A DNA stretch of 64,000 nt from an uncultured Actinomycetes bacterium. GTDB taxonomy: Bacteria > Actinomycetota > UBA4738 > HRBIN12. Location of the stretch: contig CAVXJC010000006.1 of the NCBI GenBank assembly GCA_963762075.1, forward strand, positions 33,788 to 97,787. Direction: 5' to 3'. A program made the translations under genes and the position numbers. This document shows, one piece after another, positions 1-64,000 of the stretch; position 1 is the stretch's first letter; the number at the start of each line of letters is the position of its first letter. Under the pieces are notes generated by a model, which saw nothing but the letters and a program-made list of their open reading frames with translations, made no database searches and was not told the origin of the DNA.

Positions 1-763
1 CTCCCGCCTTCTCGATCAGCCGCCCGACGACTTGGTCGAGGTGCTCGTACGTTTCGCGGATCGCGTTCTCGTGACGAGGCGGATCGTCGGGTCCCGGATG
101 CTGCATGTGACGCCAGAAGAAGTGCTGGACCACATCGGACTCGGTGAAGACGACCATGAATGCTTCCCAGTCCCGCGTCTCCATAAGGTGCTCGGCGACT
201 GCAGCCCGCTTGTCGATCGACCGATGCAATCGATCCAGGCCTGCATCGATCTCCCCGGAGATCACGAAACCCGCGAGCGCCGGGTGCACGTAGTACTCGC
301 CACCGGCGACCTCCCGTATCTCGTGGCGAAGTTCGTCTGGGTGGGTGAACCCCGGCTCGTCGGCGCTCGGGCTGTCAACGCCCGAGACGAACACACCGTT
401 CACGGGCTCCGCGGGATAGCTGAGCGGCACGTTGAGAACGCCTACACGTTGGCCTTCCTCCGACAGGATGCGCCAGAACGCCTTGCCGTGGCGAAAGGAT
501 CCGTTGATGAACCGGTACTCGTAGGTCTCGGGCTTGTCCTCCGTGAACCAGTAGATGCCGTGCTTCCCTGGGTTGAGGCCGGTGACCATGGTGGACCAGG
601 CGGGGCCGCTATGCCTGTTCGGAACCGAGTTCAGTGTCCCCCACGCACCGTCGGCGAGGAAACGACCGATGTTCGGCAGTCGCTCCTCGGCCACCCATTT
701 CTCGACGAGGTGCGGCGTGGCCGCGTCCAGCCCGATGATCAAGACCTTCGATGGCCCGGTCAT
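1..763 (-). CDS. AlkP-superfamily type I phosphodiesterase/nucleotide pyrophosphatase family protein, paralog 3 (partial; 3' end beyond left window edge)
   Basis: Not listed in the ORF track because no stop falls inside the window. Minus-strand translation from the ATG at 763..761 gives MTGPSKVLIIGLDAATPHLVEKW...NSVPNRHSGPAWSTMVTGLNPGKHGIYWF. Motif order matches the two upstream paralogs. The ATG overlaps the TGA of the upstream gene (ATGA). Plus ORF 32..820 is its antisense shadow: low GC3 on plus, high GC3 on minus. Confidence 0.6.
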   Translation of the reverse strand, partial: MTGPSKVLIIGLDAATPHLVEKWVAEERLPNIGRFLADGAWGTLNSVPNRHSGPAWSTMVTGLNPGKHGIYWFTEDKPETYEYRFINGSFRHGKAFWRILSEEGQRVGVLNVPLSYPAEPVNGVFVSGVDSPSADEPGFTHPDELRHEIREVAGGEYYVHPALAGFVISGEIDAGLDRLHRSIDKRAAVAEHLMETRDWEAFMVVFTESDVVQHFFWRHMQHPGPDDPPRHENAIRETYEHLDQVVGRLIEKAG

Positions 764-2406
764 ACGTACCCCAGATCCCTCAAGTGTTCCGTCATCTGTT
801 CCTCTTCCTCCTGTGTGTAGGCCTCGTCTTCCGATCCATCGACGACCCGTGTTCCCGTGCGGCGGGGGTACCTGGCGGCGAACTCGGGCTCGAAGGCCTC
901 CGTGAGCACGCTTCCGTCCATGTCGTCCGGTAGTTCGAGGCCCAGCGCCCAGACGATGGTCGCCGGGACGTCGAGCAGGTGCGCTCTCCCCAGATCGTTC
1001 GCTTGCCGCACGGACCCGCCGTTCATGACGAGGATCCCGTCCGGACGATGGCTCGCACTGGAACGCTCTCGGCGACGCGTCGTGATCGTGGAGAGGCTCC
1101 GCTTGCCCCCCGCGTGTCCCGCTTCGCGTGACTCGTTCAACTCGAGGACGACGTCGGGGGCCGCCTCGGTGTGGATCCCGGAGTAGAGGTCCTCGCGACG
1201 ATGCGCCGCGCGGATGACAGGCTCGCCGGTGACGGGGTCTGTGAACTCCTTCGCCGCGTCGATCACCTGCTGGCGGATGGCCTCGAACTGGGCAACCGGG
1301 ACCGAGCCCAGCCGCTCGCGACCCGCCAGGTTGACGTTGACCCCCAGAACGTGATGGTCGATCGCGACGGCATACGCCCGGGATCTGGACCACTCGATCG
1401 AGCGCTCGTTCGCCTGGATCCGTTGCGCAGAGCTTCGTACAGCTTTCGGAGCGTGCTGCCACAGCCAATACTTCTTCGGGAGCACGTCCTTGCCCCACTC
1501 GAGGGCAGCTGCAGCGGGTCGGCGCCAAGGACGGCTCCCGGCCGCGACCTGCAGACCGAGCTCTTCGAGCCAGGCGTTCGCGTTGAACCTCAGCGGTGAC
1601 CGAGGACCAGTGCCGTGGTCCGACATCACGATCACGAGCCCGGGGTCGTCCACGGCTTCCAGCAGCTTTCCGAGCGACTCGTCCGCCCGTTCGTAGAAGT
1701 GATCGAGGAGCGTTCCGTCGCCTACCGGATAGGCCTCGAAGCCAGGTGCCGTCGGATCCGAGTATCTCCAGAACTTGTGAGCGACCCAGTCCGTGATGCT
1801 GTTGACATAACAGAAGAGATCGAACTCGTTCTCTCGGAGCATCTGCACGAGTGTCTCGGTCGAGCGCTCGAGGTAATGCTCGAAATTGTCGATCTGCGCT
1901 TCGACGCTGGCCACCATGCTCTTCAACGGAGCGAGCTTGACCATCGGGGGGAGGCCTTCACCGACCTCTTGCGGCATGGAGAAGTTCGTCTTGGGATCAG
2001 GGGTCGGGAAACCGGAGACCATGATCCCATTGACCGGCCACGGCGGATACGACATCGGTACACGAAAGGCGATCACTCTCAGGTCATTGCGAGAGGCGTG
2101 ATCGAAGATCGTTCTCCCCCGATACGCCCATGAGCCCATGAGTTCCGACCCGAGCGCCCCCCGCGTCATCGAACGGAAGTGGAAGACGCCGTGTTTGCCG
2201 GGGTTGACCCCCGTCATGAACGAAACCCATGCCGGCGCCGATAGTGGGGGGACCGTCGAGCGAAGACTCGCCCTCGTGCCCGTTGCCAGGAGGCCGGCCA
2301 GCGTGGGAAGCCGGCCTCGCTTCAACAGCGGATCGATGACATCGAACGTCGCACCATCGAGGCCGATGCACATCACCTTGGGGAAGGGGGGTTTCTCCTG
2401 TGCCAT
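760..2406 (-). CDS. AlkP-superfamily type I phosphodiesterase/nucleotide pyrophosphatase family protein, paralog 2
   Basis: Trimmed from ORF 760..2559 to the internal ATG (MAQEKPPFPKVMCIGLDGATFD). GLDGATFD, NPGKHG and MSDHG motifs of the AP/PF01663-like family are present. C-terminus ...LRDLGYV mirrors the upstream paralog (...LRALGYI). Confidence 0.8.
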   Translation of the reverse strand: MAQEKPPFPKVMCIGLDGATFDVIDPLLKRGRLPTLAGLLATGTRASLRSTVPPLSAPAWVSFMTGVNPGKHGVFHFRSMTRGALGSELMGSWAYRGRTIFDHASRNDLRVIAFRVPMSYPPWPVNGIMVSGFPTPDPKTNFSMPQEVGEGLPPMVKLAPLKSMVASVEAQIDNFEHYLERSTETLVQMLRENEFDLFCYVNSITDWVAHKFWRYSDPTAPGFEAYPVGDGTLLDHFYERADESLGKLLEAVDDPGLVIVMSDHGTGPRSPLRFNANAWLEELGLQVAAGSRPWRRPAAAALEWGKDVLPKKYWLWQHAPKAVRSSAQRIQANERSIEWSRSRAYAVAIDHHVLGVNVNLAGRERLGSVPVAQFEAIRQQVIDAAKEFTDPVTGEPVIRAAHRREDLYSGIHTEAAPDVVLELNESREAGHAGGKRSLSTITTRRRERSSASHRPDGILVMNGGSVRQANDLGRAHLLDVPATIVWALGLELPDDMDGSVLTEAFEPEFAARYPRRTGTRVVDGSEDEAYTQEEEEQMTEHLRDLGYV

Positions 2407-2414
2407 CCTGATTC

Positions 2415-4028
2415 CTATATGTAACCGAGGGCGCGCAGACGCTCCTCGATCTCCGCCGCCTCCTGGTCTGTATACGAGACCGATTGGTCGAGACCGTCCG
2501 GTCCGCCGGCGGTGTGAGAGATCGACCTTGACGCGTAGGGTTCGGCAAGCGCGTCCCACAGAACCCGCCCGTCCATGTCTTCGGGGATGGGTTCCCCAGC
2601 GAGGTGCAGGATGGTGGGTGCCAGATCCTGGAGGGCCGCTCCTTCGATCCGGCGTGCCCCGGCGAACTGAGGTCCTGACATCATCAACACGCCCAGGGGT
2701 CGATGCGCTCCGGACAGTCCGTGCATGAACCCCTTCGCGGACTGACGCGACAGCGCCCGCCCGAACCGGCCTTCATAACTGAGACCACCGACCGGTTCGT
2801 CGTAACGCCAGTCGATCTGGAGATCCGGCGCCTGATCGCTGTATGGCCCCGAGTAGATCTGCTTCGGCGTCCAGACTTGGTCGACCACCTGGCGCCCCGT
2901 CTCCGCATCCACCAACTCCGACAAGACCTCACGCAGCTCCTCCACGAGAGGCTCGTATTCCTCGGGCGACACCGTCCCATGCGGATCGCGGCCTTGAAGG
3001 TTGATCCACACACAGCTACGAGTGTTGTCGCCGAATGCGCGCGTGTTCTCCCAGTCGAGACCACCGAAGCGGACCTGGTAGCCGAACCTCCGATAGAGGC
3101 TGGGGAGACGACGCTTCAGGAACCCGCGCGCGTTCGGTCCGAGTCGCTTCGCCAGCCGGAGCGTCCGCCATCTCGCCGCCTCACCAGACGATGCTCCGCT
3201 GCGAAGATATCCGAGCTGGGCGAGGACGTCGTTCACGTGTTCGGCTGCAGGCTGTCGCCACCCCATGCCGTGGTCCGACATCACGATCACGCCGCAGTCC
3301 GGCCCCGCCTGTTCGAGGAACCTCGCAAGGGTGCTGTCCGCGAATTCGTAGACGGGTCGGAGACGCTCCTGCAAGGAGGCCTCCGGATCCCATACATGAT
3401 GTGCGGCCTGGTCGGTGGACTTGACCATGTACATGAACACGTCCCACTCGCGCGTCGCCATCAGGTGCAGGGCCGCGCGAACCCGGCTCTCCTCGGCCGC
3501 GAGCGCCGACTGGACCACACGCTCGTGGTGTCCCCCAGCTGCGTGATGGGCAACCGACGCATGCAAGATGTAGGGGCCGCACTCGCGTTCGAGCTCATCG
3601 ATCAGCCCATCCGGATGGCTGAACGACATGCTGCGCGTCGAAGGAGCGTCGAATCCCGCGACGAGCACACCGTTGACGTGCTCCGCAGGGTAGGTCATCG
3701 GGACGTTGACGATCGCGAGATCGTGACCAGCGTCCGATAGGAGCCGCCAAAGGCTCACGCCATGGCGATCCGCCGCAGTCACGAAGCGCACCTGCCCGGG
3801 GTCGTCCCCCTGCTCGGCGAACCAGAACACCCCGTGCTTCCCGGGGTTCTTTCCGGTCATGAACGTCGTCCACGCTGGGGCCGTGTTCATGTTCGGCACC
3901 GAACTCAGGTACCCCCACGCACCTTCATCGAGCAGGCGCGCGAAGGCCGGGAGCCGACCTTGCTCGGCCCACGGCAGAAGAAGGTCGAACGTCGCGCCAT
4001 CCAGCCCGAGGATCATCAGGCGATTCAT
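2415..4028 (-). CDS. AlkP-superfamily type I phosphodiesterase/nucleotide pyrophosphatase family protein, paralog 1
   Basis: 537-aa ORF. MNRLMILGLDGATFD...TGKNPGKHGVFWF...VIVMSDHGMG motifs are present. Start overlaps the Wzz-like stop (ATGA). Confidence 0.85.
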   Translation of the reverse strand: MNRLMILGLDGATFDLLLPWAEQGRLPAFARLLDEGAWGYLSSVPNMNTAPAWTTFMTGKNPGKHGVFWFAEQGDDPGQVRFVTAADRHGVSLWRLLSDAGHDLAIVNVPMTYPAEHVNGVLVAGFDAPSTRSMSFSHPDGLIDELERECGPYILHASVAHHAAGGHHERVVQSALAAEESRVRAALHLMATREWDVFMYMVKSTDQAAHHVWDPEASLQERLRPVYEFADSTLARFLEQAGPDCGVIVMSDHGMGWRQPAAEHVNDVLAQLGYLRSGASSGEAARWRTLRLAKRLGPNARGFLKRRLPSLYRRFGYQVRFGGLDWENTRAFGDNTRSCVWINLQGRDPHGTVSPEEYEPLVEELREVLSELVDAETGRQVVDQVWTPKQIYSGPYSDQAPDLQIDWRYDEPVGGLSYEGRFGRALSRQSAKGFMHGLSGAHRPLGVLMMSGPQFAGARRIEGAALQDLAPTILHLAGEPIPEDMDGRVLWDALAEPYASRSISHTAGGPDGLDQSVSYTDQEAAEIEERLRALGYI

Positions 4029-4996
4029 GGTGTCCGCACGCCCCTGACGTCAGCCCGACCTGTAAAGAGTTCGGTTTGCTCGTTCCGCGAACGCGATGAC
4101 TGCGCCTCGGCGCGACGTCGACGGGACCACCGTTCGATCCCGAGGATCGTGAGGAAACTCACGATGAGCCCGGCGAGAACGGCGAGGCCGACCGTGGAGA
4201 TGATGCGTGCGCGAACGGTATCGTCGGGGGCGCTCGGCGGGGAGATCATGATCGACGCTGTCCGCCGCTCCAAATATCGCTGGGTCGCGTCTTCGACCAA
4301 GGTTTGGATCGCGTCTCGGTTGCTGACAAGGACGCGGATCTGAGAGCTCGTGAGCGAATGCGCTGCTCGGAGGCGCTTCAGGCGTTCACGCAACTCCTGG
4401 ATCTCTGCCCTGTCGGCGATCGTAAAGGGCGCGGCCTGAAGACTGACCACACGCTCCCAGTACAAAGCGATCGAGCGCGCGTATTCACGACGATCTGCGC
4501 CCAAGGCGACGAGCTCCTGGGTCAGGTCCTGCACGTTCGACTCGACGTCGTCCTCCAGCCGCTGCACCTGCTCCAGGGCCAGCTCGTTCGATCGGTCGAT
4601 CAGGCTGGTGGATGCCTCCTCCACCGCCCTCTCGGCAACCGACCCAATCGATGCGGTCGCCGTGACGAGGTACACGTCTTCGCTGCGCTGCTGCACCGCC
4701 GCAACGGAATGGATCGCGGACGCCTGTGGTCCAAGGGTCGAACGAACCTGTTCCCCGAGGGCCTTGTTCGCGTACGCCCCCAGCTGGATCGCGATCGCGG
4801 AGACCTGAGTGGTCTTGGTGGCTACGGGGTCGCTGGCCGGGATGAGCACCTCAGCCTGGCTCACGTATTCGGAGGGAGCGGATAGCGCCAGAGGCAAGGC
4901 AACCCCCGCCGACACGACGACTGCAGCGAGTAGCGCCCACCACCTTCTCCGCACCAAGTCGAACACGCTCGAATTCTCGGACCGGCTCGATTTCAC
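4025..4996 (-). CDS. polysaccharide co-polymerase / Wzz-like chain-length determinant protein
   Basis: N-terminal TM helix followed by a YVSQAEVLI Wzz-type motif. Long coiled-coil middle. Pro-rich SPPSAPDD segment plus C-terminal TM helix. ATGA overlaps with both neighbours. Confidence 0.6.
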   Translation of the reverse strand: MKSSRSENSSVFDLVRRRWWALLAAVVVSAGVALPLALSAPSEYVSQAEVLIPASDPVATKTTQVSAIAIQLGAYANKALGEQVRSTLGPQASAIHSVAAVQQRSEDVYLVTATASIGSVAERAVEEASTSLIDRSNELALEQVQRLEDDVESNVQDLTQELVALGADRREYARSIALYWERVVSLQAAPFTIADRAEIQELRERLKRLRAAHSLTSSQIRVLVSNRDAIQTLVEDATQRYLERRTASIMISPPSAPDDTVRARIISTVGLAVLAGLIVSFLTILGIERWSRRRRAEAQSSRSRNEQTELFTGRADVRGVRTP

Positions 4997-5946
4997 GTCA
5001 CGTCGCCTACCTTTAGCCGAGTCTGCATTCGGCCGTACGTGACGGCTGCGAGCTTGACCCCTCCCAGAGCAAGGGTCTTCATGGTGTTGTTCGACCTGCT
5101 TCCTCCGTCTGGCGTCACCGCCAAGGTCGCCCGCATGCCCTCACGCAAGTAGGGCATCCTTCCGAACTCGCGGAGCTCCGCGAAGATCCCGACGTGCTCG
5201 TATACCGCGCCGATCCTTCTGTAGCGCCTGACGAGCTCCCGAATCCCCAGCTCGTGAACGTGCAGAACCGAGGCGCCGGGCACGTAGGCGATGTGGCAGC
5301 CGCTGTCGAGCAATCGTTTGGCGATACCGACATCCTCGAAGATGGCGAGCTCATCAGGGAATCGAAGTCGCCGCGCAACATCGGTGAGGAAGGCCGAGGT
5401 CACGTCAGAGAAGTGAAATGTTCGCAGGCCGAGCTCCCCTATCCGCGCCCTGCTCTTGAGCTCCGGCCGCTCGGGATAGAGATAGTCGTAGGTCGCCTGC
5501 CGTTCGGCGTTCGGGCGCGGCGCAACCTGGCGTCCATACGACGCCTGAGCTCGTCCGTCTGCCAGCGGCTCCACCAAGGCCTCGAGCCACGAGTCGCTCG
5601 TGGGGTGTGCGTCCGACGACAAGAACGCTACGACCGGCGTGGTCGCGAGGTCGACACCGTGGTTGCGCGTCCGGGCGTGACCGAACGAACGCGGATGCAC
5701 GGCCTCCCAATGATCGGCAGCCGCCCGAAGGGCACGGCTCGATCTCGATGTGGGGTCGGGACTCGAATCGATGACGATGATCGACAGGCCCGCTCCGTAC
5801 CGCTGAGATCGAACGATGTCCGCGGTCTCGATCTCCCAGTCTCCGGGGTTCTGGGTCAGGAGAACAACGCTCACATCAGGCCACTCCTGAACCGGCCTCT
5901 GCGCCTGGTTCCCGTCGCCGGCGGCCACCACCGCATCAAGCGACAC
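4993..5946 (-). CDS. family 2 glycosyltransferase (GT-A fold)
   Basis: VSVVLLTQNPG...IIVIDSSPD GT2 signature about 20 aa from the N-terminus. First gene of a five-gene minus-strand operon. Confidence 0.8.
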   Translation of the reverse strand: MSLDAVVAAGDGNQAQRPVQEWPDVSVVLLTQNPGDWEIETADIVRSQRYGAGLSIIVIDSSPDPTSRSSRALRAAADHWEAVHPRSFGHARTRNHGVDLATTPVVAFLSSDAHPTSDSWLEALVEPLADGRAQASYGRQVAPRPNAERQATYDYLYPERPELKSRARIGELGLRTFHFSDVTSAFLTDVARRLRFPDELAIFEDVGIAKRLLDSGCHIAYVPGASVLHVHELGIRELVRRYRRIGAVYEHVGIFAELREFGRMPYLREGMRATLAVTPDGGSRSNNTMKTLALGGVKLAAVTYGRMQTRLKVGDVT

Positions 5947-6244
5947 GATGGCTCCGCAGTACGATCGGGAGGGTTTGGGGGAAGATCTGGGGGTCGATCA
6001 CTTGGAACTGCCGTGTCAGCTCATCCGGCCCGAGACGTTGCGGCGCGCAACTGAGTCGGGAACGTATTCGCGTTTCGAAAGACCCCGTGGACGAGATGTG
6101 CACATAACCTCCAGTGTCCAAGGCGTCCACTGCTCGGGCCTTTGACCGACGCCTTGCCAAGTGGCGGAGACGATAGAGAGGGGTTGCCTGCGTCAAATCC
6201 GTCGCCTCCTGTAACTTGAGATGGTCAGGGCTACCCACGACCGC

Positions 6245-6974
6245 CTACGTAGGTATCTGTATGCGTCCGTCCGTCTGGGTCGCTCCGTCGAACAGATGGA
6301 TGGTGCCGTTCTTCAGCGCGACAGCTTCGAGCTTCGAGTGAACTTCCAGTTTGCGAAGGATGTTCTGGACGTGGGTTTCCACGGTCCGTTCGCTGATCAC
6401 TAACTCGTTCGCGATCGCGGCGTTTCGCATCCCCTTTGCGAGGAGCGCGAGGATCTCGCGCTCACGCTCGGTCAATCTAGCCGTCCTGCGGACGATCTCC
6501 TGCTTCGCTCGCCGCTTCCCGGAAACCCTCTGGATGAGCTTCGGAAGGCTCTGGAAATCGATCAGCTGCTCTCCGGTGGCCGCGACTTCGATCAGCTCGA
6601 AGAGCCGTTTGACCCGCTCGGCCTTTGGGACGATTGCGTCGGCGCCAGCTTCGATCGCCTCGAGGAGATGGTCATCACTGATGTTCCCGCTCATGACCAT
6701 CACCATGGTCGAAGGAGAAAGCGCCTTGATACGACGCGTCGCCTCAGTTGCGCTCGACCGCGAAGCAGCTTGCACGCCCATGAGGACCACGTGAGGCCGA
6801 TGCTTCTCGCAGATCTCAACGGCTTGACTCGGATCTTCGACCGGGTCGGCGATCAGACGGATGCCATCGGACAGCCTCATGACCGTGGCCAGGGCATCCG
6901 AGAGGAGTCCGCTTTCGTCGCAGATCAGGAGCGAGATCTTCTTGTCGTTCATGGCTTCGGTGGCCGAGCTCATG
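6245..6974 (-). CDS. LuxR/NarL-family response regulator with degenerate receiver (phospho-acceptor Asp replaced by Gly)
   Basis: Receiver-like N-terminus (LLICDES...HVVLMGVQ...VMVMSGN...AIVPK) plus C-terminal LuxR HTH (LTEREREILALLAKGMRNAAIANELVISERTVETHV). Start set at MSSATEAMNDKK, with a GGGAGG RBS about 8 nt upstream. Confidence 0.8.
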
Positions 6975-7207
6975 GCCCAGCCTCCCGAGGGTGTTCTCGT
7001 CGGCATGGGGCCTGCCAGTTCAGCTCGGGTCGCCATCCATGGGGGAAGGGGAACCTCATGCAGAAAGCTTACCCCAGGGTAGGTAAAAAGTCCTAGGCGA
7101 TTTTCCGTACTCGTAGTTAGTAGGTGAGAGAGGCAGACCCCTCAAGCGGAGGGTGCCACCCTCGACCATTCCGGGCACCGCCTCTGAGGCCAGCTCCGCG
7201 TGGCACC

Positions 7208-7678
7208 ATGGAGTCGATGCGGCGGACCATCCCCCCCCTTTGCGCGGCCCTCCTACTCACGGCCTGCACCGTTGGCGAGACCCACACAGGTGGCCCACGC
7301 ATGGGAACGGTGACGTTCGCCGGGGGGGCAGCGCTCGACGTGCGCATCGCCGACGACGACGAGGAGCGTCAGCGCGGGCTGATGGGGGTCACGTCGCTCG
7401 CAGCCGACGAAGGCATGGCGTTCGAATTCAGCGAGCCCACCGATTCCTCGTTCTGGATGAGGAACACGCTGATCCCCTTGTCGATCGCGTTCATCGGCGA
7501 GGACGACCGCGTCGTCACGGTCCTCGAGATGGAGCCGTGCGCCGCGGAGCCGTGCCCCACGTATTCCCCAGCCGGCCCATACGTGCTCGCGGTCGAAGCG
7601 AACGCAGGGTGGTTCGATGAACACGGCATCGACGAAGGCGATCGCATGGAGGGATACGTTGGCACAGCGCCCCGGTGA
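7208..7678 (+). CDS. DUF192 (COG1430) family protein, probable lipoprotein
   Basis: MESMRRTIPPLCAALLLTAC lipobox-like signal. GLMGV...GMAFEF...FWMRNTLIPLSIAF DUF192 pattern. Confidence 0.7.
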   Translation: MESMRRTIPPLCAALLLTACTVGETHTGGPRMGTVTFAGGAALDVRIADDDEERQRGLMGVTSLAADEGMAFEFSEPTDSSFWMRNTLIPLSIAFIGEDDRVVTVLEMEPCAAEPCPTYSPAGPYVLAVEANAGWFDEHGIDEGDRMEGYVGTAPR

Positions 7679-7982
7679 CGACTGCATGCTCTGCGACGCT
7701 GAACGCGTGACCGACTGGTTGCACGAAGACGATGACTGCTGGGTCGCCGAGTGCCTGGTGTGCCGGACTCCGATGGTGGTCTGGCGCACGCACGGGCTTC
7801 CGGACCCGAAGCACGAGGCGCGGTTGCTCGCACACCTCGAGCGGGTGGCCGTCGAGCGTTACGGGGACGAGGGCTATTGGGTCGACCCGGAGCGCCGGCG
7901 GATCCCCGACCACTGGCACGCGCACGCGCGGCCCGCCGGTGGCTTCTTCGATCCCGCGAGCGACCTCTACGGCAAGTACTGA
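7617..7982 (+). CDS. hypothetical Cys-rich protein (two CxxC pairs, putative zinc ribbon)
   Basis: With the ATG at 7617 the protein has CMLC...CWVAECLVC. The alternative ATG at 7686 (MLCDAE) removes the first Cys. Overlaps the 3' end of the DUF192 gene in another frame, so the start is uncertain. Confidence 0.4.
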   Translation: MNTASTKAIAWRDTLAQRPGDDCMLCDAERVTDWLHEDDDCWVAECLVCRTPMVVWRTHGLPDPKHEARLLAHLERVAVERYGDEGYWVDPERRRIPDHWHAHARPAGGFFDPASDLYGKY

Positions 7983-8013
7983 CCGGCGTGGTCGGGCGAA
8001 GCACCGCCACGAC

Positions 8014-8868
8014 TCACGGCGTCGGGCGGACCTCTCCCCCGTAGCGTCGCTCGGCGATCCGGCGTCCGATCTCAGCGGCGAGCACCACGCAGAGCGAGAC
8101 CACCAGGACGACCGACGACACGGCGAGCAATTGGGGAAGCTGGCTCGGCACGCGGAGCTGTGCGAACAGGTATACGGGCCACGTCGGCGTCTCGCCCGAC
8201 AGGAATGAGGCGATCGCGTACTCGTCGAACGAGAGCGTGAACGCGATCATGAACGCGGAGATCAACGCGGGCATCAACAGCGGGAACGTGACCCGGCGAA
8301 AGGAATGCCACGAGCTCGCACCCAGGTCCTTCGCGGCTTCCTCGAGGCCGACGTTCAACCGCTCGAGCAGGGGGATGATCGTCAGCACCGTATATGGCAG
8401 CGACACGACGACGTGCCCGACCACGATCGCGTGCAACCCCAGTCCGATGTACTGGCCGGTCGCCGATGTCAGGAGCTTGTCGACGGCCGTGAAGATCACC
8501 AACAGCGAGACGCCGAACACGAGGTAGGGCACGACGAGCGGGGAGAACACCAGCGCGGAGACGGCCGACTTCCCCGCGAACTTGCGGCGCACCAGGGCGA
8601 TCGCGGCCGAGACTCCGAGCGCGACCGCAACGAGGCTCGACACGCCCGCCACGATCGCGCTCCGCTCGAGCGACCGGAGGATCTTGGGGTTGGCGAAGAA
8701 TCGCCGGTACCAGTCGAGCGTGAACCCGGCGAGCGGGAAGCTCACGTCTCCGTCGTTGAACGAGAACACTGCGAGGATGACGATCGGCGCGTACAAGAAC
8801 ACCACCAGCAACGCGAAGAAGATGATGAGCCCGCGCCGCGCGCCAGGTGAGGTCGCGATCTCGCTCAT
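8014..8868 (-). CDS. ABC transporter permease (PotC/PotI-like)
   Basis: Six-TM permease with the EAA-like motif EEAAKDLGASSWHSFRRVTFPL. Confidence 0.85.
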   Translation of the reverse strand: MSEIATSPGARRGLIIFFALLVVFLYAPIVILAVFSFNDGDVSFPLAGFTLDWYRRFFANPKILRSLERSAIVAGVSSLVAVALGVSAAIALVRRKFAGKSAVSALVFSPLVVPYLVFGVSLLVIFTAVDKLLTSATGQYIGLGLHAIVVGHVVVSLPYTVLTIIPLLERLNVGLEEAAKDLGASSWHSFRRVTFPLLMPALISAFMIAFTLSFDEYAIASFLSGETPTWPVYLFAQLRVPSQLPQLLAVSSVVLVVSLCVVLAAEIGRRIAERRYGGEVRPTP

Positions 8869-9779
8869 CGAGCGACCGCCCGAACGCGCAGGAACCGCCC
8901 GAACAGGGCCAACAGCAGCGCAACGGTCGCCAACAGGAACAGAGCGAGGGTCGAGCCCGTCTGCCAGTCGAGGCCCTTCGTGAACAGGTCCTGGATGGAG
9001 TTGCCGTACATGTAGCCGCTCGTGCCGCCCACGAGCAACGGTGTGACGAACTCACCGATCGTCGGGATGAACACGAACAGGAATGCCGCGAAGACACCCG
9101 AGAGGCTCAGTGGCAGGGTGACCCTCACGAACGTCCGCCATCTGCTGGCGCCAAGGTCGCTCGCCGCCTCGAGCAGGCTGCGGTCGAGGTTGTCGAGGCT
9201 CACGAACACCGGCAGCGCCACGAACGGCACGAAGATGTAGGCGAGCACCAATATCACCGTGAACCGGCTGTACAGGAGCCAGGTGATCGGGTCGCCCCCG
9301 CTCCGCACACCAGCCCACGAAAGGAACGAATTGATCACTCCCGCGTCGCCGAGGATCACCTTCCAGGCGAGCACCCGGAGCAGGAAGCTCGTGAGGAACG
9401 GGGCGATGATCAGCAGCAACAGCACGTACTTGCGCCGTCCGACGCACAGGGCGAGGAAGTAGCCGGTGGGGTACGCGAGCAACACGACGATCGCGGACAC
9501 CGTGAGCGACATGCGGATCGACTTCCAGAACAGGCCCATGTAGACGGACCCACCCGTGAGCAGGCGCTCCCAACTCGCGAGTGACACGATGCCGGTGTCG
9601 CTCGGGAACAGCTCGACGGCCCCGAAGCTGTACGCGGCGACGAACCCGACCGGGATCATGAAGAACAGGAGCAGCCAGAGCAGCGGCCCGGCCAGCAACC
9701 CCGCCGTGCCTCGACGTTCGGCACGGCGCCACCCGCGGCCGGCTGTTCGCTCGCTCGCCGCCGTCTCCCGGCTCGCCAT
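8865..9779 (-). CDS. ABC transporter permease (PotB/PotH-like)
   Basis: Permease with LEAASDLGASRWRTFVRVTLPL motif. ATGA overlap with the downstream permease. Confidence 0.85.
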   Translation of the reverse strand: MASRETAASERTAGRGWRRAERRGTAGLLAGPLLWLLLFFMIPVGFVAAYSFGAVELFPSDTGIVSLASWERLLTGGSVYMGLFWKSIRMSLTVSAIVVLLAYPTGYFLALCVGRRKYVLLLLIIAPFLTSFLLRVLAWKVILGDAGVINSFLSWAGVRSGGDPITWLLYSRFTVILVLAYIFVPFVALPVFVSLDNLDRSLLEAASDLGASRWRTFVRVTLPLSLSGVFAAFLFVFIPTIGEFVTPLLVGGTSGYMYGNSIQDLFTKGLDWQTGSTLALFLLATVALLLALFGRFLRVRAVAR

Positions 9780-9805
9780 CCGCTAGCTCCGGCCGGGAGG
9801 CCGGG

Positions 9806-10978
9806 TCACGCGGCCTGGACCTCGCTCCAGTACTGCTGGTAGATGCTGCGACGTTCGATGTACGTCTCCGGGTGCGAGTTGGGCTCGTCGAGCACCGTCG
9901 GATCGTCGAGACCCAGCGCCGTGCGCACGCCCTCGGGCACGACGTCGAGGTCTGCCGTCGTGTTCGTGTGCCCGTAGTAGTAGTAGGCGAGCAGGAACTC
10001 CGCCGCTTCCTTGCTCGCCCACGAGTCCACGTACTCATGGGCGTGGTAGTAGTTCTCGGAATCGGCGAACAGACCGAGCCCGCACACCCAGGAGATCCGG
10101 CCTTCCTTGGGCTGCATGTACTGGTAGTTCATGCCGGCCGCGTCGGCGTATCCGACGGTATCGGGCCAGGAGTAGCCGGCCCAGACCTCTTCCTTCTTGA
10201 AGGCGAGCCAGAAGTCATAGGACTGGTTCCAGTAGAACCGCACCAGTTCTTTCTTGGAGACGAGGAAGTCGCGCACCTCGGCGAGCTCGTCGTCGGTCAT
10301 GTTCCACGGGTCGGGGATCTCGAGGAAGTAGGCCGCGACGACCATCATGTTGAGGGTGTCGATCCAGGCGATCTTGCCCTTGTAGCGCTCGTCGAACAGC
10401 ACGCCGAACGTCTCGTCACTGCCGTCGACATGGTCGAGGTTCACGAGCGGGGCGATGAAGCCCCAGTCGAGGGGCACGAAGTACTGCTGGCCGTCGAACT
10501 GGCCGGCTTCCATGAGCGTGGGGTTGAGATCGCTGAAGTTCGAGATCAGCGAGGTGTCCCAGGGCTGCATCACCTCGAGGTCGACCCAGTCCTTGTACCG
10601 GTAACCGCACGGGTGGGCCACGTCGTACCGGGCGCCGGCGACGACCTTGGTGTAGCCGGTGTCGTCGTTCTCGTAGAGCGCGAACTCGGGCGTGTCGCCG
10701 GTCGCCTTCGCGTACTGCCCCCAGAGGAACTTCTTCTCTTCCTTCGGGTAGTAGTCGCCGTTGCCGTATCCCGACCAGTCGAAGACCTGAAGTCCGCCGG
10801 GCTCCTGCTCGATCGGAGGCCTGGCGGCTTGTGACGACCCCTGGCTGCCGCTCTGGGGCGTTTCCGCGTCGCGGCACGCGGCCAGCACGCCCGCCATGCT
10901 CACCGCCATGCCCGAATACCCGGCATACCGTAGGAAATCGCGCCGAGCGATGTCGCTGCCGAAACGCCGTGCTGCCAT
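9806..10978 (-). CDS. ABC transporter substrate-binding protein (PotD/PotF family), Tat/lipoprotein signal
   Basis: Start set at MAARRFGSDIARRDFLRYAG (twin-Arg) followed by ...VLAAC. GGAGGG RBS upstream. Family-1 extracellular solute-binding fold. Confidence 0.8.
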   Translation of the reverse strand: MAARRFGSDIARRDFLRYAGYSGMAVSMAGVLAACRDAETPQSGSQGSSQAARPPIEQEPGGLQVFDWSGYGNGDYYPKEEKKFLWGQYAKATGDTPEFALYENDDTGYTKVVAGARYDVAHPCGYRYKDWVDLEVMQPWDTSLISNFSDLNPTLMEAGQFDGQQYFVPLDWGFIAPLVNLDHVDGSDETFGVLFDERYKGKIAWIDTLNMMVVAAYFLEIPDPWNMTDDELAEVRDFLVSKKELVRFYWNQSYDFWLAFKKEEVWAGYSWPDTVGYADAAGMNYQYMQPKEGRISWVCGLGLFADSENYYHAHEYVDSWASKEAAEFLLAYYYYGHTNTTADLDVVPEGVRTALGLDDPTVLDEPNSHPETYIERRSIYQQYWSEVQAA

Positions 10979-11083
10979 GTCCGCGCCCTCCAGTCCTGTC
11001 GGGGACCCCTTGGTGGCCCGTATCATGCGGCAGGCAGACGCACGGGGCAAGGCACGTCCGAACGCAAAGGGGTCGGATCTCGT

Positions 11084-11665
11084 ATGGCGGGTATCGCTCG
11101 CGTCGTCGGGGTGATCGCGATGGCGCTCGTCGGGTGCGCGAGTAGCCCCCCGATGGCCGGCGCGCCGGGTTCGAGCGCTCCGCCTGCGCCGGTCGCGCTG
11201 CCGGTCTCCGCATTGCCCCGCATGACGAGTGACGCATCAACCGTCGATGTCGATCGGCTGGCGAACGAGGTCGTGCACCCCGACGAGCTACGCGCTGTGC
11301 TGGATGATGCCGGCTTCTCCACGGGCGCGCAGCGCTCGTTCGGCGCCGGCACGGGCGCGTTCTCGCGGGTGCTGTCGCGAGGTCTCGCGTTCGAGACCGA
11401 GGCCGGGGCCGCCGCCTTCGTGACGTGGTTCGGCGACAACGCGGGTGAGGAGGTCATCTCGGCCGACCGGATCTCGCCCAGCAGGGTGCCCGAGGGGGTC
11501 GTCGTGTTCCGCCACCTGCCCGACGGCTGCTGCCGCAACGACGTGCCGGTCTACCTGGCGGCCTGGCAACGCGGCCCCTCGGTGCTCTATCTGCACGTCG
11601 GCGGGCGCCGGGCGAACACGCGAGCCTTCGTGGAGCTCATCGAGTCGTACGACCGGGAGGTATGA
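11084..11665 (+). CDS. hypothetical lipoprotein
   Basis: MAGIARVVGVIAMALVGCASS signal/lipobox. Ends at a TGA that overlaps the next ATG (ATGA). Confidence 0.55.
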   Translation: MAGIARVVGVIAMALVGCASSPPMAGAPGSSAPPAPVALPVSALPRMTSDASTVDVDRLANEVVHPDELRAVLDDAGFSTGAQRSFGAGTGAFSRVLSRGLAFETEAGAAAFVTWFGDNAGEEVISADRISPSRVPEGVVVFRHLPDGCCRNDVPVYLAAWQRGPSVLYLHVGGRRANTRAFVELIESYDREV

Positions 11666-12508
11666 CGATGCTCGACCATCTCGAGACCATCGCGACCGGA
11701 CTCGATCACCCTGAAGGGGTCGCCTGGGGCCCCGATGGCCGCCTCTACGCAGGTGGGGAAGCCGGCCAGGTCTACGCGGTCGACGCCGATGGCCGCGTCG
11801 AAGAGATCGCGTCGACCGGCGGGTTCATGTACGGCGTGACGCTCGACGGCGACGGCAACGTCTACGCCTGCGACTTCGGCCGCGCCGAGATCGCGCTCGT
11901 GACGCCCGGCGGTTCCGTCTCGTCCTACTCGACAGGAACGACCGAGCACCGGATCCGGGTTCCGAACTTCACGGCCTTCGACGACCAGGGGAACCTCTTC
12001 TTGACGGACTCGGGCACGTGGGGCGCCGACGACGGGCTCCTGTTCAAGGTATCGGCCGGCCGGGACCGAGGTATGGTCCACCGCGGTGCCGGGATTCCCG
12101 AACGGGTGCTGTCTCTCGACCGCCGGAGACGCCCTGCTCGTGGTCGAGTCGAGCCGGCGTCGGGTCGTGAGCGTGCCGATCCGATCCGACGGCTCGGCGG
12201 GCGCGCCCGAGCCGGTGGCCGACCTCACCGGGTCACAGCCCGATGGCATCGCCCTCGCCGCCGACGGCACGATGTTCGTCGGGTGCTACCGGCCCGATCG
12301 GGTCTGGCGCATCCCACCCGGCGGCAGGCCGGAGGTTCTGCTCGACGATCCCGACGGGGTGTCGCTGAACCAACCGGCGAACGTCGCGTTCATGGGACCC
12401 GAGCTCGACGGTCTGGCGATCTCGAGCCTCGGTGGATGGAGCATCGTCGCCCTCGATGTCGGAGTCGCCGGACTCCCCCTGCGGTACCCGAAGCCTGCCC
12501 AGACATGA
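11662..12508 (+). pseudogene. SMP-30/gluconolactonase/LRE-family beta-propeller protein, frameshifted
   Basis: N-terminal half sits in the frame of ORF 11662 (TGLDHPEGVAWGPDGRLYAGG...NLFLTDSG). C-terminal half sits in the frame of ORF 12086 (GFPNGCCLSTAGDALLVVES...). A +1 shift occurs at a GCCGGG run near 12085-12095. Confidence 0.6.
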
Positions 12509-12526
12509 TCGGCCGGGATGCGCAGG

Positions 12527-12550
12527 GCCCGCTCTTCAGGCGGGCGGTTT
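12527..12550 (+). terminator. GC hairpin (GCCCGC-7nt-GCGGGC) followed by GGTTTGGGG; terminator-like, between convergent SMP-30 and zwf genes
   Basis: Perfect 6-bp inverted repeat seen in sequence immediately after the plus-gene stop. Confidence 0.35.
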
Positions 12551-13915
12551 GGGGTCGTGCCATCCTCCGTCGCCTGCGATCAGATCGTCGGCTTCGCCCG
12601 GGCCCCACGAACCCGGCTCGTAGGCGACGACCGGCGTCGCTCCGTCGAGGATCGGATCGACGACCCGCCACGAGGCCTCCACGATGTCCTGGCGTGAGAA
12701 CAGCTCGGCATCGCCTTCGAGCGCGTCGGTGAGCAGCCGCTCGTAGGCTTGCATGCCCTCGCCGGGTTGGTGGTGGGCGACGAGGTCGACGTCGTCGCCG
12801 ACCATGTCATCTCCGGGCACCTTCGTCCGGGCGGCGAGGGTGATCCCCACGTCGGGCCCGAGCCGGAAGACGACGTGGTTCGGGTGACCCGCTCGCGGTT
12901 CGCCGAACACGTCGCGCGGTGGTCGCTTCAGCTCCACGAGCACCTCCGTCGCCGTGAGCGGCAACCGTTTCCCCGCCCTGATGTAGAAGGGCACTCCCGC
13001 CCATCGCCAGCTCTCGACTTCGAGGCGCAGGGCGACATACGTCTCGGTCTGCGAACCCGTCGCTACTCCGTCGGCATCTCGATAGCCCGCGAACTGCCCG
13101 CGCACGACATCGCTGGGCTCAAGGGGGCGGATCGCTTCCAGCAACCTGACACGTTCTCCCAGGAAGACCTCACGGTCCGATCCGGAGGGAGGGTCCATCG
13201 CGACCAGCGCCATGACCTGCAGCAGGTGGTTCTGCACCACGTCGCGGATTGCACCGACGTTGTCGTAGAAGCGTTCCCGGCCACCCAAGCCGAAGCTCTC
13301 CGCCATGGTGATCTGCACGCTGTCGACGTAATGGCGGTTCCAGAATGGCTCGAGGAACGTGTTCGCGAACCGGAAATAGACGAGGTTCTGCACCGGTTCC
13401 TTGCCGAGGAAGTGATCGATGCGGAAGATCGATCGCTCCGGGAACACGGCGGTGACTGCCTCGTTCAATCGCTGCGCCGAGGCGAGGTCGCGACCGAACG
13501 GCTTCTCGACCACGACGCTTCCATCGGCGCATCCGACGCGCGCGAGGTGTTGGATCACGATCTCGAACATCGATGGCGGGATCGCGAGGTAGTGCAGAGG
13601 CCTTCGATGGTCTCCCAGGGCAGCCTTCAACCGGTCGAACGTGTCGGGATCGGTGTAGTCGCCGTCGACGTAGCGAAGTCTCGATGCGAGATGGCCGAAC
13701 GACGCCTCGTCGAAGTCTGGCCTGCCTTCGAGGGCGGCGCGCATGTGCGTCTGGAACTTCTCGAGGTCCCAGCCCGACCGCGCGACGCCGACGATCGGAA
13801 CGTCGAGGTTCCCGCGGCGGACCATCGCCTGGAGGGCGGGGATGATCTTCTGCTCCGCGAGGTCACCCGTGATGCCGAAGATCACGAGCGCGTCGGATCG
13901 CCGCGCGGTCACCAC
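12536..13915 (-). CDS. zwf: glucose-6-phosphate dehydrogenase
   Basis: ALVIFGITGDLA NADP motif, RIDHFLGKE active-site motif, and further G6PD blocks. GTG start chosen 1 nt after the upstream TGA. Upstream in-frame residues are Arg/Ser-rich overlap with the preceding gene. Confidence 0.9.
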   Translation of the reverse strand: MVTARRSDALVIFGITGDLAEQKIIPALQAMVRRGNLDVPIVGVARSGWDLEKFQTHMRAALEGRPDFDEASFGHLASRLRYVDGDYTDPDTFDRLKAALGDHRRPLHYLAIPPSMFEIVIQHLARVGCADGSVVVEKPFGRDLASAQRLNEAVTAVFPERSIFRIDHFLGKEPVQNLVYFRFANTFLEPFWNRHYVDSVQITMAESFGLGGRERFYDNVGAIRDVVQNHLLQVMALVAMDPPSGSDREVFLGERVRLLEAIRPLEPSDVVRGQFAGYRDADGVATGSQTETYVALRLEVESWRWAGVPFYIRAGKRLPLTATEVLVELKRPPRDVFGEPRAGHPNHVVFRLGPDVGITLAARTKVPGDDMVGDDVDLVAHHQPGEGMQAYERLLTDALEGDAELFSRQDIVEASWRVVDPILDGATPVVAYEPGSWGPGEADDLIAGDGGWHDPKPPA

Positions 13916-13916
13916 C

Positions 13917-14381
13917 TCAGGGTCGTCCCGAGTCGGCCTGCAGCTCCTGGAGCCATCCCTTGAGGCGCGGAAGGTGCTCGCGGTAGTGATCCGGGCCGGA
14001 CTTGCGGATCCAGCGGGAGGCGACATCGTCCTGCGCCACGACCTCGTTCCATGCTCGGAGCATCCTCGACCGTGCTGCATTCGCTTGTGATGTCACGTCC
14101 TTCAGCGATATGTCCCGCATGGCGTCGAGGAACCGTTCGTTCATCTCATCGATCTCATCGGTTCGCAGCTCGACGTATGTTCCCGAGTGGAGCTGCTCGA
14201 GCGCCACTCCCGCTTCCGCGAGCCACGTGCCGATGTGTGCGAGTGCGTCCTTCGCCGACCACCCCTCGTCGAAGTAGCCGCGTGCGAGCGCCTGCTCCGG
14301 GGTGAACGAGGCCATCGTCGCGCGCAGCTCGTGCCAGAGCTTGTCCTCGTCGGCCATGAGCGTTGCGTCGAGGTGAGCCAT
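13917..14381 (-). CDS. ClbS/DfsB-like (DUF1706) four-helix-bundle family protein
   Basis: 154 aa starting at MAHLDATLMADEDKLWHEL, with an AGGGAG RBS. WSAKDALAHIGTW and C-terminal DHYREHLPRLKGWL resemble the DUF1706/ClbS signature. A DinB_2-like fold is the alternative. Confidence 0.55.
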   Translation of the reverse strand: MAHLDATLMADEDKLWHELRATMASFTPEQALARGYFDEGWSAKDALAHIGTWLAEAGVALEQLHSGTYVELRTDEIDEMNERFLDAMRDISLKDVTSQANAARSRMLRAWNEVVAQDDVASRWIRKSGPDHYREHLPRLKGWLQELQADSGRP

Positions 14382-14391
14382 CGGTCGCTCC

Positions 14392-14922
14392 CTACGCCGG
14401 GGCTCGCTCGCCGTCAGACCTGATGCCTCCGGGCGTGTCGGGGCCGTAGCGCTGCTTCTCGCGTTCGAGGTCGAGCCGGCCGATGCGTTTGCGCGCCGCC
14501 AGCGCGTCGTCGTCGAGCCGTTCGGCGGGAACGATCCACGCGATCTCGAACTCGAGCCCGTCGGGATCGGCCCCGTAGAGGCTCTTCGTCGTTCCGTGGT
14601 CGCTCGAGCCTCCGAGAGAGCCATCGGCGGCCAACACGCCCGCCAGCCGCTCGAGCTCGGCGAGCGTGTCGACTTCCCACGCAAGGTGGTACAGGCCGAC
14701 CGTCGAACGGCCGGCCCCCGAGGCTCCGACCTCGGATCCCACCTCGAAGAGCCCGAGGTCATGGTCGTTGATCGAGCCGGGCGCCTGCAAGAAGGCTGCA
14801 CCCGTGAACCCTTCCGGCGTCATCGGGATGACTCGGAACCCGAGGATGTCGGTGTAGAAGCGCACGCTGGCCGCAAGGTCGCGAACGTAGAGCACGGCGT
14901 GATTCAGTCGGGTGATGGGCAT
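14392..14922 (-). CDS. VOC (glyoxalase/bleomycin-resistance/dioxygenase) family protein
   Basis: MPITRLNHAVLYVRDLAASVRFYTDILGF VOC N-terminus. First gene of the VOC-ClbS-like-zwf operon. Confidence 0.8.
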   Translation of the reverse strand: MPITRLNHAVLYVRDLAASVRFYTDILGFRVIPMTPEGFTGAAFLQAPGSINDHDLGLFEVGSEVGASGAGRSTVGLYHLAWEVDTLAELERLAGVLAADGSLGGSSDHGTTKSLYGADPDGLEFEIAWIVPAERLDDDALAARKRIGRLDLEREKQRYGPDTPGGIRSDGERAPA

Positions 14923-15066
14923 GGCTGCCTCCCTGGTCTCTCTTCAGGCAGTGAACCAGACTTGGACGTTTGCGTGAACAGTTCGCGACTCGACTGGTGT
15001 TGGCTACCGACGTGTCGCTACCTTGTCGGTGTGGTCTTCCCCCTTGACCCACAGGGCACCGATTGG

Positions 15067-16515
15067 ATGCGAGCCCTCGCGGATCACTACGAAGCGGTCC
15101 GCGGCGACTTTCCCGACCATGAGCTGTGCGTCGTCTTCGATATCGACGGCACCATCCTGGATCTTCGACATCTCGTGGTCCACGCGTTGTTGATGTTCGA
15201 CCGCGTCCGTGAGACCGAGATCTTCCACGGTCTGGTGGCCGAGGACGTCGTGGTATCTGAGAATCAGATCGATGCGCTGCTCGACAGCCTCGAGGTGGCG
15301 CCGAGGCAGCGAGACGATGTCGCGGCGTTCTATCTCGCGCACCTTTGGGACGAGAGCGGAGTGATCGCGGCGAGCGCCCCGTATCGCGGCGTGCTGGGTG
15401 TGATCCGCTGGTTCCAGATGCAGGCCGGTACCCACGTCGCGTTGAACACGGGCCGGGCAGAGTCCATGCGCCGCATCACCCTCGACTCTTTGAACGCCGT
15501 CGGTGAAGCCGCACGCGTACGCTTCGAGCCCGAACTGCTCTTCATGCGGAGCGGCGAGATGACCGTGTCGCAAGCGAAATCTGCGGCCTTGAACGAGCTG
15601 TGCGCTCGGGGCTTCCGCATCGTCGCGGTCGTCGACAACGAGCCGGAGAACCTCGCCGCGATGGCAGAGTCGCACGACGCGCAGGGGATGATGTTCCTTC
15701 ACGCCGACACGATCTTCGAGTCACAACGCTCTGAGGGGCTGACCGCGGTGACCGGCACGGCGTACGAGCTCGGAGGACTCATCGGCGAAGATCGCCTCAA
15801 GGAGCACGTCGAGCTCGTCTGGCACGGCGTCAACGACGAGGAGAACCTGCGGCACTATCTGGACTCGGGCATCACGTGGGCCGAGATCGACGTTCGTCGC
15901 GACCCAGTGGGGCGACTCGTTCTGCGCCACGATGGCTTCGACGAACGCGCATGGAACCGCGACGAACGCTCGATGCCGGCAGAGCCGACCATCGACGCGC
16001 TCGCTACTGCGGGCCGATCGATCAAGCTCGACGTCAAGGAGAACGGCGGCACGCTCCAAGCCGCCCTTGACCTGATCCGCGAGCTCGAGATCAGCGCCGA
16101 GCGCGTGTGGTTCAACGCCGAGATCCAGGTCGTCGGCGCCTCGGGCTTCGAGACCTTCGGCAGCCGGTACCCGGGTTCCACCGCATCGTGCCCGATCGAC
16201 TTCCTCGTTCCGCTGCTCGAGGTTGCGCCCGACGAGGCCGACATGGTCCTGGAGCGCCTGCGTTCATGGGGCCTGAACCGTCTCTCGGTGAAGTGGGGAA
16301 GCCGAGTGCGGCACATCATCGGCGAGCTCGAGCGGCGCGGCTGGGAGACGAACATCTACGCCGTGCCCGACCTGCAATCGTTCCTGGAAGCCGCCGTGTT
16401 GCTGCCGACGTCGGTGACCGCGGACTTCAACTTTCCGGCCTGGCGCTACTACGGTCGAGGCTCAGGCCAGCATGGCGTACTGCATCGGTACGAGTCCCAC
16501 GCTCTGCTCGGGTGA
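15067..16515 (+). CDS. HAD-family hydrolase fused to a glycerophosphodiester-phosphodiesterase-like (PI-PLC fold) domain
   Basis: Start set at MRALADHYE, after the upstream minus-strand gene. HAD motif I is VVFDIDGTILD. C-terminal half has HG.NDEEN...EIDVRRDPVGRLVLRHD, a GDPD-type pattern. Confidence 0.65.
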   Translation: MRALADHYEAVRGDFPDHELCVVFDIDGTILDLRHLVVHALLMFDRVRETEIFHGLVAEDVVVSENQIDALLDSLEVAPRQRDDVAAFYLAHLWDESGVIAASAPYRGVLGVIRWFQMQAGTHVALNTGRAESMRRITLDSLNAVGEAARVRFEPELLFMRSGEMTVSQAKSAALNELCARGFRIVAVVDNEPENLAAMAESHDAQGMMFLHADTIFESQRSEGLTAVTGTAYELGGLIGEDRLKEHVELVWHGVNDEENLRHYLDSGITWAEIDVRRDPVGRLVLRHDGFDERAWNRDERSMPAEPTIDALATAGRSIKLDVKENGGTLQAALDLIRELEISAERVWFNAEIQVVGASGFETFGSRYPGSTASCPIDFLVPLLEVAPDEADMVLERLRSWGLNRLSVKWGSRVRHIIGELERRGWETNIYAVPDLQSFLEAAVLLPTSVTADFNFPAWRYYGRGSGQHGVLHRYESHALLG

Positions 16516-16584
16516 CTCGAAGGGCTCAAGTGTGGCAGCGATCCACCCGGTGACCGGCAACTCGTCGGTGCGGCTACATTGCAT

Positions 16585-18079
16585 GCGATGACCGGGACCG
16601 GCGCGGTGCCGGGTCAGCGACCCTTGGAGGTGGAGGCCTGGAGACCGCGACGCAGACGCTGCACCGTCTCACGTCATACGAGCCTGGCCGTGACTGGGAC
16701 GAACCCATAGACGACCCTCGCGTCTTGCAGGATCTCGAGGTCAACGACCTGGCCCGCTTCCCGTGGTTCTACAAGCGGTACGAGCAGTCGTTGCCTCGTG
16801 TGCCACTCCCCCGCCGACCTGCCGCCAACCAGAGCCCCGGCCGTCGCCGTGCTCGCAGGCACTGCCGCGGTCGCCCACACCGAGCTGGACCTGCCGCACC
16901 TCTCTCGGTTGCTCCACTTGTCCTCCGGGGTCGTGAGAACGATGGAGCGGCCGTATGCGACGTGGCTGTTCCGCGCCGCCGGGTCCGCGGGAGGCCGTTT
17001 CCCTCTCGAGGTGTACGTCTCCGTTCCGGACGGCATCGGGCTGCCGGCAGGGGTGCACTGGTACGACCCGCGCGATCACGCCCTCGTCAAGGTCGGACCG
17101 CCTCCGCGCGGAGGCGCGCCCGCCGTCGTCGTCACCGGCGTCCCGTGGCGTACCGGCTGGCGCTACCGCGAGCGTGGCTACCGGCACGTCTACTGGGATG
17201 CCGGCACCATGCTCGCCCAGCTGCTCACGGGGGCCGACTCAGCGGGGATCACGGCGCGGCTGTACACCCGCTTCCCTGACGCGGCGGTCGCTGCGCTCGT
17301 CGGCGCCGACGGGGTGCACGAATGGCCCGTGGCCGTCGTCGCGCTCGGCGATGGCGTGCCTGCGATCGACGGCGACCGATGCAGCCGCCGTGGGGGACGT
17401 CGACGCGGCTCCGGTCGAGTTCCCGCTCGTCACGATCGCGCAGCAGGCGGGTGCACGCGACACGCTCGGGCGACCGTGGAACCGCGGCGCCCCGGTCGAT
17501 GTGCCTGCGCAAGGAGGTGATCCGGTCGAGACGGTCGTGCTCGCGCGCGGGTCGCAGCGCCGCATGGACCCGACCCGCGGCCTGCCGGCGAGCGTACTGC
17601 GAACATCGCTCGACGCGGCGCTTCGTGACGTCACGCTCCCCCACTTCGTCGTGGTCCACGACGTCGAGGCGCACACGCCGGGTGTCTACCGCCATCCGAA
17701 CCTTGCGGATCCGGTGCGGGCAGGTGCGATGCGATCTCAGCTCTACCGGGTGTGCCTCGAGCAGGGGCTCGCTCGAGACGCGGCGTTCGTCGTGATCGGC
17801 GCGACCGACGTCGGCGCCCTCGACGACCGGGAGTACCGCGAGGCGCAGCTCGCCGCCGGTCTGGTCGAAGGCAGGCTGCACCTGCTGGCCTACGCGCTCG
17901 GCGCGAGCGCCTCCGGGATGACGTTCATCGACAGCGAGGTGCCGGCGCTGATCGGCGAGCGGCTGGACGCGCTGCTCTTCACTTGCGTCGGCGTGCCGGA
18001 ATACACGTCGGCGGTCGGCGGCTCGCCCGGCGTGCCGACCGCCGTACGCAAGGTGAGCAGAGCGATGACGTCACGCTGA
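16585..18079 (+). pseudogene. SagB/ThcOx-type (nitroreductase-fold) dehydrogenase, two-domain, at least three frameshifts
   Basis: Conserved N-terminal block LHRLTSYEPGRDWDEP...FPWFYKRYEQSLPRVPLPR lies in a frame with no start codon after its upstream stop. Domain 1 (RAAGSAGGRFPLEVYVSV...YRHVYWDAGTMLAQLL) is in a second frame. Domain 2 (RRMDPTRGLPASVL...GMTFIDSEV) is in a third. Shifts fall near 16640, near 16815 (C5 run) and near 17385. Confidence 0.5.
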
Positions 18080-18147
18080 GAAGGTTCGAGGACCACCGGT
18101 TCCGTGACGAGGTCGAGGAATCGGTCGCAGATGCCGATACGCCCGGT

Positions 18148-19221
18148 ATGCGCAAGACGGCGTGCTGCCTCGCCATCATCCTGCTGGCCGGCGTTCTTGG
18201 TGCCGTGCCGGCGTTCGCGACGTTCGGTGCGATCGTCGAGCTCCCCGCGGATGCGATCTACTCCCCCTACGGGGGTCCGGCGACCGTGACGTTCACGTTC
18301 GAGCCTGAGGACGCAGCTGCGATCTTCACCGCGCGGATCCGACGGCCGGGACACGGCGAGATCAAGACGAAGGACTACCTGGTCGACCCCGACACCCAGA
18401 CCTCACCGCACGCCGTTACGTTCTCGTGGGCGAAGCTGTCTGTCGCTGCCCCCACCGACTACGTGGTCGACGTCCGCCGTCAGGGAGAAGGCTCGGTGAT
18501 CACGAGTGAGACCTTCACGTTGCTCCCGAAGCTGGTCTCCGAGCTCTCGGCGCAGCCGTCGCCCTTCTACCCCCTGGTCCAGGACGGATACAAGGACCGC
18601 ACCACGATCGGCTTCTCGCTGGCGGCCGATACCGTCGAGACGGTCGTTCGGATCTTCGAAGATGACGCGTTCGGTCGATGCTGCGGTGCGGAGATCCGCT
18701 CCGAAAGCTTGGGCCCGCTCGCGGCGGGCGGGCAAGGCTGGATCTGGGACGGTGCCATGGACGACGCATCGATCGCCCGGAAGGGCACCTACTTCGCACG
18801 GGTCAGCGCGACCGACACGGACGGGGTGTCGATGGTCTCGAAGGCTCAGAAGTTGAAGATCACGAAGGGTCTGATCCGCAGGACGGCCACGAAGCAGAAG
18901 AACGGGAGCGCGTACGCGCGCACTGCACACGAGCAGGAAACCGCGTACGCGGGCGACTGCCGGGTATCGCGCGTCGCGGCGACGCACGAGGCCGACATCC
19001 TCTGCGTCAACGCGAAGATCTCGGTCTACTGGCGATGGGGTCTGAGGCCGGGGGAACGGATCGAGTCGATCTCGTTCGTGATCCAGCGGGGCATCTACGG
19101 ATGTCACCGGGCTCAGGGCCACACGGACACGCAGTCGTTCGTGCGCGTGCATTCGCCGCCGACCTCGTCGTGCTCCGTCGTCTCGGCCACGATCAAGTAC
19201 AGCTACCCCGTGCAGGCCTGA
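18148..19221 (+). CDS. secreted protein with FlgD-Ig-like (PF13860-like) domain
   Basis: Signal peptide MRKTACCLAIILLAGVLGAVPAFA. SPFYPLVQDGYKDRTTIGFSL...IFEDDAFGR...GWIWDGAMDDASIARKGTYFARVSATD matches the FlgD Ig-like pattern. Confidence 0.6.
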   Translation: MRKTACCLAIILLAGVLGAVPAFATFGAIVELPADAIYSPYGGPATVTFTFEPEDAAAIFTARIRRPGHGEIKTKDYLVDPDTQTSPHAVTFSWAKLSVAAPTDYVVDVRRQGEGSVITSETFTLLPKLVSELSAQPSPFYPLVQDGYKDRTTIGFSLAADTVETVVRIFEDDAFGRCCGAEIRSESLGPLAAGGQGWIWDGAMDDASIARKGTYFARVSATDTDGVSMVSKAQKLKITKGLIRRTATKQKNGSAYARTAHEQETAYAGDCRVSRVAATHEADILCVNAKISVYWRWGLRPGERIESISFVIQRGIYGCHRAQGHTDTQSFVRVHSPPTSSCSVVSATIKYSYPVQA

Positions 19222-19308
19222 GGTTCCCGCTGAACAAGGTGCCTGGTACGCACACCGACGATGCAGCAGGGTGATGGTCATGACTGGCGTCGTGACGAGC
19301 ACATCACG

Positions 19309-20334
19309 TCAGTCGCCCCAGCGGGTGACGATCTGCCCTCGGATCCCGGGCAGCGGCAAGGACTCGGCCTCCGTCTCGACCGCTTCTCGTGCCGCGCTCG
19401 AGAGACGGCGCCACGTCTGGATCGCCACCACTTCGTGCGCACGTCGCCACGTTCCCACGATCTCGCCACGCACGAGCAGGCCACCCGGCCACACGCGAGG
19501 GGTCCAGAGCATGCGGCGGCGCTCGGCGTCGGGGACCAGGAGTTGGCGATCGGCTCCCTGGAGGAGGAAGTAGGCATCGCCGCTCGGCAGGAGCCGTGCG
19601 GGCGCCACGGGACCCGGAGCGGCCAGGAAGGTCGGCTCGTCGCGGGTGAGGATCCACGCGTCGCCGACCGGCGTTCGCACAGGGGTCAGCGACCTGCGGA
19701 GCGCATCGAACGCCTGGCGCCCTCGCGGCCCGCCGATCCCCGCCCAATCCGCGAACGCCTCTGGCGTGGTGGGACCGAAGATGTGCAGGTATCGGCGCGC
19801 GAGCTCGAGGCGAGCGTCGCGCGGGTCGACCTCGGGTGGCGGCACCGTCCAGACGGTCGGCAGCCGGGCGCCGTCCCACCTGATCACGACCGTTCCGGTC
19901 GGTGCGGCGTAGCGGAGCCGATTGGGGGGTTCCCCGAGCGCTCTTCCCGCCTCGCCGTAGGTGATCGACTCACCACCGAGGAGCGCGTGCAGACGGGCGG
20001 CGAGATCCTCCGCGACCCGCCGGCCTCTTGCATCGTCCGGAAGCCTCCCGAGGGAGAAGACCGCGAGGTCGCGTGCCGCGACGACGTACGCGTTGAACCG
20101 CGGCCCCCACAGCTGGACGAGCGATGGGTCCTCCCAGGTGGACGATCGGGTCCCCTCGACGCGCGCGTTGATCGAGAGGAGCGCGGCTCTGGGCATGCTG
20201 TCCTGCAGGCCGGCCCACGCGGCACGTCGGAGCGAGCGTCGTCCGGGTGGGAGCCGCTCGTCGAGCGCGCCGACGTGCCGTCGGAACGCGAGGATCTGCG
20301 CTCGCGTGAGAGCGAGTCGAGGCGTCGTCGTCAC
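19309..20334 (-). CDS. AlkZ/YcaQ-like winged-helix DNA glycosylase family protein (HTH_42/DUF1006)
   Basis: GTG start at VTTTPRLALTRAQILAFRRHVGALDERLPPG, a typical family N-terminus. Full-length, about 340 aa. Upstream part of the ORF is Arg/Ser-rich junk. Confidence 0.6.
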   Translation of the reverse strand: MTTTPRLALTRAQILAFRRHVGALDERLPPGRRSLRRAAWAGLQDSMPRAALLSINARVEGTRSSTWEDPSLVQLWGPRFNAYVVAARDLAVFSLGRLPDDARGRRVAEDLAARLHALLGGESITYGEAGRALGEPPNRLRYAAPTGTVVIRWDGARLPTVWTVPPPEVDPRDARLELARRYLHIFGPTTPEAFADWAGIGGPRGRQAFDALRRSLTPVRTPVGDAWILTRDEPTFLAAPGPVAPARLLPSGDAYFLLQGADRQLLVPDAERRRMLWTPRVWPGGLLVRGEIVGTWRRAHEVVAIQTWRRLSSAAREAVETEAESLPLPGIRGQIVTRWGD

Positions 20335-20365
20335 ACGCGCACCACGGACGTCGGGGCAGCCACGG

Positions 20366-21007
20366 CTACGACGGATCTCTCGGATCGGGCCGATCCAGAT
20401 CCCAGTGCCGGACCATCGAACACATCCACGCTGCCTCGCCGGTCGGTGCGAACGCGACCCGCGTGACCGCGCGCTGGCCACCTTCATGATCGGAATACAG
20501 CAGCTCCACGGCGAACAGCCGCCGCGCCCGGAACGCCTCGACGAGGGCGGGATACTCGGGGTCGTCGTGATCGCGGAGCGCCCCTTGCCAGAAGCCGATG
20601 TCGCTCCCCGCGATGTACAGGTCGCGGAGCTGCCGCCGGAAATCCTCAGGCTCAGCGTGCGGATGCGGGTCAAGGAGCTCCGTCCCGACGAGGTGCCATC
20701 CGTGCAACACCGCGATCCCCGAACCGGAGTTGCGAAGTGACATCGCCATGAGGATGTCGCCATCGATCTCCTCCACGCTCGCGCCGGCGCCGGGAAGTTG
20801 GATCCAATGCTCGTCCGGCCACATGACCTTCTGAACGGGATCCTCCAGTCGCGATGGGACGAGGAGTGGACGGATCCCGATCTGCATCGAGTACTCGGCG
20901 ATGCGGGCGGCGCGGTTCGCGGCCCGGACCGCCACGAACGTGGCGAGCGCGAGGACGAGCGTGCCTACCGCGGTCGCGAGCGAGGCGACGGTCGACCAAT
21001 CGGTCAT
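20366..21007 (-). CDS. hypothetical membrane-anchored protein
   Basis: Start at MTDWSTVASLATAVGTLVLALATFVAVRAANR (single TM helix). Immediately upstream of the AlkZ-like gene on the same strand. Confidence 0.45.
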   Translation of the reverse strand: MTDWSTVASLATAVGTLVLALATFVAVRAANRAARIAEYSMQIGIRPLLVPSRLEDPVQKVMWPDEHWIQLPGAGASVEEIDGDILMAMSLRNSGSGIAVLHGWHLVGTELLDPHPHAEPEDFRRQLRDLYIAGSDIGFWQGALRDHDDPEYPALVEAFRARRLFAVELLYSDHEGGQRAVTRVAFAPTGEAAWMCSMVRHWDLDRPDPRDPS

Positions 21008-21188
21008 CGCATCAGCGTATAGGGAGGGTAGGCGCCTCTGCGGCGCGATCCTGAGCTCGTCCGCTTCCCCGATGCCGGCCAGCGTCAGCCTTCCATGCGG
21101 TCGATCGACGACCCTCCGATCACGTTCGTCTGCTACCGGGCAGTGCTCCACCCACACGTGACAATTACATGCGGCTGGGATAGACGGG

Positions 21189-21656
21189 TCATTCAGCCAC
21201 CGCCCGCGGCTCGAGGACGACGACCGCAGTCTCCTGTGGACGTCGCGCGGCGTATCCGTCGAGGTTGTCGTCTATCTCGCGCCAGCGCTGCCACAGCTGT
21301 TCACGCTCTTGGCCAACCGCGGCCCTGCCCACCACCTCGCGCCGGATCCCACCCGCGAGCTCGACGACTGCCTCGGGATGAGCCTGCAGGTTCAGCCACC
21401 AGGCGGGCTCGGCCGCTCCCCAGCCGTTCATGGCCATCGAGACCAGGTTGGGACCGTCCTCGTAGTAGCCGACGATCACGCTCCGGGACTCGCCGCTGCG
21501 CCGGCCCAGCGTGGTGAGCCGCGCGGCGCCCCATTTCCCCGATCGCGGAGGCCACAGCCCCCTGCGGCTCCCTGTGGCGCGCACGATCAGCCGGTGCACA
21601 TGCCAGGCGGTCACGACGAACCATCGCGGTGGGAGACGCGGCTTTCCTCCGGCCAT
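21189..21656 (-). CDS. deazaflavin (F420H2)-dependent nitroreductase-family protein (PNPOx-like split barrel, DUF385)
   Basis: RWFVVTAWHVHRL...LLTTLGRRSGESRSVIVGYYEDGPNLVSMAMNGWGAAEPAWWLNLQAHPEAVVEL matches the Ddn-like family. GGAGGG RBS. Confidence 0.75.
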   Translation of the reverse strand: MAGGKPRLPPRWFVVTAWHVHRLIVRATGSRRGLWPPRSGKWGAARLTTLGRRSGESRSVIVGYYEDGPNLVSMAMNGWGAAEPAWWLNLQAHPEAVVELAGGIRREVVGRAAVGQEREQLWQRWREIDDNLDGYAARRPQETAVVVLEPRAVAE

Positions 21657-21832
21657 ATCGAGTCCCTCCCTCGAGGACAGACCTCACCCCTGTTCACGTG
21701 TGTCACCGGCCGATGGCCTGGGAGGCCGCAGGTCCACGTGCTGCTCTCGATGCCGTCGCCGCCGATATCCTAGTGCTCCGCCTCAACGACCTCCGGCCGG
21801 CGGTGCTCGATGTGACCGGAAAGGAGACGAGG

Positions 21833-22357
21833 ATGGCTCAGCGCCCACTCCTGTTCGTGACCCGGACATCGGTCACGTCGAAGGCCCCGCCCGAGGCAGT
21901 GTTCGACGTCATCACCGATCTCGATGCGCACTTGGAGTGGTCTGGCGAGCGGGCGGCAGACAACACCTTCAAGCTGCTGACCCTCGAGGCATCGGAGCGC
22001 GCGGCATCCGTCGGTACCACGTTCACCTCGACCGGAGCCAACTTCAACGGCACTTTCCATGATCGGTCGGTCGTCACGGAATCGGCGAGACCGAACCTGT
22101 TCACCATCGAGACCGATGCCCGTCTGGATCGCAAGCGGGGCAAGACCTGGGAGGTGCACTTCCAGCATCGCTACGACGTCCAGCCGAACGGCGAGGGGTC
22201 GCGAATCGTCTACACGGAGACGATCCAACGCGTGAACTACGTTCCATACTGGTTGAAGCCGGGGGTGCGTTCCATCTTCCGACCCCTGGTCAACGGGGCC
22301 GATAGGAAGCAACTGTCGAACCTCGCTCGGCTTGCCGAGGAGCGTTCAGGCATCTGA
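21833..22357 (+). CDS. SRPBCC (START/polyketide-cyclase-like) domain protein
   Basis: Start at MAQRPLLFVTRTSVTS with an AAGGAG RBS. The 174 aa show the SRPBCC pattern. Confidence 0.7.
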   Translation: MAQRPLLFVTRTSVTSKAPPEAVFDVITDLDAHLEWSGERAADNTFKLLTLEASERAASVGTTFTSTGANFNGTFHDRSVVTESARPNLFTIETDARLDRKRGKTWEVHFQHRYDVQPNGEGSRIVYTETIQRVNYVPYWLKPGVRSIFRPLVNGADRKQLSNLARLAEERSGI

Positions 22358-22611
22358 CCCGGGAAGCTCGAGTCGAGTCGGTGGGTGTTCTCAGAACTCT
22401 CTAAACCAACGGGAATCGCAGCCTCTCCCGAGGAGTACCCGCAGTCAAGGAGGCAGGGGTCACCTCCCGGCACGCCTGTCGCGCTCCTGCCTACCTTGGC
22501 GGCGATCCCCGAGTTCGCGGGCATTCCTGGTGGGTCAACTCGCTCACTTGACCCGTTCGCCGGCGTGCGCATAGGGTTGCGCTCAGGTCGGCTGCCCGCC
22601 GAGAGGGAGCC

Positions 22612-22896
22612 ATGCCGCGATATCTCGTTCAGCGAAACTTCGGCAATATCGACGATGAGCATCTTGAGCTGCGTGCGCGCAAGAGCAAGTTGCTCACCGA
22701 GACCGACTTCACCCAGATCACGTGGGAGCACAGCCACGTCGTCGGAAGCCCCGACGGGGCCGTCCGTACCTTCTGTATCTACTTCGCACCGGATGAAGCT
22801 ATCGTGCGTGATCACGCCGACGCGATGGGCGGACACCAGATAGAAGTGATCTACGAGATCGGCGGAGACGTGGCGCCATCCGACTTCACGAACTAG
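22612..22896 (+). CDS. DUF4242 domain protein
   Basis: MPRYLVQRNF...TFCIYFAPDEAIVRDHADAMGG...IEVIYEI matches the DUF4242 (PF14026) pattern. GGGAG RBS. Confidence 0.7.
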   Translation: MPRYLVQRNFGNIDDEHLELRARKSKLLTETDFTQITWEHSHVVGSPDGAVRTFCIYFAPDEAIVRDHADAMGGHQIEVIYEIGGDVAPSDFTN

Positions 22897-25039
22897 CGGG
22901 GTCCACTCGCGCCGCGCGCCGAAGGGTCTCCTCGTCCATCTGCGAGTGCTCGTATCGCGACCAAGCGACGCTGCGACGAAGACCGATCGAGCGGCGCCGG
23001 CCCTCCTCGTCCTTCGGGATCAGCGAGAGCGCCTCCTCGAATAGGGCCACCGCCTCGGCGTTCGCCCAGGCGCGCTCGGCACGCTCGGCCGCCGAGAGCA
23101 GGTAGCTCACTGCTCGCTGCGGGTCGCCTCCTTCCTTCCAGTGGTGGGCGAGGATTGCGGCGATGCTGTCGGCTTCCGGCACCGTCTGCTCGAAGTACTG
23201 GGCCACCGCCTGGTGCCGGTCGCGCCGGTCGCTCTTCGTGAGCGTCGAGTACGCGACGTCACGGATCAGTATGTGGCGGAACGCGTACTCGCGGTCGCCC
23301 TCGACCTTCGAGGAGGGCTCCGTCCGGATGAGGTCGCGCGATTCCAGCGAGTCCAATGCGTCGTCCAGCGCATCGCCGCTGGTGCCGAGTCCGCCCAGCA
23401 CACCATGCCAGAAGACCTTGCCCACCACGGCCGCGTCGTTCAGCACCGATCTCTCGTGCCTGGGTAGGGCATCGAGTCGCGCCGCGATCATCGCCTTCAC
23501 CGTGGTGGGGAGGACCGCGCGGTCACCGCCCTCAGCGACCCACGACGACAGCTCCTCGATGAACAGCGGGTTCCCGCCCGCCGTCGCCTCGATCTGCGCC
23601 GCGACCTCGACAGCCAGCGTTGGCGTGAGCTGCGCCGCCAGGGCTTGTGATTCCTCGGTCCCCAACGGCTCGAGACGGATCGTGAACGAGGAGAGCTGGC
23701 CGCCGCCCCACATCGGCCGGATGTCGAGCAGCTGGGGTCGGGCGAGGCACAGGAGCAGGATCGGCGTGTCCTTCATCCGGGCCGCCAGCGAGTCGATCAG
23801 GTCGAGCATGCTGGGGTGGGCCCAGTGGATGTCGTCGAACACGAGGAGCGTGGGCTGATCGTGCGCGAGCGCCTCCACGAACCGGCGGGCGGCGTCGAAG
23901 ACCTCGCGTCGATCCTCGGCGGAGGCCTCGGCTGTCCCTACGAAGACGGCCAGCCGTTGCGAGACTTCAGGGTCATCAACCCCTAGCCCTGCGAGGGAGC
24001 GCTCCAGCTTCTCGGTTATCACTGCATCGACGTCGAGCTCGAAGACCCCCGCGACCTCCTTCACGAGCTGCCCGAAGGCCTCGTAGCCGACGCTCTGGGT
24101 GTAGGGAAGCTCTCGCACCAGCAGGGATCGGCCGCCGGTGCGCTCCATGTGGTTCGCCAGCTCCGCCGCGATGCGGCTCTTGCCGATGCCCGGCTCGCCG
24201 AGGATCGTGACCAGGTGCGCCCGCCGCCCGGTCACCACGCGTTGCCAAACATCGTCGAGCAGGCCGAGCTCGCTCCCGCGACCGAGGAACGGCGTCTCGC
24301 TGGGGCGCTGCCCGAAGTCGGTGAGGGGCTCGACGGCGAGCCAGGTGGGGACCGGGTCTCGCTTGTTCTTGGCGATGACGGGCTCGACGTTCTCGTAACG
24401 GATCGATCGGTGCGTGGCGCGGTGGGTCTCCTCGCCCACGAGCACGCGTCCCGCCGGCGCAGCGGATTGGAGCCGCGACGCGGTGTTCACCATGTCGCCC
24501 ACCACGAGCGCTGTACTCTCCGACGTGGGATCGAGCTCTACGACTGCCTCGCCGGTGTTCACCCCCACGCGCACCCTGAGCTCGGCATCGGGCAGTTCTT
24601 CGTTCAGAGCGGCGACGGCGACCGGGATCTGGAGGGCGGCGCGAACGGCGCGCTCGGCGTCGTCACCCCGGGCCACGGGGGCGCCGAACACGGCCATCAC
24701 GGCGTCGCCGATAAACTTCTCGACGGTGCCGCCGAAGCGCTCGATCTCCACGCTCACGCGCCGGTAGTAGTGCTCGAGCAGCTCGCGCACGTCCTCCGCG
24801 TCGGTGGACTCCGACCGCGAGGTGTAGCCCACAAGGTCGGCGAAGACCACCGAGATAACCTTCCGCTGTCGCTCCGCGTCCTCGGACCTCGCCCGGGTTC
24901 CGCATGCCGGGCAGAACCGTGCGTCCTCGGGGCCGTTCGCTCCGCAATGGCTGCAAACCCATCCCACACCCGCCCCACACGTCGCACAGAAACGAGACTC
25001 ATCCGGGTTCGCTGCGCCGCAACTCGTGCACACCCTCAC
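22886..25039 (-). CDS. zinc-ribbon / class III adenylyl-guanylyl cyclase / AAA+ ATPase / TPR-like multidomain signalling protein
   Basis: N-terminal double CxxC zinc ribbon (CTSCG...CATCG...CSHCG...CPACG). Cyclase homology domain (VVFADLVGYT...FIGDAVMAVFG...NTASRLQ). P-loop GEPGIGKSR. C-terminal helical repeats. Start codon uncertain: no ATG, so GTG at 25039 chosen; TTG at 25090 is the alternative. Confidence 0.85.
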   Translation of the reverse strand: MRVCTSCGAANPDESRFCATCGAGVGWVCSHCGANGPEDARFCPACGTRARSEDAERQRKVISVVFADLVGYTSRSESTDAEDVRELLEHYYRRVSVEIERFGGTVEKFIGDAVMAVFGAPVARGDDAERAVRAALQIPVAVAALNEELPDAELRVRVGVNTGEAVVELDPTSESTALVVGDMVNTASRLQSAAPAGRVLVGEETHRATHRSIRYENVEPVIAKNKRDPVPTWLAVEPLTDFGQRPSETPFLGRGSELGLLDDVWQRVVTGRRAHLVTILGEPGIGKSRIAAELANHMERTGGRSLLVRELPYTQSVGYEAFGQLVKEVAGVFELDVDAVITEKLERSLAGLGVDDPEVSQRLAVFVGTAEASAEDRREVFDAARRFVEALAHDQPTLLVFDDIHWAHPSMLDLIDSLAARMKDTPILLLCLARPQLLDIRPMWGGGQLSSFTIRLEPLGTEESQALAAQLTPTLAVEVAAQIEATAGGNPLFIEELSSWVAEGGDRAVLPTTVKAMIAARLDALPRHERSVLNDAAVVGKVFWHGVLGGLGTSGDALDDALDSLESRDLIRTEPSSKVEGDREYAFRHILIRDVAYSTLTKSDRRDRHQAVAQYFEQTVPEADSIAAILAHHWKEGGDPQRAVSYLLSAAERAERAWANAEAVALFEEALSLIPKDEEGRRRSIGLRRSVAWSRYEHSQMDEETLRRAARVDPASS

Positions 25040-25112
25040 GCGAAAAGGATATCCGGGTGAGCCCGGCGACCAGCGGCCCGATAGCAGCAACCAGGGGACC
25101 GAACTGCGGAGG

Positions 25113-25361
25113 TCAGGATGATCGCTCCCTCATCTCACCCGTCATCATCGCGAGCCTCGGTAAGACGATTGGCAGCCGCCAGGTGCTGCGCCGGGTCGAG
25201 GAGGAGCAATCGGTCTCGAGGATTCGGCAGCCGAACATCTCCCTCGCGAGCTCCACGGCTACGACGCGAACCGCGTCAGGATCCAAGAGATGCTCGGGAT
25301 CAGCGGGCATCGACCACCCTTGGACCTCATCGAGGACGTAGTCGGGTGCGTGGATCCCCAT
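25113..25361 (-). CDS. hypothetical small protein (82 aa), C-terminus ...RERSS
   Basis: ATG preceded by a GAGAGG RBS about 7 nt upstream. GC3 about 75%. Sits between the cyclase and flippase genes on the same strand. Confidence 0.35.
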   Translation of the reverse strand: MGIHAPDYVLDEVQGWSMPADPEHLLDPDAVRVVAVELAREMFGCRILETDCSSSTRRSTWRLPIVLPRLAMMTGEMRERSS

Positions 25362-25629
25362 TTCTCATCCTCTCGCGCAGGCTGCGGGGTTCGCAGCTAT
25401 ACGGATGCGGTCCTCGACACCGATACCGGGTCATCGGATCCCAAGCCTCACCCTGGTCTCGAGTGACACCGGCGTTGAGGACCGTGCTGCCGCCGCCGTC
25501 AACCATCAACAGGAGGACGCCAGCGCCCTCGAATGAGGCCTGACTTCAGCGGTAAGCCCCTCACCGCGTGGGTCTCAGGGTTCTCCACCGGCGCATCTTC
25601 ACCCGCGACCTCCGAAGCAGCGCCCCACG

Positions 25630-27099
25630 TCACGCCCTTCGGCCGCGTAAGCGAGCGCGAACAGCGTCTAAGACGACGCGATCGTCGGCGTCGATCCCGA
25701 GAAGCGTCGTGGCCGTCACGTAGACAACGACGGTCGCCGCAGTGCCAACCAGGAGCGATGCGAATCCGCCTCCCATCAGGGCGCGGATCGAGAGGGCGAC
25801 GCCGCCCGCGATCACGCCCGCGGCCAGGCCTTTCACGAGACCTAGGTTGAAGGCAAACATCTTCAGGAACACCCATACCTGCGTCATGCGTGCGATGGTC
25901 AACAGGGCGATCGTCGACGCCCAAGCGATCGCCGCGCCGGACATCCCCAATCGAGGAATCAGCACGATGTTCAGTCCGACGTTCAACACCACCGCGGCGA
26001 GGTAGTTCGCCATCTGAACGACGGGCCGCCCGGACATCGTGAGCATGTATCCGCAGGGGCCGCTCGCGGCACTGAACAGCCAGGCGACGGTCATGATCTG
26101 CGTTACCACGACGCCCGATTCGAACGCCGGCCCGAAGATGGCGAGCAGCTCACGCGGGAAAACCAGGAGGACGACGAACCCGGGCAGTGACAGCCGGACG
26201 ACCCAGCTCGTGATGAGGGCGAAGGTCCTCTTGAGGAGCTCGTACCGGCCTCGCCGATAGAGGTCGGCGATCCGCGGCGCGAACGAGTTCGTCACCGGCG
26301 CAACGAATATGGTCGCCAACAGCGTGAGGCGCGTCGCGACCTGATACACGCCCACGTCGGCCGCGGAGCTGTAGATGCCGAGCAGGATCGTATCGGCCCA
26401 CAGCAGGCCGTTGCTGGCGATGTTCGACAGCCAGCTCGGCGCTGAGAACGTTAGGAGCTCGCGCACGTAGTAGCGAGGGCGTGCCTCGATCCGACCGACC
26501 AGGCGTTTCAACGCGATAGAGGCCAGGACGGCGGACGTCGTGTTCGTCACGACGAGGGCGATCATGACGCCCGTCAACCCCCATCCGGCCCAGATCATCG
26601 ACAGCGTGAGGACGATGCGGAAGGCCGGCTCGAACACGAGGTTGATGAGCGCGTACGGCTTCATCGTCTTGAAGCCCCGAGTCGCGCCGAGCGCCGCGTC
26701 CGTGTAGGCGGTCGCCGGCAGCGCGACCGCGACGAACCGCAGAACCGAGATCAGCCGCAGTTCGTCGTGGAACGCATGCACGGCGAGCCAGGGCGCGAGC
26801 GCAAAGAGCGCGATGCCCATGATGGCTGCGATCGCGACCGTCGTCGTGAGGCCGAGCCGGATCGTCCCACGCAGCGCAGCATCGTCGCCATCGGCCCTGT
26901 GCACGACCACGTACCGCGTCAGCGTGTCGGTGGCAGCAGCAGATGCGACGAGGCTCAGGAACGCGAGGATCGCGAACGACTGGAAATACAGACCGGCGAC
27001 ATCGGCCCCGAGCAGCCGCGCGATGACCAGCGTGATCGCGAAACGCAGCGCCTGATTGAAGAGGGCGCCGCCGAAGTTGGTGCCGCCTTGGCGCGCCAT
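25630..27099 (-). CDS. polysaccharide biosynthesis protein / Wzx-like MOP-superfamily flippase
   Basis: Twelve-plus TM helices typical of MOP/oligosaccharide flippases. Start set at MARQGGTNF (27099). The upstream in-frame acidic stretch from 27207 is the alternative. Confidence 0.7.
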   Translation of the reverse strand: MARQGGTNFGGALFNQALRFAITLVIARLLGADVAGLYFQSFAILAFLSLVASAAATDTLTRYVVVHRADGDDAALRGTIRLGLTTTVAIAAIMGIALFALAPWLAVHAFHDELRLISVLRFVAVALPATAYTDAALGATRGFKTMKPYALINLVFEPAFRIVLTLSMIWAGWGLTGVMIALVVTNTTSAVLASIALKRLVGRIEARPRYYVRELLTFSAPSWLSNIASNGLLWADTILLGIYSSAADVGVYQVATRLTLLATIFVAPVTNSFAPRIADLYRRGRYELLKRTFALITSWVVRLSLPGFVVLLVFPRELLAIFGPAFESGVVVTQIMTVAWLFSAASGPCGYMLTMSGRPVVQMANYLAAVVLNVGLNIVLIPRLGMSGAAIAWASTIALLTIARMTQVWVFLKMFAFNLGLVKGLAAGVIAGGVALSIRALMGGGFASLLVGTAATVVVYVTATTLLGIDADDRVVLDAVRARLRGRRA

Positions 27100-27296
27100 C
27101 CCCAAGACCTCTGCTCGACGACCGTCGTCGCCGAGACGATCCCCCCGCTGGTCGCCCGGCGCGCTGGCCACGGGTCCTTCGACCTCGGGGTCCTCTTTGC
27201 CCGACACGCCTCAGGCGCCGCGCTCGAACGCCGAACGATCGGCGCGGCGATGCCCTCGGCACAGGCGGTGATCGCCGAGACGGAGCCGATGGTCGC

Positions 27297-28430
27297 TCAT
27301 CGACAGACGGGCGCCGCGGCGCGGTAGAGGGCGTCGAGCGGCACCGGATAGGGGTGGACGATCTCGTGGGAGGGCTTCTCCGAGAGCGCCTCCGACAGCA
27401 GCCGTGCCTCGAGCTCCTGAGCGCCCTCGAGGAGATCGCTCGAGCGATCCGGGAATGCGAACCGGAACCATTGGTACGCATCGAGGAGCTTGCGTCGTTC
27501 GTACGTCAGCGACGCAACCATGCGCCGTGCGATCAGCTCCGGATCGGCGGGAAGCACTGCAACGCCGTCGCCGCCCACCGTTGCCAGGAAGACGTGATCG
27601 AGAGCGACGTTGTCGTGACGGACTGCTTCGCCGAACAGGTCCTCGGGCGACACCCGGACCTGCCCGAGCAATGAGACGCCGCCTTCAAGACTGAGCTGAT
27701 GGAGCGCGCTCGCGATGACGCCGCGCGGAGTCCGTCCATCGGCGAGGGAGTTGTACACCCGTCGATACCAGCGAAGCAGGAGCAGCCGCTGGCGAGCGCT
27801 CCGCGACACCCCGCTCCAGTATCTCGGCAGGGATCGGAGATGCCAGTCCCAGACATGGACGACGCCGCCGAGGCCGAGGAGTTCGCCTCCATCTGCCCGC
27901 ACGATCGTCCACTCGTTCGCGACGTAGGCGGCGCCCTCGGCCATGAAGGCGAGAAGCATCTCGGTCTTCCCGCCCTTCTCCCACCCGGCGACCAGGACCC
28001 CCTTGCCTTCATAGACGAAGGCGGAGGAATGAAGGAGCACATATCCTCTTCGCAGGAGACGCATCGCGATTATGGGCGTGAGCAGCGGGAGCGAGGTGAC
28101 GCCGCGCTCACAGACGATCTCGCAGCGGTCCCCGAGCACCTCGAGGTCGATCCGGATCCGGTGACCGACCGGATCCAGCAGGTAGAAATGCTCGTCGTCG
28201 TAAGCCGCATCGTTCGAACCCAGGAACCGTAGGCGACCCTCTGTCGGGAGGGAGTCGGTGAATCGGATTGAGATATCGGGCTCGGCTCCCGTCTCGCCGG
28301 TCGAAGGTCCGAGGCGACGGCGTAGCTGCCTCCGCATGGCGCGAGGAGCGGGCCGCATGCTGATCTTCACGAGCCCGTGCACGTTGTGGACCAGCGTGCC
28401 GTGTGGGGGTCGGAAAGGCTGATGCGTCAT
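27297..28430 (-). CDS. HPr-kinase/phosphorylase C-domain-like P-loop kinase (HprK-related kinase)
   Basis: Start at MTHQPF. LLHSSAFVYEGKGVLVAGWEKGGKTEMLLAFMAEGAAYVANEWTIV matches the HprK Walker-A region (GxxGxGKSE). Start ATG overlaps the TGA of the IS C-terminal fragment (ATGA). Confidence 0.6.
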   Translation of the reverse strand: MTHQPFRPPHGTLVHNVHGLVKISMRPAPRAMRRQLRRRLGPSTGETGAEPDISIRFTDSLPTEGRLRFLGSNDAAYDDEHFYLLDPVGHRIRIDLEVLGDRCEIVCERGVTSLPLLTPIIAMRLLRRGYVLLHSSAFVYEGKGVLVAGWEKGGKTEMLLAFMAEGAAYVANEWTIVRADGGELLGLGGVVHVWDWHLRSLPRYWSGVSRSARQRLLLLRWYRRVYNSLADGRTPRGVIASALHQLSLEGGVSLLGQVRVSPEDLFGEAVRHDNVALDHVFLATVGGDGVAVLPADPELIARRMVASLTYERRKLLDAYQWFRFAFPDRSSDLLEGAQELEARLLSEALSEKPSHEIVHPYPVPLDALYRAAAPVCR

Positions 28431-28830
28431 GCCGCGGCCCCGTGGTACTCGCTTATCAGCCCGCCCAGCACCTTCTGACGTCTGGTCCGCCCCATCGGAA
28501 CGGGGATCGGGAAGACGCCCACCGTGTCCCGCGGGGCCAGATCGATCCCACGGTGCGCTCGGTGCGCGTCGTAATGGCGCTCGCAGACCTGAAGCAACCT
28601 GAGCAGGTGTCTTCGCCCTAACATGACCAACTTCCGTGGGTAGGCCGCCGGGCGAAGGCGGCGAGGAGCATCCGGTCACAACGACGAAGCTTAGGCCGAC
28701 CGGCGTTTCGCTTCATCACCGCCAGCTGATGGCGAAGCACAAGGATCTCGGCCTCACGCTCGCGAGCATCGCCCTCAGGCGGGACGTGAAGGACAAGACG
28801 AAGGATGAGGTAGAGAACCGCGAGAAGCAC
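28427..28830 (-). mobile_element. IS transposase relic with internal deletion (N-terminal 70 aa and C-terminal 67 aa fragments in different frames; DDE core missing)
   Basis: N fragment MLLAVLYLILRLVLHV...EILVLRHQLAVMKRNAGRPKLRRCDRMLLAAFARR. C fragment LLRLLQVCERHYDAHRAHRGIDLAP...RRQKVLGGLISEYHGAAA. Both are hallmark ends of an actinobacterial rve-type transposase family. The fragments are juxtaposed near 28618-28630. Confidence 0.55.
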
Positions 28831-29314
28831 CGCGCGATGCTACTTCGTCGCACCTCCAGATAGCGAATCGGGAGTTTGCCACCCCTACAGTCGACGCGGA
28901 CGGCACCACCCGCGAAGTCACCCGCGACCACGACCTCATCCGCAGGGGGTGACAGCACCGCCGGAGGTGACTCAAGATGGAAATCGGGAGCCCGGCAGGA
29001 TATTTGCCTGTTTCTAGCCTCAACGGCAGCGTGAGGAGGGGAGCCGATCTGAGCCAGCCGACCATCCGACGGGCGGAGGCACACGATCCGAAGCGAGAAC
29101 ATCGCACCAAGAGCCATCGTTCGCGTGGACTTCTTGGCGTGGAGGACGGGTGTCCCCGGATCGATATCCAACGCCGCGGATCTCACCATCGAAGCCGGGA
29201 CAGTCTCGACCCGCGTCAGCGACGATGGATAGACTCGAGGCATGGAGGAGTTCAGCGTGACCGTCGGCTGAGCGGTCCCATGCTCCGTCATTTCCCCCGA
29301 CTCGAAACCCCCCG

Positions 29315-30977
29315 ATGACCGACCGCCGCATCGATGAGCCGTCGATCTTTCCGTTCTTCGTGGGCGCCGGTCGTTCGGGTACCACGCTCGTGCGTGCGAT
29401 CTTCGACGCTCATCCGGACATGGCCGTGCCGGATGAGTCCAATTTCGTGCCGGTCCTGGCGCGCCTGCGCGGCCGGTACGAGGGATCCGACAGCTTCGCC
29501 GCTCCGCTTCTCCTGGACGATCTCCTCGAGCAGAGACGATTTCGACGGTGGCGGCTCTCGAGGGACGAGGTCCAGATGGCGTTCGACGACGCCCCGCCCG
29601 CGGACTACGCGGAGGCAGTCCGGCTGTTGTTCGCGCTCTACGCGCAGCGCCACGGGAAGACTCGCTACGGCGACAAGACACCGAGCTACGTGCTGCACAT
29701 CCCTCTCCTCGCCGACCTGTTTCCGGAGTCTCGATTCGTCCACGTCATCAGGGACGGGCGCGACGTTGCGCTATCGCTCCTCGATGTGGACTTCGGTCCG
29801 AGAAGCGTCGGGGCGGCGGCACAGCTGTGGAAGGCGCACGTAACGGCTGGGCGCGATGCCGGGCGTCGACTGGGTGCTGGCCGGTATCGAGAGGTTCGCT
29901 ACGAGGATCTCCTGGACGACCCCGAGACCGCGGTCAAGTCGATCTGCATGTTCATCGACCTGCCCTTCGAGCCCGAGATGCTTCGATACTTCGAACGGGC
30001 CGCGAACATCACATCGCCGAGCGCGTGGAGTCGTCGGCACATCGTCCTTCCCCCGACGAAGGGCCTACGCGACTGGAGACGCCAGATGCCGAAGAAGGAG
30101 GTCGCCCTCTTCGAGGAGCTCGCCGGCGATCTCCTGATGGAGGTCGGCTACGAGAGAGAGATGGGTGCACCCCCGGCCTCGGTGCGATTGAGGGCACGTA
30201 CCGCCGAATGGAGCAGGCGCATGCGGCGCCTGGCTCTGAAGTCGAGAAGGTCGCGAAAGGGAGGCGCGCGGGCGAAGAAGCCAGGGCCTCCGTCTTTCCT
30301 CCTCCTCAACTCGCCGCATGACCGCCAGGAGGTGATGTCCTTTCTCATCGCCAAGGAGGCGGCGAACGAACCGGATGTGGCGGCATTTCGAGAGCGCAGC
30401 CTAGGAAATCAGCTTCTCACGCTCGGTGAGGTCGCGACCTGGATGTCGAAGCAAGACATGGTTGATGGAGAGGGGCCACGAGCGGACATCCTTGAGTACA
30501 TGGGTACGGATCCTTGGCCGCTGCGGCACCCAGCTACGGAGGGGGGAGTGCTCGACGCCCTGCGCTCGCTGAGCTTGAGGCTCGCACGCATCTACGGGTG
30601 GCAGCCCTTTCAGGCAAGCACGTTCGTTCTCACCGGCTTCCCGCCCTTGATCGCAGCGATTCGATCGCAGGCCGTCGGCGGGATTCCCTTGAGCTCCACG
30701 ACCCGGATCGTGCTGGACGTCGACCCGGCCGCGACTCCGCGCGACGTGATGCAGCAGTACAGTCGCGTTCGGGACCGCCTCACCGCTGCGAGATCTCAAG
30801 CCCGTCAGCGAGAAGGACCTCAAGCTCGCGGAGTTCGTCGCGGTGCGTTCCACCATGGATCGGCACCACTTGATCGGGTTGTGGAACGATCAGTACCCGG
30901 ACTGGGTGTATGACGATCCAGACGCGTTTCACCACGACGCAGTGCTCGCGCGTCGACGAATATTGGATCCTTGGTAG
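29315..30977 (+). CDS. sulfotransferase-family protein with about 240-aa uncharacterized C-terminal domain (frameshift near 30790 in the tail)
   Basis: 5'-PSB-like motif FFVGAGRSGTTLV and 3'-PB-like RDGRDVALS. After about residue 490 the listed frame turns Arg-rich. The +1 frame reads RDLKPVSEKDLKLAEFVAVRSTMDRHHLIGLWNDQYPDWVYDDPDAFHHDAVLARRRILDPW, ending in a stop at 30975..30977. Confidence 0.65.
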
Positions 30978-31083
30978 CACCACGGATCCGGAATCCCGCT
31001 CAGTGCAATGCTGGGCAGCTTCGCAGCGCTCACGAAGCAAGGAGCCCCGGCCGCTTCCTCCTGTCACCTCTCGCGCGGCAGCC

Positions 31084-31778
31084 TCTAGGGACCGATCTGC
31101 ACGGTGATCTCGTCCAGATCGCCATGGAAGACGTCGTCGGTCGTTGTCTTCGCGCCCACCATGGCCCCAGCGCTGTTGTCGATGGTCCCGGCGATCGCCG
31201 TCTTCTCTGAACTGGCGCCCGTCCACCACCGCGATCACCTGGGTGGGCGTCTTGATGCATTGCAGCCGGTGAGCCGCGCCGTCCATGATGTCGGGCTTGG
31301 CGGTCTTCGAGACCGAGGCGACGTCTCCTCTGAAGGTGCACTTCAGCTTTCCTACGGCACCAAGTCTCTTGAAGTTCTTGATTTCCATTTTCCAATCGCC
31401 GCCGGCCGATGAGCCGAGACCCTTTCGCACGACGTCGTAGCTGTCGTCTTGGATCGGCCCCACGAGCCTGACCCAGGCTGTGACGGTGATGTCCTGGTCG
31501 AAGGGATCGAGGCTGTCGTTATCGGTGGGAACCGTGACGTTGGAGTCGATCCCGTTGAAGCCATATGCCGTGCCGGACGCGATCCCTGGTTTGCCGAGCG
31601 TCACCGTTGAGCTGATCTGGCCGTGGTTTCCGTGACCCGATGTGTCCGTCATGGTCGAGCCGGAGGTCTCGTCCATGTGCCACTCTGCCCGCAGATCCGC
31701 CAGCGCTCCCGTCGCGGTCGCGACAACGAACAGCACAAGCGGAATGCCCAGTCCAAGTGTCCGCTTGAGACTACGCAC
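31084..31778 (-). pseudogene. secreted LamG-like (concanavalin-A-like lectin/glucanase, PF13385-like) domain protein, frameshifted near 31205
   Basis: GTG start with an AGGGAGG RBS. Signal peptide VRSLKRTLGLGIPLVLFVVATATGALA. LamG_3-like body through ...VIAVVDGRQF. The native C-terminus ...SSEKTAIAGTIDNSAGAMVGAKTTTDDVFHGDLDEITVQIGP plus stop is in another frame. The listed frame runs into Arg-rich junk. Confidence 0.55.
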
Positions 31779-32000
31779 GCTCGCCTCCCTGAGGTCGCGG
31801 GGGTTGTGGAGGACCCCGAAGATGTACGTCCGCTTGCGGCGGGACGTGCCACAAGCCTGGCGACCAACTCTACGAATCCAAGACCGACTGATCAACCTCG
31901 TTACTCGTTAGCGTCGTCGTTTCCATCCGGCTGATGTTCGGATCCGCGAGAAGGGAAGCTATCGTATGACTCGCGATCGTTGGAATCGGCCGGTGTCCAT

Positions 32001-33137
32001 CTACATCTCCCGCAGGGACTGGGCGAGCCGGTCGACATCGGCTTCGTCGTTGAACGCGTGCAAGGAGATCCTGAGTCCATCTCCTCGACTCCCGCACACG
32101 ATCCGGTGATCGGATGCGAGGCGTGCGGCCGTGATGTCAGGGCGGTGTCGTGCGTGCCGCAACGACACGATGTGGGGCGAAGCTCCCGGATCGCCGAGTT
32201 GCCGGAACGGGCGCCAGCCGAGCCCTTCTACCTGGGCGACGAGTCGCGCCGCCAGGTTCGTGGCGTGTTGCCGGATGCGGCCGAAGCCGGCCGACGACAA
32301 GATCGCGATGGACGACTCGAGTCCGACCACGGACGCGTACGACATCGTCGAGAGCTCGAAGCGCCGTGCGTCGTTGGCCAGTCTGAGCGTTCGAGCGTCG
32401 AACGCGAAGGGGTTGTTCGTCCCCTTCCAGCCGACCAGCTGAGGGAGACGATCGCAGAAGTGTGGAGCGACCGCGAGTAGTGCCACGCCGCCGTGGCTCG
32501 ACAGCCATTTGTAGCCGCTCGTGACCACTGCGTCCGCACCCCATCGCTTCATATCGACAGGGCTAGCTCCGGCGATCTGCGTCGCGTCGACCACCACACG
32601 AGCGCCGGCCTCATGAGCCCGCGCCGCTACGCGCCCGACCTCGATCTGAGAGCCGGTCGCGTACTGAACGGCGCCGAACGTGACCACTGACGTCGTCAGA
32701 TCGATCGCGTCCTCGAGATCGTGCGTGAGGTCTCGATCCGCGCGATCCTCGACGAAGCGGAGCTCGATCTCACGACGCTCGGCGGCCGCCAGCCACGGGT
32801 AGGTCACGCTAGGGAAATCCGTTGACACCAAGACGACGGTCCCGCGATCCGCTTCGAGCAGCGACGCGATCTGACCGAGGCCTTCACTCGCACTCCCGAC
32901 GACGGCGACGGCATCGGGGGTGGTCCCGAGCAGCTCGGCCCCGGCCGAGCGGACGCTATCGAGGGTCTCGGCCTCCTGTTGATCGCTGAGGTAGAGGTTC
33001 CCGTGCTGAGCCGTCCGCTCCATGAAGGCGTGCATCGCCTCGACGGCCGGGATCGGTACCAGGCCTAGGGCGGCCTGGTTGAGATACGTACATCGCTCGA
33101 GGGCGGCGTAGAAGTCGCGAGGGACGAGTGAGGACAT
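32001..33137 (-). CDS. aminotransferase class V-fold PLP-dependent enzyme (cysteine desulfurase / isopenicillin-N epimerase-like)
   Basis: Start at MSSLVPRDFYAAL with a GGGAGG RBS. SGYKWLSSHGGVALL carries the PLP lysine. Confidence 0.75.
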   Translation of the reverse strand: MSSLVPRDFYAALERCTYLNQAALGLVPIPAVEAMHAFMERTAQHGNLYLSDQQEAETLDSVRSAGAELLGTTPDAVAVVGSASEGLGQIASLLEADRGTVVLVSTDFPSVTYPWLAAAERREIELRFVEDRADRDLTHDLEDAIDLTTSVVTFGAVQYATGSQIEVGRVAARAHEAGARVVVDATQIAGASPVDMKRWGADAVVTSGYKWLSSHGGVALLAVAPHFCDRLPQLVGWKGTNNPFAFDARTLRLANDARRFELSTMSYASVVGLESSIAILSSAGFGRIRQHATNLAARLVAQVEGLGWRPFRQLGDPGASPHIVSLRHARHRPDITAARLASDHRIVCGSRGDGLRISLHAFNDEADVDRLAQSLREM

Positions 33138-33486
33138 GGACGCACCTCCCGAGTGGGACCAACGAGCCCAAGCGTAGACGCCCATGTACCAAGGCGAGCG
33201 ACCTGATCAACGTTCGTAGCCCGAACAGTGTGAAACGGGAGCGGGGTGGGCGTCGTCCGCGAAGTCACCGACCGAAAGCACCGGTCGCACGCCTCCATGA
33301 CCGGTTCGCGCCGAGGTCTGCGTCACCTCGGAGGCCCCGTGGGAGCAGTCCAGGGTCGTGGCCGCGCGGCGCTGACGGTCGATGAGCTGTCGTTGATACG
33401 CGAGAGCCCGGTCAGGCATCGCTTGGGTCGTTCCGCGAGCACGCCTGGTCCGTCCGCGGAGACTGAGCCAGTAGGTGCGTTCAGTC

Positions 33487-33548
33487 GGTTGATGGTTGGT
33501 CGGTGGTGGTGGTTCCTTCGTTCGTTCGTTGGTCGGTCGGTCGGTGGG
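33487..33548. repeat. microsatellite-like short tandem repeats ((GGT)n, (TTCG)3, (GGTC)3) immediately 3' of tRNA-Tyr
   Basis: ggttgatggttggtcggtggtggtggttccttcgttcgttcgttggtcggtcggtcggtggg seen directly in sequence, within a 400-bp non-coding stretch. Confidence 0.6.
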
Positions 33549-33626
33549 AGGAGGAGGATTCGAACCTCCGTAGGCATCGCCGGCGACTTTACAGGCCGCT
33601 CCCTTTGGCCACTCGGGCATCCTCCC
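33545..33626 (-). tRNA. tRNA-Tyr (anticodon GTA), type II with long variable arm
   Basis: Reverse complement folds as GGGAGGA acceptor. D-arm matches E. coli tRNA-Tyr. Anticodon stem GCGGC/GTCGC with loop CTGTAAA. Variable arm CGGCGATGCCTAC. T-arm GGAGGTTCGAATCCTCC. Discriminator A. Confidence 0.85.
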
Positions 33627-33720
33627 GTGGTGCGCCCCCGAGGATAGCGGAACCGTCTTTCCGTTCCGCACCGGCTTCCACGACCCAGCGTGCCCACCTC
33701 GTCGGCGGTATCCTTCGCCC

Positions 33721-34218
33721 ATGGCGAAAGACCAGTTCTCCTTCGACATCGTGAGCGAGGTCGACATGCAGGAGGTCCGCAACGCGGTCGATCAGACGGG
33801 CCGCGAGCTCTCACAGCGCTTCGACTTCAAGGGCACCGAGACATCCATCAAACTCGGTGACGACTCGATCGAGCTGCACTCGGCCACCGAGGACCGCCTC
33901 AAGGCGGCATGGCAGGTACTGCAGGAGCGGGCCGTGAAGCGCAGCATCCCTCTCAAGGCCCTGCAGGCCGGCGCGATCGAAGACGCGGCCAAGGGCACCG
34001 CCCGCCAGAGGGTCACGATCGTCACGGGCATCAGCGACGAGAAGACCAAGGAGATCTCGAAGTTCGTTCGGCAGGCGGTGCCGAAGATCCAGACCCAGAT
34101 CCAGGGAACCCAGGTGCGGGTGCTCGGCAAGAGCAAGGACGACCTGCAGGCGGCGATCCGCGCCGTGAAGGAACACGACTTCGGTCTCGCCCTGCAATTC
34201 ACGAACTACCGCCCTTAG
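33721..34218 (+). CDS. yajQ: YajQ-family cyclic-di-GMP-binding protein (UPF0234)
   Basis: MAKDQFSFDIVSEVDMQEVRNAVDQ... canonical YajQ N-terminus. 165 aa. Confidence 0.85.
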   Translation: MAKDQFSFDIVSEVDMQEVRNAVDQTGRELSQRFDFKGTETSIKLGDDSIELHSATEDRLKAAWQVLQERAVKRSIPLKALQAGAIEDAAKGTARQRVTIVTGISDEKTKEISKFVRQAVPKIQTQIQGTQVRVLGKSKDDLQAAIRAVKEHDFGLALQFTNYRP

Positions 34219-34302
34219 CTGACCGCGGCTGCGGTTCTGGCCCGCGCATTGCGTGCGTGGCCGGGCCGCGGGTACCCTTTCCCGACTCAGGAGGTGGGAA
34301 GC

Positions 34303-35685
34303 GTGGATCTCGATCGACTCAAGGCACGCGCGGCGGAGATCGCCGACAGGGAAACGAAGGATTGGCTGGCGCGAACGCGGGCGTCGGAGAGGCTCTTCCA
34401 GCGCGCGATCAAGTCACTGCCGAACGGCGTGGTGTCGAACTTCCAGGCAGGCGATCCGTACCCGGTGTATCTCGCTCACGGCAAGGGCTCCACGGTGACC
34501 GACGTCGACGGCAACGACTACGTCGACTTCCACGGCGGGTTCGGCGTGAACGTGGTCGGGCACGCGCACCCGAAGATCGTGGAGGCCATCAAGAAGGCGG
34601 CCGACGACGCCATCCACTTCGCAGTCACGACGGAGACCACGGTCGCGCTCGCCGAGGAGATCTGCGAGCGGTTCCAGGTCGATCAGATGCGGTTCGTGAA
34701 CTCGGGCACAGAGGCGACGATGGACGCCATCAGGGTCGCCCGCGCAGCGACCGGTCGCGACAAGATCATCAAGATGGAGGGCTCGTACCACGGCCACCAC
34801 GACTCGGTGCTGTTCTCGGTGGTGCCCGAGGCCGACGTGCTCGACCTGCGACACAACGTCGACCATAGCGGCAAGCCTTGGTACACGACGCAGCCGACCA
34901 GCAAGGGAGTGCCGGCAGCGCTGTGGGACACCACGATCGTCACGCCTTTCAACGACGCATCGGCGGTCGACGCGGCGTTTACCGACAACCCTGACGAGAT
35001 CGCTGCCGTCATCCTCGAGCCGGTGATGATGAATATCGGCATCGTGGTGCCTGCCGATGGGTATCTGCAGGCCCTGAAAGACACGTGTGAGAAGCACGGG
35101 GCCGTGTTGATCTTCGACGAGGTCAAATGCGGAGGCACGATCGCCTACGGAGGCGCCGCGGAGCGGTTCGGCGTCGTGCCGCACCTCGCCGCGTGGGCCA
35201 AGGCGATCGGCGGCGGTGCGACGACAGGAGCCTTCGGAGGAGACGCCTCCATCATGGAGTTCGTCACGAAGGGCGCGGCGCAACAAGGCACGTTCAACGG
35301 CAACCCGCTCTCGTCGGCGGTCGGCCTCGCCGCGCTCACCCAGGTGCTCACCCGCGATGCATACGACCACCTCGGCAAGCTCGGCACGATGCTGGCCGAG
35401 GGGTGCAACCGGGCGATCGCCGACGGCGGCATACCGGCGCACACGGTCGATCTCGGCGCGAAGGGCTGCGTCTCCTACCGCGACGAGCCGCTCACGAACT
35501 ATCGCGACTTCCTCGAGACGATCCCGGAGATCTACTGGGCGTCGTATCCGTTCATGGTGAACCGGGGCATCTTCATGACCCCCGGCGACGAGGAGCAGTG
35601 GACGATCTCGGTGCAGCACACCGAGGACGACATCAGCAAGTACGTCGACGCGTTCGGCGAGTTCTGCCAGGAGCTGACCGCGTAG
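34303..35685 (+). CDS. class III aminotransferase, glutamate-1-semialdehyde 2,1-aminomutase-like
   Basis: GTG start 8 nt after an AGGAGG RBS. FDEVKCGG... and WAKAIGGGATTGAFGG carry the PLP-Lys motif, as in the HemL family. Confidence 0.75.
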   Translation: MDLDRLKARAAEIADRETKDWLARTRASERLFQRAIKSLPNGVVSNFQAGDPYPVYLAHGKGSTVTDVDGNDYVDFHGGFGVNVVGHAHPKIVEAIKKAADDAIHFAVTTETTVALAEEICERFQVDQMRFVNSGTEATMDAIRVARAATGRDKIIKMEGSYHGHHDSVLFSVVPEADVLDLRHNVDHSGKPWYTTQPTSKGVPAALWDTTIVTPFNDASAVDAAFTDNPDEIAAVILEPVMMNIGIVVPADGYLQALKDTCEKHGAVLIFDEVKCGGTIAYGGAAERFGVVPHLAAWAKAIGGGATTGAFGGDASIMEFVTKGAAQQGTFNGNPLSSAVGLAALTQVLTRDAYDHLGKLGTMLAEGCNRAIADGGIPAHTVDLGAKGCVSYRDEPLTNYRDFLETIPEIYWASYPFMVNRGIFMTPGDEEQWTISVQHTEDDISKYVDAFGEFCQELTA

Positions 35686-35774
35686 CTGTCCTTGCGGTGA
35701 CGAGCGTCAAGCACGAAGGGGCCGGCCTCCGCGCCGGCCCCTCCGTGTTTCCTCGGGGAGGGTGGCAGATCGAC

Positions 35775-37157
35775 ATGGCCGACATGCACCGCTACACCGA
35801 TGAGACCGACGCACTCTCGAGGGCGATCGTGGCCTATGCCCGCAGCCGCATCGCGAGCCCGCAGCCGCTCGACGGTTCGGCCACCGGTGAGGAGCTCTCC
35901 CGCCGGGCGGGCGAGACGATCACGCCCGGTGGCATCGGCGGCGAGGAAGCATTGCGACTGTGGGCAGAGGTGCTCGCACCGGCGACGATCTCGACGGATC
36001 ACCCGTCGTCGATGGCGTTCGTGCCGGGGGCACCCACCAAGGCCGCGGTGCTCTTCGACCTGGTGGTGGGCGCATCCTCGACGATCGCAGCCGGGTGGAT
36101 CGACGGCGCGGGCGCGATCTGGGCCGAGAACCAGGCGCTGCGGTGGCTCGCCGATCTGGCCGGCTTTCCGGCTGCAGCCGGTGGGGTCTTCGTGAGTGGC
36201 GGCTCCGCGGGCAACCTCTCGGCACTCGTCGCGGCTCGGGCTCGGGCGGCCAGCGTGCTCGGTGGACGTCCGGCGGGCGGCTGGAAGATCGCGGTGGCCG
36301 AGAGCGTGCACTCCTCGGTCGCGACCGCCGCCCGCGTGATCGACGTGGACATCGTGCAGGTACCCGGCGACGAACGCGGGCGGCTCACCGGAGCCGCGCT
36401 CGCGGAGACGCTCGACGGTCTCGACGCCGAGGAGCGTGCTGGTGTGTTCGCCGTCGTCGCGAGCGCAGGCGCGACCAACGCCGGCACCGTCGACGACCTC
36501 GCCGGTGTCGCAGACGCCTCCGCGGCCCACGAGCTCTGGTTCCACGTCGACGGAGCTTACGGGGGGGCTGGACTCGTCGCCCCCACTGTGCGCGATCGCT
36601 ACCGGGGCATCGAGCGAGCCGACTCGTTCATCGTCGATCCCCACAAGTGGCTGTTCGCGCCGTACGACTGCTGCGCACTCGTGTACCGAGACCCCACGTC
36701 TGCCCATGGAGTCTTCCGCCAGGAAGCGAGCTACCTCGACACCGTCAACCGACCCGACGCGGCCTGGAGCGAGTGGAATCCGGCGAACTACGCGTATCAC
36801 TTGTCGCGACGGGCCCGCGGGTTGCCCCTGTGGTTCTCGCTCGCGACCTACGGCACCGATGCGTACCGCGAGGCGGTGGAAGACGTGCTCTCCCTCACCA
36901 GGGCAACGGCCGAGGAGATCCGCTCACGCGACGAGCTCGAGCTCGTGATGGAACCGGAGTTGTCGGTCGTGCTGTTCCGCCGGCGCGGGTGGGTTGATGT
37001 CGACTACGAGGCATGGTGGCGGCGACTGCTCGATGCGCAGCTCGCCTTCGTGCAACCGACATCGTGGAGGGGCGAAAAGCTCGCGCGCCTGTGTTTCGTG
37101 AATCCGAGCACGACGATCGACCACGTTCGAGCTGTGCTCGGCACGATGACCTCGTGA
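35775..37157 (+). CDS. group II PLP-dependent decarboxylase (aromatic-amino-acid/glutamate decarboxylase family)
   Basis: Start at MADMHRYTDE. FIVDPHKWLFAPYDCCALV carries the PLP-Lys motif. The upstream 216 aa of the listed ORF are an Arg-rich out-of-context extension. Confidence 0.8.
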   Translation: MADMHRYTDETDALSRAIVAYARSRIASPQPLDGSATGEELSRRAGETITPGGIGGEEALRLWAEVLAPATISTDHPSSMAFVPGAPTKAAVLFDLVVGASSTIAAGWIDGAGAIWAENQALRWLADLAGFPAAAGGVFVSGGSAGNLSALVAARARAASVLGGRPAGGWKIAVAESVHSSVATAARVIDVDIVQVPGDERGRLTGAALAETLDGLDAEERAGVFAVVASAGATNAGTVDDLAGVADASAAHELWFHVDGAYGGAGLVAPTVRDRYRGIERADSFIVDPHKWLFAPYDCCALVYRDPTSAHGVFRQEASYLDTVNRPDAAWSEWNPANYAYHLSRRARGLPLWFSLATYGTDAYREAVEDVLSLTRATAEEIRSRDELELVMEPELSVVLFRRRGWVDVDYEAWWRRLLDAQLAFVQPTSWRGEKLARLCFVNPSTTIDHVRAVLGTMTS

Positions 37158-37173
37158 GTGCCGGGCCGAGCCC

Positions 37174-38073
37174 CTATCGACCGATCGGGCCCTGCGACCG
37201 CAGGATGTCGTCCTCGAGGGCTTCGAGGCGGGCGACACGCTCCGCCGTAGGTGGGTGGGTCGAGAAGAGCGTCGCGAAGCCTCGACCCTTCAATGCCGAC
37301 AAAGGGCTCACGATGAACATGTGCGCCTCGGCGGGACTCACGCTTCGAGGAGGCGGGATACGCTTCGCCGTCTCCTCGAGCTTCGCGAGGGCGCTCGCCA
37401 ACGACCGCGGATCCCTCGACAGGTACGCCCCGGTCTCGTCGGCCTGATACTCCCGTGAGCGCGAGACCGCCATCTGGATGATCCCCGCCGCGATCGGCGC
37501 CACGATCCAGGCGAGCAGAAGAAAGAGCGGATTGCCCCCGCCCTCGTCGTCGCCGCCACCGAAGAACAGAGCGAACTGTGCGATGAACGAGATCGAAGTG
37601 CCGATGCCGGCTGCGATCGAGCCGATCAAGATGTCGCGGTTCGCGACGTGGCTCAGCTCGTGCGCCAAGACCCCGCGCAACTCACGCTCGTCGAGGATCT
37701 GCAAGATGCCCTTCGTGACCGCGACCTTCGCGTTCGAGGGACCGCGCCCCGTCGCGAAGGCGTTGGGCTGCATCATGTCCGAGACGTAGATCTCGGGCAT
37801 GGGCATCTCTTTGGCCGTCGCGAGCTCGCGGACGATGCGATAGAGCTGCGGGTACTCCTGCTCGGTCACGAGCCGCGAGTGGGTCGTACGCACCGCGATC
37901 GAGCCCGAGAACCAGTACATCGCGAAGTTGAAGCCGAGGCCGAGCACGAGGGCGATCACCAAGCCCTGACCACCCGGCAGGAGCCAGTTGCCGATCACCA
38001 GGAACAGCCCCATCAGGGCGGAGATCAAGATCCAGGTCTTCGCGCGATTGATGCCGGGTGTCAACGTCATCAC
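37174..38073 (-). CDS. htpX: zinc metalloprotease HtpX (M48 family)
   Basis: HELSHV zinc motif, four TM helices, typical length. Confidence 0.85.
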   Translation of the reverse strand: MMTLTPGINRAKTWILISALMGLFLVIGNWLLPGGQGLVIALVLGLGFNFAMYWFSGSIAVRTTHSRLVTEQEYPQLYRIVRELATAKEMPMPEIYVSDMMQPNAFATGRGPSNAKVAVTKGILQILDERELRGVLAHELSHVANRDILIGSIAAGIGTSISFIAQFALFFGGGDDEGGGNPLFLLLAWIVAPIAAGIIQMAVSRSREYQADETGAYLSRDPRSLASALAKLEETAKRIPPPRSVSPAEAHMFIVSPLSALKGRGFATLFSTHPPTAERVARLEALEDDILRSQGPIGR

Positions 38074-38231
38074 TCCTCGTCAGCGACAGCAGATCGGGCC
38101 ACTGGGCCCGATGGTCTCACAGGCGGTTCGTCGCGCACGACCCCGCGGTTTCCCGTCAACCCGAGCGATCGGATGCCGATGCATCTTGGAACACCCGCTC
38201 GAACATCCGAAGGAGATCCCCCCTGTCGCTC

Positions 38232-39077
38232 ATGCCGGATCGTTGGTTCGACCTCGTATCCTCGCGTGCCCGGGCATGGGGGGCCAGAAGCATGCCGGCG
38301 GTCGTGTTGCTCGCGCTCTCACTCGGCGGCACACCCACCCACTCGGTGGCGCCGCCGGCCGGCACCTGGGTCATCACGCGCACGAACGTCGAGCTGTTGG
38401 AATCGTTCGACGCCGAGCTTACGGCGGCGTTCTTCGACGGGCCGCAGACGGTCGCCCTCGACGGATACGGCGATGCCATAGTGGCCGAAGGGTGGGCGAG
38501 TCTGGCCGCGTTCGAGGCCGACGTCGACGCGGGGCTCATCCCCGACGAGGTGACCATGGTCATGTACGACCCCGAAGCCTGGGAGCACACACCGCTTTCC
38601 GAGCAGCTCGACCCCGCCACGGCGATGGCGAAGTTCGCCGAGCTCGCCCGGTCGCAGGGGTACGAGGTGCTGATGACCCCGCACCCTGGGCTCGTCACGG
38701 TGCCGGGTGCCGTGTGCGCCCAGCATCCGGGTGAGTCGGTCCCCGCTGCATTCGTGCGCTGCGGACTCCCTGCGGCCGCCGCGGTGAGCGCCGACATCGT
38801 GGACCTGCAGCTCCAGTCGCTTCAGCAGCATCCCGCTCGGTACCGGGAATGGGTCGCCGCTGCGGCTCGCCAGTCGCGCCGCGCCAACCCTCAGGCGCAG
38901 GTCCTGGCCCACCTCACGACGCGCTTGGCGCCCGACCCGACCGTGCTCTACGCGGCCTGGCGCTCGGTGCAGCCGGTCGTCGACGGCTGCTACATCGGCG
39001 TGCCCCAAGGCGCTCGGCCCCGCATGGCGATCGGATTCCTGCGCATGATCTCGGTCGGCGCCGACCGCAGGCGCTGA
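38232..39077 (+). CDS. hypothetical secreted protein
   Basis: Start at MPDRWFDLVSSRARAWGARSMPAVVLLALSLGG (signal-like). No confident family assignment. Confidence 0.45.
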   Translation: MPDRWFDLVSSRARAWGARSMPAVVLLALSLGGTPTHSVAPPAGTWVITRTNVELLESFDAELTAAFFDGPQTVALDGYGDAIVAEGWASLAAFEADVDAGLIPDEVTMVMYDPEAWEHTPLSEQLDPATAMAKFAELARSQGYEVLMTPHPGLVTVPGAVCAQHPGESVPAAFVRCGLPAAAAVSADIVDLQLQSLQQHPARYREWVAAAARQSRRANPQAQVLAHLTTRLAPDPTVLYAAWRSVQPVVDGCYIGVPQGARPRMAIGFLRMISVGADRRR

Positions 39078-39094
39078 CCCGCATCCGCTCCTCG

Positions 39095-40567
39095 TTAGGG
39101 CCCGATCCCGACCAGGGTGGAGATCTCCGCGAGACGGGCGAACGGGTTGGGCAACACGAAGATCACCACGACAGCGAGCATCGTGACCGCGACCACCGCG
39201 GTGACCAACGCCGGTACCCGGAGGCGAGACGGGTCGGCCGGGTCACGCAGGAACATCTGCCTCGGCACGACCAGATAGTAGAAGACGCTCACCACCGAGT
39301 TCACGAGCATCACCACAGCGAGCACGGGCCCCAGTGTGCCGCCTCGCTCGATCGCAGCCTGGAAGATCAGCAGCTTGGCCCAGAACCCTCCCGTGGGCGG
39401 CACGCCCGCCAGCGACACCATGAAGACGGTCATGCCGAAGGCGATCAGCGGCGCCGTCTCGCGGAGTCCGGCGAAGTCCGCGACGCGAAGCGCCGGGTGC
39501 CGGCGTGAGACCGCCACCGTCGCTGCGAATGCGCCGAGGTTCATGATGCCGTAGATCAGGATGTACGCGACCGCGGCGGCGAACGCGTCGCGGTTCGAAA
39601 CCACGTCGTCGGTGACCAGCGCGAAGGGCAGCAGGATGTAGCCCGCTTGGCCGATCCCCGAGTAGGCGAGCAGGCGCACGATCTGCGTCTGCTGCAGCGC
39701 CACCAGGTTGCCCACCGTCATCGTCGCGATCGACAGGAACGCGAAGATCGGCACCCAGAACTCGTGCTGGCCGGCGAATGCAACGAACATCAGCTGCAGC
39801 AGGCCCGCGAAGCCGGCAACGGCCGAGGCAACCGCGAGGAACGCGGCGACCGGCACCGGCGAGCCCTCGTAGGTGTCGGGCGCCCAGAACTGGAACGGGA
39901 ACGCCGACACCTTGAACGCGAAGCCCACGACCACGAACAAGATCGCAGCGAACGCGAGCGTCTCCATCTCGCCCGTCACGCCGTCGAGCGCGCTGGCGAT
40001 CTCGGCGAGCTGGGTCTCACCTTTCGTGACGCCGTAGATCAGGCTCATGCCGAACAGCATCACGGCCGTCGAGAGCACACCGATGATGAAGAACTTCACG
40101 CCCGCCTCGTTCGACTTCACGTCGCCCTTGCGGAACGCCGCCATCAAGAATCCCGGCGCCGAGACGAGCTCGAGCGCGATGAACAGCAGCAGCAGGTCGC
40201 GCGAGCTCGGCATCATGATGCAGCCGAGGAACGACGTGAGCAGTAGGAAGTAGTACTCCCCTTGATAGAAGCCGCCCTCGCGGAAGTAGCGCAGCGATAC
40301 CGCGAGCACGATGGCGGCCGTCACGAGGAAGAACCCCTTGAACAGCAGGGCGAATTCGTCGATCACGTAGGTGCCACCGAAGCTCGTGCGATCGCCGGCG
40401 CCGACGAGCGACACCACCGCGACGAGCGTTCCCAACACGCCTGTGAGTCCGAGCGGCATGGCGAACCATTTGGCGCGCTCGGGCAGGAACAGGTCGACCA
40501 CCAGCACGAGCAGGATCGTGCTCGACAGGATGATCTCGGGCGCGAGGGCGTGGTAGTCGATGTCCAT
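39095..40567 (-). CDS. nuoN: NADH-quinone oxidoreductase subunit N (partial-operon copy)
   Basis: MDIDYHALAPEIILSSTILLVL... NuoN topology and motifs. Confidence 0.85.
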   Translation of the reverse strand: MDIDYHALAPEIILSSTILLVLVVDLFLPERAKWFAMPLGLTGVLGTLVAVVSLVGAGDRTSFGGTYVIDEFALLFKGFFLVTAAIVLAVSLRYFREGGFYQGEYYFLLLTSFLGCIMMPSSRDLLLLFIALELVSAPGFLMAAFRKGDVKSNEAGVKFFIIGVLSTAVMLFGMSLIYGVTKGETQLAEIASALDGVTGEMETLAFAAILFVVVGFAFKVSAFPFQFWAPDTYEGSPVPVAAFLAVASAVAGFAGLLQLMFVAFAGQHEFWVPIFAFLSIATMTVGNLVALQQTQIVRLLAYSGIGQAGYILLPFALVTDDVVSNRDAFAAAVAYILIYGIMNLGAFAATVAVSRRHPALRVADFAGLRETAPLIAFGMTVFMVSLAGVPPTGGFWAKLLIFQAAIERGGTLGPVLAVVMLVNSVVSVFYYLVVPRQMFLRDPADPSRLRVPALVTAVVAVTMLAVVVIFVLPNPFARLAEISTLVGIGP

Positions 40568-40576
40568 CGAGGTGCG

Positions 40577-42112
40577 TCAGCCCCCCAGCAGGCTCATGAG
40601 CCCGCCGACCGCTTCGTCGGTGACGCCGAAGACGAGCCTCGGATACACGCCGAGCACCAGGATCAACAGGAGCAGCGGGAACCATGACACCCACTCGATC
40701 GTGAGCACGTCGCGCAAGCCGGCTTCCCGCCACTGATCGGGAAGGGTGCCCATGTTCACGCGCTGCAGCATCCAGAGGAAGTACGCCGCGGTGAGCACCG
40801 TGCCGACGCCGCCCATGACCATGAACACGCGGAAGAGGCCGACCTGATCGCCGAGCACGACCTCGTTGGGGTTGAACGAGCTGAGCAGCGCCATGACCTC
40901 GCCCCAGAACCCGGCAAGCCCCGGCAGGCCGAGCGAGGCGATCGAGACGAAGGCGAAGACGCCGCCGAGCTTGGGCATCGTCTGGAGCATGCCGCCGCCG
41001 ATCTTGGCGATCTCACGCGTGTGGTAACGATCGTAGATCGAGCCCACGCAGAAGAAGAGCATGCCCGTGATCACGCCGTGTGCGACCATGCCGAAGATCG
41101 CGGCCTGGATGCCGATCTCGGTGAGCGTGGCGATGCCGAGCATCACGAACCCCATGTGGCCGACCGACGAGAACGCGATCAAGCGCTTCAGGTCCTTCTG
41201 GGCGAGGCACGCGAGCGCGGCGTACACGATGCCGATCGCGGCGAGCGCTCCGATCCACGGCGCGTACTTCTCGGCGCCGTAGGGCAACGTCGGGATCGCG
41301 ATGCGGATGAACCCGTACGTGCCCATCTTCAGCATGATTCCCGCGAGCAGCACCGAGCCGATCGTGGGCGCCTCCGTATGTGCGTCGGGAAGCCACGTGT
41401 GGAACGGCCACATGGGCACCTTCACGGCGAATCCGAGCGCGACCGCGGCGAACACGATGATCTGGAAGGTGTTCGTGAACCCACCGCTGCCCCCGAACTC
41501 CGCGAGCACGACCATGTCGAAGGTGTGCGGATCGGGCCCGGCGAAGTACATGCCCAGGAACCCCAGGAGCATGAAGATCGATCCGAACAGCGTGTACAGG
41601 AAGAACTTGATCGACGCGTACTCGCGGTTCGCCGAGCCCCAGACGGCGATCAGGAAGTACATGGGCACGAGCACCATCTCCCAGAACACGAAGAACAGGA
41701 TCAGGTCGAACGCGATGAAGGTGCCCGCCATGCCGGTCTCGAGCAGCAGCATCAGGGCCAGGAACGCCTTGGTGCGGCCCGGGTCGGGCACGTAGCGCCA
41801 GCTATAGATCGCGCAGAGGAACGAGAGCAGGAACGTCAGCACGTACAGGGGCAGCGATATGCCGTCGATGCCCACGTGGAACCGCGCCCCGATCGCACTG
41901 ATCCAGTTCACGTCGAGCACGTACTGCAGACCGTCGGTGCCGTAGTCGAACCCCACCGCGATCGCGGCGGCGAGCACGAGCGCCGCCCCCGTGACGACGA
42001 TGCCGAGGCCGCGGATCGCACGATCCTTGTCTCGCGGCATCAGCGCGATCACCAACCCACCGGCGAGCGGCAGCAGCGTGGTGATCGTGATGGCCGAGCT
42101 CTCCCAGGTCAT
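40577..42112 (-). CDS. nuoM: NADH-quinone oxidoreductase subunit M (partial-operon copy)
   Basis: Start at MTWESSAITITTLLPLAGG with a GGAGG RBS. NuoM/ND4 blocks (WLPDAH). Confidence 0.85.
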   Translation of the reverse strand: MTWESSAITITTLLPLAGGLVIALMPRDKDRAIRGLGIVVTGAALVLAAAIAVGFDYGTDGLQYVLDVNWISAIGARFHVGIDGISLPLYVLTFLLSFLCAIYSWRYVPDPGRTKAFLALMLLLETGMAGTFIAFDLILFFVFWEMVLVPMYFLIAVWGSANREYASIKFFLYTLFGSIFMLLGFLGMYFAGPDPHTFDMVVLAEFGGSGGFTNTFQIIVFAAVALGFAVKVPMWPFHTWLPDAHTEAPTIGSVLLAGIMLKMGTYGFIRIAIPTLPYGAEKYAPWIGALAAIGIVYAALACLAQKDLKRLIAFSSVGHMGFVMLGIATLTEIGIQAAIFGMVAHGVITGMLFFCVGSIYDRYHTREIAKIGGGMLQTMPKLGGVFAFVSIASLGLPGLAGFWGEVMALLSSFNPNEVVLGDQVGLFRVFMVMGGVGTVLTAAYFLWMLQRVNMGTLPDQWREAGLRDVLTIEWVSWFPLLLLILVLGVYPRLVFGVTDEAVGGLMSLLGG

Positions 42113-42132
42113 GTGGCCTCCACGCTTCCTCT

Positions 42133-44133
42133 CTACACGAGCTTGACGAAGACGACGGACAAGGCGATCACGCCGACGAACAGGCCGACGGCGTACCACT
42201 GCACGTTGCCGTTCTGCAGGAACTTCAAGGCGTTACCGGTTCGGCCGGCGGTCTCACCGGCTCCGTTCACGGCGCCGTCGATCACGGTGCGATCGAACCA
42301 GGCGACCACCTGCCCCGACCCTCTCGTGATCGTGGCAGCGCCATTCACGACACCGTCGATCACGTTCTGGTCGAACCAGTTCACGGCGCTCGACAGACCA
42401 TCGCGCACCGGATAGACGATCGCCCGCATGTAGAAGGCGTCGATGTAGTAGCGGTGCTCGAGCGCGTTCCACAGGGGGCCCATGGGCGACCGCAACGGGT
42501 CCCGCTCCTTGCGATCCTTGTAGAGCGCGTACCCGGCCGCGAGGCCGAGCAGCGCGCCGGCCGTCGAGAGCAGCGCGATCCAGGGCACGAACACGGCCTC
42601 ATGCACCGTCTCGAAGAAGACCCATCGGCCGAAGACGGCGCCGAGCTGCGGCGCACCCAGCAGGCCGACGCCGACCGTCGCCACGGCGAGCGCGACCAGC
42701 GGACCGGTCATCGTCGCCGGCGACTCGTGCGGATGGGCCGTGCCCCTGTAGTCCCCGAAGAACGTCAGCCGCACCATGCGCATCGTGTAGAACGCCGTGA
42801 TCACCGCGGTCGCAAGGAAGACGACGAACAGCCACGTCACGTGCTCCTCCTGGGCGACGACGAGGAGTTCGTCCTTCGACCAGAACCCTGCGAGAGGGAA
42901 GATGCCCGCGAGCGCCAGCGAGCCGAGCAGCATCGTCCAGAACGTGATCGGCATCGACTTCCGCAGGCCGCCCATGTCGCTCATGTTGTTCGAGTGCACG
43001 GCGTGGATCACCGAGCCGGCGCCCAGGAACAGCAGAGCCTTGAAGAAGGCGTGCGTGAACAGGTGGAAGATGCCCGCGGTGAGCCCGAGCTCGCCGAGCG
43101 AGAGCCCGGCGACCATGTAGGCGAGCTGCGACAGCGTCGAGTAGGCGAGCACGCGCTTGATGTCGTCCTGCACGATCGCGAGCAGCGCCGCCCCGAGCGC
43201 CGTGATGCCGCCGATGATGCTCACGGTGGTGAGGACCCATGCGTCGGCGGACAAGAACACCTCGAAGAGCCGCGCGATGAGGTAGACGCCGGCTGCCACC
43301 ATGGTCGCCGCGTGGATCAGGGCCGAGACCGGGGTCGGACCGGCCATGGCATCGGGCAGCCAGACGTGCAACGGGAACTGTGCGGATTTCCCGACCGTGC
43401 CGCCGAACAGCAGCAGCGCTGCAATGGAGATGAACACCGGCGACGCTTCACCGAGGCCGAGCTCGTGCGCGACCTCGCCGATGTTGGTTGTCGTGAACCC
43501 TGTGGCGGCGATCAGGGCGATGATGCCGAACGTGAACGGGATGTCACCGATCCGCGTGGTGATGAACGCCTTGATCGCGGCGTTGGAGTTCTCCTTGACC
43601 TCCCACCAGTGCCCGATCAGCAGATAGGAGCAGACGCCCATGACCTCCCACCCGACGAGCAGCTGGATCAGGTTGTTCGCCACGACCACGGTGAGCATCG
43701 CGGCCGTGAACAACGACAAGACCACGAAGAACCACGTGAAACGCTCGTCGCCGTGCATGTAGCCGAGCGAGTAGACGTGCACACAGAGCGAGACCGCGGT
43801 GACGACCACGAGCATCACCGCGGTGAGTCCGTCGACGAGGATGCCGAGCTCGAGGTGCAGGGGCCCGATGGTGAACCATTCGATGTGCCCCTCGAACGGC
43901 CCGCCCCCTTGCACGAAATGCAGCAGCACGCCGAGCGAGAAGACGAACGACGCTCCCACGGCCGCGATGCCGTACACGGCGCCCTTGCCCGGCGTGCGTG
44001 AGCCGAAGAACAGGATGAGCGCTGCCGAGAGCAGCGGAAGCAGCACCACGATCCACGCGTGCTCAACGAACCAGAGCCCGTTCGTCGTGGTCTCGTAGAC
44101 CACCTCGCCCTCCGATGCGAGCAGGTTCACCAC
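42133..44133 (-). CDS. nuoL: NADH-quinone oxidoreductase subunit L (partial-operon copy)
   Basis: GTG start overlapping the nuoK TGA (GTGGTGA). NuoL/ND5 blocks. Long C-terminal amphipathic helix region. Confidence 0.8.
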
Positions 44134-44426
44134 TTGAGCAGGTTCACCTCGTCCACGTTGATCGACTCGCGTGTGCGGAAGAGCAGGATCACGATCGCGA
44201 GCCCGATGCCGACCTCGGCAGCAGCCACCGCGATCACGAACAGCGCGAACACCTGACCCGTCATCTGCTGCAGTGACGAGGCGAACGCGACCAGGTTCAC
44301 ATTGACGGCGTTGAGCATGAGCTCGATCGCCATGAGCACCATCACCGCGTTGCGGCGGGCGAGCACCCCGTACACGCCCGCCGAGAACAACAGGGCCGAG
44401 AACATCAGCACCAGCGGAAGCCGGAT
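44127..44426 (-). CDS. nuoK: NADH-quinone oxidoreductase subunit K (partial-operon copy)
   Basis: GTG start overlapping the nuoJ TGA. ...[28 protein letters not shown]. Confidence 0.8.
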
Positions 44427-44929
44427 CACGTCGAGTCGTCCTTGCGTGCGAGCACGATCGCACCGATCAGTGCGGCGAGCAGCAGGAACGAGACCGCCTC
44501 GAAGGGCAGCACGTAGGTGCGGAATATCGACTCCCCCACCATCTCCGTCGTTCCCTGGAACGTTTCGAAGGCTTGGGCGTCTTGCACCGGGAAGGCTTCC
44601 TGGATCAAGAAGACGAGTCCTGCGAATACCCCCACTCCGACGAGCGCGCCGAGCCAGCGCTGCTGGTTGTCGAGCGTGTCTCGTCCGATCGGCGCCTTGG
44701 TCAGCATGAGCCCGAACAGGAACAAGATCACGATCGCGCCCACGTAGATGAGGATCTGCACCCACGCCACGAACTCCGCGCCGAGCAACAGGTAGACACC
44801 GGCGACCGACAACAGCGAGACCACCAAGTAGAGCGCCGCGTGCACCACGTTGCGGGCCGTCACGACCGCGACCGCCGACAGGCTGCCGACCACGGCCAGC
44901 ACGCAGAACGCGTATTCCTGCGCGCTCAA
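44426..44929 (-). CDS. nuoJ: NADH-quinone oxidoreductase subunit J (partial-operon copy)
   Basis: TTG start overlapping the nuoI TGA (TTGA). [52 protein letters not shown]. Confidence 0.75.
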
Positions 44930-45459
44930 GAGCTGCCCGCCTCTTCCTCTGAAGGGTTCGCGACGGCGCCTTCTTCGAGGGCGGGTGGTGGCAGAACGGT
45001 GTAGGTCCACTCCTCGAGGCGTTCCTTCTCGTGGATGAGCAGGTCCATCTCGTACTCGGCGTACTCGAACTCGGGACTCCAGAACAGCGCGTCGAACGGA
45101 CACACCTCGACGCAGATGCCGCAATACATGCAGAGCGCATAGTCGATGGCGAACCGGTCGAGCACCTTCATCGAGCGAGCACGACCTCCCCCCGCCGGGT
45201 CGTGCGTTTCCTTGTGCGCGTCGATGTAGATGCACCAGTCGGGGCACTCGCGCGAGCACTTGTAGCAGACGGTGCAGTTGCCTTCCTTCAGGGCGATCAC
45301 GCCCCTCGTTCGGGCCGGAAGATCGGGCTTCACATGCGGGTACTGCACCGTCACGGCAGGCCTGAGCATGGTCTTCATCGTGACCGTGAGGCCCTTGAGC
45401 AGCCCGAGACCCACGCCGGATTCCGGCTGGTCCTTCTGTCCGGTCGTGTCGATGGCCAC
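44926..45459 (-). CDS. nuoI: NADH-quinone oxidoreductase subunit I (2x[4Fe-4S]) (partial-operon copy)
   Basis: GTG start with an AAGGAG RBS. Two CxxCxxCxxxCP ferredoxin motifs. Confidence 0.8.
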
Positions 45460-45473
45460 GGGTTCTCCTTCGC

Positions 45474-46487
45474 CTAGAACGCGACCTTGAAGAACGCGGC
45501 GCCCAGGATCCACACGAGCGAGACCGGGATGAGCGTCAGCCATGCGAAACGCTGGAGCTGATCTTCACGCAGCCGTGGGAATGTCGCCCGCAGCCAGATC
45601 GTCAGGAACGACAGGACGCCGATCTTGCCCGCCATCCAGATCGGGTCGGGCAGCGGGATGCCGGGCAGCCCCTGGTAGCCGCCGAGGAACAGCACCGCGG
45701 CGATGCCCGAGAGCGCCACGATGCCGCCGTACTCCGCGAGCAGGAAGAACGCGAACTTCAACCCGCCGTACTCGGTGAAGGCGCCGTAGATGATCTCGGA
45801 GTCGGCGACCGGCATGTCGAAGGGCGTGCGGCTGAGTTCGGCGAGCGAGGAGACCATGAAGATCAAGAACAACGGGAACAGCGGCACGGCGTACCACAAC
45901 GACTCCTGCGCCTCGACGATGCCGACCATCGAGGTGGCGCCGGCGAGCATCACGACGCCCGCGGCCGACAGCACCAACGGAAGCTCGTAGGCGATGAGCT
46001 GCGCGGCGGCTCGCAGGGCGCCGATCAGCGAGAACTTGTTCGCGCTCGACCACCCGGCCATGAGCACGCCGATCACCGAGACGCTCGACATGGCCATCAC
46101 GAAGAAGATGCCCACGTCGAGGTTCAGGGCGAACAACGTGTCGCTGAACGGCAGCACCACCAAGATCGCGATATAGGGCACCATGGCGACGCCCGGCGCC
46201 AGCGTGAAGATGACGCGATCGGCCGCGGCCGGCACCACGTTCTCCTTCTGGATGAACTTCACGCCATCGGCGATGAGCTGGGCCCACCCGTGGAAGGCGC
46301 CCGCTTCCATTGGACCGAGGCGCGATTGCATGTGCGCGAGCACCTTGTGCTCCATGTAGCCGACGCCGAGCGGCACCACGAGGAAGAACCCCAGCACGAG
46401 CACCGTCTTCAGCAGCAACGAGAGCCAGAAGTTCGTGGTGAGCTGCTCGACGAACGAGACGCCGGCCTGCGCGAGGACGTCGATCAT
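45474..46487 (-). CDS. nuoH: NADH-quinone oxidoreductase subunit H (partial-operon copy)
   Basis: [12 protein letters not shown]...[14 protein letters not shown] NuoH/ND1 signature. ATGA overlap with nuoC. Confidence 0.85.
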
Positions 46488-47065
46488 TCCTCCTCGGCCT
46501 CCTCACCCTCGACGGCGCCTGGCCAGGGCTTCGCCTCACGGGTCATGAGCGGGAAGTCCTTGCGCATCGGGTGACCCTCGAACGGCTCGGAGAGCAGCAG
46601 CTTCACCGGCGTCGGATGACCCTGGAACTTGATGCCGAACATCTCGGCGGTCTCACGCTCGTGCCAATCGCACGTGGGCCAGAGATCGCTCACCGTCGGT
46701 ACGACCGGGTCGTCGTAGTGCACGCCCACCTTCACACGCAGGTTGTGATGGTGCGCCGTGGAGAACAGATGGGTGAGCAGCTCGAATCCTCGCTCCTCAC
46801 CCCAGTCGACCGCGGAGGTGAAGTCGGCGTAATCGCACGCGAACTCCGGCTCGTCTCGCAGGAACCGACAGACGTCGTGATATCGCGCCTTCGTGACCGT
46901 GGCCACCGTGTGGCCGTGCTGGTCGGAGACATCGACGATGTCGGAGCCGAAACGCGCCCGCAGCCGGGATCCGGCCTCGTCGGGCGGCAGTGGACTGGGA
47001 CTCCTCACCGATCGCGCCCGCTGGCCAGAGAGGGGATCATCAGAACCCGGCGTTCGCTGGGGCAC
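46484..47065 (-). CDS. nuoC: NADH-quinone oxidoreductase subunit C (30 kDa) (partial-operon copy)
   Basis: [25 protein letters not shown]...[10 protein letters not shown] NuoC signature. AAGGACGAGGA RBS. Followed directly by nuoH with no nuoD. Confidence 0.8.
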
Positions 47066-47546
47066 CGAACTTCTCCTGGATGTCCTCGTCCTTGATCTTG
47101 TTCTGCAGCTCGATGATGCCGTGCAGCAGCGCTTCGGGCCGCGGTGGACAGCCGGGCACGTACACGTCGATCGGCACGATCTGGTCGACGCCCTTGGTGA
47201 CCGAGTAGCTATCCCAATACGGCCCCCCGCAGTTCGAGCATGAGCCGAACGAGATCACGTACTTCGGATCGGGCATCTGCTCGTACACACGCCTGAGCGC
47301 CGGCGCCATCTTGTCGGTGAGCGTGCCGGCCACGACCAACAGGTCGGCTTGACGCGGCCCGTGTGCGGCGGGGATCACGCCGAGGCGGATGAAGTCGTTC
47401 TTCGAGGTCGACGCGGCGATGAACTCGATCGCGCAGCATGCCAGGCCGAAGTTGATGACCCACAGCGAGTAACGACGCCCCCAGTTGAGGATGAACTTCA
47501 CGGGCTGGACCTTCGGAAGCGGAGTCCTCTCGGTGATCAGGCCCAC
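47040..47546 (-). CDS. nuoB: NADH-quinone oxidoreductase subunit B (partial-operon copy)
   Basis: GTG start. GLACCAIE...[10 protein letters not shown]...DVYVPGCPP Cys ligands of cluster N2. Confidence 0.8.
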
Positions 47547-47902
47547 CGAAGTACCCCCTTGCGCCAGGCGTACAGCAACCCCACGGCCAAGATCGCGATG
47601 AAGATGGTCATCTCCACGACCGCGGCGTATCCGAGGCCCTCGAACACCCTGGCCCAGGGGAACAGGAACACGCTTTCCACATCGAAGATCACGAACAGGA
47701 AGCCGTAGACGTAGTAACGGACGTGGCTCTGCGACCAGCCGTGACCCACCGGGTCGATGCCACATTCGTAGGTGGTGAGCTTCTCGAAGTTGGGCTTGCT
47801 GGGCGCCACGAGGTGCGCGGTGGCGAACGCAACGGCAACCAGCAACGCACCGGCGGCCACGACCGCCAGCACTACCCCGTACGACGCGTAGTAATCGCTC
47901 AT
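47537..47902 (-). CDS. nuoA: NADH-quinone oxidoreductase subunit A (partial-operon copy)
   Basis: Start at [25 protein letters not shown] motif. Confidence 0.8.
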
Positions 47903-47975
47903 GACAGTGAGAGGCCTTTCGAGCGCCCGTATCGTAGCAGCGCGCTCGGTTCGGTCCGAACGTGCGGCGAACGCG

Positions 47976-49004
47976 TCATGTGGCCTCAGCTCCACAACGT
48001 GCTGCCAGGAATCTCGCGAGCTGGGTGAGGGCATGACGGGAGGGTCCTTCGGGAAGCCGCTCGGCGAGTCCGACCGCCCGTCGTACCTCGTCGGTCACGG
48101 CGGCGCGGGCTGCATCGACCGAGCCCCCCGACCGCACGATCTCGAGCGCACGGTCGAGCATCTCTCCATGGGGCGAACCGTGCGAGAGGACTCGCGCGAG
48201 CTCCACACGGTGCTCATCGTGAGCGAGGGCGTGGAGGACCGGCAACGTGTACACACCTTCGCGCAGGTCCTGCCCCGGTTCCTTGCCGAGCTCCATCTGC
48301 GACGACGTGATGTCCATGATGTCGTCGGAGAGCTGGTAGGCCATGCCAAGCGCGTCGCCGAACTCTTCCAGCACATCGACGTGCTCTGGGTCGGCGTCGG
48401 AGAGCATGCCTCCGAGCCGGCACGACGTGGCGATCAACGAGGCGGTCTTTCGACGGATGATCTCGAGATAGTTGCCGGTCTCCTGCTCCACCTTGGCCGA
48501 GCTCTCCACCTCGCGGATCTGTCCGTCGCAGAGCACCGCGATCGTGCGGGCGAGCAGACGGCAGACCTCGGTGCCGAGGTCGGTCGAGATCTCCGATGCG
48601 CGGGCGAACAGATAGTCGCCCGTGAGGATCGCAACCGTGTTGTCCCACCGCATGTTCGCGCTCGGCGCGCCGCGGCGGGCATCGGCCTCATCGATCACGT
48701 CGTCGTGGTACAGGGTCGCGAGATGCACGAGCTCGATCGAGACGGAGCCCGGCACGAGCCGCGGGTCGGCCGGCTCGCCGAAGTAGCCGGCGAGCAGCAC
48801 GAGCATCGCGCGGAAACGCTTTCCGCCTGCGGAGATCAGGTACGACGACGTCTCGCTGAGCATGCCCGAGGCTTCTGCTCGCACCGACTTCTCGAGCGCC
48901 TCCTCGACCTGATCCAGGCGCGTTCGCACCTCGGATTCGAGCACGGCGTCGGGGGGCTCGAGGCCCGGGATCACACGGCGGCTCATCGGGTCGGCCCCCG
49001 CCAC
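47976..49004 (-). CDS. polyprenyl diphosphate synthase (trans-isoprenyl diphosphate synthase family)
   Basis: First Asp-rich motif LYHDDVIDEAD and second DDIMD. Lies between the two nuo operons. Confidence 0.85.
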   Translation of the reverse strand: MAGADPMSRRVIPGLEPPDAVLESEVRTRLDQVEEALEKSVRAEASGMLSETSSYLISAGGKRFRAMLVLLAGYFGEPADPRLVPGSVSIELVHLATLYHDDVIDEADARRGAPSANMRWDNTVAILTGDYLFARASEISTDLGTEVCRLLARTIAVLCDGQIREVESSAKVEQETGNYLEIIRRKTASLIATSCRLGGMLSDADPEHVDVLEEFGDALGMAYQLSDDIMDITSSQMELGKEPGQDLREGVYTLPVLHALAHDEHRVELARVLSHGSPHGEMLDRALEIVRSGGSVDAARAAVTDEVRRAVGLAERLPEGPSRHALTQLARFLAARCGAEAT

Positions 49005-49008
49005 GGAG

Positions 49009-50454
49009 TCACCACGTGAGGACTCCGGCTTCCTCGAGCAGCGGCACGATCACACTCGGCACGATACCCAGGGCGATGACCGCGACCGCTGGCACCGCGA
49101 GCACGAACTGTGGAAGCGGCGAGCCGTCGGCGATGTCGTCACCGTCCGGTTCGTGCATGGTCATGAGGGCGACGACGCGCAGATAGAAGAAGGCGCCCAC
49201 CACCGTCGCCAAGGTGCCGATGAGGACGAGCGGCCAGTATCCGCTGTTCGTGGCCGCGCCGAAGACCAGCACCTTCCCAGCGAACCCGGCGGTCGGAGGG
49301 ATGCCCGCGAGCGAGAGCAGGAACAGGGTGAGCAGCCCTGCCAGCACCGGCCGTCGACGCGCCAGGCCGCGGAATCGCTCGAACTGGGTCTGCTCGCCGA
49401 TGCCGCCGGAGATCAGCATCACGACGCCGAAGGCGCCGACCACGGCCACGCTGTACGAGATCAGGTAATAGAGCGATGCGGCGATGCCGGCTCGATCGGA
49501 CGAGACGAACGCCGTCAAGATGAACCCGGCCTGCGACACGCTCGAGTATGCAAGCATGCGCTTCACATCACGCTGAGCGATAGCGAGCACGCTCCCGAGG
49601 ACCATCGAGACAGCCGCAAGCACCGCGATCGCCGGTGCGAGGTCCCACTGCAACGCGCCGAAGGCGACGAAGAGCACCCGCATCATCGCGACGAACACCG
49701 CGACCTTGGTCGCGGCCGACATGAACGCGGTCACCGGGCTGGGGGCGCCCTGGTACACGTCGGGCGTCCACATGTGGAACGGCACCAGGCTGACCTTGAA
49801 CCCGAGACCCACCATGAGCAAGAGCGCGCCGACCAGGGCGAGCCCCTGGCTTCCGCTCGTGCCGGCGAGCGCCCGTGCCAGGCCTTGCACGCTCGTGGTC
49901 GCCGCCGCGCCGTAACTCATGGCCACGCCGTACAGCAGGAACGCCGAGGCGAACGCGCCGAGCAGGAAGTACTTCATGGCGGCCTCGGTTGGGCCTCGGC
50001 GAAACGTGAGCGCCGTGAGCACGTACAGGGCGAGGGAGAGCACCTCGACCGCGAGGAACACCACGATGAGATCGGCGGCGGCGACCAGCAGCGCCATGCC
50101 GCCGAGGGCGAAGAGGAGCAGCGCGTAGAACTCGTGACGCCGATGCTCGTCGCGTTCGAAGTAGTGGAACCCGAGGTAGGCGCCGTAGGCACCGATGCCG
50201 CAGAGCACCACGGTGGCGATCACCGCCAGGCGGTCGACGCTCGCCATGCCCTGGAGCACGGTCGTCGGCTCGCGGTTCCAGAGCCATGATGACGACCCGG
50301 CCGCGGCCGCGATCACGGCCAGCGTGAACAGCACGAACGGCGCCTGGTCGGCGCGCCGCGAGAAGGCCGCAGCGAGCAGCGCGACGAGTCCCCCGCCGAA
50401 CAGGATGAGCACGGGCAGGATCGCCCAGAGCTCGACGCGGGGCGGGTCGATCAC
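49009..50454 (-). CDS. nuoN: NADH-quinone oxidoreductase subunit N (complete-operon copy)
   Basis: GTG start with an AGGAG RBS, overlapping the nuoM TGA (GTGA). The upstream 400 aa of the listed ORF are Arg-rich antisense of nuoM. Confidence 0.85.
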   Translation of the reverse strand: MIDPPRVELWAILPVLILFGGGLVALLAAAFSRRADQAPFVLFTLAVIAAAAGSSSWLWNREPTTVLQGMASVDRLAVIATVVLCGIGAYGAYLGFHYFERDEHRRHEFYALLLFALGGMALLVAAADLIVVFLAVEVLSLALYVLTALTFRRGPTEAAMKYFLLGAFASAFLLYGVAMSYGAAATTSVQGLARALAGTSGSQGLALVGALLLMVGLGFKVSLVPFHMWTPDVYQGAPSPVTAFMSAATKVAVFVAMMRVLFVAFGALQWDLAPAIAVLAAVSMVLGSVLAIAQRDVKRMLAYSSVSQAGFILTAFVSSDRAGIAASLYYLISYSVAVVGAFGVVMLISGGIGEQTQFERFRGLARRRPVLAGLLTLFLLSLAGIPPTAGFAGKVLVFGAATNSGYWPLVLIGTLATVVGAFFYLRVVALMTMHEPDGDDIADGSPLPQFVLAVPAVAVIALGIVPSVIVPLLEEAGVLTW

Positions 50455-51971
50455 GGCGACTCCTGGGCGCGGTCGAGGGCGGCGATCTCGGAAGACGAAA
50501 GGTCGCGCATGAGCCGATGCGACACGTCTTCCGCCGTCGGACGAAGCCGTTCGAGCACCGGCGCCGGGTGCAGGCCGATCACCAACATGGCGACGACGAC
50601 CGGGGCAACGATCGCGCCTTCGCGCCACGAGAGGTCCGGCAACGAGCTCCACCGCTGCTTCAGCGGGCCCTGGAACGCACGCTGATAGGACCAGAGCATG
50701 TAGATCGCGCTCAGGATCACACCGACGATCGCGATCGACGCGAGCGCCCGGTCGACCGAGAACGTGCCCAGCAGCACCAGGAACTCGCCGACGAAGTTGT
50801 TCAGCCCGGGCAACCCGATCGACGAGAGCATCGCGACCACGTAGGCGCCGGCGAGCCATGGGGTGACCTGGACGATGCCGCCGAGCTCGGCGATCTCGCG
50901 CGTGTGCGTGCGCTCGTACAACATGCCGAAGACGAGGAAGAGCATGCCGGTCGACAGGCCGTGGTTCACCATCTGTATCACCGCGCCATCGATCGCCTCG
51001 GCCGAGAACGCGAAGATGCCGAGCACGATCAGGCCCATATGGCTCACCGACGAATACGCGATCAGTCGCTTGAAGTCGGTCTGCATCATCGCGACGATCG
51101 CGCCGTAGATGATGCCGATCACCGCGAGCACCATGATCGCGTCCGCGAAGTAGCGAGAGGCCTCTGGGAACAGGTCGAGGTTGAAGCGGAGCATGCCGTA
51201 TGGACCCGTTTTCAGAAGGATCGCCGCGAGCACGATCGAGCCCTTCGTCGGCGCCTCGGTGTGAGCGTCGGGAAGCCACGTGTGCAGGGGCCACACCGGC
51301 ACCTTCACCGCGAAACCGATGAAGAACGCGAGGAACAACCATCGGCCCTCTCCCGTCGTGAGCTGGAGCTGCTCGAGGGCGGTGAGGTCGAACGTCGCCC
51401 GGCCGAGCTGGTCCCCGGCCTGCACGTACAGATACAGGATGCCGACGAGCAGGAACGCCGAGCCGAACATGGTGTACAGGAGGAATTTCGTGGCGGCGTA
51501 GACGCGCCGCTTCGAGCCCCACACACCGATGATGTAGTACATCGGAAAGAGCAGTGCCTCGAAGAAGAGGAAGAACAACAACAGGTCCAGCGACAGGAAC
51601 GCCCCGATGATCACTGTCTCGAGGAACAGCGACATCGCCATGAACCGGCGCACCTGGTGATCGACCTTCCACGAGGCCGCGATGGCGATCGGGAACATGA
51701 ACGTCGTGACCATGACGAGCCAGATGGAGAAGCCGTCGACACCGACGAACCAGGACAGGCCGACCGACTCGACCCAGGGATGCTTCGAGACCATCTGCAG
51801 GCCCGCCTCGCCCGTCTCGAAGTTCGCCAACATGCCGACCGAGACGACGAACGCGACGAGGGTTGCCCCGAGTCCGACCCAGCGCGCGGCGTCGTCGGGG
51901 ATCGAACGCCAGAGCGCGAGCGCCGGCAACCCCACGAGGGGAGCCACGATCACCAGGGTGAGCCAGGGCAT
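50451..51971 (-). CDS. nuoM: NADH-quinone oxidoreductase subunit M (complete-operon copy)
   Basis: Start at MPWLTLVIVAPLVGLPALALW. The GTG two codons upstream is an alternative. WLPDAH motif. Confidence 0.85.
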   Translation of the reverse strand: MPWLTLVIVAPLVGLPALALWRSIPDDAARWVGLGATLVAFVVSVGMLANFETGEAGLQMVSKHPWVESVGLSWFVGVDGFSIWLVMVTTFMFPIAIAASWKVDHQVRRFMAMSLFLETVIIGAFLSLDLLLFFLFFEALLFPMYYIIGVWGSKRRVYAATKFLLYTMFGSAFLLVGILYLYVQAGDQLGRATFDLTALEQLQLTTGEGRWLFLAFFIGFAVKVPVWPLHTWLPDAHTEAPTKGSIVLAAILLKTGPYGMLRFNLDLFPEASRYFADAIMVLAVIGIIYGAIVAMMQTDFKRLIAYSSVSHMGLIVLGIFAFSAEAIDGAVIQMVNHGLSTGMLFLVFGMLYERTHTREIAELGGIVQVTPWLAGAYVVAMLSSIGLPGLNNFVGEFLVLLGTFSVDRALASIAIVGVILSAIYMLWSYQRAFQGPLKQRWSSLPDLSWREGAIVAPVVVAMLVIGLHPAPVLERLRPTAEDVSHRLMRDLSSSEIAALDRAQESP

Positions 51972-51982
51972 GGCATCCACGG

Positions 51983-53935
51983 CTAGATCCTCACCGCCGC
52001 GTACAACAACAGGGCCGCGCCTCCGGCCGTGAACGAGAGCGCGTACCGGCGGGCCTTCCCCGACTGCCACACGGGGGCGAGGCCCGAGGCCCAGGTCGCG
52101 AGCCTTCCCACACCGTTGACAGCACCGTCGACCACCGTCCGGTCGAACCATGCGAGCGCCGAGGCGCCACGCAATCCGGCGGCGCCGACGAGCCATCCGT
52201 AGAGGGCGTCGACGTAGAACGCGTTGCCCAGCGCCGAAGACATGCCGGGTTCCCGTTCGGGGAACGAGACCCATCGATCGGCGTTGGCCGGGCGGTACAG
52301 CAGCCAGGCGATGCCGATGCCGGAGAGCGTCACGATCACCGAGATGGCGATCAAAGCGATGGTCGAGGGTCCTGCATGTCCCTCTTCGATATGGCCGAGC
52401 GTTGGCTCGAGGAAGGTCGCCAGACGCCCTTCGGGTGAGGAGGCCAGCACGATGCCGGCGAGCAGGCCGCCGGTTGCAAGCACCACGAGCGGCGCCCGCA
52501 TCAGCGGCGAGGCTTCGTGCGCGCGGCCCTCGTACCGGCGTTCACCCATGAACGCTTGGAAGAACAACCGGGCGATGTACCAGGCCGAGATCAAGGCAGC
52601 GAGCGAGCCGAGCAGGTATGCCCAGACGACGCCGTCGTGGCTCGCGAGCTCGAGGATCGCGTCCTTGGTGAAGAAACCGCTGAACGGCGGCAGTCCCGAG
52701 AGCGATATGGCCCCGGCCGCGAAGAGCGCTGCGGTCCACGGCATGTCGAGGCGCACGCCGCCGAGACGCCGCACGTCGACCTCGTCGTGCAGCCCGTGCA
52801 TGACGTTTCCCGACGCGAGGAAGAGCAGAGCCTTGTAGCAGGCGTGGGCAACGAGCAGCGAGATCGCGACGGAATAGAACCCCAGCCCGGCGGCCAAGAA
52901 CATGAACCCGAGCTGCGACATCGTCGAGTAGGCAAGCGCCCGCTTCATGTCGTACTGACCGATCGAGGCGAGGCCGCCGTAGAGAGCTCCGGCGAGGCCC
53001 ACGATCGCGACCACGGTGAGCGCGACGTCGGAGGCCTCGAAGAGAGCGTGCGAGCGCACCACGAGGTACACACCCGCGGTCACCATGGTCGCCGCGTGGA
53101 TGAGGGCCGACACCGGTGTCGGACCGGCCATGGCGTCGGGCAACCAGACGTGCAACGGAAGTTGTGCCGACTTCCCCACGGCGCCTCCGAGCAGCAGCAG
53201 CGAGATGGCAGTCGCGGTGCCGGTCGCGATCTCGGGCAGCGACCCATCGTGACCGAGCACCGTGTCGAAATCGAACGAGCCGAAGTGCATGAACATCACG
53301 AAGAGCCCGAGCATCAAAGCGACGTCGCCGATGCGAGTGGTGATGAAGGCTTTCTTCGCGGCGCTCGCCGCCTCGGGGCGGTCCGACCAGAACCCGATCA
53401 ACAGATAGGAGCAGAGCCCGACGCCTTCCCAGCCGAGGTAGAGCAGCACGAAGTCGTTCGCGAGCACCAGCGCGAGCATGAACGCGCAGAACAGGTTGGT
53501 GTAGCCGAAGAATCGCCCGGGACGCGCGTCGTGCTCCATGTAGCCGATCGCATACAGGTGGATGAGCGAGCCGACGCCGGTGACGATCATCGCCATGGTG
53601 ATCGAGAGCGGGTCGACGCGCAGATCGAGCGAGACGGTGGTCGCGCCGGCACGGATCCACTCGGCCACCGTGACGACCTGGATGCGCTCCTCAGCCGGAA
53701 GCGACAGGAGTTGCAACAGAGCGCCGAGGGCGACGACGAACGACGCGGCCATTGCGGCGGTTGCGAGCCATCCTGCTCCTTGGCCGGCTCCTTGGCCGGC
53801 TCCTTGGCCAGACCCGTGGCCCGTTCGTTGGCCGGATCCTTCACCTTCGGCTCGCCCGAGCCGCTCGCCAGCGAGCATGTTCACGGCCGCCGCCACGAGT
53901 GGGATGACGACGGCGAGCCAGATGACGTCGATCAT
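51983..53935 (-). CDS. nuoL: NADH-quinone oxidoreductase subunit L (complete-operon copy) with Gly-rich low-complexity insertion
   Basis: [17 protein letters not shown]... ATGA overlap with nuoK. Contains a [13 protein letters not shown] insertion. Confidence 0.85.
53777..53812. repeat. 12-nt tandem repeat x3 (ctccttggccgg) inside nuoL, encoding [12 protein letters not shown]
   Basis: Direct repeat seen in sequence at 53777-53812. In-frame within the nuoL N-terminal loop. Confidence 0.7.
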
Positions 53936-54237
53936 CCGCGTAGCACGCTCGCTCGGTCGACGTCGGTGGTCGAGGTGCGCCGAAAGACCGCCACGATGAT
54001 GGCGAGACCGACCACTACTTCGGCGGCCGCCACCACCATGGAGAAGAAGGCCAGGATCTGTCCGTCGAGCTCGAGGTGCATGCGCGAGAACGCCACGAGC
54101 GTGAGGTTCACTGCGTTGAGCTGCAGCTCGACACCCATGAAGATGCGCAGCGCGTTCGGCCGGGTGAGGACCGCCGCCGAACCGACCGCGAACAAGATCG
54201 CGGAGAGCACCAGGAAGTAGGCGATCGGCGTCCTCAC
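53932..54237 (-). CDS. nuoK: NADH-quinone oxidoreductase subunit K (complete-operon copy)
   Basis: 101 aa with the canonical NuoK sequence. ATGA overlap with nuoJ. Confidence 0.85.
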
Positions 54238-54785
54238 CGCGTCGCCTCGATCTCGCGCTGGGTGAGCACCTTCGAGCGGCGCAGCGCGAGAACCATCGCG
54301 GCCACCGCGGCGATGATCAGCAGGATCGAAGTCACCTCGAACGGGAAGAAGTAATCGCGGAAGAGCACGTCGGCGAGCGCTGACGGATTCCCGCCCGGGT
54401 TCACCGTGTCGAACCCGTCGGGTGCCCTGGTTGCGAACCCGACCCCCGCTCTGATGGCGGTTGCGAGCTCCGCCACGATCGCAAGGCCGAAGATCACGGC
54501 GGTCGTGCGCTGGCCGAACAACCGCTCACCCGGCAACGCGCCTTGGTCGACGCCGAGCAGCATGATCACGAACAAGAACAGGACCATGATCGCGCCCGCG
54601 TACACGACGATCTGCACGGCGAAGAGGAACGGTGCGTCGAGCAGCAGGTACATCACGGCGATCGTGAAGAAATTCACCACGAGGAAGAGAGCCGCGTGCA
54701 CGGCGCTTCGTACGACGATCATGCCGACGCCGGTCGCGACCGACAGCGGCGCGAAGACCCAGAACACGACGTTGTCGAGAGGCAC
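54234..54785 (-). CDS. nuoJ: NADH-quinone oxidoreductase subunit J (complete-operon copy)
   Basis: [37 protein letters not shown]... Confidence 0.85.
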
Positions 54786-54792
54786 CGGTTCC

Positions 54793-55347
54793 CTAACCCT
54801 CCCGGTCCACCGGGTCGGTACCGAGAGGCAGCGGCGGCTCGAGCAGCTGCTCCTTCGTCCAGATCGCCTCTTCTCGGCTCGTGAACGCCATCTCGTAATG
54901 GCTCGTCAGTGTGAGCGCTCTGGTCGGACACGCCTCGACGCAGAGGCCGCACATGATGCAGCGCAGGTAGTTGATCTGGTAGTCCTTCGCGTACCGCTCC
55001 CCGGGACTCACCGGGTGCTCGGGATCGTTGTCGGCGCCCTCCACCCAGATGGCGTCTGCCGGGCACGCGAACGCGCAGAGTTCGCACCCGATGCACTTCT
55101 CGAGGCCGTCGTCGTGCTTGTTCAGCAGGTGTCGCCCGATATGCGAACGCTCGGGGATCGGCGCGATCTCCTTGGGGTACTGCTCGGTGTTATCGGCGCG
55201 GAAGGTCTGCTTGAACACGGTCGCCATGCCCTTGCCGATCGCAAGTGCGGCCTCCCACGCTCCCTGATCGGCTGGTGGGCCGGGTTCCGTGTCGTCTTGG
55301 AGCCGGCGATCGTGACCCTCGTCGGTCGTCCGTGCGTCGTCGCTCAC
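54793..55347 (-). CDS. nuoI: NADH-quinone oxidoreductase subunit I (complete-operon copy)
   Basis: GTG start overlapping the nuoH TGA (GTGA). No other start codon lies between it and the ATG of MATVFKQ. Two 4Fe-4S motifs [12 protein letters not shown] and [12 protein letters not shown]. Confidence 0.8.
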
Positions 55348-56477
55348 GCGCGCACCTCCTGGTGCTCGGGTGCGGGGGACCTCGAGAAGAGGGGGGCGAT
55401 CAAGGTCGCAAGGGCGGCTGCCCCGACGATCACCGCGGCGGCAACGTAACGCCCGCGGCTCCCGTACTCCTGCGGCATCACCACGACGACGCCGGTGATC
55501 ATCACCCAGATGAGCCCGAATGGGATCAAGATCTTCCAACCGAAGTTCATGAGCCGGTCGTAGCGCATGCGCGGAAGGGTGGCGCGCACCAAGATCAAGA
55601 GGTAGATGACCGCGGTGACCTTCGCGATGAACCAGAGCAGCGGACCGATCCAGGCCAGCGCTCCTTCGAAGGGCCAGTACCCGCGCCAGCCCCCGAGGAA
55701 GAGCGTCACGGCCACCGCGGCGACGGTGACGGTGCTCACGTACTCGCCCAAATAGAACATCGCGAACTTGATGCCCGAGTACTCGGTGTGGAACCCGGCG
55801 ACGAGCTCCGATTCGGCCTCGGCGAGATCGAACGGAGGACGGTTGGTCTCGGCGATCGCCCCGATGAGGAAGACCATGAATGCGGGGAACTGTGGCACCA
55901 CGTTCCAGATGGTGTCTTGTGCCGCGACGAGCTCGCTCATGCGCAGGGTGCCGCTGTACATCAGCACCGCGACGAGGGCCAGACCCATGCCGACCTCGTA
56001 GGAGATCATCTGTGCACTCGATCGCACGGCGCCGAGCAACGGGTAGTTCGAGCCGCTCGACCACCCCGCGAGCACCACGCCGTAGACCGAGAGCGACGTC
56101 ATGGCGAGAACCCACAGGATGCCGATGTTCAGGTCGGCGAGCTGGAAGGGGATCTCGCGGCCGAACAGTGTCACGTCGGTGCCGAACGGGATCACCGAGA
56201 ACGCGAGGAAGCCGGGGAACATCGCGAGGATCGGTGCGATGGCGTACACCGGGCGGTCGGCGGCGGTCGGCGTGATGCCCTCCTTGAAGAAGAGCTTGAT
56301 GCCGTCCGCGAGCGTGATCAGCATGCCGCGGGGACCGGCGCGAACCGGCCCGATGCGTGTCTGCATGTCGGCGATCACCTTGCGCTCCATCCAGATGTAG
56401 AGCATCACTGCGATCAGCAACGCGAAGAAGACGATCACGACCCGCACCACGAGGATCGCCCAGTCGACCCAGTCCAT
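55344..56477 (-). CDS. nuoH: NADH-quinone oxidoreductase subunit H (complete-operon copy)
   Basis: ...[18 protein letters not shown] NuoH signature. TGATG overlap with nuoG. Confidence 0.85.
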
Positions 56478-58927
56478 CAGCCGGCACCCCCCGCGGCGAT
56501 GCTCGCGGGCTGCAGTGCAGGCTCGTGCTCGGTCCCGAGATCGTCTGCAGCGGGGTCGCCGACCGCGGTCAGCTCCGCCCGGGCGGTCATGCTCCCCGAC
56601 AGCAAGGTGTTCGCGGCGAGCCCCGGCTGGTTGAACGGCACGAACAGGGTGCCTGTCGCGACATGCTCGGTGGCCCGGACCGCGAGCTCTGCCTCGCCCG
56701 CCTCGGTGCGTACGACGGCCCGACCACCCTCGGCGAGGCCGAGGCGCTCGGCGTCGGCGGTGTGCACCTCGATGAAAGCCTCCTCCTCGAGGGCCGCTTT
56801 CAGCTCGTCGGCGCTTTCGGACAGCCGTCCCTCATCGACGAGCAGCGGGTAGGTGAACAGCATGAGCCGCTCGTCGCCGGCATCGCCGATGGTCGGGTTT
56901 GCGTCCCCGACCGGCTCGGGCGCGCCGACCTCGCCGGTCGTCACGCTCCCCTCGCGCGCCCCCAAGAGCCGCCCCATCTCCTCGTGCAGCTCCTCGAGCG
57001 TCTCGAACCCGAGGTCTCCGCCGCACGCGAGCGCCATGCTCGCGAAGATCTCCCAGTCGGCGAGGCTGATGCCGTCGCGTCCGCGTATCGCGCGTAGCCG
57101 TTGGCCGCGGCCCTCCCAGGTCGTGACGTGCCCTTCCTTCTCGAGGAACGCGGTCGCCGGCAAGAACGCGTCCGCGTAGCGCTCGAGCGAGCCGAGCTCG
57201 AGCGACTGCACGACCTTGACCGGCACGTTGTCGAGGGCCCGACGCACGAGCGCGGCGTCGGGGAGGTCGCGCAACGGGTCGATACCGACCAGGAAGAGCA
57301 CATCGATCTCACGATCAGCGCACGCCTGCACGATGCCCATCGTGTCGCGCCCTGGCTCCCGGTTCATCAGCGGACCCCACACCTGCTCGATCGCGTCGAC
57401 CTCCCGCATCGATCGCCCGCCGGGTAGCAGCGCCGGATGCACGCCGGCGATGAGCGCCCCGCGGTCGTTCGCGCGTCGCGTCACGTACTGGAACCTTGCG
57501 CCGACGGCGGTGGCCGCCTCGAGCGCGGCATCGGCAACCCCCGGACGTTCCCCCGCGAGCACGATCGCGTTCTCCCCGGCCTCACGCAGCGCAGCGAGCG
57601 CCGTGTCGAGCGTCGCGTCGACGCTCCCGGCGAGCAGGCGCCCCTCGTCACCGGGTGCGCACAGCACGTGGGTCGCCACGTCGTGCAAACGGGTGCGCCT
57701 CGGATGCAGCACCCAGATGCGTGCGCCGCGACGAGCTGCCTTTCGCAGTCGCAGGTGCAGGATCGGGACTTCCTGCTCCGCGTCGAGACCGGCAACCAGG
57801 ATCGCACCCGCTCGCTCGACGTCCTTGTAGGTGACAGCCATCGGATCCACGGCCGCGTGGCGCTCCGCGACGGGCGCGCCGTCGCCGCCGCGCCGGTGAT
57901 CGAGGTCGTTGGTGCGGAACACGGTGCGGGCAAGCTTCGACAAGGCGAAGTAGTCCTCATCCATCAGGCGGCCGCCGGTGAGGATCGCGACGCGCTTGCC
58001 GTCGGTCCACTCGGCCACGCGCGTGAGCACCTCGCCGAACGAGGCCGCCTCGAGCCCGTGATCGCGGATCAGGGGCGTCGTGATGCGATCGGCTGCGTCG
58101 GCGAACCGGAAGCCGTACCGCCCTTTGTCGCAGAGCCACGCGTCGTTCACCTCGTAGTTGTCGCGCGCGAGCTGACGCACGACCTCGCCTCGGCGCATGT
58201 CGAGCTTGATGTTGCAACCAGCGCTGCAGTGCGGGCACACGGTGTCGACCGAGGTGAGGTCGAACGGGCGCGCGACGAACCGATAGGGCGTCGATGTCAA
58301 TGCGCCGACCGGGCAGATCTGCACCGTGTTGCCGCTGAACGGCGAGCGGAAATCCTCGCCCGGCGCGATCGACACCTGCTCGGCCGCCCCCCGGGCGAAC
58401 AGCTCGATGAACCGATCGCCCGAGATCTGGTCGCAGAAGCGCGTGCACCGCGCGCAGAGCACGCATCGCTCGCGGTCGAGGTTCACCAGTGGCGAGAGCG
58501 GCAAGGGCTTCGGGAAGACCCGCTTGGCTTCACGGTATCGGCTCTCCCCCGGCCCGAACGCCAGCGCTTGATCCTGAAGCGGGCACTCGCCGCCGCGATC
58601 GCAGATCGGGCAGTCGAGCGGATGGTTCAGCAGCAGGAACTCGAGGTTCGCCACCTGTGCGTCGTGCACGGCGTCGCTGGTGTTCTGCGTGCTGACGACC
58701 ATGCCTTCGGTCACCGTCGTGGTGCACGAGGTGAGGAGCTTTCGCTGCCCCTCGACCTCGACGTAGCACTGGCGGCAGGCGCCCACGGGCTCGAGCAACG
58801 GGTGGTCGCAGAACCGCGGGATCTCGACACCCACCTGTTCGGCAGCCCTGATGATCAACGTTCCTGCAGGGACGGTGACCTCCTTGCCGTCCACCGTCAG
58901 GTTGACTCCCTGCTCGGGAGGGTTCAT
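56477..58927 (-). CDS. nuoG: NADH-quinone oxidoreductase subunit G
   Basis: Start at [17 protein letters not shown] overlapping the nuoF TGA (ATGA). 2Fe-2S and 4Fe-4S Cys clusters plus the molybdopterin-like domain. Confidence 0.85.
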
Positions 58928-60282
58928 CGCGTCGCCCCCTGGATCTCGAAGGGGCCTGTCGCGGCGAACGTCACGGCTTCCTCTTCGGGCTGGGCGCCGG
59001 GCCCCGGACCTCGGCCCGTGACGGGGCATCGGCCCTCACGGATGTGGGCCTCGTACTCGTCCATGAAGTGCTTCAGCGTCGATTGGATCGGCGAGACGGC
59101 GCCGTCGGCGAGCGCGCAGAACGCACGGAACAAGATGTTCTCGCCCATCTCGGCCATGACCGGAATGTCTTCATCGCGCCCGTACCCGGCCTCGATGCGG
59201 CCCAGCACACGCGTGGCCCACCAGGTTCCTTCGCGGCACGGCGTGCACTTGCCGCACGACTCACGAGCGTAGAACTCGACGAGGCGGCGGGCGGCTTCCA
59301 CCATGCAATCGGTCTCGTCGAGCACCATGATGGCGCCGGTGCCGAGGAGCGAGCCGGCCTCCATGACCGACTCGAAGTCGAGACCGATATCGAGATGGTC
59401 GGCGGTGAGGAACGGTGTCGACGATCCGCCCGGCGTCCAGGCCTTGATCCCCTTGCCGCCGAGTACGCCGCCCGCGTACTCCTCGAGCAACACCCGAAGC
59501 GGGGTGCCCATGTCGAGCTCGTAGTTGCCGGGGCGCTCGACCTTGCCGCTGATCGTGAACATCTTGGTGCCTGGCGCCTTCTCTGTGCCCACTTCTTTGA
59601 ACCAGCCGGCGCCGTTGTTGACGATGTGCGGCACGTTCATCAGCGTCTCGACGTTGTTGATCACGGTCGGCGATTCATAGAGTCCCTCGACCGCAGGGAA
59701 GGGTGGCCGCAGCCGCGGCTGTCCCCTGAACCCTTCGAGGCTGGAGAGCAGCGCCGTCTCCTCGCCGCAGATGTAAGCGCCCGCGCCTCGGTGCAGCACG
59801 ACGTCGAGATCATGATCACTGCCCATGATGCCTGCGCCGAGATAGCCTGCCGCGTAAGCCTCATCTATGGCTCGTTGCAGCACTCTCGCTTGCCACAGGT
59901 ACTCGCCGCGCACGTAGATGTAGGCGAGATGAGAACCGATCGCCTTGGCCGCGATCGCGGTGCCCTCGAGCAGCGCATGCGGCTCGCGCTCCACCAACTC
60001 ACGGTTGTTGCACGTACCGGGCTCGGACTCGTCGAAGTTCACGGCGACGTACGTGGGCTTGCCCGTGTCGCGCGGCACGAACGACCATTTCATGCCCGTC
60101 GGGAACCCCGCCCCGCCACGGCCGCGCAGACCAGAGTCCTTCACGATCTGGATCAGCTCGTCGGGAGTCTTGCCGAGTGCGCTGCGCAATGCCCGGTAGC
60201 CCCCGGCAGCCTCGTATCCAGCGAGCGCGATCACACCCGGGTCGTCCCAGTGAGCCGTGAGCAACCGGCGCGGCCCGCTCAC
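58924..60282 (-). CDS. nuoF: NADH-quinone oxidoreductase subunit F
   Basis: GTG start overlapping the nuoE TGA (GTGA). GLRGRGGAGFPTG FMN/NADH site. CGKCTPCREG N3 cluster. Confidence 0.85.
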   Translation of the reverse strand: MSGPRRLLTAHWDDPGVIALAGYEAAGGYRALRSALGKTPDELIQIVKDSGLRGRGGAGFPTGMKWSFVPRDTGKPTYVAVNFDESEPGTCNNRELVEREPHALLEGTAIAAKAIGSHLAYIYVRGEYLWQARVLQRAIDEAYAAGYLGAGIMGSDHDLDVVLHRGAGAYICGEETALLSSLEGFRGQPRLRPPFPAVEGLYESPTVINNVETLMNVPHIVNNGAGWFKEVGTEKAPGTKMFTISGKVERPGNYELDMGTPLRVLLEEYAGGVLGGKGIKAWTPGGSSTPFLTADHLDIGLDFESVMEAGSLLGTGAIMVLDETDCMVEAARRLVEFYARESCGKCTPCREGTWWATRVLGRIEAGYGRDEDIPVMAEMGENILFRAFCALADGAVSPIQSTLKHFMDEYEAHIREGRCPVTGRGPGPGAQPEEEAVTFAATGPFEIQGATR

Positions 60283-60874
60283 GCGTTCGCCCCGTCTGCG
60301 CGTTCGAGCGCGGCTTCCTCGAGGCCGGCCAGCATGCGCGAGGCTGCCTTGAAGGACTCGACCGCCGGACCCCTGGCAGGCAGGGGCACCTCGCCTGCAC
60401 GGAGCAACTCGACGATCTCCCGCATATGTTCGGGTGAGACGAGGTCGTGGTTGGCGACGTTCACCTGCACCACGGGGGCGAGCTCGCAGACGCCGAGGCA
60501 CTCCTCCTCGTGCACGGTGAACTCACCGTCGTCGGAGACCTCGCTACGCTGGGCGATGCCGGTGGCGTCGTGCGCGGCGTCGTACACATCCCTCGCCCCG
60601 CGGAGCGAACACGAGAGGTTCGTGCAGACCGCGATCAGATGCGTGCCCGTCGGGCGCAGCCGCAACATCGTGTAGAAGCTCGCCACGGCCTCGACCTCGG
60701 CCGTGCGCACACCGATGAGCGTGGCGACTTCCTGCAGAGCTTCCCGGCTGACATACCCCTCGACGGACTGCGCCAGGTAGAGCAACGGCATCACCGCGGA
60801 ACGCTGCCGCCCCGAGGGGTAGCGAGCCATGATCGCGTTCGCCTCGTCGAGCCGCGCGCCCTCGAAGATCTCCA

Positions 60875-60875
<1 letters not shown>
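60279..60875 (-). CDS. nuoE: NADH-quinone oxidoreductase subunit E
   Basis: Thioredoxin-like 2Fe-2S motifs CTNLSC...CLGVCELAP. Confidence 0.85.
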
Positions 60876-62152
<1,277 letters not shown>

Positions 62153-62162
62153 GACGATGCCC

Positions 62163-62684
62163 TCAGGTTGCCGTGCGCGTGTCGACCGGCGGGATGAACG
62201 CTCCGTGGAACCGGGTGTTCACGCCGCCGAGCTCCTCGGTCTTGAGCAACGGGAAGCCTTCCCAGCCATCGGGCATGAGCAGCGGCCTGGGATCGGGGTG
62301 GCCGTCGAACACGATGCCGTAGAAGTCGTGCGTCTCGCGCTCGTGCCAATCGGTGGTCGGGAAGACTGGGGTCGCGCTCGGCAGGTGCGCGTCGGTCTCG
62401 GAAAGACCCACCTTCACCCGGAGCCGATGGTGATGCTCCATCGAGCGGAGCTCGTAGACGACCCAGAACCTCGGGTCCGACCCCGGCCAGTCGGTCGCGG
62501 TGACGCTCGAGCAGAAGCCGAGCGAGAGATCGTCGTCGTCGCGAAGCCACGCGAGCGTCTCGAGCAGCTCATCCCGACCGACGATCGAGGTGACCTCGTC
62601 ACGCGAGACGATCGTGTCCGGGCACCGGGCACGCACCCGCTCGGCAAGTTCCGCCGTGCTCAGCCGAGCAGCGGTCGAGCTCAC
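62163..62684 (-). CDS. nuoC: NADH-quinone oxidoreductase subunit C (complete-operon copy)
   Basis: GTG start overlapping the nuoB TGA (GTGA). [25 protein letters not shown] NuoC signature. Confidence 0.8.
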
Positions 62685-63199
62685 TTGAACGGCTCCGTCG
62701 TGCGCACCTTCTCGTGCAACTTCAAGATGCCGTGCATCAGCATCTCGGGCTTCGGCGGACATCCGGGCACATACACGTCGACCGGCACGATCGTGTCGAC
62801 CCCTTGCACGATGGCGTAGTTCGTGAACATGCCGCCCGCGCTCGCGCACACGCCCATCGAGATCACCCACCGAGGCTCGGGCATCTGGTCGTAGATGCGC
62901 CGAAGCACCGGCGCCATCTTCTGTGAGACACGGCCCGCCACGATCATCAGGTCTGCCTGGCGAGGTGAGGCGCGGAACAGCTCCATCCCCCAGCGCGACA
63001 GGTCGTACTTGCCCGCGCCCGTCGACATCATCTCGATCGCGCAGCATGCGAGGCCGAACGTGGCCGGCCACATCGACTGCTTCCTCGCCCACCCGACCGC
63101 GCGGTCGAGCGACGTCAACAGCACGCCGCGGCGAACCTCTTCCTCGACCTCTTCAGGCGTCTTGCCGAGCCGGATGCCCTCGAGGCGCTCAACGGGCAC
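62681..63199 (-). CDS. nuoB: NADH-quinone oxidoreductase subunit B (complete-operon copy)
   Basis: GTG start 7 nt after a GGAGG RBS and 6 nt before the nuoA stop. GLACCAIE...GVCASAGG...DVYVPGCPP. Confidence 0.8.
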
Positions 63200-63659
63200 C
63201 GGCGGCCTCCGGGTCGCGCATGGCGGCGGCGAGATCGGCGTCGGCCTGGGCCATGAGGTCGGGCTCCCCCGGGTCGGCCTCGAGCGGCGTGGCCACCGTC
63301 TCTGCCCAGTCGAGCCCGCCCGCACGCCAGACGTAGGCATAGGCCACGAACACCAGGGCGATGAACACCGCCATCTCCACCAGACCGAACAGTCCGAGCT
63401 CACGGAACCGCACCGCCCACGGGAACAGGAAGATGATCTCGATGTCGAAGATGATGAACAGCATCGCGACGACGTAGAACTTCACGCTGAATCGCTCGCC
63501 GCGAGGAAGCCGCACCGGGTCGTTGCCGCACTCGTATGCCGAGAGCTTCACCGGGTTCGGCTTGTGAGGGCGGAACGCTCGCGACACGACCAGCGAAGCG
63601 ACACCGAACACGACTGCCAGCACGGCCATGGCCACGATCGGCAGGTAGTCGCTCAGCAC
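63189..63659 (-). CDS. nuoA: NADH-quinone oxidoreductase subunit A (complete-operon copy, extended acidic C-terminus)
   Basis: [19 protein letters not shown]...YECGNDP. 156 aa against about 120 typical. Confidence 0.8.
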
Positions 63660-63675
63660 GCGCGAATCCTATCGG

Positions 63676-64000
63676 TCACGACGCCCTCGCGATCCTCTCC
63701 ATCAGATGGAACAACCGGTCCTGCCGGTCCCCACCGGGGCCATCGGTGAGGTTGGCCATCAAGCGCATCGCGAACCCCATGACTCGCCTGTTCGGCAGCA
63801 GGTGTCGCGTGGCTGCACCCATGATCGCCGGCCGTCCGATGATCTTCGCGAACCCACGCCCGATGCGGAAGTAGTCCCCGTAGCGCTCCTGCAGCAGGCT
63901 CGGATACATCATGGCGATGGCGGGGCGATCCTTCACGAGCGCCTCGTGCACGAGGCCCGCTGCGGTCTCGGCTGTCTCCATCGCGTACGCGATGCCCTCG
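63676..64000 (-). CDS. geranylgeranyl reductase-family FAD-dependent oxidoreductase (partial; 5' end beyond right window edge)
   Basis: The frame stays open upstream of the listed ATG to the window edge. ...EGIAYAMETAETAAGLVHEAL matches the GEGIxYAM C-terminal block of this family. Confidence 0.55.
   Translation of the reverse strand, partial: EGIAYAMETAETAAGLVHEALVKDRPAIAMMYPSLLQERYGDYFRIGRGFAKIIGRPAIMGAATRHLLPNRRVMGFAMRLMANLTDGPGGDRQDRLFHLMERIARAS

What the first reader, a model, noticed from the sequence alone, without database searches (positions are those of the whole stretch)
28427..28830. Internally deleted IS transposase scar whose stop overlaps the kinase ATG
Only the first 70 and last 67 residues of an rve-type transposase remain. 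They sit in different frames and are joined near 28618-28630. The C-terminal fragment's TGA overlaps the ATG of the HprK-like kinase (ATGA), so kinase expression may now depend on IS-derived sequence. This is a clear horizontal-transfer or rearrangement footprint.
Basis: partly seen in the sequence, partly recalled or inferred. Interest (0 to 1): 0.5.

Follow-up and report, generated by a model that had tools for sequence, protein, structure and literature searches.

The report
Gutted insertion sequence capping a truncated gene
A 488-base remnant of a jumping gene (an IS481-like insertion sequence that lost its middle) replaces the promoter and first codons of a neighbouring gene and now supplies that gene's annotated start codon; this is a real but ordinary kind of genome scar.

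Summary
On the minus strand, 28830..28618 encodes the first 70 residues and 28630..28427 the last 67 residues of a roughly 351-aa DDE (rve-type) transposase. The two pieces are in different frames, and about 654 bp, including the whole catalytic core, are missing.

The object is more than two ORF scraps. It is a complete non-autonomous element, 28402-28889, with both terminal inverted repeats (TGT...ACA). It belongs to an IS481-like family that is abundant in soil Actinomycetota and Chloroflexota MAGs.

The ATGA overlap is a trait of the IS family, not of the kinase: 49 of 71 relatives end in ATGA, GTGA or TTGA. The IS tip lies 25 nt beyond the stop codon. The annotated ATG and the first 10 codons of the HprK-like ORF are therefore IS sequence, replacing 8 native codons.

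The left flank is not the kinase upstream region. It is a decayed, 5'-truncated LamG-domain pseudogene. So the IS marks a deletion of the shared promoter region and both gene starts.

The same right junction occurs in two other metagenome assemblies. In one of them the upstream ORF is at least 295 codons, so the transposase there is apparently undeleted.

No convincing target-site duplication was found. Horizontal transfer is not shown. This is an ordinary phenomenon, well resolved here.

The parts
28402..28889 (-). Whole IS481-like remnant (488 bp). It is a non-autonomous element with both ends and an internal deletion of about 654 bp.
   Evidence: DNA similarity to related IS copies starts and stops exactly here: L202, L204 and L203 at 28889/28890 and 28402/28406. 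Intact relatives are 1140-1160 bp.
28863..28889 (-). Left terminal inverted repeat (IRL). Read on the minus strand it is TGTAGGGGTGGCAAACTCCCGATTCGC.
   Evidence: Motif search. It matches the IRL of intact copies, e.g. L007 and L204.
28402..28426 (+). Right terminal inverted repeat (IRR). Read inward on the plus strand it is TGTGGGGGTCGGAAAGGCTGATGCG. It lies inside codons 2-10 of the annotated kinase-like ORF.
   Evidence: Intact copies carry the same conserved 25-30 nt after the stop codon. Motif search.
28618..28830 (-). Transposase N-terminal fragment, residues 1-70, GTG start, ends at TAG.
   Evidence: 70-75% identity to the N-termini of P0001, P0004, P0006 and P0011.
28427..28630 (-). 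Transposase C-terminal fragment, the last 67 residues (about 285-351), in a different reading frame from the N fragment.
   Evidence: 72% identity to P0002. Aligns to the C-termini of P0017, P0030 and P0043, which carry rve_3.
28619..28630 (-). Deletion junction, GTTGGTCATGTTA on the minus strand. N-site sequence (TGGTCATGT, codons W-S-C) abuts C-site sequence (..TTAGGGCGAAGACAC, codons L-G-R-R-H).
   Evidence: Compared with N- and C-site DNA of L202, L204 and L203 and 76 other copies. In L202 and L204, 655 nt lie between the two sites. The deletion length is not a multiple of 3.
27297..28430 (-). Chimeric P-loop ('HprK-like') ORF of 377 aa. Codons 1-10 (28401-28430) come from the IS. From G11 onward it is the native gene.
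   Evidence: Alignment A1 and cluster members. Relatives L206, L207 and L081 align at 91-92% from 28402 downward only.
28890..29271 (+). Decayed, 5'-truncated LamG_3-domain pseudogene. It starts at about residue 104 of about 232 and carries an internal stop and frameshifts. It forms the left flank of the IS.
   Evidence: 88.7% DNA identity to L208 from 28912 on. The LamG protein of L209 matches the orthologous L208 stretch (tblastn 2e-15).
25630..27207 (-). MOP/Wzx-type polysaccharide flippase gene, downstream in the same orientation. It is syntenic with the kinase-like gene in relatives.
   Evidence: Pfam Polysacc_synt. Synteny in L206, L207 and L209.
29315..30913 (+). Sulfotransferase gene, included for context. 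It follows the LamG remnant.
   Evidence: Pfam Sulfotransfer_3, E 9e-36. Homologues.

Best explanation
An IS481-like insertion sequence (about 1.15 kb when intact, one roughly 351-aa DDE/rve transposase, TGT...ACA inverted repeats) inserted into codon 8-9 of a P-loop 'HprK-like' gene. That gene heads a polysaccharide-cluster operon (kinase-like gene, then flippase).

The DNA on the other side of the IS was lost in an IS-associated deletion. The lost stretch held the first 8 codons of that gene, the divergent promoter region and the 5' part of a LamG-domain gene. The IS now joins a truncated LamG pseudogene to the truncated kinase-like gene.

In the lineage of this window the IS then lost about 654 bp from its interior: transposase residues 71 to about 284, which include the rve core. 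The deletion also shifted the frame. What remains is a 488-bp non-autonomous element with both ends.

This family's transposase gene ends in GCA-TGA about 25 nt before the IS tip, and the +1 frame stays open to the tip. The IS therefore donates an in-frame ATG plus 10 codons to the truncated gene, and gene callers annotate a 377-aa protein.

Shown here: the anatomy, the homology, the junctions, and the same right junction in other samples. Inferred: the operon is now transcribed from inside or through the remnant (read-through from the transposase promoter) and translated from the IS-borne ATG. Translation may be coupled to the two leftover transposase reading frames (ATGTTAG and ATGA overlaps).
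For: 1. Transposase homology of both fragments.
2. Element limits and IRs.
3. Deletion size and position, from L202 and L204: 655 nt lie between the N-site and the C-site. The Pfam rve hit at residues 168-257 and the first part of rve_3 (258-318) fall in the missing stretch.
4. Close relatives at 90% identity or more have the native N-terminus (V/M)(T/K)IADTID-GTLVHNV. The window and P0177 have MTHQPFRPPH-(G/D)TLVHNV. Empty-site DNA in L081 and L206 reads ...ATCGACGGCACGCTC.
5. The first 120 nt of L205, from another sample, match window 28484..28365 except for one base.
6. The second P0177 contig has an upstream ORF at 1-888, at least 295 codons and open to the contig edge, overlapping the kinase start by 4 nt. 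In the window that frame is only 67 codons.
7. Kinase-side relatives align only up to 28402. The sulfotransferase-side relative L208 aligns from about 28893/28912 onward, and that stretch is a LamG C-terminal remnant. In L209, LamG and the kinase-like gene are divergent neighbours separated by 358 bp.
8. ATGA, GTGA or TTGA occurs at the stop in 49 of 71 relatives, and in 46 of those the +1 frame is open for 10 codons.
9. No terminator-like site lies on the minus strand in 28200-29400.
10. The kinase-like ORF is intact in both IS-bearing alleles and keeps all family-invariant residues. The adjacent LamG remnant carries a stop and frameshifts.
11. Precedent: transcripts from the IS481 transposase promoter run into downstream genes in B. 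pertussis (PMC6161684).
Against: - No convincing target-site duplication. The flanks are CGAC and CGGC (3 of 4), and 16 intact relatives show no consistent 2-30 bp TSD either.
- The order of events is not resolved. It could be flank deletion first and internal deletion second, or one deletion between two IS copies.
- The 'undeleted' allele is inferred from a gene table only. No DNA was available.
- The immediate ancestor's upstream arrangement is uncertain. The closest empty-site relatives have a LuxR-type gene upstream of the kinase-like gene, not LamG.
- Full-length relatives score only 93-111 bits on the NCBIfam IS481 model, whose cutoff is 224.
- No sigma-70-like promoter was found in or near the remnant.
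- No expression data exist.
- pN/pS between the two IS-bearing alleles rests on only 8 differences (4 synonymous, 4 non-synonymous).
Confidence: 0.78

Rival explanations
1. One deletion between two IS copies. One copy sat in the kinase 5' end and a second, in the same orientation, sat in the LamG gene. A single illegitimate recombination joined codon 70 of the upstream copy to about codon 285 of the downstream copy. It removed everything between them, so the 'internal deletion' and the flank loss are the same event and the remnant is a hybrid of two copies.
For: No TSD flanks the remnant. The left flank is unrelated to the kinase upstream region. An apparently intact copy exists at the same right junction in another sample. 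That is what the pre-deletion state would look like on that side.
Against: Nothing shows that a second copy ever existed. The unequal similarity of the two halves to L202/L204 (82% against 71%) at first looked like chimerism. It is also seen between L202 and L204 themselves (82% against 72%), so it reflects region-specific divergence. This model needs two insertions plus one deletion, so it is not more parsimonious than the best explanation.
Confidence: 0.15
2. Plain insertion followed by internal deletion, with no loss of flanking DNA. The native start codon and promoter of the kinase-like gene would still sit just upstream of the IS, at about 28890-28935 on the minus strand.
For: An in-frame GTG exists upstream if the IS is excised (GTGACT...). 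The last 5 nt of the left flank (TCGAC) resemble the empty site TCGACGGCACG. The flanks carry an imperfect 4-bp repeat, CGAC/CGGC, and the right copy reads CGAC in L205.
Against: Relatives that are 91-92% identical downstream show no similarity upstream of the IS. The left flank aligns at 88.7% with the LamG remnant beside the sulfotransferase of L208 and reads on the opposite strand. G11 (GGC) in the window matches the native G9 of relatives. The CGAC in L205 is therefore most simply a later G-to-A change rather than a preserved TSD.
Confidence: 0.04
3. Assembly artefact. The genome carries an intact IS, or none, at this site, and the 488-bp form arose from mis-assembly of a multi-copy repeat.
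For: IS copies are classic break points. Several related contigs end at or near this site: L081, L206, L207 and L208. The source is a MAG contig.
Against: The two deletion end points share at most about 5-8 imperfect bases. In my judgement that is too short for k-mer collapse. The right junction is reproduced base for base in an independent assembly, L205. Both fragments carry their own substitutions relative to all relatives. Internal-deletion derivatives with other junctions exist elsewhere: P0004, P0016 and P0060.
Confidence: 0.03

Closest known systems
IS481 family insertion sequences (IS481 of Bordetella pertussis and relatives)
   Same: Single-ORF DDE/rve transposase with N-terminal HTH domains. 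Size about 1.15 kb. TGT...ACA imperfect terminal inverted repeats. The transposase ORF ends close to the right end. IS481 is the best NCBIfam family. IS481 is documented to drive or extend transcription into neighbouring genes such as katA and bteA, including read-through from the transposase promoter (PMC6161684).
   Different: Full-length relatives score only 93-111 bits on NF033577 (cutoff 224), and IS3 is a close second. The family norm is a TSD of 2-15 bp, mostly 6 bp (PMC10045372), but none was detectable. Hosts are uncultured soil Actinomycetota and Chloroflexota. The copy here is gutted and cannot make a transposase.
IS-associated adjacent deletions and IS-IS recombination deletions
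   Same: A single IS copy joins two sequences that are not neighbours in relatives, without a TSD. Both flanking genes are truncated at the IS boundary.
   Different: The mechanism cannot be told apart from the sequence alone. The ancestral arrangement is only approximated by the distant relative L209.
Non-autonomous IS deletion derivatives (MITE-like elements)
   Same: Both terminal inverted repeats are kept, the transposase gene is destroyed, and the element is a few hundred bp long. In principle it could be mobilised in trans.
   Different: There is no second copy in the window. The junction 25-mer is absent from the metagenome contig collection. So there is no sign that it has ever amplified.
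IS-generated hybrid genes and IS-supplied expression signals (outward or hybrid promoters, fusion ORFs)
   Same: A 5'-truncated gene gets its annotated start codon and 10 N-terminal codons from the IS end, and it must get its transcription from or through the IS.
   Different: Here the evidence is purely genomic. Neither promoter activity nor use of the ATG has been shown.

Membership tests
IS481 family (insertion sequence) | Single ORF encoding a DDE transposase with an rve-type catalytic core | tested here: met
   Full-length relatives (about 351 aa, single ORF) and the reconstruction hit rve_3 (E 2e-10, above the Pfam cutoff), with rve below threshold. The window copy keeps only residues 1-70 and about 285-351.
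IS481 family (insertion sequence) | Transposase reaches the curated NCBIfam IS481 score (NF033577, cutoff 224 bits) | tested here: not met
   IS481 is the best family, but at 93-111 bits (E 1e-26 to 1e-32). IS3 is second at 66-100 bits. The element is IS481-like, not a certified member.
IS481 family (insertion sequence) | Element length about 950-1300 bp (ISfinder range, from my own knowledge) with imperfect terminal IRs starting TGT | tested here: met
   Intact relatives are 1140-1160 bp, a few up to 1338 bp. The termini are TGT/TGA/CGT...ACA/TCA/ACG. The window ends are TGTAGGGG... and TGTGGGGG....
IS481 family (insertion sequence) | Target-site duplication of 2-15 bp, mostly 6 bp (PMC10045372) | tested here: inconclusive
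   The window flanks are CGAC and CGGC. No consistent direct repeat of 2-30 bp was found in 16 intact copies, only sporadic imperfect 4-5 bp matches. Old copies may have decayed, and in the window the flank was probably deleted.
HPr kinase/phosphorylase (HprK) family, for the neighbouring ORF | Hpr_kinase_C domain, or an HprK-related NCBIfam model, above cutoff | tested here: not met
   No Pfam hit. HprK_rel_B scores 25 bits against a cutoff of 200. A family profile against the PDB hits HPr kinase at E 0.002 over about 50 residues around the P-loop only. It is a P-loop protein with distant HprK-like similarity, and kinase activity is unproven.
MITE-like non-autonomous element | Both IRs retained, no functional transposase | tested here: met
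MITE-like non-autonomous element | Multiple dispersed copies of the same deletion derivative | tested here: not met
   There is no other copy or solo IR in the 64-kb window. The junction 25-mer has 0 exact hits in metagenome contigs. The rest of the genome was not available.

The most novel reading that the evidence does not exclude
The right end of this IS family may act as a portable translation-start module. It has a stop-overlapping ATG or GTG about 25 nt from the tip, with the +1 frame kept open to the tip in most copies. Together with read-through transcription, this could rescue genes whose 5' ends the IS has destroyed. In that case the chimeric MTHQPFRPPH- protein and its operon are kept functional by selection. 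After the internal deletion, the two leftover transposase reading frames would serve only as a chain of translationally coupled leader ORFs.
Probability: 0.1. Interest if true: 0.45.

Novelty: new member of a known kind. Interest (0 to 1): 0.25.

Why it matters
The main value is for annotation and for reading this polysaccharide gene cluster.

- The 377-aa 'kinase' in public records starts with 10 residues of IS sequence and has lost its native promoter. Any inference about its expression or N-terminus should take that into account.
- The two small ORFs are transposase debris, not genes.
- The locus gives a clean example of IS decay with both states apparently preserved in nature. An apparently intact copy and a gutted copy sit at the same junction in different samples.
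- It documents an abundant IS481-like family in uncultured soil Actinomycetota and Chloroflexota. In this family the stop codon routinely overlaps an outward-facing start codon.
- None of this changes current understanding of IS biology.

Tried and rejected
1. Pfam and NCBIfam on the two fragments alone gave no hits, because the fragments lie outside or at the edge of the domains.
2. tblastn of the fragments against the window found no other copy.
3. A plasmid collection search gave only weak Streptomyces hits of 40-48%, which were not informative.
4. Exact search of the deletion-junction 25-mer in metagenome contigs gave 0 hits.
5. Exact search of a 20-mer from the left flank gave 120 hits. 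All were chance matches in GC-rich DNA, and none aligned to the locus. That scan was wasted.
6. I proposed that the native kinase start (in-frame GTG near 28921) survives upstream of the IS. I rejected this once the left flank proved to be a LamG remnant on the other strand.
7. I proposed that unequal identity of the two halves shows a chimera of two IS lineages. I rejected this because L202 and L204 show the same 82% against 72% pattern.
8. I proposed a clear microhomology (TGGTCNTG) at the deletion junction. Only short, ambiguous overlaps (TGGTC or TT) can be supported from L202, L203 and L204, so it stays a possibility.
9. TSD searches at 2-30 bp with offsets were inconclusive.
10. The exact look-up of the window's kinase protein in the contig index was not on record. 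DNA for the P0017 and P0175 contigs and for the key SRR29483059 contig was unavailable.
11. The sigma-70 promoter scan found nothing.
Full report
**What is at the coordinates.** On the minus strand, ORF 28830..28618 (GTG start, 70 aa, stop TAG) reads VLLAVLYLILRLVLHVPPEGDAREREAEILVLRHQLAVMKRNAGRPKLRRCDRMLLAAFARRPTHGSWSC. ORF 28630..28427 (67 aa, stop TGA) reads LVMLGRRHLLRLLQVCERHYDAHRAHRGIDLAPRDTVGVFPIPVPMGRTRRQKVLGGLISEYHGAAA. The two are in different frames and overlap at 28618-28630. The TGA at 28429..28427 overlaps an ATG at 28430..28428, which opens a 377-aa ORF running down to 27297. The description in the finding is accurate.

**Are the fragments transposase pieces?** Pfam and NCBIfam see nothing in the short fragments. 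A search of the large protein collection with the joined fragments returns 64 proteins, with E down to 6e-25 and 70-75% identity. The N fragment matches the N-termini of proteins carrying HTH_32, HTH_21 or HTH_Tnp_Tc3_2. The C fragment matches the C-termini of proteins carrying rve_3, some named 'transposase InsO family'.

A full-length sequence stitched from two hits (351 aa) scores on rve_3 (residues 258-318) and, below their cutoffs, on HTH_32 (93-145) and rve (168-257). A scan of one genome per species finds 510 relatives. The 80 loci kept mostly hold single ORFs of about 351 aa, from soil and peat MAGs of Actinomycetota (Gaiellales, Thermoleophilia, Acidimicrobiales) and Chloroflexota. 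Their best NCBIfam family is 'IS481 family transposase' at 93-111 bits (E about 1e-31). That is below the curated cutoff of 224, and IS3 comes second. I therefore call the element IS481-like, not a certified IS481 member.

**True limits of the element.** DNA similarity to related copies runs beyond both ORF fragments. Intact copies carry a conserved 25-30 nt after the stop codon, for example L014 TGA-TCGAATCTGGGTTTCTGACCCCCACGGG. The window has TGA-CGCATCAGCCTTTCCGACCCCCACA. Pairing each copy's two ends defines imperfect inverted repeats that begin TGT, TGA or CGT, and element lengths of mostly 1140-1160 bp.

In the window the motif TGTRGGGGTSGSAAAS occurs exactly twice, at 28402-28417 (+) and 28889-28874 (-). 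The chance expectation is 0.19. Closer relatives recovered from metagenomes align to the window precisely between these points. L202 and L204 are 82% identical over 28889/90-28647 and 71-72% over 28618-28402/06. L203 is 86% identical over 28629-28406. The element is therefore 28402-28889, 488 bp, with both ends present.

**The internal deletion.** In L202 and L204 the N-site (CGC TGG TCN TGC TTC, codons R-W-S-C-F) and the C-site (GGC CGN AGN CAC CTG, codons G-R-R-H-L) are separated by 655 nt. In the window they are separated by only TA. The loss is about 654 bp and is not a multiple of three, which explains the frame change. It covers transposase residues 71 to about 284. That removes the HTH_32 region, the whole rve hit and the start of rve_3. 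By motif position the three catalytic acidic residues are also gone, which is my inference.

The two end points share only short, ambiguous similarity (TGGTC, or TT) in relatives. A microhomology-mediated deletion is plausible but not demonstrated. Other deletion derivatives with different junctions exist in metagenomes: P0004, P0016 and P0060. Exact matches to this particular junction were not found elsewhere.

**The ATGA overlap belongs to the IS, not to the kinase gene.** Among 71 relatives with a complete 3' end, 24 end in ATGA, 24 in GTGA and 1 in TTGA. In 46 of these 49 the +1 frame stays open for 10 codons, which reaches the tip of the IS.

The closest relatives of the 377-aa protein (90% identity or more, cluster of P0065) begin (V/M)(T/K)IADTID-GTLVHNVHGL and are 375 aa long. 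The window protein begins MTHQPFRPPH-GTLVHNVHGL. The switch point coincides with the IS tip. Empty-site DNA in L081 and L206 reads ...ACGATCGACGGCACGCTCGTCCAC. The window reads ...CCCCCACA|CGGCACGCTGGTCCAC.

So codons 1-10 of the annotated ORF, including its ATG, are IS sequence, and 8 native codons are gone. The conserved (V/I)-D/H-H-x-x-H-G-L motif just downstream is present in almost all family members. Since the motif is part of the conserved protein, I infer that a functional protein needs a start upstream of it. The IS-borne ATG is the only canonical in-frame start between the IS tip and that motif. The frame also stays open a further 83 codons into the IS, as far as a GTG at 28679.

**The same insertion occurs elsewhere.** P0177 (377 aa) carries the same IS-derived N-terminus. 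Contig L205 (SRR29483050) is identical to window 28484..28365 except for one base, GGC to GAC at codon 11. A second contig carrying P0177 (SRR29483059, 2563 bp) lists an upstream gene at 1-888. That gene is at least 295 codons long, open to the contig edge, and overlaps the kinase start by 4 nt. In the window that frame is only 67 codons. That allele therefore apparently still has the undeleted transposase. Its DNA could not be fetched, so this remains an inference. It implies that the insertion came before the internal deletion.

**The other flank.** Relatives that are 91-92% identical across the kinase-like and flippase genes (L206, L207, L081) align to the window only from 28402 down to 25630. 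Nothing upstream of the IS matches them. Their own upstream region encodes the C-terminus of a LuxR/GerE-type regulator.

The left flank of the IS aligns at 88.7% with L208, a contig carrying the closest sulfotransferase homologue. The alignment runs from 28912 onward, with weaker similarity back to about 28893, and L208 itself begins at that point. This stretch (28890-29271, plus strand) is the C-terminal part of a LamG_3-domain gene, from about residue 104 of 232. The LamG protein of L209 matches the orthologous L208 sequence at 2e-15. In the window the stretch carries an internal stop and frameshifts.

In the more distant relative L209, the LamG gene and the kinase-like gene are divergent neighbours separated by 358 bp. 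So the IS sits where the LamG 5' part, the shared promoter region and the first kinase codons used to be. That amounts to about 0.7 kb if the ancestor resembled L209, and more if a LuxR gene was also present. This is an IS-associated deletion, not a plain insertion. My earlier idea that the native start codon survives upstream of the IS is withdrawn.

**Target-site duplication.** The flanks are CGAC (left) and CGGC (right), and the right flank reads CGAC in L205. G11 (GGC) in the window equals the native G9 of relatives, so the L205 state is most simply a later change. Sixteen intact relatives show no consistent direct repeat of 2-30 bp. The TSD test is inconclusive. A missing TSD is what a flank deletion or a two-copy recombination would predict.

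**Order of events and rivals.** Two histories fit the data.
- (a) Insertion into the kinase 5' end, then an adjacent deletion from the left IS end into LamG, then the internal deletion.
- (b) Two IS copies, one in the kinase 5' end and one in LamG, followed by a single deletion from codon 70 of one to about codon 285 of the other.

The unequal identity of the halves to L202/L204 does not favour (b), because L202 and L204 differ from each other in the same way. The left flank of the intact-IS allele would decide between them. Mis-assembly is unlikely. The end points share too little sequence, and the right junction is reproduced independently.

**Consequences for the neighbouring operon (inference).** The native promoter and start are gone. 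Even so, the 1131-bp ORF is intact in both IS-bearing alleles and keeps all invariant family residues. The adjacent LamG remnant has decayed. The two alleles differ at 4 synonymous and 4 non-synonymous sites (pN/pS 0.36), which is too few to test.

No terminator-like structure lies on the minus strand between 29400 and 28200, and no sigma-70-like promoter was detected either. The most likely route is transcription from the transposase promoter region (28830-28889) through the remnant into the kinase-like and flippase genes. Read-through from the IS481 transposase promoter is documented in B. pertussis (PMC6161684). Translation would then start at the IS-borne ATG. It may be helped by coupling, since the N-fragment stop overlaps an in-frame ATG of the C fragment (ATGTTAG, 28624-28618), and the C-fragment stop overlaps the kinase ATG.

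**The 'kinase' label.** The protein has a Walker-A-like GWEKGGKTE motif. Its matches are weak: HprK_rel_B at 25 bits (cutoff 200), FomB kinase at 21 bits, and PDB HPr kinases at E 0.002 over about 50 residues. It is a conserved family of unknown function found in polysaccharide clusters next to a flippase. 'HprK-like P-loop protein' is as far as the evidence goes.

**Verdict.** This is a real, well-delimited scar of an IS481-like element and a good annotation catch. It belongs to a well-known class of events: IS decay, IS-associated deletion and IS-supplied expression signals. Horizontal transfer is not shown. Interest is low to moderate.

Noticed in passing
window 29315-30913 (+), overlapping ORF 30780-31895 (-): The 532-aa sulfotransferase ORF is covered only 93% by its closest homologues (553 aa, 88-89% identity). 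Its last 37 or so residues look frame-shifted or divergent, and the ORF overlaps a minus-strand LamG-like ORF by about 130 nt.
   Followed up: no
window 6317-6457 (-): This stretch is 72-75% identical in DNA to the LuxR/GerE-type regulator C-terminus that lies just upstream of the kinase-like gene in relatives L081 and L206. It is probably a paralogue, not the displaced orthologue.
   Followed up: partly
P0004, P0016, P0060 (metagenome proteins); L202 and L204: Other copies of this IS family are also decayed. Three proteins join N- and C-terminal transposase parts at different internal-deletion junctions, and L202 and L204 carry frameshifts. Decay of this family seems common.
   Followed up: partly
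L014, L026, L036, L056, L059, L068, L077 and others (IS ends): In many intact copies the inverted-repeat similarity extends 2-15 nt outside the TGT...ACA tips (for example CC...GG, CCCG...CGGG). The base just outside each tip is identical in 10 of 16 copies. This may reflect a palindromic target preference or mis-set tips.
   Followed up: no
L081, L206, L207, L208 and the P0175 contig: Contigs from several related populations end 110-260 nt upstream of the kinase-like gene or right at the IS boundary. This suggests the spot is polymorphic or repeat-rich in these communities.
   Followed up: no
L203 889-987: In another IS copy, gene callers again call an outward ORF that starts at the ATG overlapping the transposase stop. 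This is the same annotation artefact or feature as in the window.
   Followed up: no

Follow-up and report, generated by a model that had tools for sequence, protein, structure and literature searches.

A second complex I operon of the actinobacterial nuo2 type lacks nuoD and probably depends on NuoD made in trans

The window analyzed here, 64 kb of DNA from an uncultured Actinomycetes bacterium, carries an actinobacterial nuo2 operon, an old complex I paralogue of the 11-subunit, NuoEFG-less type. Its ten minus-strand genes (39095-47902) are tightly packed. Their products are NuoA, B, C, H, I, J, K, L, M, and N, which amount to a complete membrane arm (A, H, J, K, L, M, and N), NuoB and NuoI as connecting Fe-S subunits, and NuoC as the scaffold. 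A preliminary description had reported an intact operon without nuoD and without nuoEFG, and ten Pfam-assigned genes together with a tblastn search that finds no nuoD in the operon confirm it, down to the coordinates and the gene count. A second complex I operon without the NADH module has long been known from Streptomyces, so the operon as such is not new. We consider it somewhat probable that nuoD2 has been displaced from this operon and that NuoD is provided in trans, likeliest by an unlinked NuoD2.

The most likely model of nuoA2 (47537-47902; PF00507, E=5.9e-35) encodes 121 aa; some gene callers choose an alternative start at 47995, which gives 152 aa. NuoB2 (47040-47546, 168 aa; PF01058) bears the ligands of the N2 [4Fe-4S] cluster and exceeds the NCBIfam NuoB subfamily cut-offs. 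It matches mouse NDUFS7 at E=2.5e-55 versus E=1.7e-44 for M. smegmatis NuoB, and was also aligned with the solved PSST. The 30-kDa subunit is encoded by nuoC2 (46484-47065, 193 aa; PF00329, E=2.5e-39), for which a GTG at 47008 is an alternative start (174 aa). Then come nuoH2 (45474-46487, 337 aa; PF00146, E=3.7e-100), nuoI2 (44926-45459, 177 aa), nuoJ2 (44426-44929, 167 aa; PF00499 and NCBIfam NuoJ), and nuoK2 (44127-44429, 100 aa; PF00420). NuoI2, a 2x4Fe-4S protein of the Fer4 families, has two CxxCxxCxxxCP motifs (N6a/N6b); its score lies below the NCBIfam NuoI cut-off and the protein is thus divergent. The three remaining genes encode Proton_antipo_M proteins, namely nuoL2 (42133-44133, 666 aa; PF00662 and PF00361), nuoM2 (40577-42112, 511 aa; PF00361, TIGR01972 score 557.7), and nuoN2 (39095-40567, 490 aa; PF00361, TIGR01770 score 376). 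NuoL2 passes the NCBIfam NuoL equivalog cut-off of 556 with a score of 629.6, and NCBIfam assigns all ten proteins to Nuo families and none to Mrp or hydrogenase families. Neighbouring genes in the operon overlap by up to 26 nt or are separated by up to 20 nt (31 nt with a nuoC2 start at 47008).

Upstream on the same strand lies a complete canonical nuoA-N operon (49009-63668, Pfam) that includes nuoD1 (60875-62152, minus strand; E=6.8e-172 to M. smegmatis NuoD). Identity between the paralogues of the two sets is 28-51%, which bears out the earlier view that set 2 is strongly diverged, an old paralogue and not a recent duplicate. The single gene between nuoN1 and nuoA2 encodes a polyprenyl diphosphate synthase (47976-49004, minus strand; PF00348, E=2.3e-63). 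It is found upstream on the same strand in all 70 related loci with enough flanking sequence, a conserved link between the two tandem sets. Downstream of nuoN2, an M48 (HtpX-like) peptidase gene (37174-38073, minus strand; PF01435, E=1.3e-36) is a conserved neighbour, with a same-strand match slightly downstream of the nuoN2 position in about 47 related loci. In Nonomuraea an M48 gene sits between nuoA2 and nuoB2. Between nuoN2 and the peptidase gene, a 339-aa plus-strand ORF (38058-39077) gave no Pfam match and is kept only in the two closest relatives (74% identity in L007, 58% in L009); it is probably outside the nuo2 system.

Searching the whole 64-kb window by tblastn with NuoD1 and two NuoD2 proteins returned nuoD1 as the sole match, so neither a nuoD, a C-D fusion, nor a remnant lies in 46484-47065 or the rest of the operon, and the reported absence of D stands. 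No NuoE, F, or G gene or remnant was found within 39095-47902. An 11-subunit complex I should lack NuoEFG, as is the case here, and should have all 11 core subunits including NuoD, whose gene is absent from this operon. As described earlier, nuoC2 is followed directly by nuoH2; the nuoC2 stop and the nuoH2 ATG overlap as ATGA, and nuoH2 starts at the position occupied by nuoD2 in Nitriliruptoria. In every one of the 80 related loci, nuoC2 and nuoH2 are -15 to +12 nt apart, leaving no space for nuoD, and no nuoD2 occurs within 10 kb on either side of nuo2 in these loci. The D-less junction is therefore ancient and fixed.

The same gene order is present in all 80 related species-level genomes, as well as in cultured Nonomuraea and Thermostaphylospora. 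In OY969099.1 (3.13 Mb), a genome of the window's lineage, nuo2 occupies 391,434-411,937. All ten window proteins match Nonomuraea nuo2 at 40-71% identity, and each Nonomuraea nuo2 gene is best matched by a set-2 protein of the window, each canonical gene by a set-1 protein. Beyond this best-match comparison, identities were computed to four further nuo2 loci; the window proteins are 39-80% identical to nuo2 of Thermostaphylospora and two Nitriliruptoria-type loci. Because NuoC2 is also followed directly by NuoH2 in Nonomuraea and Thermostaphylospora, the arrangement is the already known actinobacterial nuo2 and not a new D-less type. The preliminary description counted the second Streptomyces set, without C, among the partial sets that keep nuoD. 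In published descriptions, however, Streptomyces nuo2 is a contiguous cluster with nuoD2 as its one outlying gene (PMC3765725, PMC8388888). A further paper describes it as lacking NuoCDEFG by annotation (PMC9239103).

Where, then, is NuoD2 in other lineages? Nitriliruptoria have an 11-gene nuo2 of the same paralogue family (40-80% identity per subunit) in which nuoD2 is kept in the operon, as in Salsipaludibacter albus, with the order A2-B2-C2-D2-H2...N2. The window's tandem layout of canonical nuo...N, polyprenyl synthase, and nuo2 recurs on JGI contig L096, which has Egibacteraceae as its relatives, but there with nuoD2 between nuoC2 and nuoH2. In Nonomuraea, an orphan nuoD2 lies at 471,043-472,179, about 740 kb from its nuo2 operon, and its product is 57% identical to in-operon D2s versus 34-42% to D1s. 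After Nonomuraea, the closest records to NuoH2 and to Salsipaludibacter NuoD2, among those searched, are from Bacillus and Paenibacillus. D2 proteins are set apart from D1 by the absence of a stretch of about 41 residues, the LIHHFK helix included, and by Trp at the Tyr87 position. NuoD2 thus forms a clade of its own, encoded within the operon in Nitriliruptoria and at an unlinked site in Nonomuraea. In the ancestral nuo2, a nuoD2 belonging to the operon separated nuoC2 from nuoH2, as it still does in Nitriliruptoria; the gene has left the operon in the window's lineage, in Streptosporangiales, and, by published account, in Streptomyces. Because some relatives carry nuoD2 within the operon and others at another genomic site, a NuoD subunit is probably part of the enzyme. 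Counting against our preferred explanation are a third NuoH-like locus in Nonomuraea and the lack of a nuoD2 match in the window and within 10 kb of nuo2 in the 80 related loci.

We counted invariance across 50-80 species-level relatives, the number depending on the subunit. The N2 ligands of NuoB2 (Cys37, 38, 103, and 133) are invariant in 79 relatives, all eight ligand cysteines of NuoI2 (N6a/N6b) in 63, and NuoA2 D74/E76 in 73. Also invariant among relatives are NuoK2 E36 and E72, NuoL2 E163, K249, K365, and K420, NuoM2 E145, K231, K262, and E405, and NuoN2 E133, K219, and K398. NuoH2 keeps the canonical quinone-channel and E-channel motifs, and its TM5-6 loop reads [11 protein letters not shown]. 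Judged by these residues, the window's nuo2 complex looks catalytically intact; with Fe-S ligands and proton-pump residues all invariant, a NuoD partner is expected. The nuo2 subunits would then assemble with NuoD made in trans, most likely a dedicated NuoD2 from an unlinked locus outside the 64-kb window, with NuoD1 ranking next as the source. The precedent for an unlinked nuoD2 consists of one genome analyzed, Nonomuraea, and literature statements on Streptomyces. The window's lineage has small genomes, 3.13 Mb in the case of one complete MAG chromosome, and these may have lost nuoD2. Electrons would pass from N6a/N6b to N2 and on to menaquinone, with protons pumped as in other 11-subunit complex I. 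Electrons could come from a donor of the ferredoxin type or, possibly, through NuoEFG of the adjacent operon. The preliminary description offered three options (borrowing of NuoD1, an unknown partner, or an antiporter-like module), and these miss the best-supported one, a dedicated NuoD2 such as that of Nitriliruptoria and Nonomuraea.

NuoC2 may bear on which NuoD is used. Its PDB matches are NuoC, the core of the AF2 model has pLDDT >90, and Foldseek TM scores against NuoC chains are 0.70-0.73; the predicted fold is thus that of canonical NuoC. Besides an acidic tail, it has the family motif [16 protein letters not shown], and residues 142-174 at the C-terminus are disordered in the AF2 monomer model. 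A family-specific invariant C-terminal motif, R.AKPWPG (segment REAKPWPG), replaces the usual C-terminal hairpin. Nitriliruptoria NuoC2 has the same motif, but a disordered acidic tail of about 100-450 residues.

An unlikely alternative, though the strongest of the rivals, is that the lineage has no nuoD2 and that nuo2 assembles with NuoD1, and possibly NuoE1, F1, and G1, of the adjacent operon. If so, one Q/N module would serve two different membrane arms. Such a hybrid was suggested for Streptomyces (PMC9239103). It would fit with nuoD1 being the sole NuoD gene in 64 kb, with the conservation of all features that need a NuoD partner, and with a layout shared by all 70 of 70 relatives, in which nuo2 directly follows nuoA-N across one intervening gene and no terminator is obvious. 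However, the tandem layout is older than the loss of D2 from the operon, as L096 combines this layout with a D2 of its own; adjacency is therefore no adaptation for borrowing NuoD1. The D2 clade is also structurally unlike D1, in both the missing LIHHFK segment and the Trp substitution. Moreover, the NuoC2 motif is invariant with or without D2 in cis, suggesting the same kind of partner throughout.

In complex I structures, NuoD provides the quinone ligands Tyr87 and His38, shares with NuoB the interface at which N2 lies, and is the main anchor of NuoC. A complex whose membrane arm bears B2, C2, and I2 but no 49-kDa subunit, the NuoC2 C-terminus or another protein closing the quinone site, is hard to reconcile with this architecture, and we regard it as improbable. 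It could account for the lack of nuoD in cis across hundreds of genomes and for the NuoC2 motif where a hairpin would usually be, and a different noncanonical NDH without nuoDEF has been reported in Marinimicrobia (PMC6143742). Against it, relatives with the same NuoC2 motif carry D2 right beside NuoC2, and one lineage with a D-less operon, Nonomuraea, keeps D2 elsewhere. Outright loss of nuoD2 in this small-genome lineage, combined with a proton pump that works without the 49-kDa subunit, the REAKPWPG segment or another protein completing the N2/quinone site, seems slightly more improbable still.

Least credible is that the genes are decaying or that they encode a redox-inactive cation/proton antiporter module like Mrp. 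In favour of this are the three antiporter-like subunits and the missing NADH module. An antiporter-only role is contradicted, however, by the 12 Fe-S cysteine ligands, none of which varies across about 60-80 species; the best NCBIfam matches are Nuo and not Mrp, with NuoL2 above its equivalog cut-off, and intact ORFs in the window and an identical gene order in all 80 related species-level loci argue against decay. NCBIfam models for Mrp and for membrane-bound hydrogenases (Mbh, Mbx, Ech) score far lower, below their cut-offs, and were rejected as identities. No NiFe large-subunit homologue was found in the nuo2 cluster by tblastn with NuoD1 and NuoD2.

Among known systems, the operon most resembles Streptomyces nuo2, a likeness that is by published description, while orthology to cultured actinomycete nuo2 is established via the Nonomuraea and Thermostaphylospora sequences. 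In S. coelicolor, nuo2 (SCO4599-SCO4608) comprises nuoA2, B2, and H2-N2, with a separate nuoD2. Both have ten contiguous genes with no nuoEFG and no nuoD inside, and both coexist with a full nuoA-N. The third gene is clearly NuoC in the window, whereas its Streptomyces counterpart, SCO4601, is unnamed; from its position, we infer that it is NuoC. The spacing also differs, as nuo2 immediately follows nuoA-N and the polyprenyl synthase gene in the window, whereas the Streptomyces numbering (SCO4562-4575 and SCO4599-4608) puts about two dozen genes between the sets, and about 55 kb separates them in Nonomuraea.

The 11-subunit complex I (NuoABCDHIJKLMN) of the Bacillus cereus group and other bacteria is listed for Actinobacteria too (PMC3144371, Moparthi & Hagerhall 2011). 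Like the window's nuo2, the Bacillus type lacks NuoEFG, and its short NuoD, like the D2 clade, lacks the LIHHFK-helix segment. However, Bacillus nuoD is in the operon and its product has Tyr at the Tyr87 position, where the D2 clade has Trp; Bacillus NuoC has its low-complexity extension at the N-terminus, not the C-terminus, and lacks the KPWPG motif. The Marinimicrobia NDH is, as here, a second NDH-1-like set without nuoD beside a canonical one, but, compared by description, it belongs to another phylum and retains a nuoG-like gene, which the window's nuo2 lacks (PMC6143742). The Streptomyces papers draw an analogy between nuo2 and the cyanobacterial NDH-1 variants (PMC3765725, PMC8388888), in which alternative complexes mix common subunits with paralogues encoded elsewhere in the genome. 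In cyanobacteria the core is common and NdhD/NdhF vary, whereas nuo2 duplicates nearly the entire complex and leaves just NuoD, and perhaps the donor module, to be encoded at another site.

Both nuo sets lie on the minus strand of the window (GC about 66%), in the order nuoA-N, polyprenyl diphosphate synthase, nuo2. By Pfam, the complete nuoA-N operon occupies 49009-63668 (-), with nuoD1 at 60875-62152 (-). A polyprenyl diphosphate synthase gene at 47976-49004 (-) separates it from nuo2 at 39095-47902 (-), whose ten genes encode NuoA, B, C, H, I, J, K, L, M, and N. The preliminary description had read this ten-gene cluster as lacking nuoD and nuoEFG, and that reading stands as written. Utilizing tblastn with NuoD1 and two NuoD2 proteins as queries, we matched only nuoD1 in the whole 64 kb; no further nuoD, C-D fusion, or nuoD remnant was found in the window, including nuo2 itself, and no second NuoEFG lies beside nuo2. 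The nuo2 genes are tightly packed: in a start-codon survey, neighbours overlap by up to 26 nt or lie at most 20 nt apart (31 nt if nuoC2 starts at 47008), and the ATG of nuoH2 overlaps the nuoC2 stop codon. All ten products fall into Nuo families of NCBIfam, not Mrp or hydrogenase families. NuoL2 scores above the NuoL equivalog cut-off, while NuoC2 and NuoI2 score under their subfamily cut-offs and are thus divergent members. Paralogues of the two sets share 28-51% identity, which bears out the claim that set 2 is diverged; a recent duplication of set 1 was rejected on the same values.

Downstream of nuoN2 is an M48 (HtpX-like) peptidase gene at 37174-38073 (-). Between the two, on the opposite strand, sits an ORF of 339 amino acids (38058-39077, +) with no Pfam match, conserved in no relatives beyond the closest two, L007 (74%) and L009 (58%). 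A 73-nt gap, 47903-47975 (-), separates the polyprenyl synthase stop from the nuoA2 ATG. It contains a TACGAT hexamer that, judged by eye only, could be an actinobacterial -10 element. Promoter and terminator scans gave counts not clearly above shuffled-sequence expectation, and the terminator scan found no terminator-like site from nuoN1 to nuoA2. Both nuo sets and the polyprenyl synthase may belong to one transcription unit of about 25 genes.

A second complex I operon of this kind has a precedent in Streptomyces, where nuo2 (SCO4599-4608) lacks NuoCDEFG by annotation and its function is unclear (PMC9239103); published accounts place nuoD2 apart from the otherwise contiguous cluster (PMC3765725, PMC8388888). 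Because L2 and M2 are SCO4606 and SCO4607 in the published numbering, we infer from gene numbering that the unnamed SCO4601 occupies the NuoC2 position. As a cultured actinomycete we used Nonomuraea gerenzanensis (chromosome NZ_LT559118.1, 11.85 Mb), whose nuo2 operon lies about 55 kb from its canonical nuoA-N and has the order A2-[M48 peptidase]-B2-C2-H2-[3.6-kb insert]-I2...N2; in it, C2 overlaps H2 and D is missing. Thermostaphylospora chromogena has A2-B2-C2-H2-[Ser/Thr kinase]-I2...N2, and many cultured Streptosporangiales have an annotated NuoC2 orthologue. NZ_LT559118.1 and NZ_CP108785.1 (Embleya sp., 5.73 Mb) are chromosome-sized replicons filed as plasmids in PLSDB, where the Nonomuraea record is essentially without annotation. 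A tblastn search with NuoH2 gave three NuoH-like places in NZ_LT559118.1, so there is a third NuoH-like locus besides nuo and nuo2. Since the Streptomyces literature, Nonomuraea, and Thermostaphylospora all present the same D-less nuo2, the arrangement in the window is not a new type; the cluster belongs to actinobacterial nuo2, a known but barely studied and uncharacterised family, and what is new is a member from an uncultured lineage. The interpretation in the preliminary description is therefore supported only in part, and its statement that the second Streptomyces set keeps nuoD and lacks C was mistaken, given the nuo2 literature and the C2-H2 operons of Nonomuraea and Thermostaphylospora.

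The family is widespread. The database holds 708 NuoC2 relatives (E<=1e-10), and a scan of a one-genome-per-species collection returned at least 599 candidate matches, at least 585 of them confirmed as NuoC2 relatives; many cultured actinomycetes carry nuo2 as well. The best 80 of these confirmed relatives are all from uncultured Actinomycetota. In all 80 of these loci, set 1 (...G-H-I-J-K-L-M-N) is followed by A2-B2-C2-H2-I2-J2-K2-L2-M2-N2, with an extrapolated C2-H2 distance of -15 to +12 nt. The polyprenyl synthase lies upstream of nuo2 wherever the flank is long enough (70/70), and about 47 related loci have an M48 peptidase match on the same strand slightly downstream of the nuoN2 position. 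In Nonomuraea the peptidase gene (11335-13029 of its nuo2 locus, L087) is inserted between nuoA2 and nuoB2, and the association with nuo2 spans classes. The peptidase may help to assemble the nuo2 complex or to control its quality.

Residue invariance was scored over 50-80 of the related genomes. The four N2 cysteines of NuoB2, eight cysteines of NuoI2, E36 and E72 of NuoK2, D74 and E76 of NuoA2, and the transmembrane Glu and Lys of L2, M2, and N2 are all invariant. NuoB2 (47040-47546, -) resembles mouse mitochondrial NDUFS7 (PSST; E=2.5e-55) much more closely than it does M. smegmatis NuoB (1.7e-44), and the alignment to NDUFS7 is dense over the entire domain. NuoH2 retains the canonical motifs of the quinone channel and the E-channel; its TM5-6 loop (11 residues, letters not shown) stands against PFDLPEAEAEL in the aligned plant Nad1, and plant mitochondrial Nad1 is also its best solved match. 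The AlphaFold model of NuoC2 has a mean pLDDT of 81, and its core aligns with solved NuoC chains at TM 0.70-0.73; the last 33 residues are disordered when the protein is modelled alone. Because ligands, pump residues, motifs, and the NuoC fold are conserved, nuo2 has the functional-looking profile of a working redox-driven pump, as far as sequence and predicted fold can tell, and not that of an antiporter or a decaying cluster.

In several lineages the C-terminal tails of the peripheral subunits NuoC2 and NuoI2 are long and disordered, either acidic or Ala/Pro-rich. Among NuoC2-like representatives from other lineages the long acidic tails are seen in P0130, P0138, P0141, and P0190, and NuoC2 length reaches 626 aa; Nonomuraea NuoI2 (L087 18989-20077) is tailed at 362 aa. 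In the window both tails are shrunk to short acidic ones. Bacillus NuoC (383 aa) has an analogous low-complexity extension, but at the N-terminus.

By established complex I structures such an enzyme needs NuoD, since the quinone ligands and the surroundings of N2 come from it and NuoC is anchored to it. A complex I operon lacking this quinone-site subunit would be remarkable if the enzyme itself truly had no NuoD. One of the long-tailed NuoC2-like representatives led to Salsipaludibacter albus (Nitriliruptoria), which has an 11-gene operon, A2-B2-C2-D2-H2-I2-J2-K2-L2-M2-N2. With the Salsipaludibacter D2 as query, the best NuoD locus of Nonomuraea proved to be an orphan nuoD2 at 471,043-472,179, which lies among DoxX-like, acyltransferase, and folK/folP genes at a distance of about 740 kb from nuo2; no second NuoD is present in about 147 kb scanned around the nuo and nuo2 of this genome. 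The most economical reading is that nuo2 would be a complex I of the 11-subunit type, that nuoD2 would have left the operon in an ancestor of several actinobacterial lineages, and that the enzyme would still use NuoD2 in trans. For the genome of the window, we consider supply by an unlinked nuoD2 somewhat better than an even bet. Neither the window nor the 10 kb on each side of nuo2 in the 80 relatives yielded a D2, and the neighbours of Nonomuraea nuoD2 (folK, folP, DoxX, and others) are absent from the window and from every related locus.

Alternatively, NuoD1 from the adjacent operon, the one nuoD at hand, could be shared with nuo2, which we regard as possible but doubtful. L096, a JGI contig with Egibacteraceae as relatives, has the canonical nuo...N, the polyprenyl synthase, and then A2-B2-C2-D2-H2...N2, a tandem layout identical to that of the window but with nuoD2 in place. 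The adjacency is therefore ancestral, and by itself is no argument for borrowing. A truly D-less enzyme, or one with a non-homologous partner, would fit the missing local D2 but not the need for NuoD in known structures, and seems improbable; that the lineage of the window lacks a dedicated NuoD is a minority possibility. Least credible, at a very low probability, is a redox-inactive or decaying nuo2, and residue conservation led us to reject both decay and the antiporter-like module that the preliminary description had entertained.

For the electron donor, both of the Streptosporangiales genomes that we examined have a divergently oriented korAB-like 2-oxoacid:ferredoxin oxidoreductase (POR, POR_N, TPP_enzyme_C) upstream of nuoA2 (L091 5519-8441, -; L087 6203-9080, -). 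This is a weak hint of a ferredoxin link for nuo2, and may be lineage synteny only. Both loci also have a Ser/Thr kinase gene between nuoH2 and nuoI2, which may hint at regulation of nuo2.

Three NuoD2 genes were compared (L092 11878-13059; L096 10846-12042; L093 7986-9140). Their products share 56-70% identity among themselves and 34-43% with D1 proteins, and the best 120 matches to the L096 D2 in a protein search are all Egibacteraceae-like at 75% identity or more. The D2 clade retains the His38 motif. In place of the quinone ligand Tyr87 its members carry Trp, with RHDWLS in all three proteins and in 120/120 of the best L096 D2 relatives listed, and a stretch of about 41 residues that includes the LIHHFK helix is missing from the clade. 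Concrete handles on the role and electron donor of nuo2 are this signature, the conserved companions (polyprenyl synthase, M48 peptidase, and korAB in Streptosporangiales), and an evolutionary series that starts with 11-gene operons containing D2 (Nitriliruptoria) and ends with 10-gene operons whose D2 is an orphan (Nonomuraea, Streptomyces). The remaining interest lies in nuo2 function and in the chance of a lineage without a dedicated NuoD. In the 11-subunit operon of Bacillus, NuoD has the deletion of the LIHHFK segment in common with the D2 clade, but keeps Tyr at the Tyr87 position. A Y87W change is reported for NuoD of piericidin-producing Streptomyces, where it is regarded as a strain-specific and very rare substitution in NUO14 NuoD (PMC4758237).
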